Shown in pieces: positions 1-64,000 of a DNA stretch of 64,000 nucleotides. The stretch's first letter is position 1. The number at the start of each line of letters is the position of its first letter. Origin of the DNA: Octopus sinensis (Eukaryota); contig NC_042999.1 in NCBI RefSeq assembly GCF_006345805.1, positions 40,672,001-40,736,000 on the forward strand, written 5' to 3'. The notes below the pieces were generated by a model. It had not been told where the DNA came from, did no database searches, and saw only the letters and a program-made list of their open reading frames with translations. Both the position numbers and the translations under genes were made by a program.

Positions 1-329
1 TTGTTAATAATGCGGGTTGTGTTATTATTTAGTCTACATTTTTCATCCATTTTCGTAGATGTTTTTCCCCTCGCTATTCACGTTGTATTTATGGTGGCGT
101 TCCTATTAATGTTGGCGTTGGTGCCGGGGAATGATAGTTGTGGAGGTGATGTTGTTGGAGCGTGTGTTTGTAGAACTGTTGATTATCGATATTGTTGTTT
201 TGTTGTTTTGTTTGTTTGATTTTTACTTGTGTTCCCTTCGTGGTCGTTGCCAACATCGTCGCTATATTTGTTCTTGTTATTGTTAATGCTTGTCAATTTC
301 CATTACGCGTTTATTTGAAAGGAAACCAA

Positions 330-445
330 CCAACTAAATATACATACGTACATATACATTCATGCACGCTCGCTTACACCCACACACACATACAGATATA
401 TATATCTGTGTGTGTTTGCTTGTGTTTATGCATATATACAAATAT

Positions 446-486
<41 letters not shown>

Positions 487-529
487 CTCATACATGTACA
501 TATATAATGTACCTTTATATTTACGTTCT

Positions 530-566
<37 letters not shown>

Positions 567-602
567 GTATATATATATGTGTATATATATATATATATAC
601 AT

Positions 603-652
<50 letters not shown>

Positions 653-870
653 TATATACATATACATATACATATACATACATACATATATATATATGCA
701 TTACTCACAAACATTCTTGCCAACATAGATACATAATTTTACCTACCTATATATAAATACGTACATACATACATACGTATGTACGTACGTAGTACATATA
801 TACATACATACATTCACACATACATACATGTATACATACATGCATACATATGTGCGTACATAAATACGTA
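330..870. repeat. Compound (TA)n/(TACA)n microsatellite
   Basis: Directly visible; it produces the YI-rich ORFs in the track. Confidence 0.95.
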
Positions 871-1123
871 AGAGAACATTTTTTTTCACTCACTACTCAT
901 TATATAGCTGCTACTACTTTGTAACTTACTTATGTATCCATTTTTTTTTTTTCGCAATCCTTTTTGTAAAAAGCTCTATTGAATGTTTGTGATTTCTTAT
1001 AATTCTTCTAGTTCGTTTCTTTTTCTCTCATGATTGTGAACACAATCATTTATGTGCGTTTGCGCGTTGTTATGTTCGTATTTTCTTCATTGTCTAATTG
1101 TGTGTTGGTATGTATGTGTGTGT

Positions 1124-1165
<42 letters not shown>

Positions 1166-1544
1166 AATGGAGAAAGAAGTAGAGAAAAAGACAGTGTGAG
1201 AGAAGTAGTTTTGTGCGTGCATATGTGTGTGTCGGAGATGTATGAGCACGTCTTTTTCACGTGAGTAAGTTTGATTTTCTTTTTAGGCGTTTATTTTTTA
1301 TTTCCCTCCTTTTTCCGTCAACAAGATATTACTACATTACATTTTCTAAGCATCAACCCTAACATTTAGATGTAAACATACATATATAACTCATACAGAA
1401 AAATAAATGAAAAAAAAAAAACAAAGGAAAAATACGGAAGGACAGAAGATGATATCGAAGACGAAGAAGCAGAAAAAAAAAAAAAATAGATGACGATAAG
1501 AAAAGAGATAATTAAGATTGCTCTAATAGAGATTATCGTGATTA

Positions 1545-1678
1545 TAATGGTGATGATGACCATGATGATGATGAAGAGGAGCAGGAGGAGGAAGAGGAGG
1601 AGGACAACGACGACGACGACGACAACGATGACAAGACGGTGACAACAGTGAGGACGAAGTTAATGATGACAGCAATGG

Positions 1679-1733
<55 letters not shown>

Positions 1734-1880
1734 GGTGGTGGTGGTGGTGATCATCATCATCGTCATACTGATGATGAAGAGGAGGGGAGAAAGACGAGAA
1801 AGAAGAGACGGAGGAGGGGAGGAAGAAGAGAATGAAGACCATGTTCATGAGGATGACGTTCATGGTGACGACGGCGACGA
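1545..1880. repeat. Compound trinucleotide microsatellite (GAT/GAG/GAC/GGT)
   Basis: Directly visible. Confidence 0.9.
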
Positions 1881-2051
1881 AGATTTTAAAACGAAAAGGA
1901 AGTACAAATCTTTTTTGAGGCACATCAACAACAGTAACTTTATCGAGAGAAGCAGCATAATAGTTTTCAATATTATCATCATTATTGCATTTTGCCCGTC
2001 GCTATATTCTGAATTCAAATCCCGCCGTGAGATTATCACCATCATCAAATG

Positions 2052-2200
2052 TGGCGACCTGGCTGAATATTTACAACGGTGGGTAAAAAAGCTTAGCAGC
2101 ATTTCGTCCGTCTTCACGTTCTGAGTTCAAATTCCACCGGGGGTTGACTTTGCCTTTAACCCTTTCTGCGTCGATAAATTAAGTACCAGTTAAATACTTA
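2052..2200 (+). mobile_element. SINE family B (tRNA-derived), degenerate copy
   Basis: Matches the in-window consensus cgttctgagttcaaattcc...gactttgcc...gtcgataaattaagtaccag. Confidence 0.8.
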
Positions 2201-2559
2201 ATTCGATGTTTCCACACTGGTGACTGTGAGCTTTCTTTGGGGCGGTACATGTGGTTGTGAGAGCATTGGTGGATTTGGTTGGGGTTGTGGTAATTGTGAG
2301 AATGAAGGTGCTGGTGTTATTTTGCTGTGTTTGTGTTCATTGTCTCTTCAGGTATAGTTTCTTTTCTTTTCTTCTTTTTTCGTAATTTTTTTTTTTTTTT
2401 GCTTTTGTAAGTATCTTCCTCATCTTCACAACTGGATAAGGAGGGACTAGCATCCGTAGGATCTATCTCGGGGAGTGCGAGTGTGTCTGTGATAGTGTGA
2501 GCGCGTTGGTGTGAATGTGTGCTTGAGAAAGAGAGTGAGAGAGGGCTGATTTGACGGAT

Positions 2560-3215
2560 ACCCTGGGTGCTTTTCTCCGTTATATGTGGATTACATTCCT
2601 ACACTGTTGTTGGAGATGAGACTACCGTTTTATTAAAAGGTCTCTGTTGTTGCTGTTTTCTGGGGGTGGGTGCGATGTAGGCTGCAGGTGTGGCAGCATA
2701 TCTACCAACATTTAGGGACAGAAGGCTCTCAGGTGGCTTTTGGCCCCACAGATATCACATCTGTGCTTCTTGTCTTCCACTATGCATCTGGATCAGGTCC
2801 AGGGTCTTCTCGATGATTTCTGATTTCCCATGGATTAATATTTCCATCTTGATCACACGTCAGTTCTCCGTACTGCGCTTTTTCTCCTCCAGGAGTGACT
2901 CTGGATCTTGAACCAGACAAGCGACAATCTAAAAGGCGTTTACGTCCATTAGTACGCCATTTACTCTGATTCTAATTGTTCTCTTTGAGAGGTAGGTGGG
3001 ATACAGGACCCACTCCTCAGTCCAGGAGGTTCTCACATTTAAAAAGGACCTTAATGCTGACAAACTGCCTCGCTCTCTGTATATGGGCCAGATCTACTAA
3101 AATTTCTCTGAGGGCCATCCCAACATGACTGATGAACGCTAATTAAGGCCTCCAAGTATTGCCTGATAGGCATTTGAAGTAAATAGTCTTCCTCTCTTTT
3201 ACCTCTATCATTTCG
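2560..3215 (-). mobile_element. Decayed LINE ORF1 (gag-like, probably L1/Tx1) fragment
   Basis: The minus strand at ~2717-2790 reads RCIVEDKKHRCDICGAKSHLRAFCP, a CX2CX4HX4C zinc knuckle. Boundaries are uncertain. Confidence 0.55.
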
Positions 3216-3282
3216 GGAGTTACGAACACTGCGGCATTACTACCCTCAAATTTAATGATATCCTTTGCTTTGTGAGTTCACG

Positions 3283-4867
3283 TGTTTTATCATCGAGTGA
3301 ACTCTTGTCTGCAAATCTTCTTGTCTGTAAGTATGAGATCATGGAGAACCACACTGACTTTGAACAGTGACAAGGAATCTCTGAATGCTCGAGATGTAAG
3401 AATTTTATGCGGCATTTTCCAGGGTGGTTCTCTATCACCACTCCTCTTTTGTGTAGTCTTGATGCATCTCTCGAAATTGCTCGATGATGTACAATACTGC
3501 TATAAAAAGTTTGATAAAAATATAAATCATGGATGATATAAAGCTCTTTGCAAAAATTGACCAACAACTACAGGGATTACTAGCGACTGCTAAACAATTC
3601 AGTGATGATATCAGGGTGGAATTTGGCTACCTTTATCAAAGGAAAAACTGACAGAAACATCCAGCGTTAATCTAGACCAGCAGAATGTCGTAAAGGAGTT
3701 AGAACCAACGGAGAGCTCAAATACCTAGTGGTATTTGAAGGGTACAGAATAAAACATTCAGTGATGTGGGAGAGATCAAAAGAGAATGTTATTGCAGCGT
3801 AAGGGCAATACTCAAGATAGAGTTGAATGAAAAAAGCAGTATCGATGCGATCAATACTTTAGCCATCCCGGTCGGGACTTACACTTTCAATATCATTAAC
3901 TGATGAATTACTGAAATATGTAATCTTGACAGAAAAATACGAACATTGTTGACAATGCATAGAAAGCACTACTCTTAGGCAGATATAGAACGATTTTACC
4001 TGCCAAAAAAAGATGGTGGCATTGGACTTTTATAATTGGAAGTATCAATGAAGATTGCCACAAATGGCCTAGACAACTACTTGAAAAACTGATGACTGGA
4101 TGTTAAAACATGTCTCAAAGTATGAAAACAAGAATACGTCATACTCAGTAACAAACCAGGCCAAAGAATATCGAAGTGAATTTCAAATACAACAAATTGC
4201 AGAATTAGAAGTACTAGACACAAACATAGAAAAAAGTTAAGCGTACGAAAACCCGTGCTAAAATTGCAGCCTTAGATATCCATACTGATAAATGACAATA
4301 ACAACCTCTCAATGGCAAAATCCCAAAGAGAGCTAATAGTGCCAATGTTGACAAAGGCCTTATCCATCAATGGTGAGTGTCTTCTGGCTTGAAATCAGAA
4401 ACTGAAGGGTTTACCATAGCAGCCCAAGATCAATTCCTACCTATAAGGAACTACCAGGCCACCATATCACAGAACGGTAGTAGCCCAACATGACGTGTAT
4501 GTAAACAACAAAATGAAACCATTGCTCATATTGCATCCATGTGCAGTCTTCTTGCGCTTACAGAGTATCTCAACGGGCATGATAGAACAGCAGAATATAT
4601 TCAATGGGTAATTTTCAAACACCTGGAACGGCCCCATGATAAAAACTGGTGGGAACTTAAATAACTCCCAGTGCTTGAAAATGATCACATCTCACTCCTC
4701 TGGAACTTCACTATTCAAACTGAGAGAAAGATAGATGCAAATAGGCCAGATAATTATATTGAAAGACTTCAGGCAAAAGTCGTGCCTCCGTATTGATATA
4801 ACTGTTCCAATCTACATAAATGTATCTGTCAATACCTACCAAAAACTGAGCAAGTATAAAGATCTTA
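3283..4867 (+). mobile_element. R4/Dong-clade non-LTR retrotransposon pseudogene (RT, CCHC, restriction-like endonuclease)
   Basis: Ordered motifs across frameshifts: GIFQGGSLSPLLFC, MDDIKLFAK, RFYLPKKDGGIGL, LKSETEGFTIAAQDQ, VCKQQNETIAHIASMCS, IDANRPD, IDITVP, KLSKYKDL. Confidence 0.92.
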
Positions 4868-5337
4868 ATGCAAAATATGGGTTCAAGCAGATATTTTGCT
4901 CAATACAACCGAGTTGTTTGTCAGTGGTTTGACGTTAACCAGATGAGCACGTCCCTTGATGGCTGACGATACGTCCATCTCTGACCACGAGCAGAGGTTG
5001 TTGGAGAATATCATAACCATATTTTGGAGGAATGCTTTGGCGTTTGAATAATTTACCTCTGGAAACATGGATATTTCGTTCAACATCCTTAAATAACCCT
5101 TATTGAGAAACATTTTGAGTAGAATGGGTTACTCCACTTGAAGAAAATTCTAACTGGGGCCCACCTGCAAGATCATGCACTGTTTATCTTGATATGAAAT
5201 CACCATGTCACACACATGGTTGTGATGCATGTGCCTTGTGTGCACTTATCAGACAGGTAGTTATGATGGATATATTGGGTTTTGTATATTTGTACCCCAG
5301 TGTCCCATTGATGGCAATCACTGCTCTCTGATTTAAT

Positions 5338-5340
<3 letters not shown>
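4868..5340 (+). mobile_element. Non-coding TAA-associated interspersed element, 5'-truncated copy
   Basis: Homologous to the reverse complement of 41620-42371 and 42841-42910; its 3' end runs into (AAT)n. Confidence 0.8.
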
Positions 5341-5413
<73 letters not shown>

Positions 5414-5658
5414 CAGAAACAATTCCTATTATAGTAGGTGCATTAGACATGATAAAAATATATTCAGACAAATACATAACAAAAACACCAGGACTTACAA
5501 ACACATATAACATACAGAAAATTGCACTACTAGGCACTGCACACATCCTACGCAGAACACTTCCCATACAATAACCATCAGAGCATCACAACAAATCACA
5601 GCACATACCCAAGGCTGCGCTCGGTAGTGAAGTGAAAGCTCGTTATAAAAATAAAACT

Positions 5659-5723
<65 letters not shown>
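5341..5723. repeat. (AAT)n arrays at 5341-5410 and 5661-5723 flanking a Dong 3' fragment
   Basis: Directly visible. Confidence 0.95.
5411..5661 (+). mobile_element. 5'-truncated R4/Dong 3' end inserted in (TAA)n
   Basis: Encodes KTETIPIIVGAL...KYITKTPGLTNTYNIQKIALLGTAHILRRT, then a 3' UTR ending in (AAT)n. Confidence 0.88.
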
Positions 5724-5724
<1 letters not shown>

Positions 5725-5798
5725 TGGGGAGTATCATAGTGGGGGCACATCATAGCCATGTGTTGAAAGGAACCATTTGGGTTTGGATAATTCACTGG
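5725..5798 (+). mobile_element. Fragment of the TAA-associated non-coding element
   Basis: Its reverse complement matches 42110-42170 (gtgaattatccaaacc...ttcct..c.acacat.gctatg). Confidence 0.6.
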
Positions 5799-7409
5799 CG
5801 ACTCAACCTTCGTGTTTAATGTAGAAGCATTGACAACGAATCAATCTTTACCTCATTAATTCAGTAGTAGTGCCTTTCCTAAGCACCTCTACAAGGTCCC
5901 TAGCTAGCCTCCATCCAGATTAGAATTCTCTATCACTATTTCCGGCCAGAGCCTTATCAGTTTTAATCTAATAATCCTTTTAATGATCACACACCGCTGC
6001 TGTTGACGATTGCTCCTACCAACTCCCGCTCAATGAGTTCTCTAACCGAATCTTTAAAAGCTTGTACCCCAGGAAAAAGGCATTTATTTCAAGTAAGCAT
6101 GCTTACTGAGGCCTGTTGACTTTGCCGTAAGCTTTGCTGATATTTCATTTCTGCATCCTTTTCAATTCTTCTGTAAACATAACTATCTAGTATAATGTTC
6201 CTGAACCATTTTATGCCTGTGAGCTCCTTTGATTTCAAAGTCGTAATAAAATTCAGTTATATTTCTATAATAAAATATTATTAGTAATTGCATAAAAAGA
6301 TTGCTAAAATATTTGTGCATTGTAGAAGTATAACCGATTTATTGCTGGCAAATTATAACAGCAAAATCTTGTGGACTCACATGCGCTAAATGGACCCCCG
6401 TGATAAGTTACTGTTCTAGAGGGTTTTGTTCTAATATGTAGAACAACCTGGTTTTATGTGATACACTGCGTGTCTAACAACTATGATTCCTTCTGCACCA
6501 AGTCATGTATAACATCTAGATGACTTTGAGCTGTTCTGGAGTCATCGAGACCTGTTTGTTCATGCACAATTCATCCAACACGTTGTTCTTCTGTGTTATT
6601 TCTGCATGCATCAACTATCCATACTGTACTGCAAAAGATGAACCTAACAAAGGTCGATGTCGCACTAATGTAACTCCTTGTATTTCGTCCCTCAATATAG
6701 TTCAGCATTAGGGTTTTTATGTTGTACCTGTACCAGTTGATTTCTTACTTCGTTCTCAAACTTTAAGACTAGACTCGTACTTCTTCCACACGCATTATTT
6801 TGATCAATGTTCGTAAGTCACATAATTTTGCTGACAAGCTTTTCCGATGTTGACATTTTTCCGGATGATGACTCATGTTCATCGCTTTCCTCTGGCTTGC
6901 AATACTGGCAAATAATATAATGCCGTTCCTGAGTTCGTAATTGCAATTTATATTGTCTCCAAATGCCTTCGATTATTATAACGCCGTTTTTATTGTGTAT
7001 TTTTCGAAGTACAAACATTCGTTTTCATCACTCATTCAGCTCATTCAATATTCATGATTTTTTCTGTGTGCTTAATATTTAAAAATAAATTGTTTCCTTT
7101 CAAACCATTTCCGGGCAGTTGTGTATTTGCTACTACCACATTTCCGGTTAACATTTGCTTCAACCTCTCCGTGGGAAACCATTGTAAAACGAAATTTTTT
7201 AAAATGTATAAATTATCAAAAAATGTCAAAGACAAAAAATTAATTTATCTCAGCCTAAGTTAAGAGAGGCAGATTCTCAAAGGATGTGAAGACCTTTGTT
7301 GACAAAATGGAAGAAAAAAATTCTTTCCATCGGATTCAACGTTGCAAATGAAAACCTTCCAGAGAGCTCTGTTAACCACATCTTCTTAGCACAAACAATG
7401 AGTAGCAGA

Positions 7410-7443
7410 ATGATGATGATGATGATGATGATGATGGTGGTGG

Positions 7444-7476
<33 letters not shown>

Positions 7477-7582
7477 TAGTGGTGGTGGTGATGGTCGTGA
7501 TGGTGATGATGACGACGACAACGACGACGATGATGATGATTATGAACATTATGATGATGGTAATAAAAACGACAACAACAAC

Positions 7583-7625
<43 letters not shown>

Positions 7626-7831
7626 GTAATAATAATAATAGTAATAATAATAATAATAATAATAGTAATAATAATAATAATAATAACAATAATAATAACC
7701 ATAAGTTCAAAAACAAATATTATTATCTATTTTCATTATTGTTATCATTATTATTGTTTTGCTTCTCAGAACACCCTGTTTTGTCTATTCTGGTAGATTC
7801 TATGAGAGGGAACAGCAGCCTGCTATTATTA

Positions 7832-7910
<79 letters not shown>

Positions 7911-7948
7911 AATCATAATCATAATCATAATCATAATCATTATTATTA

Positions 7949-7980
<32 letters not shown>

Positions 7981-8020
7981 TTTTTCATTATATTATTATT
8001 ATTATTATTATTAATATTAT

Positions 8021-8083
<63 letters not shown>
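7410..8083. repeat. Compound GAT/GGT/AAT and ATT/ATC microsatellites
   Basis: Directly visible, with a short unique spacer at ~7700-7825. Confidence 0.93.
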
Positions 8084-8085
<2 letters not shown>

Positions 8086-8360
8086 GTTTGACTTTTTGCT
8101 TTATATTTGTCCAAGTTGGCTCCAAGTCTCACCCAGAGACCTCAAGAGACAACAGGCTGGAAGTTCACGTTGTTGTTATGCTTAGTGTGCCATATATTTG
8201 GGGGTTTTTTGGTGTTGTACTACTGTATGTCTAAAAAAAAGAAAGAAAAAACGAAAATTATGTTTGTTTTAAACTTTGAGATTACATAGAAAGTATTTTG
8301 CGTAGGATATGAGCAGTTCCCATGAGCACTATCTTTTGAATTTCTTTCATTTTTGGGTTA
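8084..8360 (-). mobile_element. 5'-truncated R4/Dong 3' end (second family)
   Basis: Minus strand 8360-8282 reads NPKMKEIQKIVLMGTAHILRKILSM*; the 3' UTR ends in (TAA)n. Confidence 0.88.
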
Positions 8361-8362
8361 TT

Positions 8363-8715
8363 ACTGTTATGTTTGGCTTTTGCCTTGTACTTGTACAAGT
8401 TGACTTCAAGTCTCACTCAGAGACCTCCACAGACGACAAGTTAAAAGTTCAAGTTGGTGTTATTACTAGGGTACCATACTTTTGGTTTTGTAAAGTAATG
8501 TTCTAGAGAATGTATGTGAAAGCATCAGAAAATTTGAAGTTTGTTTTAAAAGTAATTTGATTATGAGAGGATAGTGTGATGTTAAGATGACAGTAGAATG
8601 AGTTTGCTATTATGTACATTTAAAAGTAGTTTGACACTGTTTACAGATCAAAATATTTTGGAGAATAGATAAACAATATTTTACGTAGGATATGAGCAGT
8701 TCCCATGAATGCTCT
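8363..8715 (-). mobile_element. Second tandem R4/Dong 3' end, older copy
   Basis: Reads MGTAHILRKIL at 8677-8710; its 3' UTR is homologous to 8084-8190 (caagtctcac.cagagacctc). Confidence 0.75.
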
Positions 8716-8777
8716 CAACCTTCTACCAATTGGGCAATGGCGTCAGTGGATGTTCTGTTTTAGAAATGTATAGAGGG

Positions 8778-8821
8778 CTAGCAGAGATACCCGGCGTTGC
8801 TCGGGATTAAAATGCTATAGT

Positions 8822-8875
<54 letters not shown>

Positions 8876-9755
8876 GCTGAAACAAATGATACGGGAAAGT
8901 GCAGCATTGACGACAAGATATTTTGTAGGGTAAACGATTGTCTAATTCAACTAAGCGACATATAATACGTCTATTTGAAGGATTCCATGTCTTAATCTAT
9001 GATGGAAAATTGGGAGTTATATATATATATAATATAATATTGACATACTTTGACATAAATTTGGAGTTATATATAAAATATATGATATTGACATACTAAC
9101 AATTATAAATGTTCGAGTGTACCTGAAATAATCCCACTTTTGAAATTGTGGATCTAGATGTACATAAAGTTATAAATAATATCATATAATTATTGAATTG
9201 GAAGACCTTTCGAACAGAAAATGTCGATGAATAATATGTCTTACAGGAGATGGAGGTTCGTGTCCCAGAGGTAATCTTCCACTGTTTCTATCCCATATAG
9301 GTTTTCATCCCAATTTTTAAGTGCAATAATATATAACTTTATGTGCTTCGAGATTTACGTCGGGAAGTGTTAGCCAACTAGTTAGGTTACACGAGGCCGA
9401 ATCAAGCTGTTATAAATAATAGTATACGTAGCTTCCATCCTACAAAATGTGTTGAGTACCATCGCTAGCGCGAGGAGCGAGCCCCTGCTACCTTCCAACA
9501 GCTGACAGGATCGTGGGACTGGCCGGTTTCGAGCTATTTGGCTCGCGTAAGCCGCGCACCTGCACAAAGGAGTGTAGGCAAGATCCGCTTCTTCCAGCGA
9601 TATATTGTAACCAAAATGGTCATCGGTCACTGATTTGCAACAAGCAAAATAGCTAGTTACAAAATCTCAAGAAGAGATAGAGTAGTAAAAACGTGCGTAT
9701 TTAGTTCCACCTTAATACATCAAGAATTCAAATCGAATGTCTCCAATCAACGTGC
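8778..9755 (-). mobile_element. Non-autonomous Helitron-like element
   Basis: The 3' end on the minus strand is cccgagcaacgccggg...CTAG, the same hairpin as 20719-20746. The 5' end is not resolved. Confidence 0.65.
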
Positions 9756-9787
9756 CAAGTATATGTGTGTGTTTGTGTGTCTGCGTG

Positions 9788-9854
<67 letters not shown>

Positions 9855-9865
9855 TGTGTGTGTGT

Positions 9866-10191
9866 GAAGGCGCATGGCTCAGTGGTTAGAGTGTCGAGCT
9901 TACGATCGTGAGGTTGTGAGTTCGATTCCCGAACCGGGCTATGTTCTTGAGCAAGACACTTTATTTCACGTTGCTCCAGTTAACTTAGCTGTAGAAATGA
10001 GTTGCGATGTCACAAGTGCCAAGCTGTATCGGACTTTGTTTTTCTCTTGGATAACATCAGTGGTGAGGAGAGGGGAGGCCAGTATGCATGGGCGACTGCT
10101 AGCCTTCCACAAACAATCTTGCCCTGACTTGTGCCTCTGAGGTTAATTTTCTAGGTGCAATCCCATGGTCATTCATGTCCGAAGGGGCTCT

Positions 10192-10192
<1 letters not shown>
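9866..10192 (+). mobile_element. tRNA-derived SINE family C2
   Basis: Has an A box (tggctcagtgg) and B box (gagttcgattccc); homologous to 47381-47720. Confidence 0.9.
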
Positions 10193-10275
<83 letters not shown>

Positions 10276-10276
<1 letters not shown>

Positions 10277-10585
10277 TGGAAGGTTTGGAGATGATGAGCA
10301 GGTATTATATATTAGAAGAAATGAGGTACTCAGAAGATCGGATGGTTTATATTTACATATCTTTATTTATATATTACATTTTTTATATATATATCATATC
10401 ACTTAGATCATTAGCGCTTTCTCCCATTCTAGTGGGGTTTTCAAATCAAACTTAGTTTGAAAACCCCACTCGAATAGGAGAAAGCGCTAATGATCTAAGT
10501 GATATGATATAAGTATAAAAAATGTAATATACAAATGAATATCTGTAAATATAAACCATCCGATCTTCTGAGTACCTCATTTCTA

Positions 10586-10587
<2 letters not shown>
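10276..10587. mobile_element. Fold-back PLE-like fragment between (TA)n arrays
   Basis: Inverted arms of ~135 bp (10311-10450 / 10455-10587) with a ~35-nt one-sided extension; degenerate HHR-like motif TTGAAAA-cccca..GAAA-gcgc-TA. Confidence 0.65.
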
Positions 10588-10654
<67 letters not shown>

Positions 10655-10910
10655 TTATAAATTCTATATACTCCGATTTAAAGCGATATCTAACTAAACT
10701 ATTGACTGAAAAGTGACGAGCTAATAGGCTAGAATAGAACCCATATATCAACGCTAACATGACTCTTTGCGTATCCGATTGAGCCAATTTGCATACATAT
10801 ATACATATATGTGCCTATATATATATATATATATATATATGTGTGGTGTGTGTGTGTGTGTGTGTGTGTGTGTTGTGTGTGTGTGTGTGTGTGTTGTGTG
10901 TGTGTGTGTG

Positions 10911-10944
<34 letters not shown>

Positions 10945-10974
10945 TATATATATATGCTTCTATTAGTTTACACG

Positions 10975-11174
10975 TTTTACGTTTCAGCCTTAAGGCTGTG
11001 GCCATGCTGGAGAACCACCTTTAATCGAACAAATAGACCACAGAACTGATTCTTTGTAAGCCTAGTACATATTCTATCGGTCCTTTGTCGAATCAGTAAG
11101 TAACGAGGACGTAAACACACCAGCTTCGGTTGACAAGTGATGTTGCGAGGACAAACACACAGACACACACACAT

Positions 11175-11207
<33 letters not shown>

Positions 11208-11370
11208 CGACGGTCTTCTTTCAGTTTCCGTCTACCATATCCACTCACAAGGCTTCGGTCGGCCAGAGCTATAGTAGAAGACACTTGCCCAAGGTGCTAC
11301 GCAGTGGGACTGAACCCGGAACAATGTGGCTGGTAAACACGCTACTTACCACACAGCCACACCGGCGCCT
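10975..11370 (-). mobile_element. SINE family A (tRNA head, internal CA/TA microsatellite)
   Basis: Full-length match to copies such as 49523-49940. Confidence 0.93.
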
Positions 11371-11396
11371 ATACACACACACACACACACACACAC

Positions 11397-11449
<53 letters not shown>

Positions 11450-11495
11450 TATATAATATATATATATATATATTATATATATACCGGAGCAAAAA

Positions 11496-11533
11496 CTGTC
11501 TGATGAACGGCAACGAGAAACTCAGAGTAACAG
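11496..11533 (+). ncRNA. Minimal type-I hammerhead ribozyme motif in an 83-nt insert (11484-11566) within (TA)n
   Basis: ctgt-CTGATGA-a cg GCAA cg a-GAAA-ctcaga-GTA-acag. Stem I is ctgt/acag, the stem II closing pair is mismatched, and AATAAA lies at 11560. Confidence 0.75.
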
Positions 11534-11565
11534 ATTTTGTTGAATTTTCTGCTGCTTTAAATAAA

Positions 11566-11738
<173 letters not shown>

Positions 11739-13394
11739 GACAGTTGCAAGACAGTTTTTACATTGATATTATTCCCATAGAAGAAAATAATTAAGAAGAC
11801 GGCAGGCATTAGGCTCAATAAAGAGTTTTGGGAAATACGGCCATAGAGCTTGAAAAGCATAGTATGACAGTCTTGAATGCTGAGCTTTCTCACCTAAGTG
11901 ATGAATGTTAAGAATTTATAAATATGATGAAGTGTCCAATTTATTGAGAATACCTGAATACATGCTATTGTAAAGTGACATAAGAAATCAATACTTATGT
12001 TTACACACTCATTTTCCAATAGGTTTTCACATTACATTAGGTTCTTTATGGGTGTTTTAAGTGTGATTCATTGTTCTTTGTTGAATTTTGGAACTTGCAG
12101 CAAATAATTAAACGAATGTTTTTCAATACAGCTGTATTGTTGCTACTGATTTTTATTGTAATCATTTAGCAATAACAACGCATAGGATAAAGCTCATTGT
12201 CTCTTAAATCCACTGATTATTTTTTATTTTCCTCTTGCTATAAGTAGTTGCACCAGCATTAACAGTAGCAGCAGCAATGACGTAGGCAGAGGTGGTTATG
12301 TTTGTTTTGGGTGGTGGTGGTGGCGAGTTGATACCACTGGCATAAAGAAAGACTAGATTCAGCATTGAATTTTTAGGTCATAACACGAAGCAACTTCCCT
12401 GGTCTCAGAACATGGTCATACAGGTTTCCATGATACTGCAAGAGCATAAAATAATAGCAAACCTGTGTATTGTAGATTGCGCTGAGTGGAAGACCTTAGA
12501 GCACAGCATCCGATGTTTATAAACTAGCTTTTATTAATGCTTTAGTAAAGAACGTAAGAACGAATCAGAACGTTACGCTCAGGTAATGACTTTATTCATG
12601 AACGGAAGAGATAGTAATAATTCCAAGATGGAATACAAAAGGATAAACTGCAATTTCAATTGTGCACACTGTAAAAGATTAAGTCTGTACGGAACTCAAG
12701 CGCCGTGCGGTGGAAAAAAAGAATAAGACTGTGCGGAAATCAAGCGCTGTGCGGTAGAAAAAAAAATCCATAAAATGAGTTAATGTATAAAAATCTCACC
12801 TGATACAGCCAATAAATTCTTACGCGATTGGATGTATAGATGTAAGCTAAAAGAATAAACTACATAGTCGTAAGAAAGGGTCCCATGACAGAATCGTGTC
12901 ACCTGATTGGATGAATAAAAATAGATAATCAATAAACAATGTGTCTTGTCGAGATAAATGGGGTTGTCTCATACTTCAGAAACAAAAGTCCAATAAAAGT
13001 CTTAGGGAAATATCTAAATGAAATACGGATCGTGAAAAGAAAATACGAATATATGTTAAACTGCTTAAAGCGTACAGAATGCCAGTATGAATTTTGGATT
13101 GAGTTTTTAAAGCGTTATGTTTCAACGATCCAGAACACACAGACTATTCTGTACTCGCTATGACACGCGGTTCTTCACAGAAGAATATGGAAGTTTCGAC
13201 TATGAGCTGTATATACATTTTGTAACTGTTTCATCTGTGTCTTCCTCTTTCTATGAATTCTCTGTCCAAACCTACTCATTTTTATAAATCCCCTGTTTAA
13301 CGTTTGTTTTTGTATCTTCCTCTTTGTACATCGACCTCTACTGGTTAATTAAGAAAAGACTATAGTTGCTTGTCAGAAGCAATAGCACACAGCT

Positions 13395-13616
13395 CAAAAT
13401 ACTTAGCGATATTTCGTCCGTCTTGACGTCCTGAGTTCAAATTCCGTCGGGGCCTGACTTTGCCGTTCATCCGACCGAGGCCGATGAAATGAGTACCAGT
13501 TAAGCATTGGAGTCGATGCAATCAACTTATTCCTCCAAAGTTACTGGCCTTGTGTCAAAATCTGAAACCATTATTATTATTATTACTACTACTATTATTA
13601 TTATTATTATTATAAA

Positions 13617-13676
<60 letters not shown>

Positions 13677-14835
13677 CATTATTTATTTATTTATTTTAGT
13701 TATTTAAAGAACGAACTGGCAGAATTGCTAGTGCGGTATTTCGCCCATCGCTACGTTCTAAGTTCAAAATCCGCCGAGGTCGACTTTCGATGTCGATAAA
13801 TTAAGTACCAGTTGAGTACTGGGGTCGATGTAATCGACTTAACCTCCCCCCACAAATTTCAGGCTGTGTGCCTATAGTAGAAGGGATTATCATTACTATT
13901 ATTATTATTATTATTATTATTATATTATTATTATTATTATTATTATTACTATTGGCAGTGAACTAGTAGAATCGTTAGCATGCCGCACGTAATGCTTAGC
14001 GGTGTTTCGTTCGTATTCCATTCTGAGTTCAAATTCAGCCGAGGTCGACTCTGCCTTTCATTCTTTCAGGATCGAAAAACGATGTAACAGTGAATCACAG
14101 GGGTCGATGTAATCAGCAAGTCCCCTCCCACCGAATTTGATTCTTCGTGCTTTAGTAGGACTGATTATTACTATTCATTTTTAAGGCGGTGAGCTGGCAG
14201 TTTCGTTAGTACCCCGAGCGAAATGCTTAGCGGTATTTCATCTACCGTTACGTTCTGAGTTCAAATTCCGCCGAGGTCGACTTTGCCTTTCGTCCTTTCG
14301 GGGTCGATAAATTAAGTACCAGCTGTGCACTGAGGTCGATGTAATCGACTTAATCCGTTTGTCCGTCCTTGTTTGTCCCCTCTAGCTCCTTATGGGCAAT
14401 AAAGAAATAAGAATCGTTAGTACGCCGGACAAAGTAGCTAACGGTATTTAGTCCGTCTTCACCTTGTCAGTTCAAATTCCGAAGAGGGGGCAACTTTGCC
14501 ATAGACCTCTTAGTGGTTGATTAACTAAGTATCACCTGATCAGTGGAGTTCGTGTAATCGACTAGCCCCGTTCAATCCAAACCTTTAAGGTTTGCACAGA
14601 AGCCATTATCAATAATTTTAAGACAGCAAGCAGGCAGAATTGGTAAAGCACCGAAAAATAATACTTTACAGTATGTTTGCTTCCACCTTATTTTTAAATT
14701 CGAGATTACATCTTGCCGAGGTCAGTTTTGTCTTTTATCCTTTGTGGATCGATAAAATAAAGTACCCGTGAAGCACTTGAGTCGATGATAATGATTAATC
14801 CCTTCATCTCAAAATTGTTGGTCTTCTGCCCAGAA
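13395..14835 (+). mobile_element. Cluster of about six same-orientation SINE family B copies interleaved with (ATT)n
   Basis: The gagttcaaattccgccgaggtcgac...aagtaccag...gtcgatgtaatcgac core recurs at ~13430, 13760, 14025, 14255, 14470 and 14715. Confidence 0.88.
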
Positions 14836-14887
14836 ACCTCCTCCGCGTCCACCTCCACCTCATCATCATCATCGCCATCAACACCAT

Positions 14888-14888
14888 C

Positions 14889-14970
<82 letters not shown>

Positions 14971-14993
14971 CTAGTAGTAGTAGTAGTAGTAGT

Positions 14994-15081
<88 letters not shown>

Positions 15082-15147
15082 TCAGCAGCAGCAGAAGCAG
15101 TAGCAGCAGCAGCAGGGGTGTTGGTGATTGTGGTGGGGATGATAGTA

Positions 15148-15189
<42 letters not shown>

Positions 15190-15190
15190 A
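14888..15190. repeat. Alternating (TAG)n/(CAG)n microsatellite
   Basis: Directly visible. Confidence 0.95.
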
Positions 15191-15374
15191 TGGCGGTGGT
15201 GGTGAGGGGATGTTCGGTAGTAGTAGGTAGTGGTTGTGGTGGGCTATGCAACTTGAAATCAAAGCGTTTGTTACTTGAAGGACGGTAATAATTTATATAT
15301 TTTGCCAACACGAATATTTTTTTTTATTGCACAACACGCAACACGAGAAAGACAATAAGAGAGCTAAAATAAGA

Positions 15375-16185
15375 AGCGGAGCTTCGTGGTATACTGTTTA
15401 TTTCCCAACCATATCGTTCTGGTTTCAGTCCCATTGCATGTTACCTTGGGCGGATGTGTTTCGCAATGATCCCCAGGCCGACCAAAGCGTTGTCAAATTT
15501 GTAGACAGAAACTGAAAGAATCCTGTTGTATACAAAATATATGTATATAGGCGCAGGCGTGGGTGTGTGTTAAGAAGCTTGCTTCCTAACCACATGGTTC
15601 TGGATTCAGTCCTACTTCGAGACACTTTGGGCAAGTGTCTACTACTATAGCATCGAGCCGATCAAAGACTTGTGAGTGGATTTGGTTGACGGAAACTAAA
15701 AGAATCCTATCGTATGTGTGTGTGTGTGTGTGAGTTTGTGTCTGTGTTTGGCCCCCTCCGTTGCTTGACAAATGATGTTGGTGTGTTTACGTCCCCGTAA
15801 CATAGCGGTTCGGCAAATGTACCCGATAGATGAGCACCAGGCTTACAAAAATTAAGTCTTGGGATCGCTTTCTTCAACTAAAAATAGCGGTGCTCCAGTA
15901 TGGCCGCAGTCAGATGGCTGAGACAAGTAAGTGAATAAGAGAATCTATGTGTATATATGTCTTTGAGTTTGTGTTTTGTTTGTCCTCCGCCATCGCTTTA
16001 CGACAGATGTTGGTTTGTTTACGTTCCTGTAAGTTAAACAGTTTGGTGAAAGAGACCTACGGAGTAAGTACCAGACCTCAAAAAAACCAGTACTGGAATC
16101 GATTTTGTTTGACTTAAGCTCTCAAAAGCGGTACCCCGGTATAGCTGCAGTTCAATGGCGGAAACTAGTGGAACGTTAAAAAAGA
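15375..16185 (+). mobile_element. Three adjacent SINE family A copies (5' half 15375-15530, full 15550-15942, 3' half 15945-16185)
   Basis: Match the family A consensus. Confidence 0.88.
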
Positions 16186-16814
16186 AAAGACAAATAAACA
16201 GAAACAATTTGAACATTAGATAAACAATAAAAAAAAGTGTGAAAACTAAAAGTATGGAAGAAACGAATAAATAATCTACTGCAATATTTTACAGATTTGT
16301 TAGTTCATACTGATCGACTTTTAATTCATTCTAGCTTATTTGTCGATGGTTTAAGCGGCTTATCTGACTTGCGTAGAAGCAGAAATCATCAATAATTAAC
16401 AGAGTGAGTGAGTGAGTGAGTGAATGAGAGAGTGAGTGAGAGAGTGAGTGAGTGTTTGAAGTGATGGCGTCGTGAATGAACAATTGATTAACTGACCTGA
16501 ATGAGTTTTATATTGTGGTTTTTCAGTGTTTGGAAGGTGGAATAAAGAGAGAGAGAGAGAAGCGAGGAGATACAAATGGAATGAAAAAGGGAGAGAAGAA
16601 ATTGAAAGTGTGTGGGGAGAAGATATGAAGTAAGAGACATACAGATAGGGAGAGAGAGGGATTTGGAAAGAAAACAGAGGACGTTTTAGAAGTATTCTAT
16701 AAGTGTGAATGTGTAAAGAAATGCAAGCAGTGGTGAAGGACAGGCCAGAAAAAAGCATTGTCTAAATAAAACAGGAAACTAATAGGATTATATATGTGTA
16801 TATATATGAATGCG

Positions 16815-17142
16815 AGAGCGCGTGGCTTAGTGGTTAGGGCATTCGGCTCATGATCGTAAGGTTGTGAGTTCGATTCCCGGCGACGCGTTGTGTCCTTGAG
16901 CAAGACATTATATTTCACGTTGCTCCAGTCCACTCAGCTGGCAAAAATGAGTAGTACCTGTATTTCAAAAAAGGGCCAGCCTTGTCACACTCTGTGTCAC
17001 GCTGAATCTCTTTGCGAACTGCGTTAAGGGTACACGTGTCTGTGGGGTGCTCAGCCACTTACACGTTAATTTCACGAGCAAGCTGTTCCGTTGATCATAT
17101 CAGGTGGGACCCTCGTCGTCGTAACCGACGGAGTGTTCCTTT
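16815..17142 (+). mobile_element. SINE family C with 12-bp TSD
   Basis: tRNA-like A and B boxes; tatatgaatgcg at 16803-16814 and 17143-17154. Confidence 0.93.
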
Positions 17143-17399
17143 TATATGAATGCGTTTGTGTATACATATATAGGTGTGTATGTGTGTGTGTATATATGTA
17201 TGTGTCTGGAAATACGTGCGTTTGAGAACGAAGAGCAGACGAACAGAGATAGGAGAAAGTCAATGGTTTAAATAAAGAGACAGGAGAAGAGTGTAGGAGT
17301 TAGAGGTAGATAAACTAACAGCGATAAAGGAAGTAGTTTGGATGAGAAGAAAAATATATTGCTTGGAAATGAAAACGTTTGAGTTCATATAAATATCTG

Positions 17400-17414
17400 T
17401 GTATATATATGTGT

Positions 17415-17448
<34 letters not shown>

Positions 17449-17467
17449 CATACATATATATATATAT

Positions 17468-17519
<52 letters not shown>

Positions 17520-17528
17520 CATACATAT

Positions 17529-17572
<44 letters not shown>

Positions 17573-17603
17573 TACATATATATAAATATAGAGAGAGAAA
17601 GCG

Positions 17604-17646
<43 letters not shown>

Positions 17647-17730
17647 TACATGCATACACACATCTATAAATTAGTAAGTGAGAAAGAGAAAGAGAGAGAG
17701 ATGAGAGAGAGAGAGAGAGAGAGAAAGAGA
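17400..17730. repeat. (TA)n/(GA)n microsatellite block
   Basis: Directly visible. Confidence 0.95.
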
Positions 17731-18252
17731 ATCTAATCAAGAAGTAAAATTAGGTAAAAGAAAAAATAGAAAAGAAATTACAGAAAATGAAAACCGAGAA
17801 GACAGGAGACAGCCTTACAATGTATATATGTGTATATATGTGTACGAATGTAAATACATATATATCTGTTTATGTTAATATACAAACATATATGTGTATG
17901 TGCATACGATTATATATGTCCGTATGCGTTTGTACATACGATTATATGTGTGTGTATGTATATGTATGATTATACGTGAGTATGTATATGTCTGTATTTG
18001 AGAATGGATGTCTGTATACGTATGCATGTTGAAAGGAGTAATAAAAAGATTTCAGGGAAAGCTTCTTTCTCTGCAGATAGAATATGGTAGAGGTCAGCTT
18101 GAATTGAAATATATTACAATTGGTCCAATATTGATTGATTCATCTAATATTTATTTGTTTTTTTTTCTTTTATATCTGTTTATGATCATCATCATCATAA
18201 TGCTCATCAGCATCTACAACAAAACGACATTTTTATTGTTGTTGTTGTTGTC

Positions 18253-18321
<69 letters not shown>

Positions 18322-18556
18322 GTTATTATTTTTATTAATCATCATTTTATTTAGATTTATCTTGGTTGCCGACTTGTTTTCTTCTTTTCATTTTTTTCTC
18401 CATTTTAATTTCAAAGCTACACATGGCATTATTGAAAAAAAAATTCAATCAATATGGAACTTCGGCATATTGGCAATAATTGAAATAAAAATGTCTGTAA
18501 TTGAAAAAAGTAAGATTCTAAAAAAGCGAAGAAAGGAAACTGTGAGATAGAAAGGA

Positions 18557-18612
<56 letters not shown>

Positions 18613-19482
18613 TAAAGAGAAAAGTGAAAAAAAATATTTAAAAAAAGCATCAGAACTATGTAAATATCAAATAGGATAAATTACAATTATATAATTAAAA
18701 CTTGCTTTAAGTTGTTGCTAATTCATATCTCAGTGGTTTGAAGGTAATGAGAAATACTCGCTTTCCTTTCGAGACCGGAATGTTTCGATTCGGTATTTAA
18801 GCTTTCGATTTTGGCACCGAGGATAGAACGATAAAATTGACGGAGGAATATCGTCACATTTCTAAACTTTGATTATACTTAGGAATCAAGAACGTATGTG
18901 TTACAGCAATTTTTTGCATTTATCGGTTCATGGCGCTTATATCGTTTGGAAAATGTAAGAAACCTAAGGTGTGGTATTTTCTGTATTAGTATTAGACATC
19001 GAAAGATGACCGGAAAATACAGCTATGGAAATGTAGCTTATTACTGAAAATAATTGAAACTGAACATCATTGAATGTTTGCGTCGTACAATTCTCAATAG
19101 AAAATCTACTGTTTTCCAAGGTGTACCCTGTTCCTTTGGTCCATTGCAAAACATTGTAGAATTGTCTTTTCCTCCACTGCCCAATTAATGGTGGGTTGTA
19201 AGCTGTACCTTGCAGAAAAAGCAGCTAACCTCTATCCCACTCAGCAGCCATCTTCTTACAGTACACACTTAGGATATGTTCTCTAGTTCTATCCTCATCT
19301 CCATGTCTCTATGTACTTTTACATACACACATATATATACATACGTAAATATATACATATATGCGTGCGTGTGTGTGTATGTGTGCGAGTGAACGTGTAT
19401 GTTTGTATATAAATGCGTACATGAGTGTATATATTTGATTGTACATATACACATACATATAACGCACGCACACGCATATATA

Positions 19483-19613
<131 letters not shown>

Positions 19614-19614
19614 A

Positions 19615-20003
19615 CTTCGTCACAATCATTGGAGTCTTGGAGCGGGCCGAGATCCCCAGCATTGAAGCCATGCTACTGAAGTACCACCTCCGATGAGCAG
19701 GGCATGTCCCAAGAATGGAGAACCATCGCCTTCCAAAGATTGCTCTGTTTAGCGAACTCTCCACCGGCCACCGAGTGAGAGAAGCTCCGAGGAAGCGCTA
19801 CAAAGACAGCATCAAGAAGTCTCTAACAGCATGCCAAATTAACCACCAATGCTGGTCAGACCTGGCTGCGGACCGTGATGTCTGGCGCCACACGATCTTC
19901 AACGCAGTCAGCAAGTTTGAGGTACAAAGAAGAGACGCACTTAAAGACAAGAGACCCAGGAGAAATGCGCGAGCCGCCTCTGACACCACACCGGATGTTA
20001 CCT
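19615..20003 (+). mobile_element. RTE-clade LINE ORF2 C-terminal fragment
   Basis: Reads [46 protein letters not shown]...PRKRYKDSIKKSL...WSDLAADRDVWR; contains a premature stop. Confidence 0.88.
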
Positions 20004-20351
20004 TATATATATATATATCCACGTATGTGTGTGTACTGTATTATATATTATATGATATTATATTATCTACTATAATAATACTCTTATGTTTTCTCTCTCA
20101 CAAGATATGAATGCAAAAGAAAGGGATGACGGATGAATAAGGAAGGAAGGGGTGATGGAAAGCTGGTAGGGGAGCGTTTCAACGCTGTGTAAGTATATGT
20201 GTGCATGTGTGTGCGTGTACAAAGGAAGTATATAAATGTTTATATGCGTGAACTACCGTTCTTTCAGTAACAAACGATGATCGATGTCACATCTAAAATG
20301 ACAACCACTTGATAACATTGACAAGTGTATTAATTTGGTTTACCATCCATA

Positions 20352-20746
20352 TCTTTATATGTAAAAGTAAGGTTGTGTGTCTGTCTCCTACGATTTAGAT
20401 TCCTAACTAGTCCCACACTTTGCGGTGCAGTTTAACCAAAACCGAGTATCCTATAGTCGCGATTCATATCGAGCCCTTCTGGGTATTAGCGCGCGTCTAC
20501 GATTAGTCTACGATTTAAAAAATAATTTGCCATCATTTTTTTCCATTTTAATGCATTTTTTAGCTATTATATAAGGGAAGTAACTCTCTAAAAATGTCTA
20601 CGATGAGTCAACGATTTAAAAAAAAATTTACCATCATTTTTTTCCATTTTTAATGCATTTTTTTGCTATTTTTGGCTATAACTCTCTAAAAATGCTTTAT
20701 AGTTATTTCCCTTACAAACCCGAGCAACGCCGGGCGATACTGCTAG
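20352..20746 (+). mobile_element. Complete non-autonomous Helitron
   Basis: A|TC 5' end, subterminal hairpin cccgagcaacgccggg, CTAG|T 3' end, no TSD, and an internal ~100-bp duplication. Confidence 0.88.
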
Positions 20747-21567
20747 TTTATATATAAAATACTACAATTATCCGTCATTTTTGACGGCCAGGGTCCAGCT
20801 AGTATTATATATTATATTAGCGACAGGATCGGTATTACTACCAAAGGACATTCTTTGTATTCTGCTACACTACATATAGATTCGGTATTAGAACGCTGAC
20901 TACTGCGGTATTCGCTTTGTGGAGTCCTCCATGTAGAAAGTATGTTACTGAAAGCGCAGGCATACATCGTAGTATCTGAGAATCGTCTTTCGTTCAAGAT
21001 ACAAATATTTTGGAGTCCTATTTTGTCTTCTTTCAATACACAAATATGAAATGTGTGAAATTCTAAAGTTTACATCCTGATATTCTCTCGAAAAGTTTGT
21101 CCTCTACATGCTGCCAACAGCTTTGGATTGTACCAATGACCAAAGCTCTTGCATTTTTCGCGAGCAAATCCATTAAACTGAATGTTGTTGTCGTTCTTGC
21201 TACTGATGTTGATGTTGTTACTTACCTTCATGTCAGGCCAGACAGAGCAAGGATTATGGTCAAAAGAAAATGACGATGACGATGCGGAGGTGAAGCACGA
21301 CAACGAGGAGTGGGGGGCATGGACGAGGAAAACGACCACGTCGACAACAAAACGGGCAATAATAAGGATGACCATAATGATCATGATAATGAGGACGAGG
21401 ATGATGATGAACGGTGATGGCGACGACGTGGACGATGGTGACGTTAATGGTGATGATAATAGTGGTGGTGGTGGCGGTGGTGGAGAGAAGGAGGAGGAGG
21501 GGAAAGAGGAGGTGATTGTGGTGATGGTGGCGCGACGGAAGCGGTAGTGGTAGCGGTAGTGGTGAAA

Positions 21568-21802
21568 AGGCGACGAGCTGGTAGAATCGTTAGCCCGCCG
21601 GGTGAAATGCTTAGTGGTATTTAGTCTGCCGCTACGTTCTGAGTTTAAATTCCGCCGAGGTCGACTTTGCCTTTCATCCTTTCGGGGTCGATAAATTAAG
21701 TCCCAGTTACGCCCTGGGGTCGATGTAATCGACTAAATACCTATGTCTGTCCTTGTTTGTCCACTCTATGTTTAGCCCCTTGTGGGTAGTAAAGAAATAG
21801 GT
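21568..21802 (+). mobile_element. SINE family B, full-length
   Basis: Matches 61716-61940. Confidence 0.93.
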
Positions 21803-22699
21803 AATGATGGCGATGGTGACGTGGAACACAACGACGACGTGGATGATGATGATAATGATGACGATGATGATGATGATGATGGTCATCATCATCATCATCA
21901 TGTTAATGAAGATGGCGCCGACGACAATGACCGTATAAAAAAAATGATAGACTACTATGCGCTTTTAAACGTGAACGATTCCCTCGTCTGTATTGTAATG
22001 TTTATATCAGATACTTTCTAATAATCAGGTGTGTGTGTGTGTGTGTGAGTGTGTGTGTGTGTGTGAGAGAGAGTGTGTGTGTGTGTGTGTGTGTGTACTT
22101 ACTGACATTTCTATGTAGACACATGAATTGATGCACAGTTAGCATAACTGGACAAAGACAACGATTCGATGGTAATTATGAAACGGCAATTCAAAGCAGA
22201 AAAATAATTTAAATACAAATTAGTGTTTTTTGTTTTTGTTTTTTTATTATTGATTTATTTCTATGCGTAGCTCAAAAAATCGAAATTTACTTTAATCGAA
22301 GACAGATGAAAGAAATATAATTAGAAGGAATTTGAATTCGAAACACGCCTGTTTACAAAATGTTTGTCTGTTCTGTCTTCATATTTTATTGGTAACAGAA
22401 AATGTTAACTCTGTAACGAAATAAAGAACCAGATCCATGCATCTCTATCGGAAATATTAACATTTTTTTGGCCGTATATGGTGGATAACCAAAGACGTAA
22501 ATAACAAGGAAAATATTCAAAACATTCACCTTCACACATCACACTGGGAGCCTTTTTGTGGTTTGTTGGGCCTGCCAAACATAGCAGCCAAACGTTGAAA
22601 TTCCTGCCTTTAAAAAGAAAAGAGGTTTTAAGTATAGAATATTTGAAAAACAAAAATGGAAGACTGACGAAGTTGACACGGCTAAAAATGCTTTGGTCA

Positions 22700-22785
22700 T
22701 ATGTCTACTCAATGATAAATGATTTGGAAATGAATAGAAATAAACCATAAAAGCAGGTGTCCTTGATATTTTGATCACCCTACAC
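22700..22785. mobile_element. Possible Tc1/mariner terminal remnant
   Basis: Ends ...gatattttgatcacccta, a TIR-like end; the partner end was not found. Confidence 0.3.
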
Positions 22786-23254
22786 ACACATGCGCGCGCA
22801 TATGTCTATGTGTAAAAATATATGCATACTGCTTATAGTTGTCAGTCAGTGTTAACGACGACGTTGTCCTCTAGGAGTCTTCTGTATTTTGCGAGTTGAT
22901 AGATGTGAAAAATACGAATGTTTATATAGATAACATAGTGCAACAATTGTTATTGAAAATGTTAACGGTGCCGTATTTAAAAAAAGAAATTGCAAATTAC
23001 ATACACACACACAAACATATGTATATCGCTATGGGCTCCGTGTGGGCAGTCATCTAAGAGTTTTGTTCATCTTGATGCTGACATAAGTTCCTTGTTTTTC
23101 CCGATGAGAAGGCGGCATAATGCACCCCTTATTCCTTCGAAATTAGGAATATGCAGCCTTCGAAACATATGTCGAGAATAAGGAATTTTGTTAAATCGTT
23201 GTTCAACTCCATTCTTTCATTTATTTATATATATATATATATATACACATGTAT

Positions 23255-23378
23255 ATGGTCTGCTAGCTTAGCCAGCGGGGTGGCGGCATTTGAAGGCTAA
23301 AACAATGCGAAGCGCATTGTGACCAGCGATGTGTAGCAACACCTGATAGCCTGGTCGGTCACGGTGATCACTGTGATA
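23255..23378 (+). mobile_element. Probable LINE (RTE-like) 3' UTR remnant
   Basis: Ends in a short tandem tail (tcacggtga tcactgtga ta) within TA-rich sequence. The family call is from recall only. Confidence 0.4.
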
Positions 23379-23734
23379 TACATGTATATACATGGTCATT
23401 CACATAAGCGAATGCAATTAACGGCCAATGAGAGGACGTGCACAAGAAATGTATAAGCCTGACGCTCGGTGAAAAGAGAAAGTTTGATGTTTTGAGCATA
23501 CTGCTTCGACGGAAGAGAGAAAGGCAAAAGTCCAAAGAAGGAAAGCAAATCGTCAAATTCACGTGTGTAATTACGTTATATATGCCCTTCAAACCCATAC
23601 GGTGCTCCGGCATGGCCGCACTCAATGACTGACAATAAAAGCTAAAATAGAGAATGAGATAGAATTTCGTACAAAATTTCTGAAGGAACATTATTTACAT
23701 TTGATGGATATTTGTCCTCATCTTGTTTGTTGTT

Positions 23735-23772
23735 AACTCAACGTTTCGGTTGATCAGCCTTCATCAGGTGTC
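23735..23772 (-). ncRNA. Minimal type-I hammerhead motif (left arm)
   Basis: gacac-CTGATGA-a-ggctgatcaacc-GAAA-cgtt-gagtt, with a palindromic stem III (AACGTT). Confidence 0.7.
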
Positions 23773-23837
23773 TTGGGGAAATTTCGAACCTGGGTTCTCA
23801 TTCCCAAGGTATTTTTATGATGTTATTATTATTATTA

Positions 23838-23909
<72 letters not shown>

Positions 23910-24080
23910 TCAACGCCTGGAATCGAACTCGGAATCTTGGGGTTAGTAGCCCGCGCTCTTAACCTCAAGATACCGAGTTCGATTCCAGGCAGTGACTTGA
24001 ATAATAATAATAATAATAATAATAACAATAACATCGAAAAATACCTTAGGAATGAGAACCCAGGTTCGAAATTTCCCCAA

Positions 24081-24126
24081 GACACCTAATGAAGGCTGGA
24101 GGGTATATCAGTCGAAATGTTGTGTT
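24081..24126 (+). ncRNA. Minimal hammerhead motif (right arm, core mutated)
   Basis: gacac-CTAATGA-a-ggctg..cagtc-GAAA-tgtt-gtgtt; carries G5A. Confidence 0.6.
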
Positions 24127-24667
24127 AACAACAAACAAGATGAGGACAATATCCGTCAAATGTAAATAATGTAAATAATGTACGTAATTCCTCATCTCTT
24201 AAATACAAAACTGTATTTTCTGAAGGAACCTTAAAATTTTTCAGCTTAATCTCACCTTACCGTCTTTAGGAGAACGCGTAGCGTATTGGATGATATAAAC
24301 CGAAATAAATTACCTTTAAAAACACGGGATTATCACGGCTACAAGAATTGTAACATTATATCTGCTGGATAAAGGCTGATATTTTTGCAAAGATGTTCAA
24401 AGATGCAATAATTTTGATTATATGTCTGTTGGATAAAGACTAACTTTTTTTTTTTTTGGTAAATAACTGCATCTCTAAAGCATATTCATGAGTCAATTAT
24501 ATTATAAAAGGCATTTCTGATATGTCTGACAGACGTTTGCAATTATATTTCCCAGACTGAAATATAATCTTAAATCTACTCTGTGGTATATTGCATAATC
24601 ATATTATGGCACTAATTAATAAATCTCACTCAGAAGAGACGATATTTAGTGAATGTTGAATGAATAT

Positions 24668-24948
24668 GTAAACTGCGCATATTTCTTTGGTTGCTTGTGA
24701 AGTATTTTTCCCTTTACAGAAAAAGAAGATCATTAAGTACCCAAAATGAACTTTCTTATCTTCCATTTTAAGGGTTTACAGAATTAACAAAGGTTATATG
24801 AACATAAACCTTCTTCCACGAAAAGATAGCATAAACTGTGCTCTAAATGGAGTTGTAGTCAAATCCTATTTCATGGGCTCTACCATGTTCTAAAATAAGT
24901 CGAAAGGTAAGCTATTATAAATCGGCACGAACTTTCCGGACAACCCAA
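24668..24948 (-). mobile_element. mariner 5' end (TIR plus transposase N-terminus)
   Basis: TA|TTGGGTTGTCCGGAAAGTTCGTGCCGATTT TIR; the ATG at 24766 gives MEDKKVHFGYLMIFFFCKGKNTSQATKEICAVY. Confidence 0.8.
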
Positions 24949-25357
24949 TATATATAAACATAGTCGTATATATGTGCGAAGGCAGGCATTTACTGGAAGA
25001 CCCTGTCTATGTGTCTGCCAAGATATATATCAGAATCTGCTTACGTGTTTGTATGTAGGAATATGTAAGTAGGGATAGAAATTTTGTATGTATAAACGCT
25101 TGTATGTTCAGCTACGTGGGCTTTTAGAAGTGTACACACGTATTTACGTAAACATAATATACATGTATGTATGCATGTATATTATATATATTATATTATA
25201 TATTATATATATATATATATTATATATGTTAAGGTATGTAGAAAAATACAACATGGACAAGAACGTATAAATCATAGAAGACGATACAATAAACATGGAC
25301 AGACATTCGAACCCCTCAGTCTTCAGTCAAGAACCGGATCATCGTAGTAATTTCGGC

Positions 25358-25390
<33 letters not shown>

Positions 25391-25889
25391 ATATATATAT
25401 ATATATATAAATATAATATAATATATATATATACATGCATACATACATGTATATTATGTTTACGTAAATACTTGTGTACACTTCTAAAAGCCCACGTAGC
25501 TGAACATACAAGCGTTTATACATACAAAATTTCTATCCCTACTTACATCTAAATACCTACAAACACGTAAGCAGATTCTGATATATATTTTGGCAGACAC
25601 ATAGACAGGGCCTTCCAGTAAATGCCTGCCTTCGCACATATATACGACTATGTTTAAATATTGGGTTGTCCGGAAAGTTCGTGCCGATTTATAATAGCTT
25701 ACCTTTCGACTTATTTTAGACATTTAGAACATGGTCCCATGAAATAGGATTTGACTACAACTCCATTTAGAGCACAGTTTATGCTATCTTTTGTGGAAGA
25801 AGGTTTATGTTCAGATAACCTTTGTTAATTCTGTAACCCTTTAAAATGGAAGATAAGAAAGTTCATTTTGGGTACTTAATGATCTTCTT
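24723..25889. repeat. Inverted duplication with ~460-bp arms (24723-25181 / ~25430-25889)
   Basis: The arms are near-identical reverse complements; the spacer is (TA)n + a 130-bp stub + (TA)n. Confidence 0.93.
25227..25357 (-). mobile_element. Short PLE-like terminal stub in (TA)n
   Basis: Non-repetitive insert bounded by TA arrays at the palindrome centre. The PLE call is inferred from context. Confidence 0.45.
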
Positions 25890-26110
25890 ATATATATATA
25901 TATATATATATATATAGGATATATATTTATACATGTGTATTGGAGCTTGATTTTATAAGCTTCTATATTCACAAATCTGGACAGCGAAGCGTTATGACAT
26001 ATGTCGACGAATGTAATTTTTACGCTATTTAATAATACGTAAATACTCACGGATTGATAGGCAGACAAACAGACAGGCATGCATAATTAAATAGATCTGC
26101 CCACACAAAA

Positions 26111-26157
<47 letters not shown>

Positions 26158-26237
26158 TGCACACACACACACACACATTCACTCAAACATACATACACGT
26201 ATATGTATATATATGTGGGCGATGCAATACTTTCACA

Positions 26238-26546
26238 GGCGCAGGCGTGGTTGTGTGCTAAGAGACTTGCCTCCCAACCACACGCTTCAGGTTTCAGTCT
26301 CACTGCATGATACCTTGGATAAATATATTCTACTATACCCTCGGGTTGACCAATTTTTTGTGAATGGATTTAGCCGACAGAAATTAAAAGAGGCCCGCTT
26401 TGCTTGCGCTTATATATATATATATATATATACATACATATATAGTGGCACAGTGTATATAAATATATATGGTACAGTTAGATGTATATATATATATATA
26501 TATGTTATGCGCGTGTATGTCACCTTTTTACTCCTGGGTATTTTAT

Positions 26547-26610
<64 letters not shown>

Positions 26611-26857
26611 TATATATATATAGTATTAGATATATAGGTGTGTTTGTGCTTGTTCTCCACCATCGCTCAAAAACCGGTGCTGGTCTGTCTACATCCCAAT
26701 AACTTGGTGGCTCGGCAAAAGACACCTATAGAATAAGTACCAGGCTCGAAAATAAATACGTGCACTGGGGTGTCGATACATTCGAATAAAAAATCCTTGA
26801 AGGCGGTGACCCAGCATTACCGCAGTCTAATGGCTGACTAAAGTAAGAGATAAAAGA
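26238..26857 (+). mobile_element. SINE family A with expanded internal (TA)n
   Basis: Head at 26238-26400 and tail at 26635-26857. Confidence 0.88.
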
Positions 26858-27647
26858 TATTCCGGAGTGCGGTATATTGGGACGCATGCAGATTTAATCA
26901 AATTGATTCCTGAGCATGTTTCGAATATTTATTCCGTTGGCCGCTTCTATCGACCCACCTAGTTAGGAGGGCATGAATAAAGGAACACCAGTTGTCGAAA
27001 ATGGGTGCTCAAGCCCAAGTACGACACGCACGCATACACACACTCACACAGAAGGGGAAATGATTGGTCATTCGTGGCTTTCTTTCTTCAGTTAAGTTAC
27101 CAGATGTACTTACAGTTTCAAGTATAATTAGAGGATAATTTAACTTCTTAAAGGGATGATTACATCCACGATGTCTTGCAAACAACTTGCACATGCAAGT
27201 GCTACCAGTCAAAAGCTCCGTATACCGGAAACCAGAAAGTGTATGGGGTCATCAGGAGAGAATGCGCACCGTTTCGGGGCCGACCTCTCGACGGCATCAA
27301 TGCGCACCGGCCCCCCTCACAGATATGAGGCTCCGCTTGCTAGATCAGCTGGTTATCAAATTAGGCTCAATATCCTTCTAGCCATCACTCATCGTCTCTT
27401 TTTAACCAAATCTAGTGGCTAGCCTTCTCCACTGTAGATTGGATATCAGTCATGGTGGTATTGACTTTACGATGAGTTAGGCCTAGCGGTAACAACACTG
27501 GTTCTATACCTAATATGCTTGGGAAATAGAAGTTCCCCAAATCAATAGGTATATATTATGCATATAATCCGTATTCAATTAATAAAAGAATGGAAAATGA
27601 AGAGTTGAAAGTTAATAATTATTTATAACTGAATTGAAAATTCTTAC

Positions 27648-27743
27648 TTCCTACGGCTGTTTCTATTTGTGCTCATTAAATAAATGACAACTTTATGATT
27701 TAAATTTGCATTTATAAAATATGAACAAACTATCATGAGGGAA
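27648..27743 (-). ncRNA. Degenerate hammerhead motif (PLE end)
   Basis: ttcc-CTCATGA-ta..tgttcat...atgagca..ta-GAAA-cagcc-GTA-ggaa; carries G5C. Confidence 0.55.
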
Positions 27744-28380
27744 AAATATATATGCAGTGGGAAGGAATTTGAGTAACAGTAGCATAATTTATTTTAAAGG
27801 ATGGATGAATTAAGTTTAGCTTTAACCTCCCCATTCCAATAAACACCAAGTAGCTAGTTAATTTACTTTGTGAACGGCAGTGCACCAAACCACACGTATG
27901 CATATGCTTACATTTTCGTGGATGCTTGTATAAGCGAGTGTACACGCGCCATGCAGCTTGCGCGAGGCCGTTTATACATCCGTATTTCTTGACGGTCATT
28001 GTTAATGCTTTTCTCGCTGTGTTGCATGTTCGTCTCTTTTTTTTTTTTTTTTTTCATATCTATGACCTTATTTTTGATCTTCCATGTGAATGAAGATATT
28101 TCCTTAGTTTTGCTACTTTTCTTTTTACGAAATGAGAAGATACATTGCACGACTGTTATTTTAATGATTTGTGTCTATTTATCATCCGATGAGACACATC
28201 TGCACCGCCAGATGCTCCTGAATCAGTTGTTGAGTGTCCCACCGATGAGGGATCGATGCTAGATATGTCGAAACAACAGTCGTGATTTATAATAAATTCT
28301 CGTATATTCCATCTTCCGTCTTTCATTTACCATATAGATATATACTTATATATCATATATTATTATATTATATTATATAC

Positions 28381-28417
<37 letters not shown>

Positions 28418-28418
28418 C

Positions 28419-28452
<34 letters not shown>

Positions 28453-29154
28453 ATATACACACACGTATATAATCAGCTCGACTTCAAACTGATATACCGA
28501 AACATAGATTGTTAAATACATGGGAATCCTTATTTACATGATATCGTCTACACATAATCACAATCTATATGTACCCCAACACACATACACACACACTGTA
28601 TATAGATACTTAATTATATACGTGGATATACGTATATACGTTTGTGTGTGCTTGTGTGTGTGCGCTTGTGCATGTGTCTGTGGAAGAGTGTGTACGTATG
28701 CATGTATATAGTTCATCTCTCACACTCAATACCTCCATTACTCATCGAATTCTCTCCGTTACTTATGCATACAAATGCAATTACAAATGCTGGCAAGTGT
28801 GAAATGAAGTTCAGATTACAGGCCACCGTCCCCAGCTTGGCAATCAATGCAGATCGATCCACCGAATAGCCGCTTAATTCCATAGCAGTGTCGGCTTAAG
28901 TTTTAATAATAATTACGCAATAATTGTGTTTAATCGATAGACCTAAAACCAGGTTTCTTGTCTCTGAACCAACTAGAAATCCACTTACTTTTCGATAATA
29001 TGTTGTGAGTGATTTAATTTTCTTCTTTTTTATAATTATTAGTTGCTCCTTCATTCTTCTAAATTAGTTTTGAAACTATTTAAGATATATGCAGAGGTGT
29101 ATGTTTGTGCATAGGTATATTTCCTGAATAAGTACTTCAGAGTGCGTAGCTGTG

Positions 29155-29198
<44 letters not shown>

Positions 29199-29430
29199 TC
29201 TGCGTGTGTATTAATTCAAAACTCTCGATGTCTAGCTTCCTCACACATTTACTATACAGAGAGCGTATAAGCTAGTAACGCAAATCATTCAATGCGTTCT
29301 TCTGTTTTTAGCACCACGTTCCCAAATTACCTTCATATTGAGTTTATATATATACATACATACACATATGTATATATGCATATATATATATATATACATA
29401 TATGTATATACATATATGTATATATATATA

Positions 29431-29639
29431 ACGGGAAGCTTTATGAAAATAAACAAAAGACGAAGGCAGGTGGAATACAAGCAAACAATTGTATTAGTAT
29501 GGCGCTCAGGAATATAAATAAAACAAGTCTTTTACGTTTCGAGCCTACGCTCTTCAACAGAAAGATACACAGAAAAGAAACACGGAAAGAAACAAGGAGA
29601 GAAAAAAATGCGTGCAGAAACTAGTGAATCAACATGGCG

Positions 29640-29640
<1 letters not shown>
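29431..29640 (-). mobile_element. PLE-like terminal fragment in (TA)n carrying a variant hammerhead (29529-29564)
   Basis: Minus strand reads cttt-CTGTTGA-a-gagc gtag gctc-GAAA-cg-TA-aaag; a related stub lies at ~33112-33160. Confidence 0.65.
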
Positions 29641-29672
<32 letters not shown>

Positions 29673-29678
29673 TGTGTG

Positions 29679-29709
<31 letters not shown>

Positions 29710-31397
29710 AAGTATATATATATTTGTGTGTAGGTAGAAACTTAATATGAAGGTAATTTGGGAACGTATTTAACAAAAAGATAACAAACGGAAAATTTGA
29801 CAAAACATGGTACGCAGAAAATTCGTCCACGAGATCATAGCGGTGTCATGCTTTGAACATTGATACCACTCCGTCTTGGCAGCGCCAGAGCAGAAATCTA
29901 CTGGATATAGCCAACGAACGTATATGACACAATCACAGATTTAAGACACATGCAGACATGCACGCCTATATAAATATTATCTATAGGTCTATCTATCAAT
30001 CTAGAGATAGATAGGCAGACTGGTTGCTAATTTATATTTATGTATGAATGTGTTTGTGTGTTTATGTATACATATATGTGTGTGTGTATATATGTGTGTG
30101 TGTATACACATATATGTGTATGTGTATACGTATGCATACAATGACCCATGTATAAAATATTAGTTACGTACGGGAATATCAAGTTCCGTACAACATGAAT
30201 TGTGACACAGCTTCGAGAGTCGAAGGTTAATTTGATGCATGTATATGGATAGGAGCTGCATTGAATGTATGTAAGTGTATGTATATTGCAGGCATATATA
30301 TAGTGTGGGCATATATATATATATAGTGTGGGCACGTAAATTGTAATTGTAAAGAGTATTTATAAACACTGACTTCTAAGTGTATTTATGAAGATTATTG
30401 AACAAATCGATGAAAATTCGGCGTAAAATCATCTCCCATATATGTATACTTTACCTATAAATACTACACTACTAAATATTGTACGCTATAGGGAAGCACT
30501 TTTGTCTTGCGTTACTTTATTGAGTATTTCGAGACGTCAAGTTTATAGAAATAATGTAAGTAAAATATGACCGAACTTGGATCCTGTATGCAAGAAACGA
30601 GAAACTAGGATGTTATTAAGACATAAATATTTCATTCAATTCACTCGAACAAATTCTTCCCTAAAGTCATTATGTAACAAAGCCACGAATAATGGAATTT
30701 AAATAAGAACTGCCGAAGACACTTCATCAATCGACATTACCCTACATCGGCCATGCGATACACAACTACAATGCTTGCTGCACATTTTTTTTTTTTAATT
30801 TAGCACTCAAGAACGCTCAGGCAAGTAGGGCGTCTTAGCAAATATATAAATCATGTATAAACAGAAGAAAATTATCTTTACATTAATCAAAAGTAAAAAT
30901 AAAAAGGTGACAACATTTGTTAGACGTACATTGTTTCGAGAATATATTTTAGTGCGATACCATTGAGATACCTGTGGGCTATCGCGTAAATGAAAGCAAC
31001 CAATAATGAAACACTGATAAGATAATCGAACTTTTTCTATAATTCACAAAAAGATAGATATAGCGATATGCAGTATGTTCATTATTGAAATAAATCGATG
31101 GTGACCAATTATGTTTCTATCCTTGAAATATCATATACTTGAGAAGCAAGACGTGCTTATGGCTGTGTAGTAAAAGACGTTTTCTTCGTAACTGCGATGT
31201 TCTAGTTATATATTTCATAGTCTCAGGTTGACTATAGCCTTACGAACAAACCTAGCTGACTCCTCATGCAGACACACACATAAACCCCCACACACATAAA
31301 CCCCCACACACATAAACCCCCACACACATACACACATATATACACACATGTATATGCATACATACACAAGTACATACGCATACTTATATACATATAT

Positions 31398-31578
31398 ATT
31401 TCTTTACTACCCACAAGGGGCTAAACACAGAGGGGACAAACAAGGACAGACAAACGGATTAAGTCGATTACATCGATCCCAGTGCGTAACTTGTACTTAA
31501 TTTATCGACCCCGAAAGGACGAAAGGCAAAGTCGACCTCGGCGGAATTTGAACTCAGAACGTAGCCAGCTCGCCGCCT
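31398..31578 (-). mobile_element. SINE family B with internal deletion
   Basis: Matches the family B consensus. Confidence 0.9.
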
Positions 31579-32118
31579 TGTATACATATATATACTTATA
31601 TACATATATATAGTGATTGTGGGTTGATATGTCAAAAAAAAAAGAAGAAAAATGTGTTCGCTCATCCATTGAGTTAAATAGATAAATATATTAGGGATTC
31701 ATAAATGTATTACGATACCTGGAAAGAAGGTCAACACTTAGAAGTTTCTAGTCCAAACAAGGGTTAAAATCCTTTCTCACACCATGAAAGCATGCGCGCA
31801 GGAAATTTACTGCTGGGAAAATTATAGCGATTTTCTTTTGTATTCAGAAACGAATGGGTGTTAGAACAAACAGGTGAAAGACGAACGTTGTAAAAAAAAA
31901 AAAGGAAGGAACCTACAAAAGCCCATCCGTTATGGCAATATTCGAAGAAACAGAGGTCTGAAAAACTCCTGATATAAAACGAAGTTAGCTAAAACCTCCA
32001 TCTATGGGCTCCTGCCTCGACAGTGATGTCCAGTTATAACGGCAGTGTTGTTTCTCTGAATCCACTAGTGGCGCGGTGAGGGGTGACACGGTGCATGGAC
32101 AACAAACTGTATCCTTAA

Positions 32119-32451
32119 GTGAAGGCGCATGGCTTAGTGGTTAGGGCATTCGGCAGACGATTGTAAGGTCGTGAGTTCGATTCCCGGCGATGCATTGTGT
32201 CCTTAAGCAAGACACTTTATTTCACGTTGCTCCAGTCCACTCAGCTGGCAAAAATGAGTTGTACCTGTATTTCAAAGGGCCGGCCTTGTCACACTCTGTG
32301 TCACGCTGAATCTCCCTGAGAACTACGTTAAGGGTACTCGTGTCTGTGGATTGCTCAGTCACTTGCACATTAATTCCACGAGCAAGCTGTTCCGCTGATC
32401 GTATCAGCTGGGACCCTCGTCGTCGTAACCGACGGAGTGCTCCTTTGATTT
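32119..32451 (+). mobile_element. SINE family C with 13-bp TSD
   Basis: aactgtatcctta at 32105-32117 and 32452-32464. Confidence 0.93.
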
Positions 32452-33507
32452 AACTGTATCCTTATCCCATACTGCTCAGGTTTATAACCTAAACTTCCTA
32501 TACTGTAGAAATTGAACTGGCAGCCACTGACGACGCCGCCCCTGTACAGCAGACTTATAGGTCCTTCATTCATAACTAACGGAGGCCAAACAATGAAGTA
32601 ACTTAGTATAAGTGAAGTTGGATGTCAGGGTAAAAGTTGTTGCAGTTGCTTTGGTCAGATATATTTGAATTAGTGGGAATTATCTGTAAGTGGATATTAC
32701 AGCATTTTACTATTTGCAGAATAGTCTCTCTATTGTTTTTGTTGTTGTTTTTTTTTTCTAGTTATTGTGAATACGAACACTCGATAGTTGTCTATTTTCC
32801 TATGAGATACTATTTAATTCTCGTTTGCTTAGTTTATATTGAATTTTCTTTCAAAGTACGTACTGGTCTTTTGCTTCTATGGTTGTACATAGTTTCTATG
32901 AGGTTAACTGCTTTTCATCTGAAATCGTATTTTAGTTGTGATGCTATTGTTACCTCGTGTGTTACCTGCACTATTTAAAAACCGGGCATTTTGAATGCAT
33001 TGAAGTCTGCTAAGTGAAAGGTCTCTGAAAGACTTTCACATTTTGTGCGTAGAAATTGTTGATAATGCTATTATTATATATACCCTCACACGCTTATACA
33101 TACAGATATATATAGGGAGAATTCACAAAAAAAAGACAAAAGACGAAGACAGGTGGTGCATTTGTATGTGTATGTGTGTGCGTATTATTTATTACATCAT
33201 GTAGTTGGCTTTTCTTTCAGAGACCTGCTTTCTGGCACTTGGTCTTCTCTTAAATTATGAATATCATTTGATGAATCATCGTACAAGATATATGGCTATA
33301 TGCATGCTTTAAGATTTCCTCTCATGTCATTGGGTCTTCTAACCAGATAATCCGTGTATTGTATCTGGATTATAAAACGTATCCTGAATTATTGGTAGGT
33401 AAAATGCTGTGTTATGAATAAAATTATTTTTCGTGAACGCATTTTACAATCTTAGTATTTGTAACTATTGTTATAGTTTAGATATTTAAGTTATGTTTAA
33501 AATGTTG

Positions 33508-33922
33508 AGTGGCTGTGTGGTAAGTAGCTTGCTTCCCAACCACATGGTTCCGGGTTCAGTCTCACTGCGTGGTACCTTGGGCAAGTGTCTTTTGCTATAG
33601 CCTCGGGCCAACCAAAGCCTTGTGAGTGGATTCGGTAGACGGAAACTGAAAGAAGCCCGTCGTATATATGAACATATATATAAGTATGCGTGTGTGAATA
33701 TGTTTGTGTGTCTGTGTTTGTCCCCACAACATCGTTTGACAAACGATGCCGGTGCGTTTGCGTCCCCGTAACTTAGCGGTTTGGCCGAAGTGACCTATAA
33801 AATAGGTGCTAGGTTTACAAAAAGTAAGTCCTGTTCTGGGGTCGATTTGCTCGACTAAAGGCGGTGCTCCAGCATGGCCACAGTCAAATGACTGAAACAA
33901 TCAAAAGAGTAAAAAGTAAAGA
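33508..33922 (+). mobile_element. SINE family A
   Basis: Consensus match. Confidence 0.92.
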
Positions 33923-34277
33923 GGTGTATTTAAGATATCTAAAATATTTTCTGTTATCCTATGATGCTGAGAACGGTAAGACAACACAAAAGTGTTCTTC
34001 GTTGCGGTTCGCTCTGGCTTTATTGTTTCTATGATTATTTCGCTTTGATTATTTGTTTGATTAGATTTAGCTTTGAAACATGCAAGTCTTTACAGCATAT
34101 GTTTATTTGTTCGATAATTTGGCAATTATAAGCAGATGTGTGCAAATACTGAACTGAATTTTCATCGGCTGCAATGTTCTTCGTGCTTTCGCCTTTCACG
34201 AAAGCAGAAAGACAAAGATGACGTGAAAGTAAGGAGTTTATACAAGGTCGAACCCAACATTGCAAATTTGTGTGTGT

Positions 34278-35122
34278 GTGAGTCAAAAAGTAATGCCATT
34301 TTCTTTATTTTATGTGAAGTTTTTGATAAAAATAACTGAAAATTTTCCCAGTTATAAAAGATTATATCATTTTCGCTCTGAAATATTTTGTTTCTTACTT
34401 TTCAGGTTTTTAGACTGCTAAGGAAAATTCAAAATGGCTGCCCACATAGAGTTACGTCAAAAAGAAAGGGCATTGATTGAATTTCTTGTTGCTGAGGTGG
34501 AAACCCCTGTGAAAATACACCGACGATTAAAAAATGTCTTTGAGGACAATACTTTAGTTTATAGCAAAAGATGAAAAGGTGGGAACTGTGAGTGTAGTCG
34601 ATAAATACCGTTCTGCCGTCTATCCGCTTCTGTGAATCCTGCCAATATGGCTAAAGCAGATGCTCTGATCAGAGAAGACAGGCGCATAACACTTGATGAG
34701 TTGGCAGAAAAACTTGAAGTGAGCCATGGAAGTGCATACAACATTGTCGAATCACTTGGCTTTTCAAAAGTGTGTGCCCGTTGGGTACCGAGAGAGCTGA
34801 CTACCGAACGCAAGACTGACAGGGTCAATGCCTGCACTAAACTTCTCGAAGAAAGTCAAAGAGACATTATTCCAGTGACGACGAAGTGAAAACTCTAGTG
34901 AAGAAATAGCTCAAAGAACAGTCAGCAGAATTTTACGGAGCAAGGATACATGGTCTCATTCAAAGGTAGAGCATTGCTATTGACAGAAATGGTGACTATG
35001 CTAAGAAGTAGGGATGTATTCCACAGAGGACCAGCTTCGTTTTGATGTATGGTACATGTTCCTGTGAGGGTAATTATAACTGTCCCTAAACAAAATGGCA
35101 TTAACTTTTTGACTCACCCTCG
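34278..35122 (+). mobile_element. Internally deleted mariner element
   Basis: TIRs gtgagtcaaaaagtaatgccatttt / aaaatggcattaactttttgactcaccctcg|TA; encodes MAAHIELRQKERALIEFL...RRITLDELAEKL...KVCARWVPREL, and IDRNGDY near the 3' end. Confidence 0.9.
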
Positions 35123-35156
<34 letters not shown>

Positions 35157-35315
35157 TATATAATATATATATATATCTATATACACAAGATATATATATA
35201 TTATATATATATATATATATCTATATATAATATATATATACACACATATATTATATAATATTAATATATTATATATACACATATATATAAACCACACAAA
35301 ACACACAACACACCC

Positions 35316-35374
<59 letters not shown>

Positions 35375-35488
35375 AAGGCAGAAATATTAGAAACAGAAAT
35401 CCCCATAAAATTCAACAAATCAGAATACAAATCCAACCATGTCATAGAATATATTTTAAAATACTTACTATTCGTTTTCAAAGTTTTC

Positions 35489-35566
35489 GACTACACGTGT
35501 TTCATGAGGTCGTATACTATGTCTCTAACAGAACCTCTCCTTATATACAACCCCAATCTTCAGGTC
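35489..35566 (-). ncRNA. Type-I hammerhead motif in a PLE-like end (element ~35373-35600)
   Basis: gac-CTGAAGA-t tggggttgtata...tatacgacctca t-GAAA-cacgtg-TA-gtc; 12-bp stem II and palindromic stem III; abuts (TA)n. Confidence 0.78.
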
Positions 35567-35957
35567 CGCCGATCCCCCGTTTATAACTTTATCTATCATT
35601 ATATATTCCAACTTAAAAGTATATCAAACTAAACAGATGTATAAATAATTTCTAGTATGTCAAAACATAGAGATGTGTAAATAAATTCATTGAACCCTGC
35701 AGTTTAAGCCACTTTAGAACGTCGGACAAAATGATTCGCGGCTTTCTTCCGACCTTACATTCTGAGGTCAAATACCACTTGGATCCGCTTGGCCTTACGT
35801 AGTGTTGGGTTGGATAAAATAATTAGCAGTTGAATACTAGATGCGTTGATTAATCAAAGAATCAGCTTTTTCTCTGCCCATAGCACAAAATGAATGAATT
35901 GATTATTGACGATGACGTACAAGTAGAAGAATTACATACGTAATTATATATAATCTG

Positions 35958-36105
35958 AAATGTTTCAGTCGTTTCGCTGTGGCCATGGTGGAGCATCGCC
36001 GACCCCAGGACTTATTCTTTGTAAGCCTAATACTTATTCTATCTGTTTCTTTTGCCAAACCTCTAGGTGACGGAGACGCAAACACACTAACATCGGTTGT
36101 CAAAC
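35958..36105 (-). mobile_element. SINE family A 3' half
   Basis: Consensus match. Confidence 0.8.
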
Positions 36106-36680
36106 AGCTTAGCTTAGCTCAGCTCAAGACACACACACCATTTTTATGCACGTGTGTGTGTGCCTATATAGACGTGTGCGGGTATGCGCGTATATAGACG
36201 TGTGTGTGCATCCATATGGGTATGTGCGTATATAGACGTGTTTTATTCTTATTGCTTATGTTGTTTTATACTTCTTTACACATTTTTCTGTATTTTGCCT
36301 TTAGCTCTGTTTTTTCTTGTGCCTGTGCATATATAGACGTGTGTATGAAGCATTTTGTGCGCGTGTGTGTGAGCGAGCGTGTATGCGGGTATATATATAT
36401 ATATTTTTCGGCGAATGTGTGGGTAAGCATGTGTGTGTTTGAAGTGAGGGTAGATGAGTATATATTTATAGGCGCATGTACGTGGGTGTGCGGGCGCTCA
36501 TGTGTAGGTATGGGCATGCGCGCTTACGCAAATACTATGAACAATTTTATTCCCTTACCTTTTTACTCCCTCCCCTCATTTAGTGGTCATTCTAATGGCT
36601 CCTTTTTCTTAATAACGGTCAATCACACAGTAATTTCCCTTTGCTTAACAGTCATTTTCATAGCATTTTTTCGTTGGCCG

Positions 36681-36741
36681 GATAACTGGAGAGATGGCGA
36701 CGTGGGTTTCCACCCCAACATCCGAAACTCGGAGTATTATT
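36681..36741 (+). ncRNA. Hammerhead-like motif with CUGGAGA core
   Basis: gataa-CTGGAGA-gatg...catc c-GAAA-ctcgga-GTA-ttatt. Confidence 0.5.
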
Positions 36742-36962
36742 GTTTATATACATTTTCGTATCGACCAAAGCCTTTGGAGAGAAATTCTGGTTGGGAGGAC
36801 CAATATGGATGATCATTGACTGTACATATGTATAACATATTGGTACAGAACATGTGTATAAGATCTTGAGCGTACTCCGGTTATAGTAACTGCGAAAAGT
36901 TTCGAGCGCTTGCACTAGAAACTCGTGTTTCCGTTTCTGTGAAGTGCAATTCCTCAATTATA

Positions 36963-37355
36963 AACGCAGGTATGGTTTTGCGGTAAGAAGATTGCTTGCC
37001 AGCCACTTGGTTTGGGGTTCAGTCCGACTGCGTGGCACCTTGAGCAAGCGTCTTCTATTACAGCTTCAAGCCAACCAAATCCTTGTGAACGGTAGACGGA
37101 AACTGAGCGAAGCCTGTCATGTGTGTGTGCATGTGTGTGAGTGTCCTTGCATCAGTATTTTTTCTCCCATCACGGCTTGACAACCGGTGGTACGTCCCCC
37201 GTAACTTAACGGTTCGGCAAAAGACCTGATAGAATAAGTCCTAAGATTTTAAAAAAAAGAACTGGGGAGTCGATCCATTAGACCAAAATTCTTCAAGTCG
37301 GTGCCCCAGCATGGCCGCAGTCTTATGACTGAAACGAGAAGTAAAAGATAAAAGA
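36963..37355 (+). mobile_element. SINE family A
   Basis: Consensus match, diverged. Confidence 0.85.
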
Positions 37356-38315
37356 AACAAAATAAACGATAATCTCTACTGTCTGCCTGTATCCAATAAT
37401 CACATTAATTTAACCTGTATCATAAATATCTACTGCTGTTGTTACATTTATACGAAGATAATTGCATCTGTTGACCTCTAGATACCAGTGGTAATCTCAT
37501 AAGAGTTTCAGCCTGTAGATAGATCGTCCAACACCATTTCATTGATCGACCGTGAAAAATTTAATATTCTCTTTCAAAATTCCTTATACTTAGTAAACAA
37601 TGTTTTACTTTCATGCAATAGCTTCCGTGTCGTTTTGGCAACTGTTATATTTACGGTAACGTTCGCGTGACAGTTATATTTACATACACTACCCAGCAAA
37701 AATTATCGATAAATATATTAAATTGTATATGTATAGACAAGCATGTATAGGCGTATGTTTTGGCGAAATACAATATTATAATATCGCATGGTATCCAACT
37801 TTGTTATCCAATATATGAGAAAAGAGTACCATGTCGTGACTTCATTGCAAAATTGGCAAAGGAGAAATATGTGTCCATTTATTTATTTTTTACCTTTTTA
37901 TAGATTTTTTTCTTATTTCTGTAATTTATATTCATCTTACATAACAATGTTATTCACCTCTCGGTTTTACTTTCTTCTCCTTTATCATATTTAAAACTGT
38001 TGTATCGTAACGAATGTTTATCCTCCTTGCGCAAATATTTACATATGATACACATGTGTATATACACGCGTAAATATGTACATATAAATTGATATGTAAA
38101 TTGATATATACATATATATACATATACATATTTACATATACGTGAATATGTATAATATATAATCTATTGGTATAAATACATACGTATATACATACATACT
38201 TATATGATGTATGTTAAATGTATGTATACATATGTATATAATATTATATATATGTATGTATATATATATATATATATAATATATATATATATGTATGTAT
38301 GTATGTATATTATTA

Positions 38316-38380
<65 letters not shown>

Positions 38381-38576
38381 CATATATATAGATTCGGTGA
38401 TGTTTATATGTATATAAGTATATATATGTATGTATAATATTTAGCATAGTTATTATTTTAAAAAGTTTAGTTCAGACCCTTGTAAATGGAAGAATAATAT
38501 AATGTGACTGCTACTCAATGTGTTGAGTGCCTTTTTCTTTCGTTTGCTCACGGACTTGATGCATGTGTGTTATATA

Positions 38577-38642
<66 letters not shown>

Positions 38643-38882
38643 ACATATATATATATACATATATATATATTTGTTGAAATGGAAAGATGAATTATCTTGT
38701 TACGGATATTCAAAAATTTAACCGATACCTGGGTAGCAAAAATCACAGCAGAAAAAACACGGTTGGAGATATGACCATATGAGGTTGCAACCGTGCGTTG
38801 GGCGCGGATAATTGAAGTTTAATATAATTAGTGAATGGAAGAAATGGAGTTGAACGAAGATTGTACAGAATTCCTTTATACA

Positions 38883-38962
38883 TTCTACACATGTTTCAAA
38901 GGCCACAATTTTCCAAATTCTGATTAAATAAGGATACCATATTGCAGCTTTCTCTTCAGGAA
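38883..38962 (-). ncRNA. Type-I hammerhead ribozyme, canonical core
   Basis: ttc-CTGAAGA-g aaagctgcaat...attgtggccttt-GAAA-catgt-GTA-gaa. Confidence 0.8.
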
Positions 38963-39100
38963 AAACCAGGAATTACGTGTCAGAACAAAACAAAACAAAG
39001 GCGCAGCAGAGCAATTCGAACGAGGACGCTCCTTAAGAGCCATGGGTACCATGGCTCGCGCCTTTGTTTTGTTTTGTTCTGACAACGTAATTCCTGGTTT

Positions 39101-39179
39101 TTCCTGAAGAGAAAGCTGCAATATGGTATCCTTATTAATCAGAATTTGGAAAATTGTGTCCTTTGAAACATGTGTAGAA
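39101..39179 (+). ncRNA. Type-I hammerhead ribozyme, canonical core
   Basis: CTGAAGA at 39104-39110, GAAA at 39165-39168, GTA at 39174-39176; stem I is ttc/gaa. Confidence 0.8.
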
Positions 39180-39238
39180 TGTAATAAAAGGAATTCTAGT
39201 ACAATCTTCGTTCAACTCCATTTCTTCCATTCACTAAT

Positions 39239-39294
<56 letters not shown>

Positions 39295-39311
39295 GTATTA
39301 CATACATATAT

Positions 39312-39351
<40 letters not shown>

Positions 39352-39379
39352 CTTATATATATATATATATATATATATA

Positions 39380-39554
39380 GCAATAATAATTCTCTAAATG
39401 AGATATAGACAGTAACTGCTCCATAACATAAGGGACTAAAGCCATCTGAATATGGCTAGGGACAGGGCAGGGTGGTGGGGGTGTTGCAACAGTACCCCCC
39501 CCCACCCTGCCCTGTCCCTAGCCATATTCAGATGGCTTTAGTCCCTTATGTTAT
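39380..39554. mobile_element. Fold-back element in (TA)n with ~60-bp arms and a ~43-nt extension
   Basis: Arms at 39423-39482 / 39494-39554; homologous to the reverse complement of 58600-58688. Confidence 0.75.
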
Positions 39555-39585
<31 letters not shown>

Positions 39586-39654
39586 TATGTAGATATATGT
39601 ATATATATATTATATATTATATATATATATATATTATATACACACAACATGCAT

Positions 39655-39825
39655 TTCTTGTACTTGCTTCAGTAATCTCATAGCAGTCATGCTGGTGCAC
39701 CAGCTAGAATGGATTTAGTTAAACAAATCGACACCGGGACTTATTTTTTAAAGCCTGATACTTATTTATCAGGTGTGTTTTGTCGGACTGCTAAGTTACG
39801 GGGACGTAAATACACATACACTCCC

Positions 39826-39864
<39 letters not shown>

Positions 39865-40449
39865 CAGGACTCTTCCAATTTCCGCCAATTGAATCCACTC
39901 ACAAGGCTTCGGGCGGCCCGAAGCTTTAGATTAAGACTCTTGCTCAAGGTGCCACGCTGTGGAACTAAAAGCCGGGTACCATATGTACCATATGATTGGG
40001 GAGACTTACCACACAGCAACGCTTATACCTTTACATATATTACTCTTTTACTCTTTTAATTGTTTCAGTCATTTAACTGCGGCCATGCTGGAGCACCGCC
40101 TTCTAGTCGAGTAAATCGACCCCATGACTTATTCTTTGTAAGCCTAGTACTTATTCTATCGGTCTCTTTTGCTGAACCGCTAAGTTACGGGGACGTAAAT
40201 ACACCACCATCGGTTGTCAAGCAATGGTGGGGGGGGGACAAACACAAACACACAAACATATACACACATACATATATATACATATATACGACAGGCCCCT
40301 TCCAGTTTCCGTCTACCAAATCCACTCACAAGGCTTTGGTCAGCCCGAGGCCATAATAGAGACACTTGCCCAGGTGTCACACAGTGGGAATGAACCCGGA
40401 ACAATGTGGTTGGTAAGCAAGCAACTTACCACACAGCCACTCCTGCGCC

Positions 40450-40450
<1 letters not shown>
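39655..40450 (-). mobile_element. Two tandem SINE family A copies (39655-40025 old, 40042-40450 younger)
   Basis: Consensus match. Confidence 0.9.
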
Positions 40451-40482
<32 letters not shown>

Positions 40483-40503
40483 TATATATATATTATATAT
40501 ATA

Positions 40504-40538
<35 letters not shown>

Positions 40539-40871
40539 ATATATAATTATATATATATCCTAAACAAAGATTGTTAACAGCAGTATACTCACACGCGTCA
40601 GGCACACACAAACACACGAACACACAAGCACATATTTAAAAATATGTTAAAAATAAAATACAATTGGCCACTCCATTAACCATCACCCGGTAGTTAATGG
40701 AGCGGTGAAGTGTATTTCATTTTCATTTTATTGTGTTAATACTTTCTAGAATATGAACACATTGGTCACACCATTAAACATAGGTATGTTGTTCATGGAG
40801 TGGGTATCACAATCCTAAACATAGAAATAAATCTGTTCCGCCAAATATAGTTTCTACATATGAATTAATGT

Positions 40872-41220
40872 TGTTATGTCGAACAGCTGTTGTCGCGTGT
40901 AGGACGGATCCGTCTATCGGCCGAGTTCATAGTGAAGATTGATCCGCCGCCTTCCTTTGGCCAGGATGCGCAGGCAATTTTCCTCTGTCTTGTAGCAGTA
41001 GCGAAAGAGCTTGTATGGTGGCCCAGGGTCAATGAACTGAAGACAGACACCTTTCCATTCGGCCAATCCATCATCAATTTTTTTCAAATTTCACTTGGAA
41101 AGGAACTTCAGGGAGGAGAGTGATGACCCCCCCCCCACACACACACACACCAGTACATTTGCTACAAGGTGGGTGAATGTAGCGGAAATGGCTCGTATGA
41201 GTGGACCTACTCTAATAAAG
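40872..41220 (+). mobile_element. L1/Tx1-like LINE ORF2 C-terminal fragment
   Basis: Reads YVEQLLSRVGRIRLSAEFIVKIDPP...FLCLVAVAKELVWWPR...IINFF...RWVNVA, then AATAAA. Confidence 0.65.
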
Positions 41221-41261
41221 GGCCTGTAGGCTTGTGAAATTGAGGAGAAGTGTAACCTTTC

Positions 41262-41410
41262 CGAATACCTATTTACTACCCACAAGGGGCTAAACACAGA
41301 GAGGATGCAAGGACAGACAAATGGATCAAGTCGATTATATCGACCCCAGTGCGTAAATGGTACTTAATTTATCGACCTCGAAAGGATGAAAGGCAAAGTC
41401 GACCTCGGAG
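41262..41410 (-). mobile_element. SINE family B 3' part
   Basis: Consensus match. Confidence 0.85.
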
Positions 41411-41442
41411 AATACCCTCGAAGCGTCGGGTGGTTCAGAGGT

Positions 41443-41605
41443 GAGAAGAAGAAGAAGAAGAAGAAGAACAAGAAGAAGAAGACACATAAGAAGAACAGAA
41501 GAAAAGAAAAAGAAAAAAGAAGAAGAAGAAGAAGAAGAAGAAGAAGAAGAAGAAGAAGAAGAAGAAGAAGAAGAAGAAGAAGAAGAAGAAGAAGAAGAAG
41601 AAGAA
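41443..41605. repeat. (GAA)n microsatellite
   Basis: Directly visible. Confidence 0.95.
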
Positions 41606-41611
41606 GGGGAA

Positions 41612-42368
41612 TTTAGTGAGATAGCAGTGCATGCCATCAAAGTGACACTGGGATAAAGTATACGGAGCCCACTATACCCATCATGGCTCCTCGTCTGTTA
41701 AAAGTACGCCAGGCACATGCATCACAGCCATATGTGCGGGACATGGCGATCTCATATCACGATAAACAGCGCATGATTTTGCAGGTGGGGCCCATATAGA
41801 ATTTTCTTCAGGTTCAATAGCCCATCCCGGTCAAATGGTCCCTAAATAAGGGTTGTTTAAGGATGTTTTACGAAACACCCGTTTCCAAAGGTGTATTATC
41901 CAGTTCTATATTTAAGAGATGAGAAATTATGTATATTATTTACATTATTTACATTTGACGGATATTTGGGCTCATTTGTTTGTTGTTAACATAATGTTTC
42001 GCCTGATATACCCTCCAGCCTTTATCAGGTGTCTTGGAGGATATCTCAGCCGAAACGTTGTGTTATCAACAAACAAGATGAGGACAAATATCCGTCAAAT
42101 GTAAATAATGTGAATTATCCAAACCACAAAGAATTCCTCTCGACACATTGCTATGTTGCTCCCACACTATTTATGCTCATGATCAGAGATGCACATATCG
42201 TCAGTCACTAAGGAACATGCTCAACTGGTTAGGGTCAAACAACTTACAAGCAAATCTGTGGTATTTACTGTAGCCCATCTTTTTTTCAAGAAATATGTAC
42301 AAGATAACGCTTCCATTCAGTTAAGATTCAGAAGCCATGAGAGCCACCACCTGGTACTGCATCAGTGC

Positions 42369-42371
<3 letters not shown>
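41612..42371 (-). mobile_element. TAA-associated non-coding element, apparently full-length (~550 bp net), interrupted by an insertion
   Basis: The 5' end abuts (AAT)n at 42371; homologous to 4868-5340. Confidence 0.8.
41903..42109. mobile_element. Second, truncated palindromic copy of the hammerhead-SINE family
   Basis: Same sequence as 24075-24213 in inverted arms; TSD gtg(t/a)attatcca at 41891-41902 and 42110-42121. Confidence 0.85.
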
Positions 42372-42427
<56 letters not shown>

Positions 42428-42428
<1 letters not shown>

Positions 42429-42751
42429 GTATTTTCCTTCTTTCTTCAAATTTTCTTCCGTTTCTCGCCGAGTGTTTTCTATACACCTAGGGCAGAGAAG
42501 GGCATTGTATGCATTCCCAGATTACACGCGCAAATTCACAGATAACATATGTATTTAAAAATTAATAAATAATAAATAAATTCATGGATGGATGTTATTT
42601 TCACAGCGATAGTGCTCCTCTCAGTACATGAACCGTTCCAGTTAATACGATTTTTTGCACTTCCTGTAGGGATGGTAACCCTGGAATCATTTTCAAATAG
42701 GTTTCAGTGCCGTTTTTTATCATTCCTAGAGATCCTACAATCACTGGTACT

Positions 42752-42753
<2 letters not shown>
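42428..42753 (-). mobile_element. 5'-truncated R4/Dong 3' end (third family) between (TAA)n arrays
   Basis: Reads TVPVIVGSLGMIKNGTETYLKMIPGLPSLQEVQKIVLTGTVHVLRGALSL*; ATT arrays at 42371-42427 and 42753-42840. Confidence 0.88.
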
Positions 42754-42831
<78 letters not shown>

Positions 42832-42840
42832 TTTATTATT

Positions 42841-42910
42841 GAGTGAGAGAGCGTGCATGCCATCAAAGTGACACTGGGGTAAAATATACGAAGCCCAGCA
42901 TACCCATCAT
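42841..42910 (-). mobile_element. 3' end of the TAA-associated element, cut by the gap
   Basis: gtgcatgccatcaaagtgacactggg matches 41627-41652. Confidence 0.85.
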
Positions 42911-43010
42911 NNNNNNNNNNNNNNNNNNNNNNNNNNNNNNNNNNNNNNNNNNNNNNNNNNNNNNNNNNNNNNNNNNNNNNNNNNNNNNNNNNNNNNNNNN
43001 NNNNNNNNNN
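42911..43010. other. Assembly gap (100 N)
   Basis: Run of N. Confidence 1.
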
Positions 43011-43029
43011 TCTCATTAAATAAATGAAT

Positions 43030-43310
43030 AAATATTGGTTGTACATTTTGGCACAAGACCAACAATTTTGGGGGAGGTAGTAAGTCGATAGCATCGAACG
43101 CTGAGTTCAGTTGGTACTTATTTCATCGACCCCGAAGCATAAAAGGCATACTTCCAAACACCGTATGTCAAGACCATTCACTCAAAATACATTAATCAAC
43201 TTGGGACTAATACAAAAGCAACGTACCCAATGCATTGCGCTGTGAGATTGAACCCGAAACCACGTGTTTACCAAGGGAGTTTTTTTAACCGCACAACTAA
43301 GCCAACGCCT
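43030..43310 (-). mobile_element. Degenerate SINE B 3' part followed by a SINE A head
   Basis: Diverged matches to both consensuses. Confidence 0.65.
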
Positions 43311-44203
43311 TATTTGGTGCAATTTTAAGACGCTCAATTTTAAACCTTGTCTGAATTGGTTGAATGCTGTAGTCTTGAAAGAATCGAGATTCTACGTTAC
43401 TTCTAGATTGTCAACAATTTTTTTTTTTCTTTTTGGAAGCTAAAAAAATATTTTTGTGTTCATTATAATTGCATTTATTTTTGATATTAATAAACTTGGA
43501 TTAATTCTGCTGCTACTGCTAATATTATCTACACACACACACACACTTATATAAGCGCACATAATCGCACACATCTGCACACAGATATATATATATATAT
43601 GCACATTGTTATGTATCTCTACATATGTATATATGTGTATGTGTGTATACATATATGAGTGTATGTATGTATGTATGTATATATGTGTATATATATAAAT
43701 ATCTAGTATATATATTTATTTATATGTGTGTGTGTGTGTTTGTGAGTGTATGTGTGTATATACATATATATATACATAGAGAGAAAGACTCATAGACACA
43801 CACACAAGTTTGGTGATCCACTCACCACCACACACACCACAACACACACACACACACACACACGTATAACTTACACACACAAACACAATGAATGGAAGTA
43901 ACACCCGGAGCTAAACATCTTAATAAACCAGTAGTGAAATGTTTCTTCAAATCACACCCATTTGAACAGCTGCAATGTCTGACTTGTGAAAAACCTACTG
44001 CCTCCTTTTCCATTGTAAACTCTCTTTTCAGACGTAAATCAAATTTACGCAACAATATTTGTTACAGAATGAAATAACACAGAACAAAAATGAAATTCGG
44101 TGTATGTAACTTAAGCTGAAGTAGAAAACAATAGCCGCCTACGTATCATACCTAATGTAGATATACATCAGTGACTGGAAAGATACAGCCAATATCAGTG
44201 AAT

Positions 44204-44591
44204 GTGGTGGAAGCACTCCGTCGGTTACGACGACGAGGGTTCCGGTTGATCCGAATCAACGGAACAGCCTGCTCGTGAAATTAAGGTGTAAGTAGCTGAG
44301 CACTCCACAGACACGTGTACCCTTAACGTAGTTCTCGGGGATATTCAGCGTGATACAGAGAGTTACAAGGCCGGCCCTTTGAAATACAGGTACAACAGAA
44401 ACAGGAAGTAAGAGTGAGAGAAAGTTGTGGTGAAAGAGTACAGCAGGGATCACCACCATCCCTGCCGGAGCCTCATGGAGCTTTAGGTGTTTTCGCTCAA
44501 TAAACACTCACAACGCCCGGTCTGGGAATCGAAACCGCGATCCTATGACCGCTAGTCCGCTGCCCTAACCACTGGGCCATTGCGCCTCCAC
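44204..44591 (-). mobile_element. SINE family D with 10-bp TSD
   Basis: atcagtgaat at 44194-44203 and 44592-44601; tRNA-like head, tail shared with family C. Confidence 0.93.
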
Positions 44592-44837
44592 ATCAGTGAA
44601 TCTATTTCATATATCATTGTACCTCATACGTCGGAGACGGCCCATCTAGTCTTGCCATATGGCTGTAAATACACGTTATTGACAAGCACTAAGAAAGCTA
44701 ATGCATTTGATGTTCTCGCTAGCCGCTTCCCGGACGATTTTTTGTCCTCCCCTGATACATGGTTTGCTTTTACATAGCTAGTTTATATGATATTTTATTT
44801 TGTATGAAAATCGAAGTCTCTTGCATATGAATGGTGT

Positions 44838-45218
44838 GATGATGGAAGCATTCCGTCGGTTCCGACGATGAGGGTTCCGGTTGATCCGATCAGCGGAACA
44901 GCCTGCTCGTGAAATTAACGTGTAAGTGGCTGAGCACTCCACAGACACGTGTACCCTTACTCGGGGATATTCAGCGTGACACAGAGAGTGACAAGGCCGG
45001 CCCCTTGAAATACAGGTACAACAGAAACAGGAAGTAAGAGTGAGAGAAAGTTGTGGTGAAAGAGTACAGCAGGGATCACCACCATCCCTGCCGGAGCCTC
45101 GTGGAGCTTTTAGGTGTTTTCGCTCAATAAACACTCACAACGCCCGGTCTGGGAATCGAAACCACGATCCTACGACCGCGAGTCCGCTGCCCTAACCACT
45201 GGGCCATTGCGCCTCCAC
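44838..45218 (-). mobile_element. SINE family D with 9-bp TSD
   Basis: gaatggtgt at 44829-44837 and 45221-45229. Confidence 0.93.
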
Positions 45219-45574
45219 AGGAATGGTGTATAAACATTATGTATAATACATTGGTGACTAATTTTTCTAATTTTTAAAATTATGCTTAGCTTCGCCCTTA
45301 CTGTAGGCACACTCGACAATTGTTGAAACTCCCTGACCAGTTCTGTTTGTGATATTAGTTCGATTTTTCTATTGTATCAATTTCAGCCATTTTGATATCG
45401 ACAAGTTGGTAGAAAATTAAAAATTCTTTGTGACATTTTCTTTTGACTCTTTACACACTGAGTTCAAATACTGATGAGTTTAACTAGGTAGCTTTTCCCT
45501 GCGAAATATATAAAAAAATGTAAGTCTAATATTGAAGTCGATGGGCTCGTCTAACTCTCACTTATCCCAAAATC

Positions 45575-45960
45575 GTGGAGGCGCAATGGCCCAGTGGTTA
45601 GAGCAGCGGACTCGCGGTCATAGGAACGCGGTTTCGATTCCAGACCGGGCGTTGTGAGTGTTTATTGAGCGAAAACACCTAGAGCTCCACGAGGCTCCGG
45701 CAGGGAATGGTGGTGATCCCTGCTGTACTCTTTCACCACAACTTTCTCTTTCGCTCTTACTTCCTGTTTCTATTGTACATGTATTTCAAAGGGCCGGCCT
45801 TGTCACTCTCTGTGTCACGCTGAATATCCCCGAGAACTACGTTAAGGGTACACGTGTCTGTGGAGTGCTCAGCCACTTACACGTTAATTTCACGAGCAGG
45901 CTGTTCCGTTGATTCGGATCAACCGGAACCCTCATCGTCGTAACCGACGGATTGCTTCCA
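45575..45960 (+). mobile_element. SINE family D
   Basis: Near-identical reverse complement of the two preceding copies. Confidence 0.93.
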
Positions 45961-46228
45961 TCCCATTTAAATGTTTATTTGTTTATTTGAAGAGAGGTTT
46001 TAAAACAATATGACACATCGCTTGAAGGTAGATATGGCTTAAATATTTAAAAAATTTATGTTGCATATTATTTGATATACCTGTATTTTCCTATAGTGTT
46101 CATGTTCATGCCATTGACCACTTTAAGTAAGTTCTCTCTGCTCGTTCTTATGCAAACTTTCTGCTACGTATGTGTTCTGTTCTTGTATGAGTTTCAGTAA
46201 GATGGCTGCTGATGACAAGGCTGGACAA

Positions 46229-46277
46229 CAGCCGTGGTGATGATGCCTATGCAGGTAGAAACACATGTCCACGGCTG
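46229..46277 (+). ncRNA. Type-I hammerhead motif with 8-bp stem I (C3G)
   Basis: cagccgtg-GTGATGA-tgcct atgc aggta-GAAA-cacat-GTC-cacggctg; AATAAA ~17 nt downstream. Confidence 0.75.
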
Positions 46278-46626
46278 CCCTCTTATCCTTGAATAATAAA
46301 CGATGTCCTTTTTCTTAAATGTATATCAATTGTTGATTTTTGATATTTCCTCTCTTTCTTATATGGAGTTGATCTCAATTGCTGTTTAATAATTGTGACA
46401 TACGACCTGAAAGCGGAATTGGTTTCAATAAACAAGAATTCACGTAGTAAAGTATTTAATACGCCATTATTCATCTATTCAATTTTGTTCCTGAACAATG
46501 GATTGGATAGAAGGTAGAGAGTCATTGAAAAAAATAGTTTCTTTCTTGATGTATTCATTTTATTTATAGTACGCAAATGCTAATTTAATCATTGCTAATC
46601 GTTTGATTAATTATGTATAACATATC

Positions 46627-46935
46627 TTTTATCTTTTACTTGTTTCAGTTACTATATTGAGGCCATGCTGAGGTACCATATTGAAGATTTTTTTAATCGA
46701 ATGGCTCGATACTAGTACTTAGTTTTTTGGGGGGTTTTTTAAGGTTTGGTACTTATTCTTTTTTTTTAAGGCTTGCTACTTATGCTAAGTAATGAGTATA
46801 TAAACACACCAACTCCGATGGTTGGGCGGTGATGAGGGATAAACACAGACACAAAACACACACACACACAGATGCGTGCGTGTATATACACATATATATA
46901 TGTTTATAAATACGACGAGCCTCTTTAGAATCCAG
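46627..46935 (-). mobile_element. Degenerate SINE family A 3' part
   Basis: Diverged consensus match. Confidence 0.7.
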
Positions 46936-47245
46936 GCTACATATGTTTCTTAGCCAGAAGAACCTTGGAAGTAGTAATTATCCAGACGAAGGGCAATCCC
47001 CTGCTGCTAACCGTAAGCTATAAAACAATTTTTTCAGCTTATCGAACTTTGATGCGGGAAAAATTTACATCCTTCCATGTCAGTATACCACTAGTGTTCC
47101 TGAAAGTTGTGTTTTATACCTTCTGTGGACTACTCGAATCTTACTACCTTCCTACACTTTGACCTTTGGATCTTACCTTACATATATATATATATATATA
47201 ATATATATATATATGTTATATATAATATATATATATATATATATA

Positions 47246-47380
47246 ATTGAATAAGTAGAGTCAACAAGGAGTACGGTTAGACAGTTATTTAATAAACACT
47301 ACACACGTTTCGCTACAACATAAATCCACATATACACAATGTTTAAGCAACGGTTTACCCGTATAATGGGATTTAGTTGT
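47246..47380 (-). mobile_element. PLE-like end with the 3' half of a hammerhead
   Basis: Minus strand reads acaactaaatcc...ggatttatgttgt agc-GAAA-cgtgt-GTA; abuts (TA)n and is cut off by the adjacent SINE. Confidence 0.5.
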
Positions 47381-47720
47381 GAAGGCGCATGGCTCAGTGG
47401 TTAGGGTGTCGAACTTACGATCGTGAGGTTGTGAGTTCGAATCCTGGACCGGCTGCGTGTTATGTTCTTGAGCAAGACACTTTATTTCCCGTTGCTCCAG
47501 TTCACTCAGTTGTAAAAATGAGTTGCGACGTCACTGGTGCCAAGCTGTATCGGCCCCTTTGCCTTTCCTTTGGATAACACTGGTGGCGTGGAGAGGTGAG
47601 GTGGGTATGCATAGGCAACTGCTGGTCTTCCATAAACAACCTCGCCCGGACATATGCCTGGGAGGGGGGGGTAACTTTCTATGTGCAATCCCATCGTCAG
47701 TCATGACCGAAGGGGGTCTC
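47381..47720 (+). mobile_element. SINE family C2
   Basis: Homologous to 9866-10192. Confidence 0.9.
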
Positions 47721-47818
47721 AGCAGGGATCCAATTGTATTTCCTCATGTGATATATATTGCTACTCTGTTAGTAAACCTTTGACTTCGATGTTAACACAC
47801 ACACACACACACACGCAC

Positions 47819-47902
<84 letters not shown>

Positions 47903-47905
47903 CTA

Positions 47906-48317
47906 GCACTCCGCCGGTCACGACGACGAGGGTTCCATTTAATCCGATCAACGGAATAGTCTGCTCGTGAAATTAAACGTGCAGTCGCTGAACACTCCAC
48001 CGACACGTGTACCCTTAATGTAGTTCTTAGGGAGATTGAACGTGACACAGAGTGAGACGAGGGTGGTCCTTTGAAATACAGGTACGACTCATTTTTGTCA
48101 GCTGAGCGGACTGGAACAACGTGAAATAAAGTGTCTTGCTCAAGGACACAACGCGCTGCCGGTAACTGAACCCACGATCCTAGCTTAACCACTAAGCTAG
48201 TCGCAAGGCTTTGGTCGTCCCAAGGCTATAGTAGAAGACAACTTGCTAAAGTGCAACGCAGCGGGAGATAACTATGAATCATGTCATTGGAAGGCAAGCT
48301 TCTTACCACACTGCCAT
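47906..48317 (-). mobile_element. SINE family C (47906-48200) abutting a SINE A head (48203-48317)
   Basis: Consensus matches. Confidence 0.85.
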
Positions 48318-49522
48318 ATAAAATACCATGAGTGGCAGTGAACTACTTTTTTGTATAAGCGAACACAAACTTTTATACAAAACTGAAAGAAAATCTGGGG
48401 TTTGTAATGATTTGAACTCCTGCATCACATATAATTACGGAATCCTACTAGTTTCTACTCACGTGGTGTATTATTGAACGAAACGTCGTCTTACTATTCT
48501 CGAGTGGGTAAATAGTAAAAATTAGCAACCGGATATTCAATGGCAAACGTCCAGATTTAATAAAAATATCTCCGTCGACATGCCGCTTAGTTTAATTCTG
48601 CAGCAACATTTCTCCTTCAACGCCTTACGACACCACAGCTCCCATCATCATCATCATCATCATCATCATTATCATCATCACAGCCTCCTCCACTTCTTCC
48701 TCGTCGTTCTACTCCTCCTTATCATCATTATCGTCGTCATCAAGTCAACATACGATGAAGATGCTTAATAACACTTCTATAGATCGTATGTCGAGTATAG
48801 GGCAAAATTAACAACGAATTTCAATTAATTACACTGAAACAACACTGTAAATGTCACGTGACTTAGACAATGGGACTCTTTATTGTGTGTATAGTGTCGG
48901 TCGGTCGGTCGGTAGAGAGGGCATGTTTTTATTCGGTCAATGTGTTGAATCAGTTTACATAGTTTGCAAGGCATAATATTACGTTCAATTTACCCTCGGA
49001 GAAAACTGACGACAGTGGTGTTTTTTTTTATATATATTACTGTCACTGTTAGTTTTAAAATTATTATCATTATTTCTATTTTTTCGAATGCATTTCGGTA
49101 CCAAGCTAGAGTAATAGAAGACCAGGGGATAATAATTGTAGTGGTGGAGGGCGACGGCAACGGTGATGATGATGGTGGTGGTGAGGGGGCATATGCGTTG
49201 ATGATGGTGACTTATGTGGGGATGATGGTGGCAATGGTGGTGCTAGTTATCATTTTGCTAGAATGGGCGTTGTTTTTATACATACTGTTGATGGAGAGAT
49301 AACAGTTGTGATATTTGTAGGCGTAGTGATGGTAGCAGTGGTGACAGTGACAGTAAAAGTGGTGGAGGAGGTGTTTCCTTGTTTGTTATATTATTTGCAA
49401 TATTTGCTGTAGACGTAGAATAGCCGAATCGTATACAAGCTCGGTTCGTAATCTCATGATCCACGGATCGAACTCGCCACGTGGCCTCTTGAGAAGATCT
49501 CATTTTTTTTTATAAACTAATA

Positions 49523-49940
49523 GGCGTAGGAGTGACTGTGTGGTAAGTAGCTTGCTTACTAACCCCATGGTTCCGAGTTCAGTCCCACTGCGTGGCACCT
49601 TGGGCAGTGTCTTCTACTATAGCCTCGGGCCGACCGAAGCCTTGTGAGTGGATTTGGTAGACGGAAACTGAAAGACGCCCGTCGTATATATGTATATATA
49701 TATATATGTATGTGTGTGTGTATATGTTTGTGTGTCTGTGTTTGCCCCCCCAACATCGCTTGACAACCGATGCTGGTGTGTTTACGTCCCCGTAATTTAG
49801 CGGCTCGGCAAAAGAGAACTATAGAATAAGTGCTACGCTTACAAAGAATAACTCCTGGGGTCGAATTGCTCGACTAAAGGTGGTGCTCCAGCATGGCCAC
49901 AGTCAAATGACTGAAACAAGTTAAAGAAAGAATAAAAGAA
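49523..49940 (+). mobile_element. SINE family A, full-length
   Basis: A box tgactgtgtggtaag, B box gagttcagtccc, internal TA/TG repeat, tail actgaaacaag(taaaagaa). Confidence 0.94.
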
Positions 49941-50361
49941 TAGTCGACTCATGCCTTGTGAGTGAAACTGAGAAAGCGGTGACTATAAGCACCCATCAGA
50001 CCGCTTGCACTTGTTATTGAAAGGCCCAACTATATCACACTGTGTCACACTGATTCCGTCTGAGAATTATATTAAAGGTACGCGCGTCAGTGGAATACTC
50101 AGACGGATAACATACACACGTATGCGTTAATTCAAGGAGTCTGGTTGTTTAGTTGATTGAATAACTAATATGTCTTTCGCGAAATTTCTGAAATTTCAGC
50201 CATTTTTTTTTTTCCTTAAGTGTTTGCTGTTGAATGAATGGCATTGTATCTAGGGGAATGTGGTGTCTATGATAGTATGAACGGTATGGTATTTGCTTCA
50301 GTATGGATGGTGTCGTATTTGTGGTGGTTCTTTAACAGTATAGGCTATCTGTTGTTTGTGG

Positions 50362-50562
50362 CAGTGGTTTTCAATCAGGGTTCCGCCAGTACAGTCCAGC
50401 GGTTCCGCAAGAAGTTACAAAACTGCTAAAATCGGCAGTAATTTTTAATTCTCCTGTGCAGATATGTGTGCATAAAACTATTAAATTATTGCACAGGGGT
50501 TCCTCGTACCAGTGGAATGTTTCCTTCAGGTTCCGCTCCAGCAAAAAGTTTGAAAAGCACTG
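50362..50562. mobile_element. hAT (Charlie-like) MITE
   Basis: TIRs CAGTGGTTTTCAA / TTGAAAAGCACTG; 8-bp TSD gtttgtgg at 50354-50361 and 50563-50570. Confidence 0.92.
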
Positions 50563-51576
50563 GTTTGTGGTAATATGGGCTGTGTGCTACCTGTGATACT
50601 GCGGTGTCTGTGATAATACGGGCAGTGTGATATCAATGGTAACTATATAAAGATTCAGCTAGTACATTGAATAAAATTTCGTTGTGTTGTTGATATTTTA
50701 GCCCCGAAAAGTCTCTGATTGAAGATACACGTGACCAAATACATTCCAAGCGTGACTATTCCGTTTTAATTTCAGACTCAATTTATTCAGGATTAAATTT
50801 TCTGTTCAATTCTCTTCTAATATAGAGGGGATAATATTCAGGCTATTTACCTGCTATTTCTACCAAATCGAGAATGTGGCATATTTCTGTAAATGAGGAT
50901 TGTTTATGATGGTGTTGTTTTTGTTGTTGTTTTTGTTTTTCAGTAACATGTCAGTCATGATACAATCGATGGAGGTGTTGTTGATAAACAATAAAACGAG
51001 ATATTCACGGTAAGAAAGGTAGCCTAAGTGGCTAGGATATTGCACTCACGGTCTCGTGATCGTGGTTTCAATTTCTCGAATTACATATATAAGTGTACAT
51101 GTGTGTGTGTTTGTGTGTGTGTATGTGTGTGTGAAGTGAATGTGCATTCGTGTGTGTGCGCGCGCATGCGTGTATGGTTATATAGGGATATATGTGTAAA
51201 TAAAGACAATCTGAACAAACAAGTATTTCTCTGTAATTGCCATGCTATTGACATGTCTCGCTCTGCTAGACATAAGGGAAGAGGGTTACCTTATCAATAC
51301 ATGATGACACGTGATGACATGTGCAGAAGCAGTAACAGGTGGGCACTGACGAGTTTATTGCTTCCAAACAATCAGAATGTTGTTTCCCTAAACACGTGTC
51401 AGTTTTGAAAAACTTTTTATTCTTGATGTTTTCTTCCATTCTCACTTGGAGCTTGCCCCAAACGCTACCTAGCGATTGTTTTATCTTCTCTAAAAGTGAC
51501 GATAGATTCAATAAATCAAGATTATTTACGTTGTATAGGATTTCATATACCTGCATTCTTTTATTCATATTTCTTT

Positions 51577-51972
51577 GGCTGTGTGGTAAGTAGCTTGCTA
51601 ACCAACCATATGGTTCCGGGTTCAGTCCTACTGCGTGGCATCTTGGGCAAGTGTCTTCTGCTATAGCCCCAGGCCGACCAATGCTTGTGAGTGGATTTGG
51701 TAGACGGAAACTGAAAGAAGCCTGTCGTATATATGTATATATATATGTGTGTGTGTATATGTGTTTGTGTGTCTGTGTTTGTCCCCCTAGCATTGCTTGA
51801 CAACCGATGCTGGTGTGTTTACGTCCCCGTCACTTAGCGGTTCGGCAAAAGAGACCGATAGAATAAGTACTGGGCTTACAAAGAATAAGTCCCGGGGTCG
51901 ATTTGCTCGACTAAAGGCGGTGCTCCAGCATGGCCGCAGTCAAATGACTGAAACAAGTAAAAGAGTAAAGAG
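51577..51972 (+). mobile_element. SINE family A
   Basis: Consensus match. Confidence 0.94.
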
Positions 51973-52055
51973 TATACGAAATGTACGGCACTGATCAATT
52001 TTAAGTTTTTTCTCTGCTCGTTTTTGTCCAGTTATGCATATACATACATGATCAG

Positions 52056-52303
52056 CTGCAGGCGTGGCTGTGTGGTAAGAAGCTTGCTTTCTATCATTTC
52101 ATCTCATTATGTCCTTGTCCAGCCCGCAGCTTCCTTTCTTTGTAAGGCCTTTATGGCCATTTTAATGAATAAAAGAAGCTTGCTTTCCAGCCAAATGGTT
52201 CCTGGTTCAGTCCCACACGGCACGCTGAGCAGGTGTCTTATAATTTAGCCTCGGGCCGATCAAACCATCTAAGTAGATTTGGTAGACGGATATTGAAAGC
52301 CCG

Positions 52304-52353
<50 letters not shown>

Positions 52354-52550
52354 AGTTTTGTCTCCCACTACTGCTTGACAACTTGTGTTGGTGTGTTTAC
52401 GTCCTCGTAATGTAGCGGTTGGGCACAAGTAACCGATAAAATAAAGTGCTGGTCTTTAAAACAATAAGTCCTGTTGTCGATTTCTTCGACTAAAACCCTT
52501 CAAAGCGGTGTTTCAACATGGCCGCAGTCAAATGACTGAAACAAGGAAAG
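52056..52550 (+). mobile_element. SINE family A containing an 81-bp nested insertion (52092-52172)
   Basis: 15-bp duplication aagaagcttgctttc at 52077-52091 and 52173-52187. Confidence 0.88.
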
Positions 52551-52783
52551 GAAAATACATATGAGCATATATGTTTTACTTATATTTGGGTGTGTCTGGG
52601 TCCCTTGGTTGCTGAGCATAGTGTTGCTAGATATAGTTTTCATGTTGATTAGACCTGGAGTGCATACCAACAATTGACCCGTGCCTTTCTTTCATGGCAT
52701 CGTCGATTTTGGAGGACTCTTGATTCTCGAAATAATCTTCTTTCTCATTTGGAGATAATCTCAATCGCCATTTAGCAATTATA

Positions 52784-53044
52784 AAAAAATAAATAAACGC
52801 GCCCTTTTAAAGCCTAACCAGGCTCATGGGCCCGGTTTCCCGGTTTCTATGGCGTATGTGCTTCCCAGCTGGACGGGACGCCAGTCCATCGCAGCGTTAT
52901 TCATTTTTGCTAGCTGAGTGAACTGGAGCAACGTGAAATGAAGTTTTTGCTCAAGAACACAACGCGTCGCCCGGTGCAGGAATCGAAACTACAATCTTAC
53001 GATCATGGTGCTGACATCATAACCACTAAGCCACGCGCCTCCAC
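52784..53044 (-). mobile_element. SINE family C3 (C head, different tail) with TSD
   Basis: catttagcaattata at 52769-52783 and 53044-53058. Confidence 0.9.
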
Positions 53045-53385
53045 ATTTAGCAATTATAGGCAACCCTTTTCGAAGCGAACATGGTTTTGAATCTAACAAG
53101 GTATGGTATTTGATGTACTGGACCACCAGCGAAGGGGAGCACTGATGGCCCTGGTCGACTCTACGCACGATGACTTCTCTAGGGCCACTTACCTAACACC
53201 CCAGACCCTTCAATCAAGAACATGACGCAAGAAGCAAGCAAGTTGTAAATACCTGTATATGTTCATGTTGTTCATGCAAATGCCACTGGTCAACTTGAGT
53301 TATTTCCCTTACCTCATTCGTTTGCTTAAATCTCACACACATACACATACGGACGCTTATAGGTAAGAGTGCCTGTATACATACA

Positions 53386-53779
53386 CTAACAGTATCGCCC
53401 GGCGTTGCTCGGGTTTGTTTCGACCCTTTAGAATTGGAATTTTTGAAAAGTAAAAATTTTGCATTATGTAGCTTGTTAATATCTTTAAGTGAACCTTTTT
53501 CTGGTCGAAATACACCGAAAAATGGCGACATGGCAGTCAAAACATCGTAAAGAAATAGGGATTTTCATAGACAATAAGCACCATGTTGATGTAAATAATT
53601 TTTGGTTTTAACATGGTCCGATTTGAATTTTTTTCTTCTACGGAAGGAAGAGCAAGCATTCTTCAATCATACTTTCAATTTTGGTCAACTTGCGCCGCAG
53701 GGTCTCGGAGGAGATAGTGTTAGTTGAAGGCTACCCAACCTGGCATACACAGACAACTTCAGCTTAATATAGAGAGAGA
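53386..53779 (-). mobile_element. Non-autonomous Helitron
   Basis: Minus strand has a TC 5' end and 3' aaacccgagcaacgccgggcgatactgTTAG, matching the end of 20352-20746 except CTAG>TTAG. Confidence 0.82.
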
Positions 53780-53881
53780 TTTGTGAGTCTAGGTAAATGA
53801 GTATATGAGAGAGAGAGAGAGAGAGAGTGTGCGTGTGTGTGTGTGTGTGTGTTGGTATGTGTGTGTGTGTGTTTGTGTGTG

Positions 53882-53924
<43 letters not shown>

Positions 53925-54596
53925 GAAACCTGCGGTTGTTAAATTCATGGCAGTTGTAACAGTTGCATTGCTGACGTTCAATGACGGAATGATGATAAGT
54001 TAGATGCGTTGGATATCGGTGATGTTTAGTATTGCCAGTTGTTGATTCTGGCAGTCGTCTGGTCGTTTGTTATGCTAGTTGATGATAACCGGTTGCGGGT
54101 CTAAGAGGTGTTAGAGGTGGCGCTGTCGAAGCCGAGGTAATGATAACGGTGGTACCGCGTTGTTGTTGTTGTTATTGTTGTTATTGGTGTTGGTGGTGGT
54201 GGTGGTGGTCGGTTTCACGTTGGTGGGTAGTGGAATATAGAAAGGATATGACGGCAAACAAATGAATAAAAGAAGTATTTATTATCAAGGCATGAAGCGT
54301 AGTTTTATTTTGTGAGGATGTTATTGCAAAACTGGTTAACGTTTGGCAATAGGCCATTTCAAAACCTAACCCATTGCACATGGTTGAATGGCCAGCGAGT
54401 AGCGCACATATACACGCGAAAAATAAGCGCACGCATATGCACGCACCCGTGCACACATATGTTGCTTTATCTAAATATGGACCCTCTCACTCTCTTTCTC
54501 TCTCTCTCTCTCTCTCTGATATATATATGTGGGTGTGGTGTAGATAGATATATATATAATATATATATAATATATTATATTATATATATATAACAA

Positions 54597-54821
54597 GGCG
54601 GCGAGCTGGTAGAAACGTTAGCACGCCGGGCGAAATTCGTAGCCGTATTTCGTCTGTCGTTACGTTCCGAGTTCAAATTCCGCGAGGTCGACTTGCCTTT
54701 CATCCTTTCGGGGTCGATAAATAAGTACCAGCTACGCACTGGGGTCGATGTAGTCGACTTAATCCCTTTGTCTGTCCTTGTTGTCCCTCTGTGTTTAGCC
54801 CCTTGTGGGTAGTAAAGAAAT
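54597..54821 (+). mobile_element. SINE family B, full-length, in (TA)n
   Basis: Consensus match. Confidence 0.93.
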
Positions 54822-55586
54822 ATATATATATATATATATATACACGGGTACGCATATACATATATACGTGAATATGTGTGTGTGTGTGAGTGTGTGGATT
54901 TTGTGTATGTGTACCGCTGTTTATATGTTTTTATATACTCACATATAGGAATCTAGGTATCTTGTGTGTATATCTATAACTATATATATATATTCATCTC
55001 TCTATTTATTTTTATATAAATGTATATATACTCATATACATACATGAATATATATATATATATTCTACGCTTACACACACACACGCGCACAACATGCCTA
55101 TATATATAATATATATATATATATATACACACAATATGCCTATATATATATAATATATATGTATATATATTCACAGACGCACACACACATGCACATATAG
55201 TGTGTATATGGTGATAGAAATAATAATTTAAAGGTTGTAGGATCGTTCTTCGTTTCTATAAAACACGGGAAACATCGCCTGACGAGCTGTAATGTAGTGA
55301 AACGAGTCTTTCTCCTAATGTATTGTCCTTAATATCAATAATGCAGTAATATAGTCAAGATACTAACGTGTTCGCTCCTTTCTTTGATAGCAGGATTCAC
55401 TATTTTCGTTGCATATGCATGTATACGTATGTATGTATGTATGGATGGATGGATGGATGGATGGATGGATGGATGGATGGACGGATGTATATACGTGTGT
55501 GTGTGTGTATATATGTATACAATATATATATATGTGTGTGTGCGTGTGTGTGTGTGTGTGTGTATGTGTGTGTGTGAATTGGAGAG

Positions 55587-55740
55587 GGACTGGCTGTGTG
55601 GCAAGGAGCCTTCTTGCCAGCCATACGCTTTCGGGCCCCGCCCCACTGCTTGGCACGTTAGGCAAGTATGTTTCTATAGCCTCGGACGGACCAAAGCCTT
55701 GTGAGTGGATTTGGAAGACGGAAACTGAAAGAAGCCCTTC

Positions 55741-55817
<77 letters not shown>

Positions 55818-55989
55818 GTGTGTTTCTTTGTGTCAGTGTTTGCCGCCCACTCCACCCCAGCATCACCGTTTGAAAACCGGAATTGGTGTGTTCTCACAAC
55901 TTAGCGGCAAAAAAAGACCGATAGAATTTGTTCGACTAAAAACTTGAAGGTGGTGTTCAAATAAGTGAAACAAGTAAAAGAATAAAAGA

Positions 55990-55990
<1 letters not shown>
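55587..55990 (+). mobile_element. SINE family A, diverged
   Basis: Consensus match. Confidence 0.85.
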
Positions 55991-56077
<87 letters not shown>

Positions 56078-56080
56078 GAT

Positions 56081-56130
<50 letters not shown>
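55990..56130. repeat. (GATA)n microsatellite
   Basis: Directly visible. Confidence 0.95.
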
Positions 56131-56524
56131 TACATGACCAGCGGCTGGTTCCTCTTTCTCTTCCTTTCTTAGACTGGGCCCTTAGTTGACCAGTCGCAAA
56201 TTCAGTCTCTCTGTTCTCCATCCTTCCAACAATTCTCGTCTCCGTAGCCCCTTTCTTCGATTGTTCGTCCTTTTCCACCGTCCTAAATCCCTTTCTGTGT
56301 CGTTTTCCTTGTTTTGTTTGCCCTTGTCCCTAATTCTACGCAAAAAAATTTCTTCTTTTTTTTTTTGCGTGCTCTGTCAACTGGAGAGCACTGGGTCGAA
56401 CCGTTGAAGGTGCGAAACTGAACCATTTGTTGATAACTGATGAAAAATTATGGACCTTCTGTTTTTCTCCCGTTCGTTTTTACATTAAGTATACGTTACG
56501 TCGTTTGTTTCTCTTTTTTTTTCA

Positions 56525-56920
56525 CTCTCTTTTACGTGTTTCAGTCATTTGACTGCGGCCATGCTGGAGCACCGCCTTTAATCGAGCAACTCGACCCCGG
56601 GACTTATTCCTCCTGTAACCCCAGTACTTATTCTATCGGTCTCTTTTGCAGAACCGCGAAGTTACGGGGACGTAAACACACCAGCATCGGTTGTCAAGCA
56701 ATGCTAGGGGGGGGGGCAAACACAAACATACATGCACACATATATATACATATATACGACGGGCTTCTTTCAGTTTCCGTCTACCAAATCCACTCACAAG
56801 GCTTTGGTTGGCCCGAGGCTATAGTAGAAGACACTTGCCCAAGGTGCCACGCAGTGGGACTGAACCCGGAACTATGTGGTTGGTAAGCAAGCTACTTACC
56901 ACACAGCCACACCTGTGCCT
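56525..56920 (-). mobile_element. SINE family A
   Basis: Consensus match. Confidence 0.93.
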
Positions 56921-57419
56921 ATAAACAAAATAATGAGTTACCGCAGAAGCGTCTATTTGGTTGCTTGATTTATTAGAAATAGCAGCCAAGTTTCCCTCCA
57001 ATCATTCCATTCAGTAGATAAACCTACAGGAATGAAAAGCAAGATAATCCCGGCGAGACTCGAACTCAAAGACAACGACGCAAAGAATAATTGTCTGTCA
57101 CTCTTTCACTTCCACCACCGCACCAATTTTTATACATTTCTCATTTATATATGCATATAGAGAGTTTAGTAGAGTTAGAGGTAGGAATAACAGTCTAAGG
57201 GATAAAAGTATCCATTATACTACCGATATAATTACCTATGTTAACACTGGACATACGTCTTAAGCTCATAGATTACAGATAATGACATAGATATACATTG
57301 GTTTATCAGGAGTCAAATTTAAAATAAACAGAAAATGAAAAAATATTGATCAACAACAACGGACCTACATCGATGAATTGAACTGTCGTCTAAATTACCC
57401 AAAATTAAAAATTACACTG

Positions 57420-58167
57420 ATATTTCATTTTAACAGATATTTTAGCAAAATTACATAGAAATATTTTAAATAAAATCGCTATTGGCTTCTACCACGGTCT
57501 CCGGACTACTTCGAAAATCTCCTGCAGCTCTTCTGGACGGTCTCTTTGTTTAAGTTGGTAAATGCTGCCATAATCCTTGCATTCAGTTCATCTTTGTTGT
57601 TACAAGGAATTTTGTTGGTGGTCTCTCGCTCATTTGGGAATCTCGCTCAACTTAATAATAATTAAGGAGGTTGCAGTCTGAGAAGTTAGGTGGTCAGATG
57701 TTAGGGGTGATGTGGTCGGACAATTTGCCTGGCAGCTATGACTGGGTTCTCCTGCTTGTGTGGCGTTGCCAAACGTAAGTTTTTTCCACTAGCCACTCTA
57801 TTGACCCAAGGCAACACTCTTTTCTCCAGGCACTTGATGTAGGCCTCCGTGTTGAGTCTGGGCTCTGTAGGAAGATAAATGGAGGAAAACGTCGCCATCT
57901 ATAGTGATCACTCCAAACACCATGATGTTGACTGGATGTTTGATTTTTATCATTCTCGGTACATGTTCATATTGGTACATTTCCGTACTGTAGCTTCCGG
58001 GGCGAATGCCAAGCAATACAGCATGTCTCCAAATTTCTGGTAGAGTGAATTGCCTAATGATGCTGTTTTCCTCACAGACGGTGCCCAGCTAAGCCTACTA
58101 TACTGTATAGTTAACAAAATCAAATCAAATAATGTGTCTGCGCAAGTATAAAATGGCGATATATAAC
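57420..58167 (-). mobile_element. Decayed, internally deleted Tc1/mariner-superfamily element (maT/DD37D-like)
   Basis: Reads KIKHPVNIMVFGVITIDGDV, RLNTEAYIKCLEKRVLPWV and PPNFSDCNLLNY (compare WPPNSPDCNPLDY). Confidence 0.75.
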
Positions 58168-58431
58168 CTCCTTTCCTTTTGCCCATGATCACTTCACTGC
58201 CGGACGTGGGCCTCAGCATGGTCTCTCCAACAACTACGATCTGATGTATAGGCAGTGAATTTGAGCTTGAAATCATACAGGTTTGATGAGTCTGCTTTTT
58301 TATGCTAGTTCGGCGTGGCTTGGCAGAGGGATGCATTTTTTTTTATACCCATTCCCAAAGTAGTTAAAACGAATACATATAAGTGTATATATATATATAT
58401 ATATGTATATATATGTGTGTGTGTGTGTGTG

Positions 58432-58685
58432 TGTGAGGTATGTTTGCTATCTCAATATGGCTAACCACTAACGGTGGGTGTTACTGTAGCTTGTAGCCCC
58501 AGGAGAACATCGTCTCTAGCTGGCTTTAGGCACACTTTAGGCCTAAAGCCAGCTGGAGACGATGTTCTCCTGTGGCTACAAGCTACAGTAACACCCACCC
58601 TTAGTGGTTAGCCATATTGAGATGGCAAACATACCTCACATTGTCGTGCAGTTACTGTTTATACCTCGTTCAGAGATTTATTATG

Positions 58686-58688
<3 letters not shown>
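58432..58688. mobile_element. Fold-back element with ~100-bp arms and a ~48-nt extension, between (TG)n and (TA)n
   Basis: Arms at 58432-58531 / 58541-58640; related to 39380-39554. Confidence 0.78.
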
Positions 58689-58750
<62 letters not shown>

Positions 58751-59797
58751 CAGGGTGTTCCAGAAGTCATGGGCACATTTCAAGTCCTCATATCTGCTGC
58801 ACTATGATTAGTAGTAAGATGAAACTGATATCATTTTAAAACTAAATTCATTAAGTTTTTTGTAATGCTAATGACTTTTTCATATTTTTTCAGATCCAGT
58901 AATGGCGTTCACTCAACCAGAAAAGGCCTCTTGCATCCTTTAATTTGCAAAAACTGAACCATGGACACTTGTTCAACGTGAATTTTGCACAAAATTCCGA
59001 AAAGAGGCATCATAAAGGAAGTCCATATTGAGATGGCATGGTAAATTCATGAAGGATGGGTGTTTGTACCCAACTAAGAGAACGGGACGCCCCTCAACTT
59101 CAGCTGATACGGTTGAGCGAGTTCGAACTGCCTTCGAGCGGAGTCCCCGTAAATCGGTCAGAAGAGCCAGTAGGGAACTTCAGCTTCCTACAACAACTGT
59201 TTGGCGTATCTTAAAAAGACGACTGCAGATGACACCTTACAAGCTACAGTTAGTCCAACATTTGCAGGACACTGATAAACCAGCATTGCAAGTAAAGTTG
59301 AAAAATGACGGATTCGATGACCGGCTTGTTTTTAGCGATGAGGCGACCGACCTTCCACGTAAATGGCAAAGTTAACAAGCATAACACTCGCATATGGGGT
59401 ACTGAAAACCCACATGGACTTTTTGAGCATCAGTGAGATTCCCCAAAGGTAAACGTGTTTTGTGCCATGTCCAAGAAAGCTGTCTACGGACCATTATTCT
59501 TTGAAGGAGCAACAGTCAATGGTGACACGTACCTCGACATGCTGGGAGACTGGTTAATGGATAAGTTGAGTGAGGAAGAGTCTGACGACTTCATTTTCCA
59601 ACAGGATGGGGCCCCCACCGCACTGGAGCCTCGGGTTAGAAACACAACACTGCCAGACAGATGGATTGGACTGTCTGGGCGAGATGATCGAGTTCTCATG
59701 CCCTGGCCTCCCAGGTCTCCAGATGTCACACCCTGCGATTTCTTTTTTTTTGGGGGGGGGGGTGAGAAAGGACTGGTCTATGTGCCTCCCCTTCCAA
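58751..59797 (+). mobile_element. Tc1/mariner-superfamily transposase pseudogene (rosa/DD41D-like), 3'-truncated
   Basis: TA|CAGGGTG start; reads RSPRKSVRRASREL, PYKLQLVQ, FSDEAT, IWGTENPH, GPLFFEGATVNG, FQQDGAP, PDRWIG, WPPRSPDVTPCDFF; has stops and frameshifts. Confidence 0.88.
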
Positions 59798-59819
59798 AAG
59801 ACTCAAAGAAACAAGTATA

Positions 59820-59973
59820 TACTACTAATATTACTACTACTACTATTACTACTACTACTACTACAAGTACGTCTACTACAACTACTACTACTGCTGCTAC
59901 TGCTACTATTACCACCACTACTACTACTACTTGGTTTGTTTTCCTTCTTATATTTCCTTTTTATATATTCTTA

Positions 59974-60011
<38 letters not shown>

Positions 60012-60022
60012 ATAGCAGTAGA

Positions 60023-60057
<35 letters not shown>

Positions 60058-60088
60058 TAGTAGTAGTAGAAGCAGCAGAAGCAGCAGA

Positions 60089-60126
<38 letters not shown>

Positions 60127-60160
60127 TAGTAGTAACAGCACCAGCACCAGCAACAGCACG
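59820..60160. repeat. (CTA)n then (TAG)n/(CAG)n microsatellites in opposite orientation
   Basis: Directly visible. Confidence 0.92.
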
Positions 60161-61023
60161 AAGAATGCATGAATAGTTAATCTTGTTCTCATCATATGAA
60201 ATATGATCCCCTAAACAGGACACGTTAACAAAGGCCAGAACAATACTGAGTTCGTTTGAATAGAGTCACGGCCATATTTTATTTGGAACGAGTTTGTTTG
60301 AGTGAATCGACTCCCATCCAGCATAATGCATCTGGACGAACAGAGAGAGTGAAAGACTGAGAGAAAGAGAGAGAGAGTGTGTAGGGAGGGACAGAAAGAG
60401 GAAGAGAGCGAAAGGCAGAGAGAAATGAGAAACAGAGAGAAATGATAGACAGACAAGCAGAGTAAGAGAAAGAGGAAGTGGGATTATAGCTATTTCTGTT
60501 CATTTTATTTTTGCTGTTCAGTATTAGGTAAACCCTGATTGACCATGCCTATGATTAAATGCACTCCAGATGTAACCATGTTTTAAATTTTTTCGGACAA
60601 TTAGAGTTGCTTTTATATAATGTGTCTTTCCCTTCTTTAAGGAGAAAGGGTGTAATTTAAGATAGAGTTTGACTGCTATTTCAAGCAGGTTAATGGACCA
60701 CTTTAAAGGCTCTCTAACTTCTCTGCGGAGGTGGGTTAAAAATATAACTGTTTTTAACTGTGATTTGAATCTAAACTCAGAGAGAGAGATACAAATGAAT
60801 AACGTGTTTTTGAGAAAATGCAATGAAATTGTTTCAAATTTTGATGTAAGGTCAGCAGTCTTAAAGGGTGTGGTTAGTCAATTACATCTACCCAGTACTT
60901 GACTATTTTTTTTTTGCTAATTGAACCGAAAGATAAAGATAACATCGATAGGACTGGAACTCGCAACTTAAAAGATTCCAAAGAAATGCAGCTAGACATT
61001 TTGACCTAGGCGGTAACAATTCT

Positions 61024-61686
61024 TATTTCTTTATTGCCCACAAGGGGTAAGCATAAAGGGGACAAACAAGGACAGGCAAACGGATTAAGTCGATTACATC
61101 GACCCCAGTGCGCAACTGGTACTTATTTAATCGACCCGAAAGGATGAAAGGCAAAGTCGACCTCGGTGGAATTTGAGCTCAGAACGTAACGGCAGACGAA
61201 ATACCTATTTCTTTACTGCCCACAAAAAGGCTACACACAGAGGGGACAAACAAGGACAGACAAGCGGATTAAGTCGATTACATCAACTGCAGTGCGTAAC
61301 TGGTACTTATTTAATGGACCCCGAAAGGATGAAAGGCAAAGTTGACCTCGGCGGAATTTGAACTCAGAACGTACCGGCAGACGAAATACCGCTAAGCATT
61401 TCGCCCGGTGTGCTAAGGTTTCTGCCAGCTTGCCGCGGTAACAATTCTTATTTCTTTACTGCCCACAAGGAGCTACACACAGAGGGGACAAACAACGACA
61501 GACAAACGGATTAAGTCGATTATATCGACCACAGTGCGTAACTGGTACTTATTTAATCGACCCCGAAAGGATGAAAGGCAAAGACGACCTCGGCGGAATT
61601 TGAACTCAGAACGTAACGGCAGACGAAATGCCTATTTCTTTACAACCCACAAGGGACTAAACACAGAGAGGACAAACAAGCACAGA
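61024..61686 (-). mobile_element. SINE family B multimers: a TSD-flanked dimer (61024-61434) and an adjacent truncated multimer (61449-61686)
   Basis: gcggtaacaattct at 61010-61023 and 61435-61448. Confidence 0.9.
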
Positions 61687-61715
61687 GCCTATTTGGATGT
61701 TAGACGTAACCTATC

Positions 61716-62127
61716 GGCGAGCTGGCAGAAACGTTAGCACGCCGGGCGAAATACTTAGCGGTATTTCGTCTGCCGTTACGTTCTGAGTTCAAATTCCGCC
61801 GAGGTCGACTTTGCCTTTCATCCTTTCGGGTTCGATAAATCAAGTACCAGTTACACACTGCATTTGATGTAATCGACTTAATCCCTTTGCCAGTCCTTGT
61901 TTGTCCTCTCTGTGTTTAGCCCCTTGTGGATAGTAAAGAACGAGGTATTTCGTCTGCCGTTACGTTCTGAGTTCAAATTTCACCGAGGTCGACTTCGCTT
62001 TTCATCCTTTCGGAGTCGATTAAATAAGTACCAGTTACGCACTGGAGTCGATATAATCGACTTAATTCGTTTGTCTGTCCTTGTTTTTGTTCTCTCTGTT
62101 TAGCCCCTTGTGGGTAGTAAAGAAATA
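61716..62127 (+). mobile_element. SINE family B dimer with 14-15-bp TSD
   Basis: agacgtaacctatcg at 61702-61716 and 62128-62142. Confidence 0.92.
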
Positions 62128-62651
62128 AGACGTAACCTATCGCTTGATTTAACACCACTACGTAGAATCTTGAGTGCTTTTAGTGAAGTATATTTTGGTT
62201 GCAAGAATTCAGCCCAGGTTTCTGGATTGACAGTACTTCCCCCGTTTCCATCAAATTCGGTGGCCCTGCAAAACGTCATGGGAACTGCGATCCCACCTAA
62301 CTAAGAGATCAGAGAAAGATGTTGCATTAAAAGTTAATATAATTACTGCTTCTGCCTTTGTACCTTTGAAGGAAGATTGATGAATAGCTGCATGCAGTAG
62401 CAAGCTCGTTGCTACAAGAACTTCAAAGATAAAGACACATGTGCTGGCTGTCAACGGAGCCAACGAAATGGAAGATAAGTTTCTTCTGTCCTCACAGTAA
62501 TTTAGAACCATCTTCAAGGAATGGAGAAGACCGAATGAATAATCAGGAGTCAGCTAACCCTCTATTACCAAGTAGTGGATAGGATTTACTGTGTAAATAA
62601 AAATATGAACTTTTACTGATATGACATGAACCACAGGAGAAACTAAGACAG

Positions 62652-62730
62652 TGTATGTATGTATGTATGTATGTATGTATGTATGTATGTATGTATGTAT
62701 GTATGTATGTATGTATGCATGTATGTATGT
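62652..62730. repeat. (TATG)n microsatellite
   Basis: Directly visible. Confidence 0.95.
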
Positions 62731-62785
62731 TATGCATGGCATTATTCAGTTTTCTTTCAAGATTTCTTGCCAATAGAGAAAGAGC

Positions 62786-63362
62786 CGTGGGACGTGGACC
62801 CTGTAGAGGAAACAAATGCGAGTACTTGACCAATTCCACCTCCGCTGCTTGCGACGTATCATAGATATTTCCTGGGTGGACAGAGTTTCCAACACTGAGG
62901 TGCTTCGCAGAGCCGAAATGCCAGGGATCGAAGCCCTCATCATGAAGGTATAGCTCCGGTGGGTCGGACAAGTAGTCCGAATGGATGACGCGCATCTACC
63001 AAAGATGATCTTCTTTGAGCTGGCTTCTGGAGCAAGAAACCCTGGAAGGCCACTGAGGTGATACAAGGACAGCCTGAAAACTTCCCTTGAGGCCTGCCGC
63101 ATTTCAGCCCGTGGCTGGGAATCACTTGCCTCTAACCGCGGCGCCTGGCGTCCAGCTGTCCAAAAGGGTGTTAGGCTGTTCGAGGAAAAGCGCCTCAAGA
63201 GCCTGGACCAGAAGCGACAAGCCCGAAAAGAGAGGATCCCCAATCCTACTTCTACTGTTACGTGCCCAAAACGTAGCCGCGTCTGCGCATCCACCTTTGG
63301 GCTCCGCTCCCACCTCCGGAGTCACTGACGTCATTGTCGAACCCCGACAGATTTCCATTATC
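62786..63362 (+). mobile_element. RTE-clade LINE 3' end with a degenerate C-terminal C2H2 finger
   Basis: Reads [83 protein letters not shown]. Confidence 0.9.
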
Positions 63363-63517
63363 ATGTATTTATGTATGTGTATGTGCATGCGTAGATTTGT
63401 ATGTTTTGTTTCATATATATATATATTCATGCATATAGTTACATGTCTCGACATGCTCATATATACGTAAATGATAAAGGTCTGGAAAGTTATACAAATT
63501 TTTATGCATGTATATAT

Positions 63518-63628
63518 GTCATTATTCAGTTTATTTCAAGATTTTTTGCCAATAGAGAAAGAACCGGTTTCTAACCAAGATCCAAAGTTCCTTCATTGGA
63601 ATTTCAACATCAACAACAGGGTATTTTC
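63518..63628 (-). mobile_element. Short repeat associated with (TATG)n; partial second copy at 62738-62787
   Basis: cattattcagttt...ttcaagattt.ttgccaatagagaaaga.ccg is shared by both copies. Confidence 0.6.
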
Positions 63629-64000
63629 GTATGTATGTATGTATGTATGTATCTATGTATTTTTCGTATGTATGTATGTATGTATGTATGAATAGAAAGG
63701 AATGCCAAAAGAAAAAAATATGAAATTTTCTTAAAAGCATTCATGTTATAAAGTACCTGATGAACTTTGCTGTTAATTAAGAAAAAAATTAATCAAATTA
63801 TTGCTAACATGTACATATGTGTGTGTATGTGTGTGTGCATGTGTGTGTGTGTATTTGTGTATGTTTACCAGTGTGCCTCAACATACATACCCCGCACACA
63901 CATACACAGACACATATACATACATTGTTATATATTTCTTTGCCGTCGTACTTTTTGAATAATGCCGAATTAATCAAACATTTCCTAGCACGATGTATTA

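What the first reader, a model, noticed from the sequence alone, without database searches (positions are those of the whole stretch)
24668..25889. Inverted duplication of ~460 bp of neighbouring DNA centred on a (TA)n-embedded stub
Seen: 24723-25181 is copied in reverse at ~25430-25889. The duplicated block is heterogeneous: a mariner TIR and start codon plus unrelated sequence. The mariner reading frame continues ~55 nt past the left arm but is cut by (TA)n on the right, so the right arm is the derived copy. Inference: the fold-back step that inverts PLE ends copied flanking DNA, through 3' transduction or a template switch at the target. It also creates two outward-reading mariner ends and a long potential hairpin.
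Basis: partly seen in the sequence, partly recalled or inferred. Interest (0 to 1): 0.7.

Follow-up and report, generated by a model that had tools for sequence, protein, structure and literature searches.

The report
Fold-back scar at a TA repeat
About 500 bases of ordinary neighbouring DNA sit here twice, as mirror images around a 130-base stub of a repeat family inside a TA run; the copy was likely made when a DNA end cut in the TA run folded back on itself, likely while the stub (a likely Penelope-type jumping gene) was being inserted, and two look-alike scars without any stub occur elsewhere in this genome.

Summary
The inverted duplication is real: 24723-25181 against 25430-25889, about 94-95% alike. 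The mirror continues through the left TA tract up to the stub (arms about 505 nt). The right arm was copied from this locus: both arms share about 12 changes against the mariner family. The non-mariner part has only these 2 hits in the genome, so no donor was found and it is not a multicopy MITE. A run from another study carries alleles of both arms. The stub is the fixed end of a young, TA-targeting, 793-bp tandem non-coding family with Penelope-like anatomy; no coding partner was found. Best reading: fold-back synthesis from a break in the TA tract, likely during the stub's insertion (0.45), or with the stub arriving later (0.33). Two stub-less twins of unique DNA turned up in 1.2 Mb. Family insertions carry copied flank more often than control TA sites (4/124 vs 2/387, p=0.03), but not inverted copies (1/124 vs 2/387). 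Close precedents exist at yeast breaks and human L1 insertions. This scan noted similar scars in other genomes (e1-9899385, e1-9865145). It is a mutational scar with no sign of function.

The parts
   Evidence: one full-length hit among 2 candidates; table 8 (X1, X23, X24)
24668..24722 (-). Mariner sequence running on beyond the left arm: marks the left arm as the resident template
24723..24953 (-). Left arm, mariner 5' end (terminus about 24950, ATG 24766 on minus), about 92% to family copies
24955..25181 (.). Left arm, unique host DNA (low-complexity towards its right end)
   Evidence: 2 hits of 2 candidates for 24955-25175
25182..25227 (.). Left TA tract with five TT interruptions; part of the mirrored block; its last 6 nt also match the family's terminal ATATAT
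25228..25357 (-). 130-nt stub: fixed end (inferred 3' end, sense on minus) of a 793-bp tandem non-coding family; 1 substitution and 1 deletion from the family majority; cut at a truncation point shared by 19 places in the genome
25358..25384 (.). 27 nt of pure TA ending in a register shift (TT); possible fold-back or joining point (inference)
25385..25429 (.). Mirror image of the left TA tract (AA interruptions with matching spacing)
25430..25655 (.). Right arm, inverted copy of the unique DNA; complex difference at 25549-25557
25656..25889 (+). Right arm, inverted copy of the local mariner end (ATG 25846, 14 codons); carries a 4-nt deletion plus a short duplication at 25721-25735; ends on TA with 1 nt of microhomology
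25889..25931 (.). Outer TA tract: likely the other half of the original target tract

Best explanation
The locus holds a mirror copy of about 505 nt of its own left flank around a 130-nt stub, and it likely formed in one insertion event in which a DNA end cut in the TA tract and extended with the stub folded back on the self-complementary TA and copied the flank. Steps: (1) a Penelope-type endonuclease nicks the top strand in the TA tract (inferred); (2) the TA 3' end primes reverse transcription of the family RNA from its fixed end and stops after 130 nt at a common truncation point (end structure shown, chemistry inferred); (3) the extended strand, ending in TA, pairs with its own upstream TA tract with the stub looped out, or copies the stub and loses that copy between TA runs (inferred); (4) a polymerase, host or RT, copies the left TA tract, the unique DNA and the mariner end to 24723 (local origin and extent shown); (5) the new strand is displaced and joined to the other TA end with 1 nt of microhomology (junction shown, pathway inferred). 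The product is a mutational scar. It would form a long hairpin only if single-stranded or transcribed. Fold-back from a TA break with either timing of the stub: about 0.78.
For: Local origin: both arms share about 12 differences from the majority of 28 mariner copies (counted by eye), and the unique part has only these 2 hits. The mirror runs to the stub and includes the tract's interruptions. The copied side is the stub's fixed-end (primer) side. Ages overlap: arms differ by 6 isolated substitutions in 459 nt (1.3%, CI 0.5-2.8%, about 0.65% per arm), and the stub by 1 in 130 (0.8%, CI 0.02-4.2%). Family insertions carry low-copy flank DNA copied across the site more often than control TA sites: 4/124 vs 2/387 (p=0.033), or 6/124 vs 5/387 at a looser copy cut-off (p=0.028). 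L309 has 42 nt from about 470-510 nt upstream joined straight to the stub's truncated end. L274, the only one of 130 with its own inverted copy, also mirrors 43 nt of its immediate flank. Outer junctions show 1-3 nt of microhomology, as in yeast local foldbacks (0-5 bp, PMC11724301 section 15). Inverted duplications and templated local DNA occur beside new L1 insertions (PMC11702581 section 7 and legends S9C, S10).
Against: Two TA-centred, TA-ended mirrors of unique DNA have no stub (L130, L211:2401), so a stub is not needed. Inverted flank copies alone are not enriched at family insertions (1/124 vs 2/387, p=0.57; 2/124 vs 3/387, p=0.60). The enrichment rests on direct copies, one of which (L298, 92%, 228 nt from the element) may be unrelated, and the p-values are uncorrected. 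The control merged nearby TA tracts and so missed L211:2401. The stub itself is not mirrored, although a hairpin in the adjacent 27-nt TA would be the nearest fold-back; this needs an extra step. The longer piece of L274's mirror (113 nt) starts near the tail-less end of another repeat family and may be a separate insertion. Both arms carry their own derived changes (left 24772, 24775; right 24798, 24820, 24877-88), so dating is coarse. No coding partner of the family was found. Yeast foldbacks are mostly under 34 bp, up to about 150; POLQ insertions reach about 30 nt; 505 nt is long.
Confidence: 0.45

Rival explanations
1. Two steps: host repair of a spontaneous break in the TA tract (cruciform cleavage) first made a perfect fold-back, X-TA-X'-TA, and the stub later landed in the central TA, where it acts as a spacer.
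For: Stub-less twins L130 (TA 42 centre, arms 197 nt, 0 substitutions) and L211:2401 (TA 26 centre, arms 165 nt) have the same anatomy; removing the stub leaves a centre of about 38 nt of TA. This explains why the stub is not mirrored. TA repeats break through cruciform cleavage and are repaired by MMEJ with templated duplications in human cells (PMC13645644 passages). There is no excess of inverted copies at family insertions.
Against: Near-identical family copies are rare: 2 at 95% or more in 1.2 Mb with 846 TA tracts, so a chance hit on a mirror centre is uncommon unless such centres are hot targets. The ages overlap. Family insertions do copy flank DNA.
Confidence: 0.33
2. RNA-templated local copy: a minus-strand transcript covering the flank (read-through from the stub or a host intron) was reverse-transcribed from the opposite strand's TA end, starting at 24723 and ending in TA.
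For: A Penelope-type protein cuts and extends both strands and starts inside the RNA without homology (PMC11167929 parts 1-2). In this genome the inverted arms of multicopy PLE-like units begin on TA. The outer junction has only 1 nt of microhomology.
Against: It needs a transcript, re-insertion within 30 nt of its own source, and truncation exactly at the stub boundary. No host exon was found among 53 window ORFs. There is no poly(A) at the outer end.
Confidence: 0.1
3. 3' transduction: the whole 24668-25889 block is one PLE-type unit (55-nt tail, arm, stub, inverted arm) brought from a donor locus and replacing other sequence.
For: The 55-nt overhang resembles the tails of PLE palindromes (43-125 nt here; 30-40 bp in PMC8557442). 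Three runs show another continuation after 24672.
Against: No donor copy of the unique DNA exists in the assembly. The left end is not on a TA tract; the nearest lies 1477 nt away. Run X24 shows the other continuation and also both arm alleles at about twice flank depth, which suggests that the mirror also sits on chromosomes with the other junction.
Confidence: 0.05
4. Assembly artefact: a long-read fold-back chimera or two haplotypes joined head to head.
For: No read or contig seen here spans the structure. Runs X1, X2 and X23 gave almost no cover of the unique arm (a filter drops records). In X24 one 185-nt contig carries only left-arm letters at 25022, 25054-62 and 25139.
Against: Each arm keeps ancestral mariner letters where the other is derived. 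X24, from another study, shows three versions at 24999-25000 (left, depth 4; right, 2.7; right plus one change, 3) and depth 11-14 on the arm against 5.7 on the flank. These depths are under 5 each, so this support is modest.
Confidence: 0.04

Closest known systems
Inverted duplication and templated local DNA beside new human L1 insertions (PMC11702581; passages, section 7, supplement legends S9, S10)
   Same: Retroelement cDNA joined to an inverted copy of target DNA, explained by self-annealing of a resected end, synthesis, displacement and ligation.
   Different: In Fig. S9C the reciprocal end folds back, so the element lies outside the mirror. Here the primer-side flank is copied and the stub lies inside the mirror. 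The fold-back homology here is the TA tract itself. This is an inherited allele, not cultured cells with forced L1.
Local foldback inversions at yeast double-strand breaks (PMC11724301; abstract, sections 15 and 22)
   Same: One end primes on an inverted microhomology, the new strand is displaced and joined to the other end with 0-5 bp of microhomology, leaving an inverted repeat.
   Different: Most are 5-34 bp, at most about 150; here 165-505 nt. No retroelement and no microsatellite there.
Tandem/inverted insertion units of endonuclease-bearing Penelope-like elements, including TA-targeting Naiads (PMC8557442 passages; PMC11167929 parts 1-2 of 4)
   Same: Fixed 3' end, 5' truncation, partial tandems, TA target, inverted piece at the 5' end of the insert.
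   Different: In those units the inverted piece is the element's own sequence and both ends sit in the target repeat with a short tail. Here it is unique host DNA plus an unrelated mariner end, and the resident arm runs on into ordinary sequence.
TA-repeat fragility repaired by Pol-theta MMEJ (PMC13645644 passages)
   Same: Breaks at TA runs; TA supplies the microhomology; templated short duplications.
   Different: Described for extrachromosomal DNA in cancer cells. The passages seen do not describe flank-sized inverted copies.
Long target-site duplications of Dualen LINEs (median 900 bp; PMC9977147 passages)
   Same: Retroelement insertion with hundreds of bases of duplicated flank; matches the direct copies at L059 and L317.
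   Different: Direct orientation; staggered nicks cannot give an inverted copy.

Membership tests
Non-autonomous Penelope-like element (stub family) | One fixed end and one variably truncated end | tested here: met
   All 130 distinct insertions were picked by the fixed end; the other end is spread over the unit, 53 of 130 at positions 100-149. Two adjacent termini: 864 and 32 exact matches.
Non-autonomous Penelope-like element (stub family) | Partial tandem arrays (pseudo-LTR layout) | tested here: met
   793-bp unit in head-to-tail partial tandems.
Non-autonomous Penelope-like element (stub family) | Microsatellite (TA)n target | tested here: met
   Fixed end on TA in 125 of 130, other end in 93 of 130. 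Most loci were fetched with TA in the pattern, so the first figure is biased upward.
Non-autonomous Penelope-like element (stub family) | Inverted 5'-truncated own copy in some insertions | tested here: met
   1 of 130 (L274); related subfamilies form palindromes (L095, L334).
Non-autonomous Penelope-like element (stub family) | Shared end with an autonomous RT + GIY-YIG element | tested here: inconclusive
   No ORF in the unit and no partner among loci in hand. The genome has many GIY-YIG frames (147 matches of 150 scored, several in 760-880 aa frames), but their flanks were not seen.
Non-autonomous Penelope-like element (stub family) | Hammerhead ribozyme in the terminal repeat (absent in Naiads) | tested here: not met
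   No Rfam hammerhead hit in L031, L033, L041 at E up to 5. The stub folds worse than all 200 shuffles. A CTGANGA...GAA motif is kept across subfamilies but lacks the canonical core as I recall it.
MITE / multicopy foldback element | The whole unit is dispersed in many copies | tested here: not met
   Unique part has 2 hits of 2 candidates; only the two arms cover query 84-541 among 40 scored.
3' transduction | A donor locus holding element plus the same flank | tested here: not met
   None in the assembly; a lost or unassembled donor cannot be excluded.
Local foldback inversion at a DNA break | Inverted copy of DNA directly next to the break, templated locally | tested here: met
   Shared private mariner changes, uniqueness, mirrored TA interruptions.
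Local foldback inversion at a DNA break | Inverted homology at the turn and 0-5 nt of microhomology at the capture junction | tested here: met
   Self-complementary TA at the turn; 1, 3 and 2 nt at the outer junctions of the window, L130 and L211:2401. So short an overlap is also expected by chance.
Local foldback inversion at a DNA break | Pre-event allele (flank-TA-flank) and the enzymes involved | not testable with these tools
   Contigs break at TA runs; no related genome is held.

The most novel reading that the evidence does not exclude
TA tracts in this genome are a running source of host-DNA palindromes of 150-500 bp (about 4,500 genome-wide by extrapolation, 95% range 550-16,400). They are made by Penelope-type endonuclease/RT complexes that switch from RNA to the target's own DNA, often leaving no cDNA at all. 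This locus would be the caught-in-the-act case, with 130 nt of cDNA left in the loop, and the same fold-back would explain the elements' own inverted 5' ends.
Probability: 0.2. Interest if true: 0.65.

Novelty: new variant of a known kind. Interest (0 to 1): 0.36.

Why it matters
How Penelope-like elements make their inverted ends is called unresolved in PMC8557442 (passages). Insertions where host DNA was mirrored can separate DNA fold-back from two-sided priming on RNA, because host DNA is not in the element's RNA. The stub-less twins suggest a countable class of inherited structural variants at TA tracts, which annotation would file as MITEs or unknown repeats. If such mirrors lie in introns they would supply long double-stranded RNA (predicted; transcription was not tested). 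The single locus has no sign of function.

Tried and rejected
Rfam on three loci gave only TA-driven miRNA-like noise and no hammerhead. Search for a coding partner of the stub family: ORF scans and motif scans of loci in hand found none; the L038 match is mere neighbourhood across repeats. The flanks of the genome's GIY-YIG frames were not seen, so the partner question stays open. L190 and L209 first looked like host-flank mirrors but are multicopy families (584 and 2814 candidates) and were dropped. L140 was dropped because its mirrored piece is the end of another repeat family. L098, L099, L211:6478-8812 and window 39423 have TA within 43-99 nt of the other end and were not tested for copy number, so they were not counted as host mirrors. 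X5 laid nothing, and X1, X2 and X23 gave almost no cover of the unique arm; this is no evidence either way. No haplotig of the left flank exists in the assembly. TT/AA polarity alone is weak: 25% and 23% of 116 interrupted tracts are TT- or AA-dominated; the matching spacing carries the argument. The DNA folding energy printed had an implausible sign and was not used; the RNA fold has no shuffle control. A Pfam scan of 53 window ORFs found no host gene, only transposase remnants and low-complexity noise. Look-ups of earlier notes by sequence and near this place were empty. Eight literature searches listed no paper on inverted host-flank copies at Penelope-like insertions; subscription journals and most supplements were not searched.

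Full report
OBSERVATION. The inverted repeat is there. 24723-25181 aligns to the reverse complement of 25430-25889 with 23 of 465 columns differing: six isolated substitutions, two complex changes and two small indels. The left 230 nt are the 5' end of a high-copy mariner (1467 candidates; Mos1-type HTH in a family copy). The stretch 24955-25175 is unique, with 2 hits of 2 candidates. The mariner runs 55 nt past the left arm and is cut by TA on the right. Each arm is therefore about 505 nt and reaches the stub; 27 nt of pure TA and a register shift separate stub and mirror.

ORIGIN OF THE RIGHT ARM. Against 28 other mariner copies, both arms share about 12 private changes, so the right arm came from this copy and is not a second insertion. 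Each arm also has its own derived changes (left 24772, 24775; right 24798, 24820 and a deletion-plus-duplication at 24877-88), so neither is a noisy copy of the other. There is no third copy, which rules out a multicopy MITE and leaves no donor for transduction.

INDEPENDENT DATA. No contig spans the structure. Run X24 (another study) has three versions at 24999-25000: left-arm, right-arm, and right-arm plus one change, at depths 4, 2.7 and 3. Its depth on the arm is 11-14 against 5.7 on the flank. That fits two copies per chromosome, but the depths are low, and one X24 contig shows only left-arm letters at three other differing sites. X1, X2 and X23 gave almost no cover of the unique arm and X5 laid nothing. 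Three runs continue differently after 24672, which points to a separate polymorphism at the flank/mariner junction.

THE STUB. 25228-25357 is the end of a 793-bp non-coding unit that occurs in partial tandems (1315 candidates). Of 130 distinct insertions with both flanks visible, 125 have the fixed end on TA, the other end is variably truncated, and 1 has an inverted own copy. This is the anatomy of Penelope-like elements (PMC8557442 passages). The genome holds many long GIY-YIG frames, but no coding partner and no canonical hammerhead were found. So it works like a non-autonomous PLE; membership is likely, not proven. The window stub differs from the family majority by 1 substitution and 1 deletion; its age range overlaps that of the arms.

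SURVEY OF ARBITRARY DNA. In 120 stretches of 10 kb plus the window (1.264 Mb), 23 inverted-repeat rows had at least 60 low-copy bases. They collapse to 17 loci, 9 of them with one outer end on TA and none with both, against 1.3% of random boundaries. Six of the nine have TA again within 43-125 nt of the other end. The two of these that I searched are multicopy families, that is, ordinary PLE-type palindromes with a tail; the other four were not tested. The remaining three are the window locus, L130 and L211:2401. The last two are unique in the genome, centred on 42 and 26 nt of TA, end on TA with 3 and 2 nt of microhomology, and have no stub. Two in 1.2 Mb extrapolates to about 4,500 (550-16,400) genome-wide. 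Their arms are nearly identical, so they need read support.

SURVEY OF THE FAMILY. Low-copy flank DNA is copied across the site in 4 of 124 family insertions and 2 of 387 control TA sites (p=0.033); with a looser cut-off, 6 of 124 and 5 of 387 (p=0.028). For inverted copies alone the counts are 1 of 124 and 2 of 387 (p=0.57). The control merged close tracts and missed L211:2401, and the tests are uncorrected. L309 (42 nt from about 490 nt upstream joined to the truncated end) and L274 (own inverted copy plus 43 nt of mirrored flank) show template switches to local DNA at insertion sites. L274's further 113 nt may be another family's end.

MECHANISM. Shown: local template, extent, which arm is the copy, TA at the turn and at the outer joint. 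Inferred: a break in the TA tract, fold-back of the 3' end on TA, synthesis of about 505 nt, displacement and joining to the other TA end. I put this at about 0.78. Whether the stub belongs to the same event is open: same event 0.45 (primer-side geometry, overlapping ages, flank copying at family insertions, rarity of the family among TA tracts); stub later 0.33 (stub-less twins, stub not mirrored, no excess of inverted copies). RNA-templated local copy 0.10, donor transduction 0.05, artefact 0.04.

COMPARISON. Yeast breaks give local foldback inversions by the same logic, but mostly 5-34 bp (PMC11724301 abstract and sections 15, 22). TA runs are break sites repaired by MMEJ (PMC13645644 passages). 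A PLE protein cuts and extends both strands at AT-rich DNA (PMC11167929 parts 1-2 of 4). Long direct duplications flank Dualen insertions (PMC9977147 passages). A recent octopus repeat annotation has no passage on such palindromes (PMC13282606 passages); that this genome is an octopus-like one is my guess from its repeats. Eight searches listed no report of host-flank mirrors at PLE insertions; coverage excludes most subscription journals. Notes e1-9899385 and e1-9865145 describe related scars in other genomes; they are unchecked AI notes and not independent support.

VERDICT. A real, inherited fold-back scar and a variant of a known repair outcome: longer than usual, on the primer side, and turned on a TA tract. 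No host gene was found in the window and nothing suggests function; the hairpin matters only if the region is transcribed. The value lies in the class, not the locus: a genome-wide count could test how Penelope-like elements invert their ends. Interest 0.36.

Noticed in passing
Likely a deletion (or insertion) polymorphism with 5 nt of microhomology; the letters were not shown.
   Followed up: partly
L130:4972-5401 and L211:2401-2750: Stub-less mirrors of unique DNA, centred on TA and ending on TA at one side; arms nearly identical, so not yet separable from assembly fold-backs.
   Followed up: yes
L059 (= L058, L067): A 170-bp flank occurs three times in direct orientation around a 1.5-unit insertion of the stub family, each copy between microsatellites.
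   Followed up: partly
L309, L317, L259, L274, L302, L050: Other copies of flank DNA at or near family insertions: 42 nt templated at the truncated end (L309); 74 nt direct (L317); 79 nt captured by a neighbouring element and mirrored (L259); 43 nt mirrored (L274); a mirror on the far side (L302); a TA-centred mirror 130 nt away (L050).
   Followed up: partly
stub family, genome-wide: Two adjacent fixed termini (864 and 32 exact matches), recalling the two adjacent RT start sites of PMC11167929; truncations pile up at unit positions 100-149, just past a conserved CTGANGA...GAA motif.
   Followed up: partly
window 24950 and 25659: The duplication leaves two mariner 5' ends in reversed orientation 700 bp apart; in principle a substrate for reversed-end transposition (recalled from Ac/Ds), but the family is about 8% diverged.
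   Followed up: no
window 23688-24216, 10317-10584, 38820-39245, 39423-39554: Further palindromic repeat units in microsatellites; the first has a minimal-hammerhead-like motif by eye and an (ATT)n centre.
   Followed up: no
L209 family (L236-L247): High-copy family whose inverted arms start at a fixed point 83 nt inside the end; L239 links it to a long ORF and a GIY-YIG frame: the textbook PLE tail layout.
   Followed up: partly
L211:6478-8812: A 2.3-kb nest of 98-99% identical direct and inverted copies of one low-copy sequence with TA at several joints; copy number in the genome not tested.
   Followed up: no
L096:4200-6870: Nested inverted copies of AT-rich DNA without TA ends, resembling a mitochondrial insert by eye (recalled, untested).
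   Followed up: no
window 34605-34886 and 59016-59973: Tc1/mariner transposase remnants of other families.
   Followed up: no
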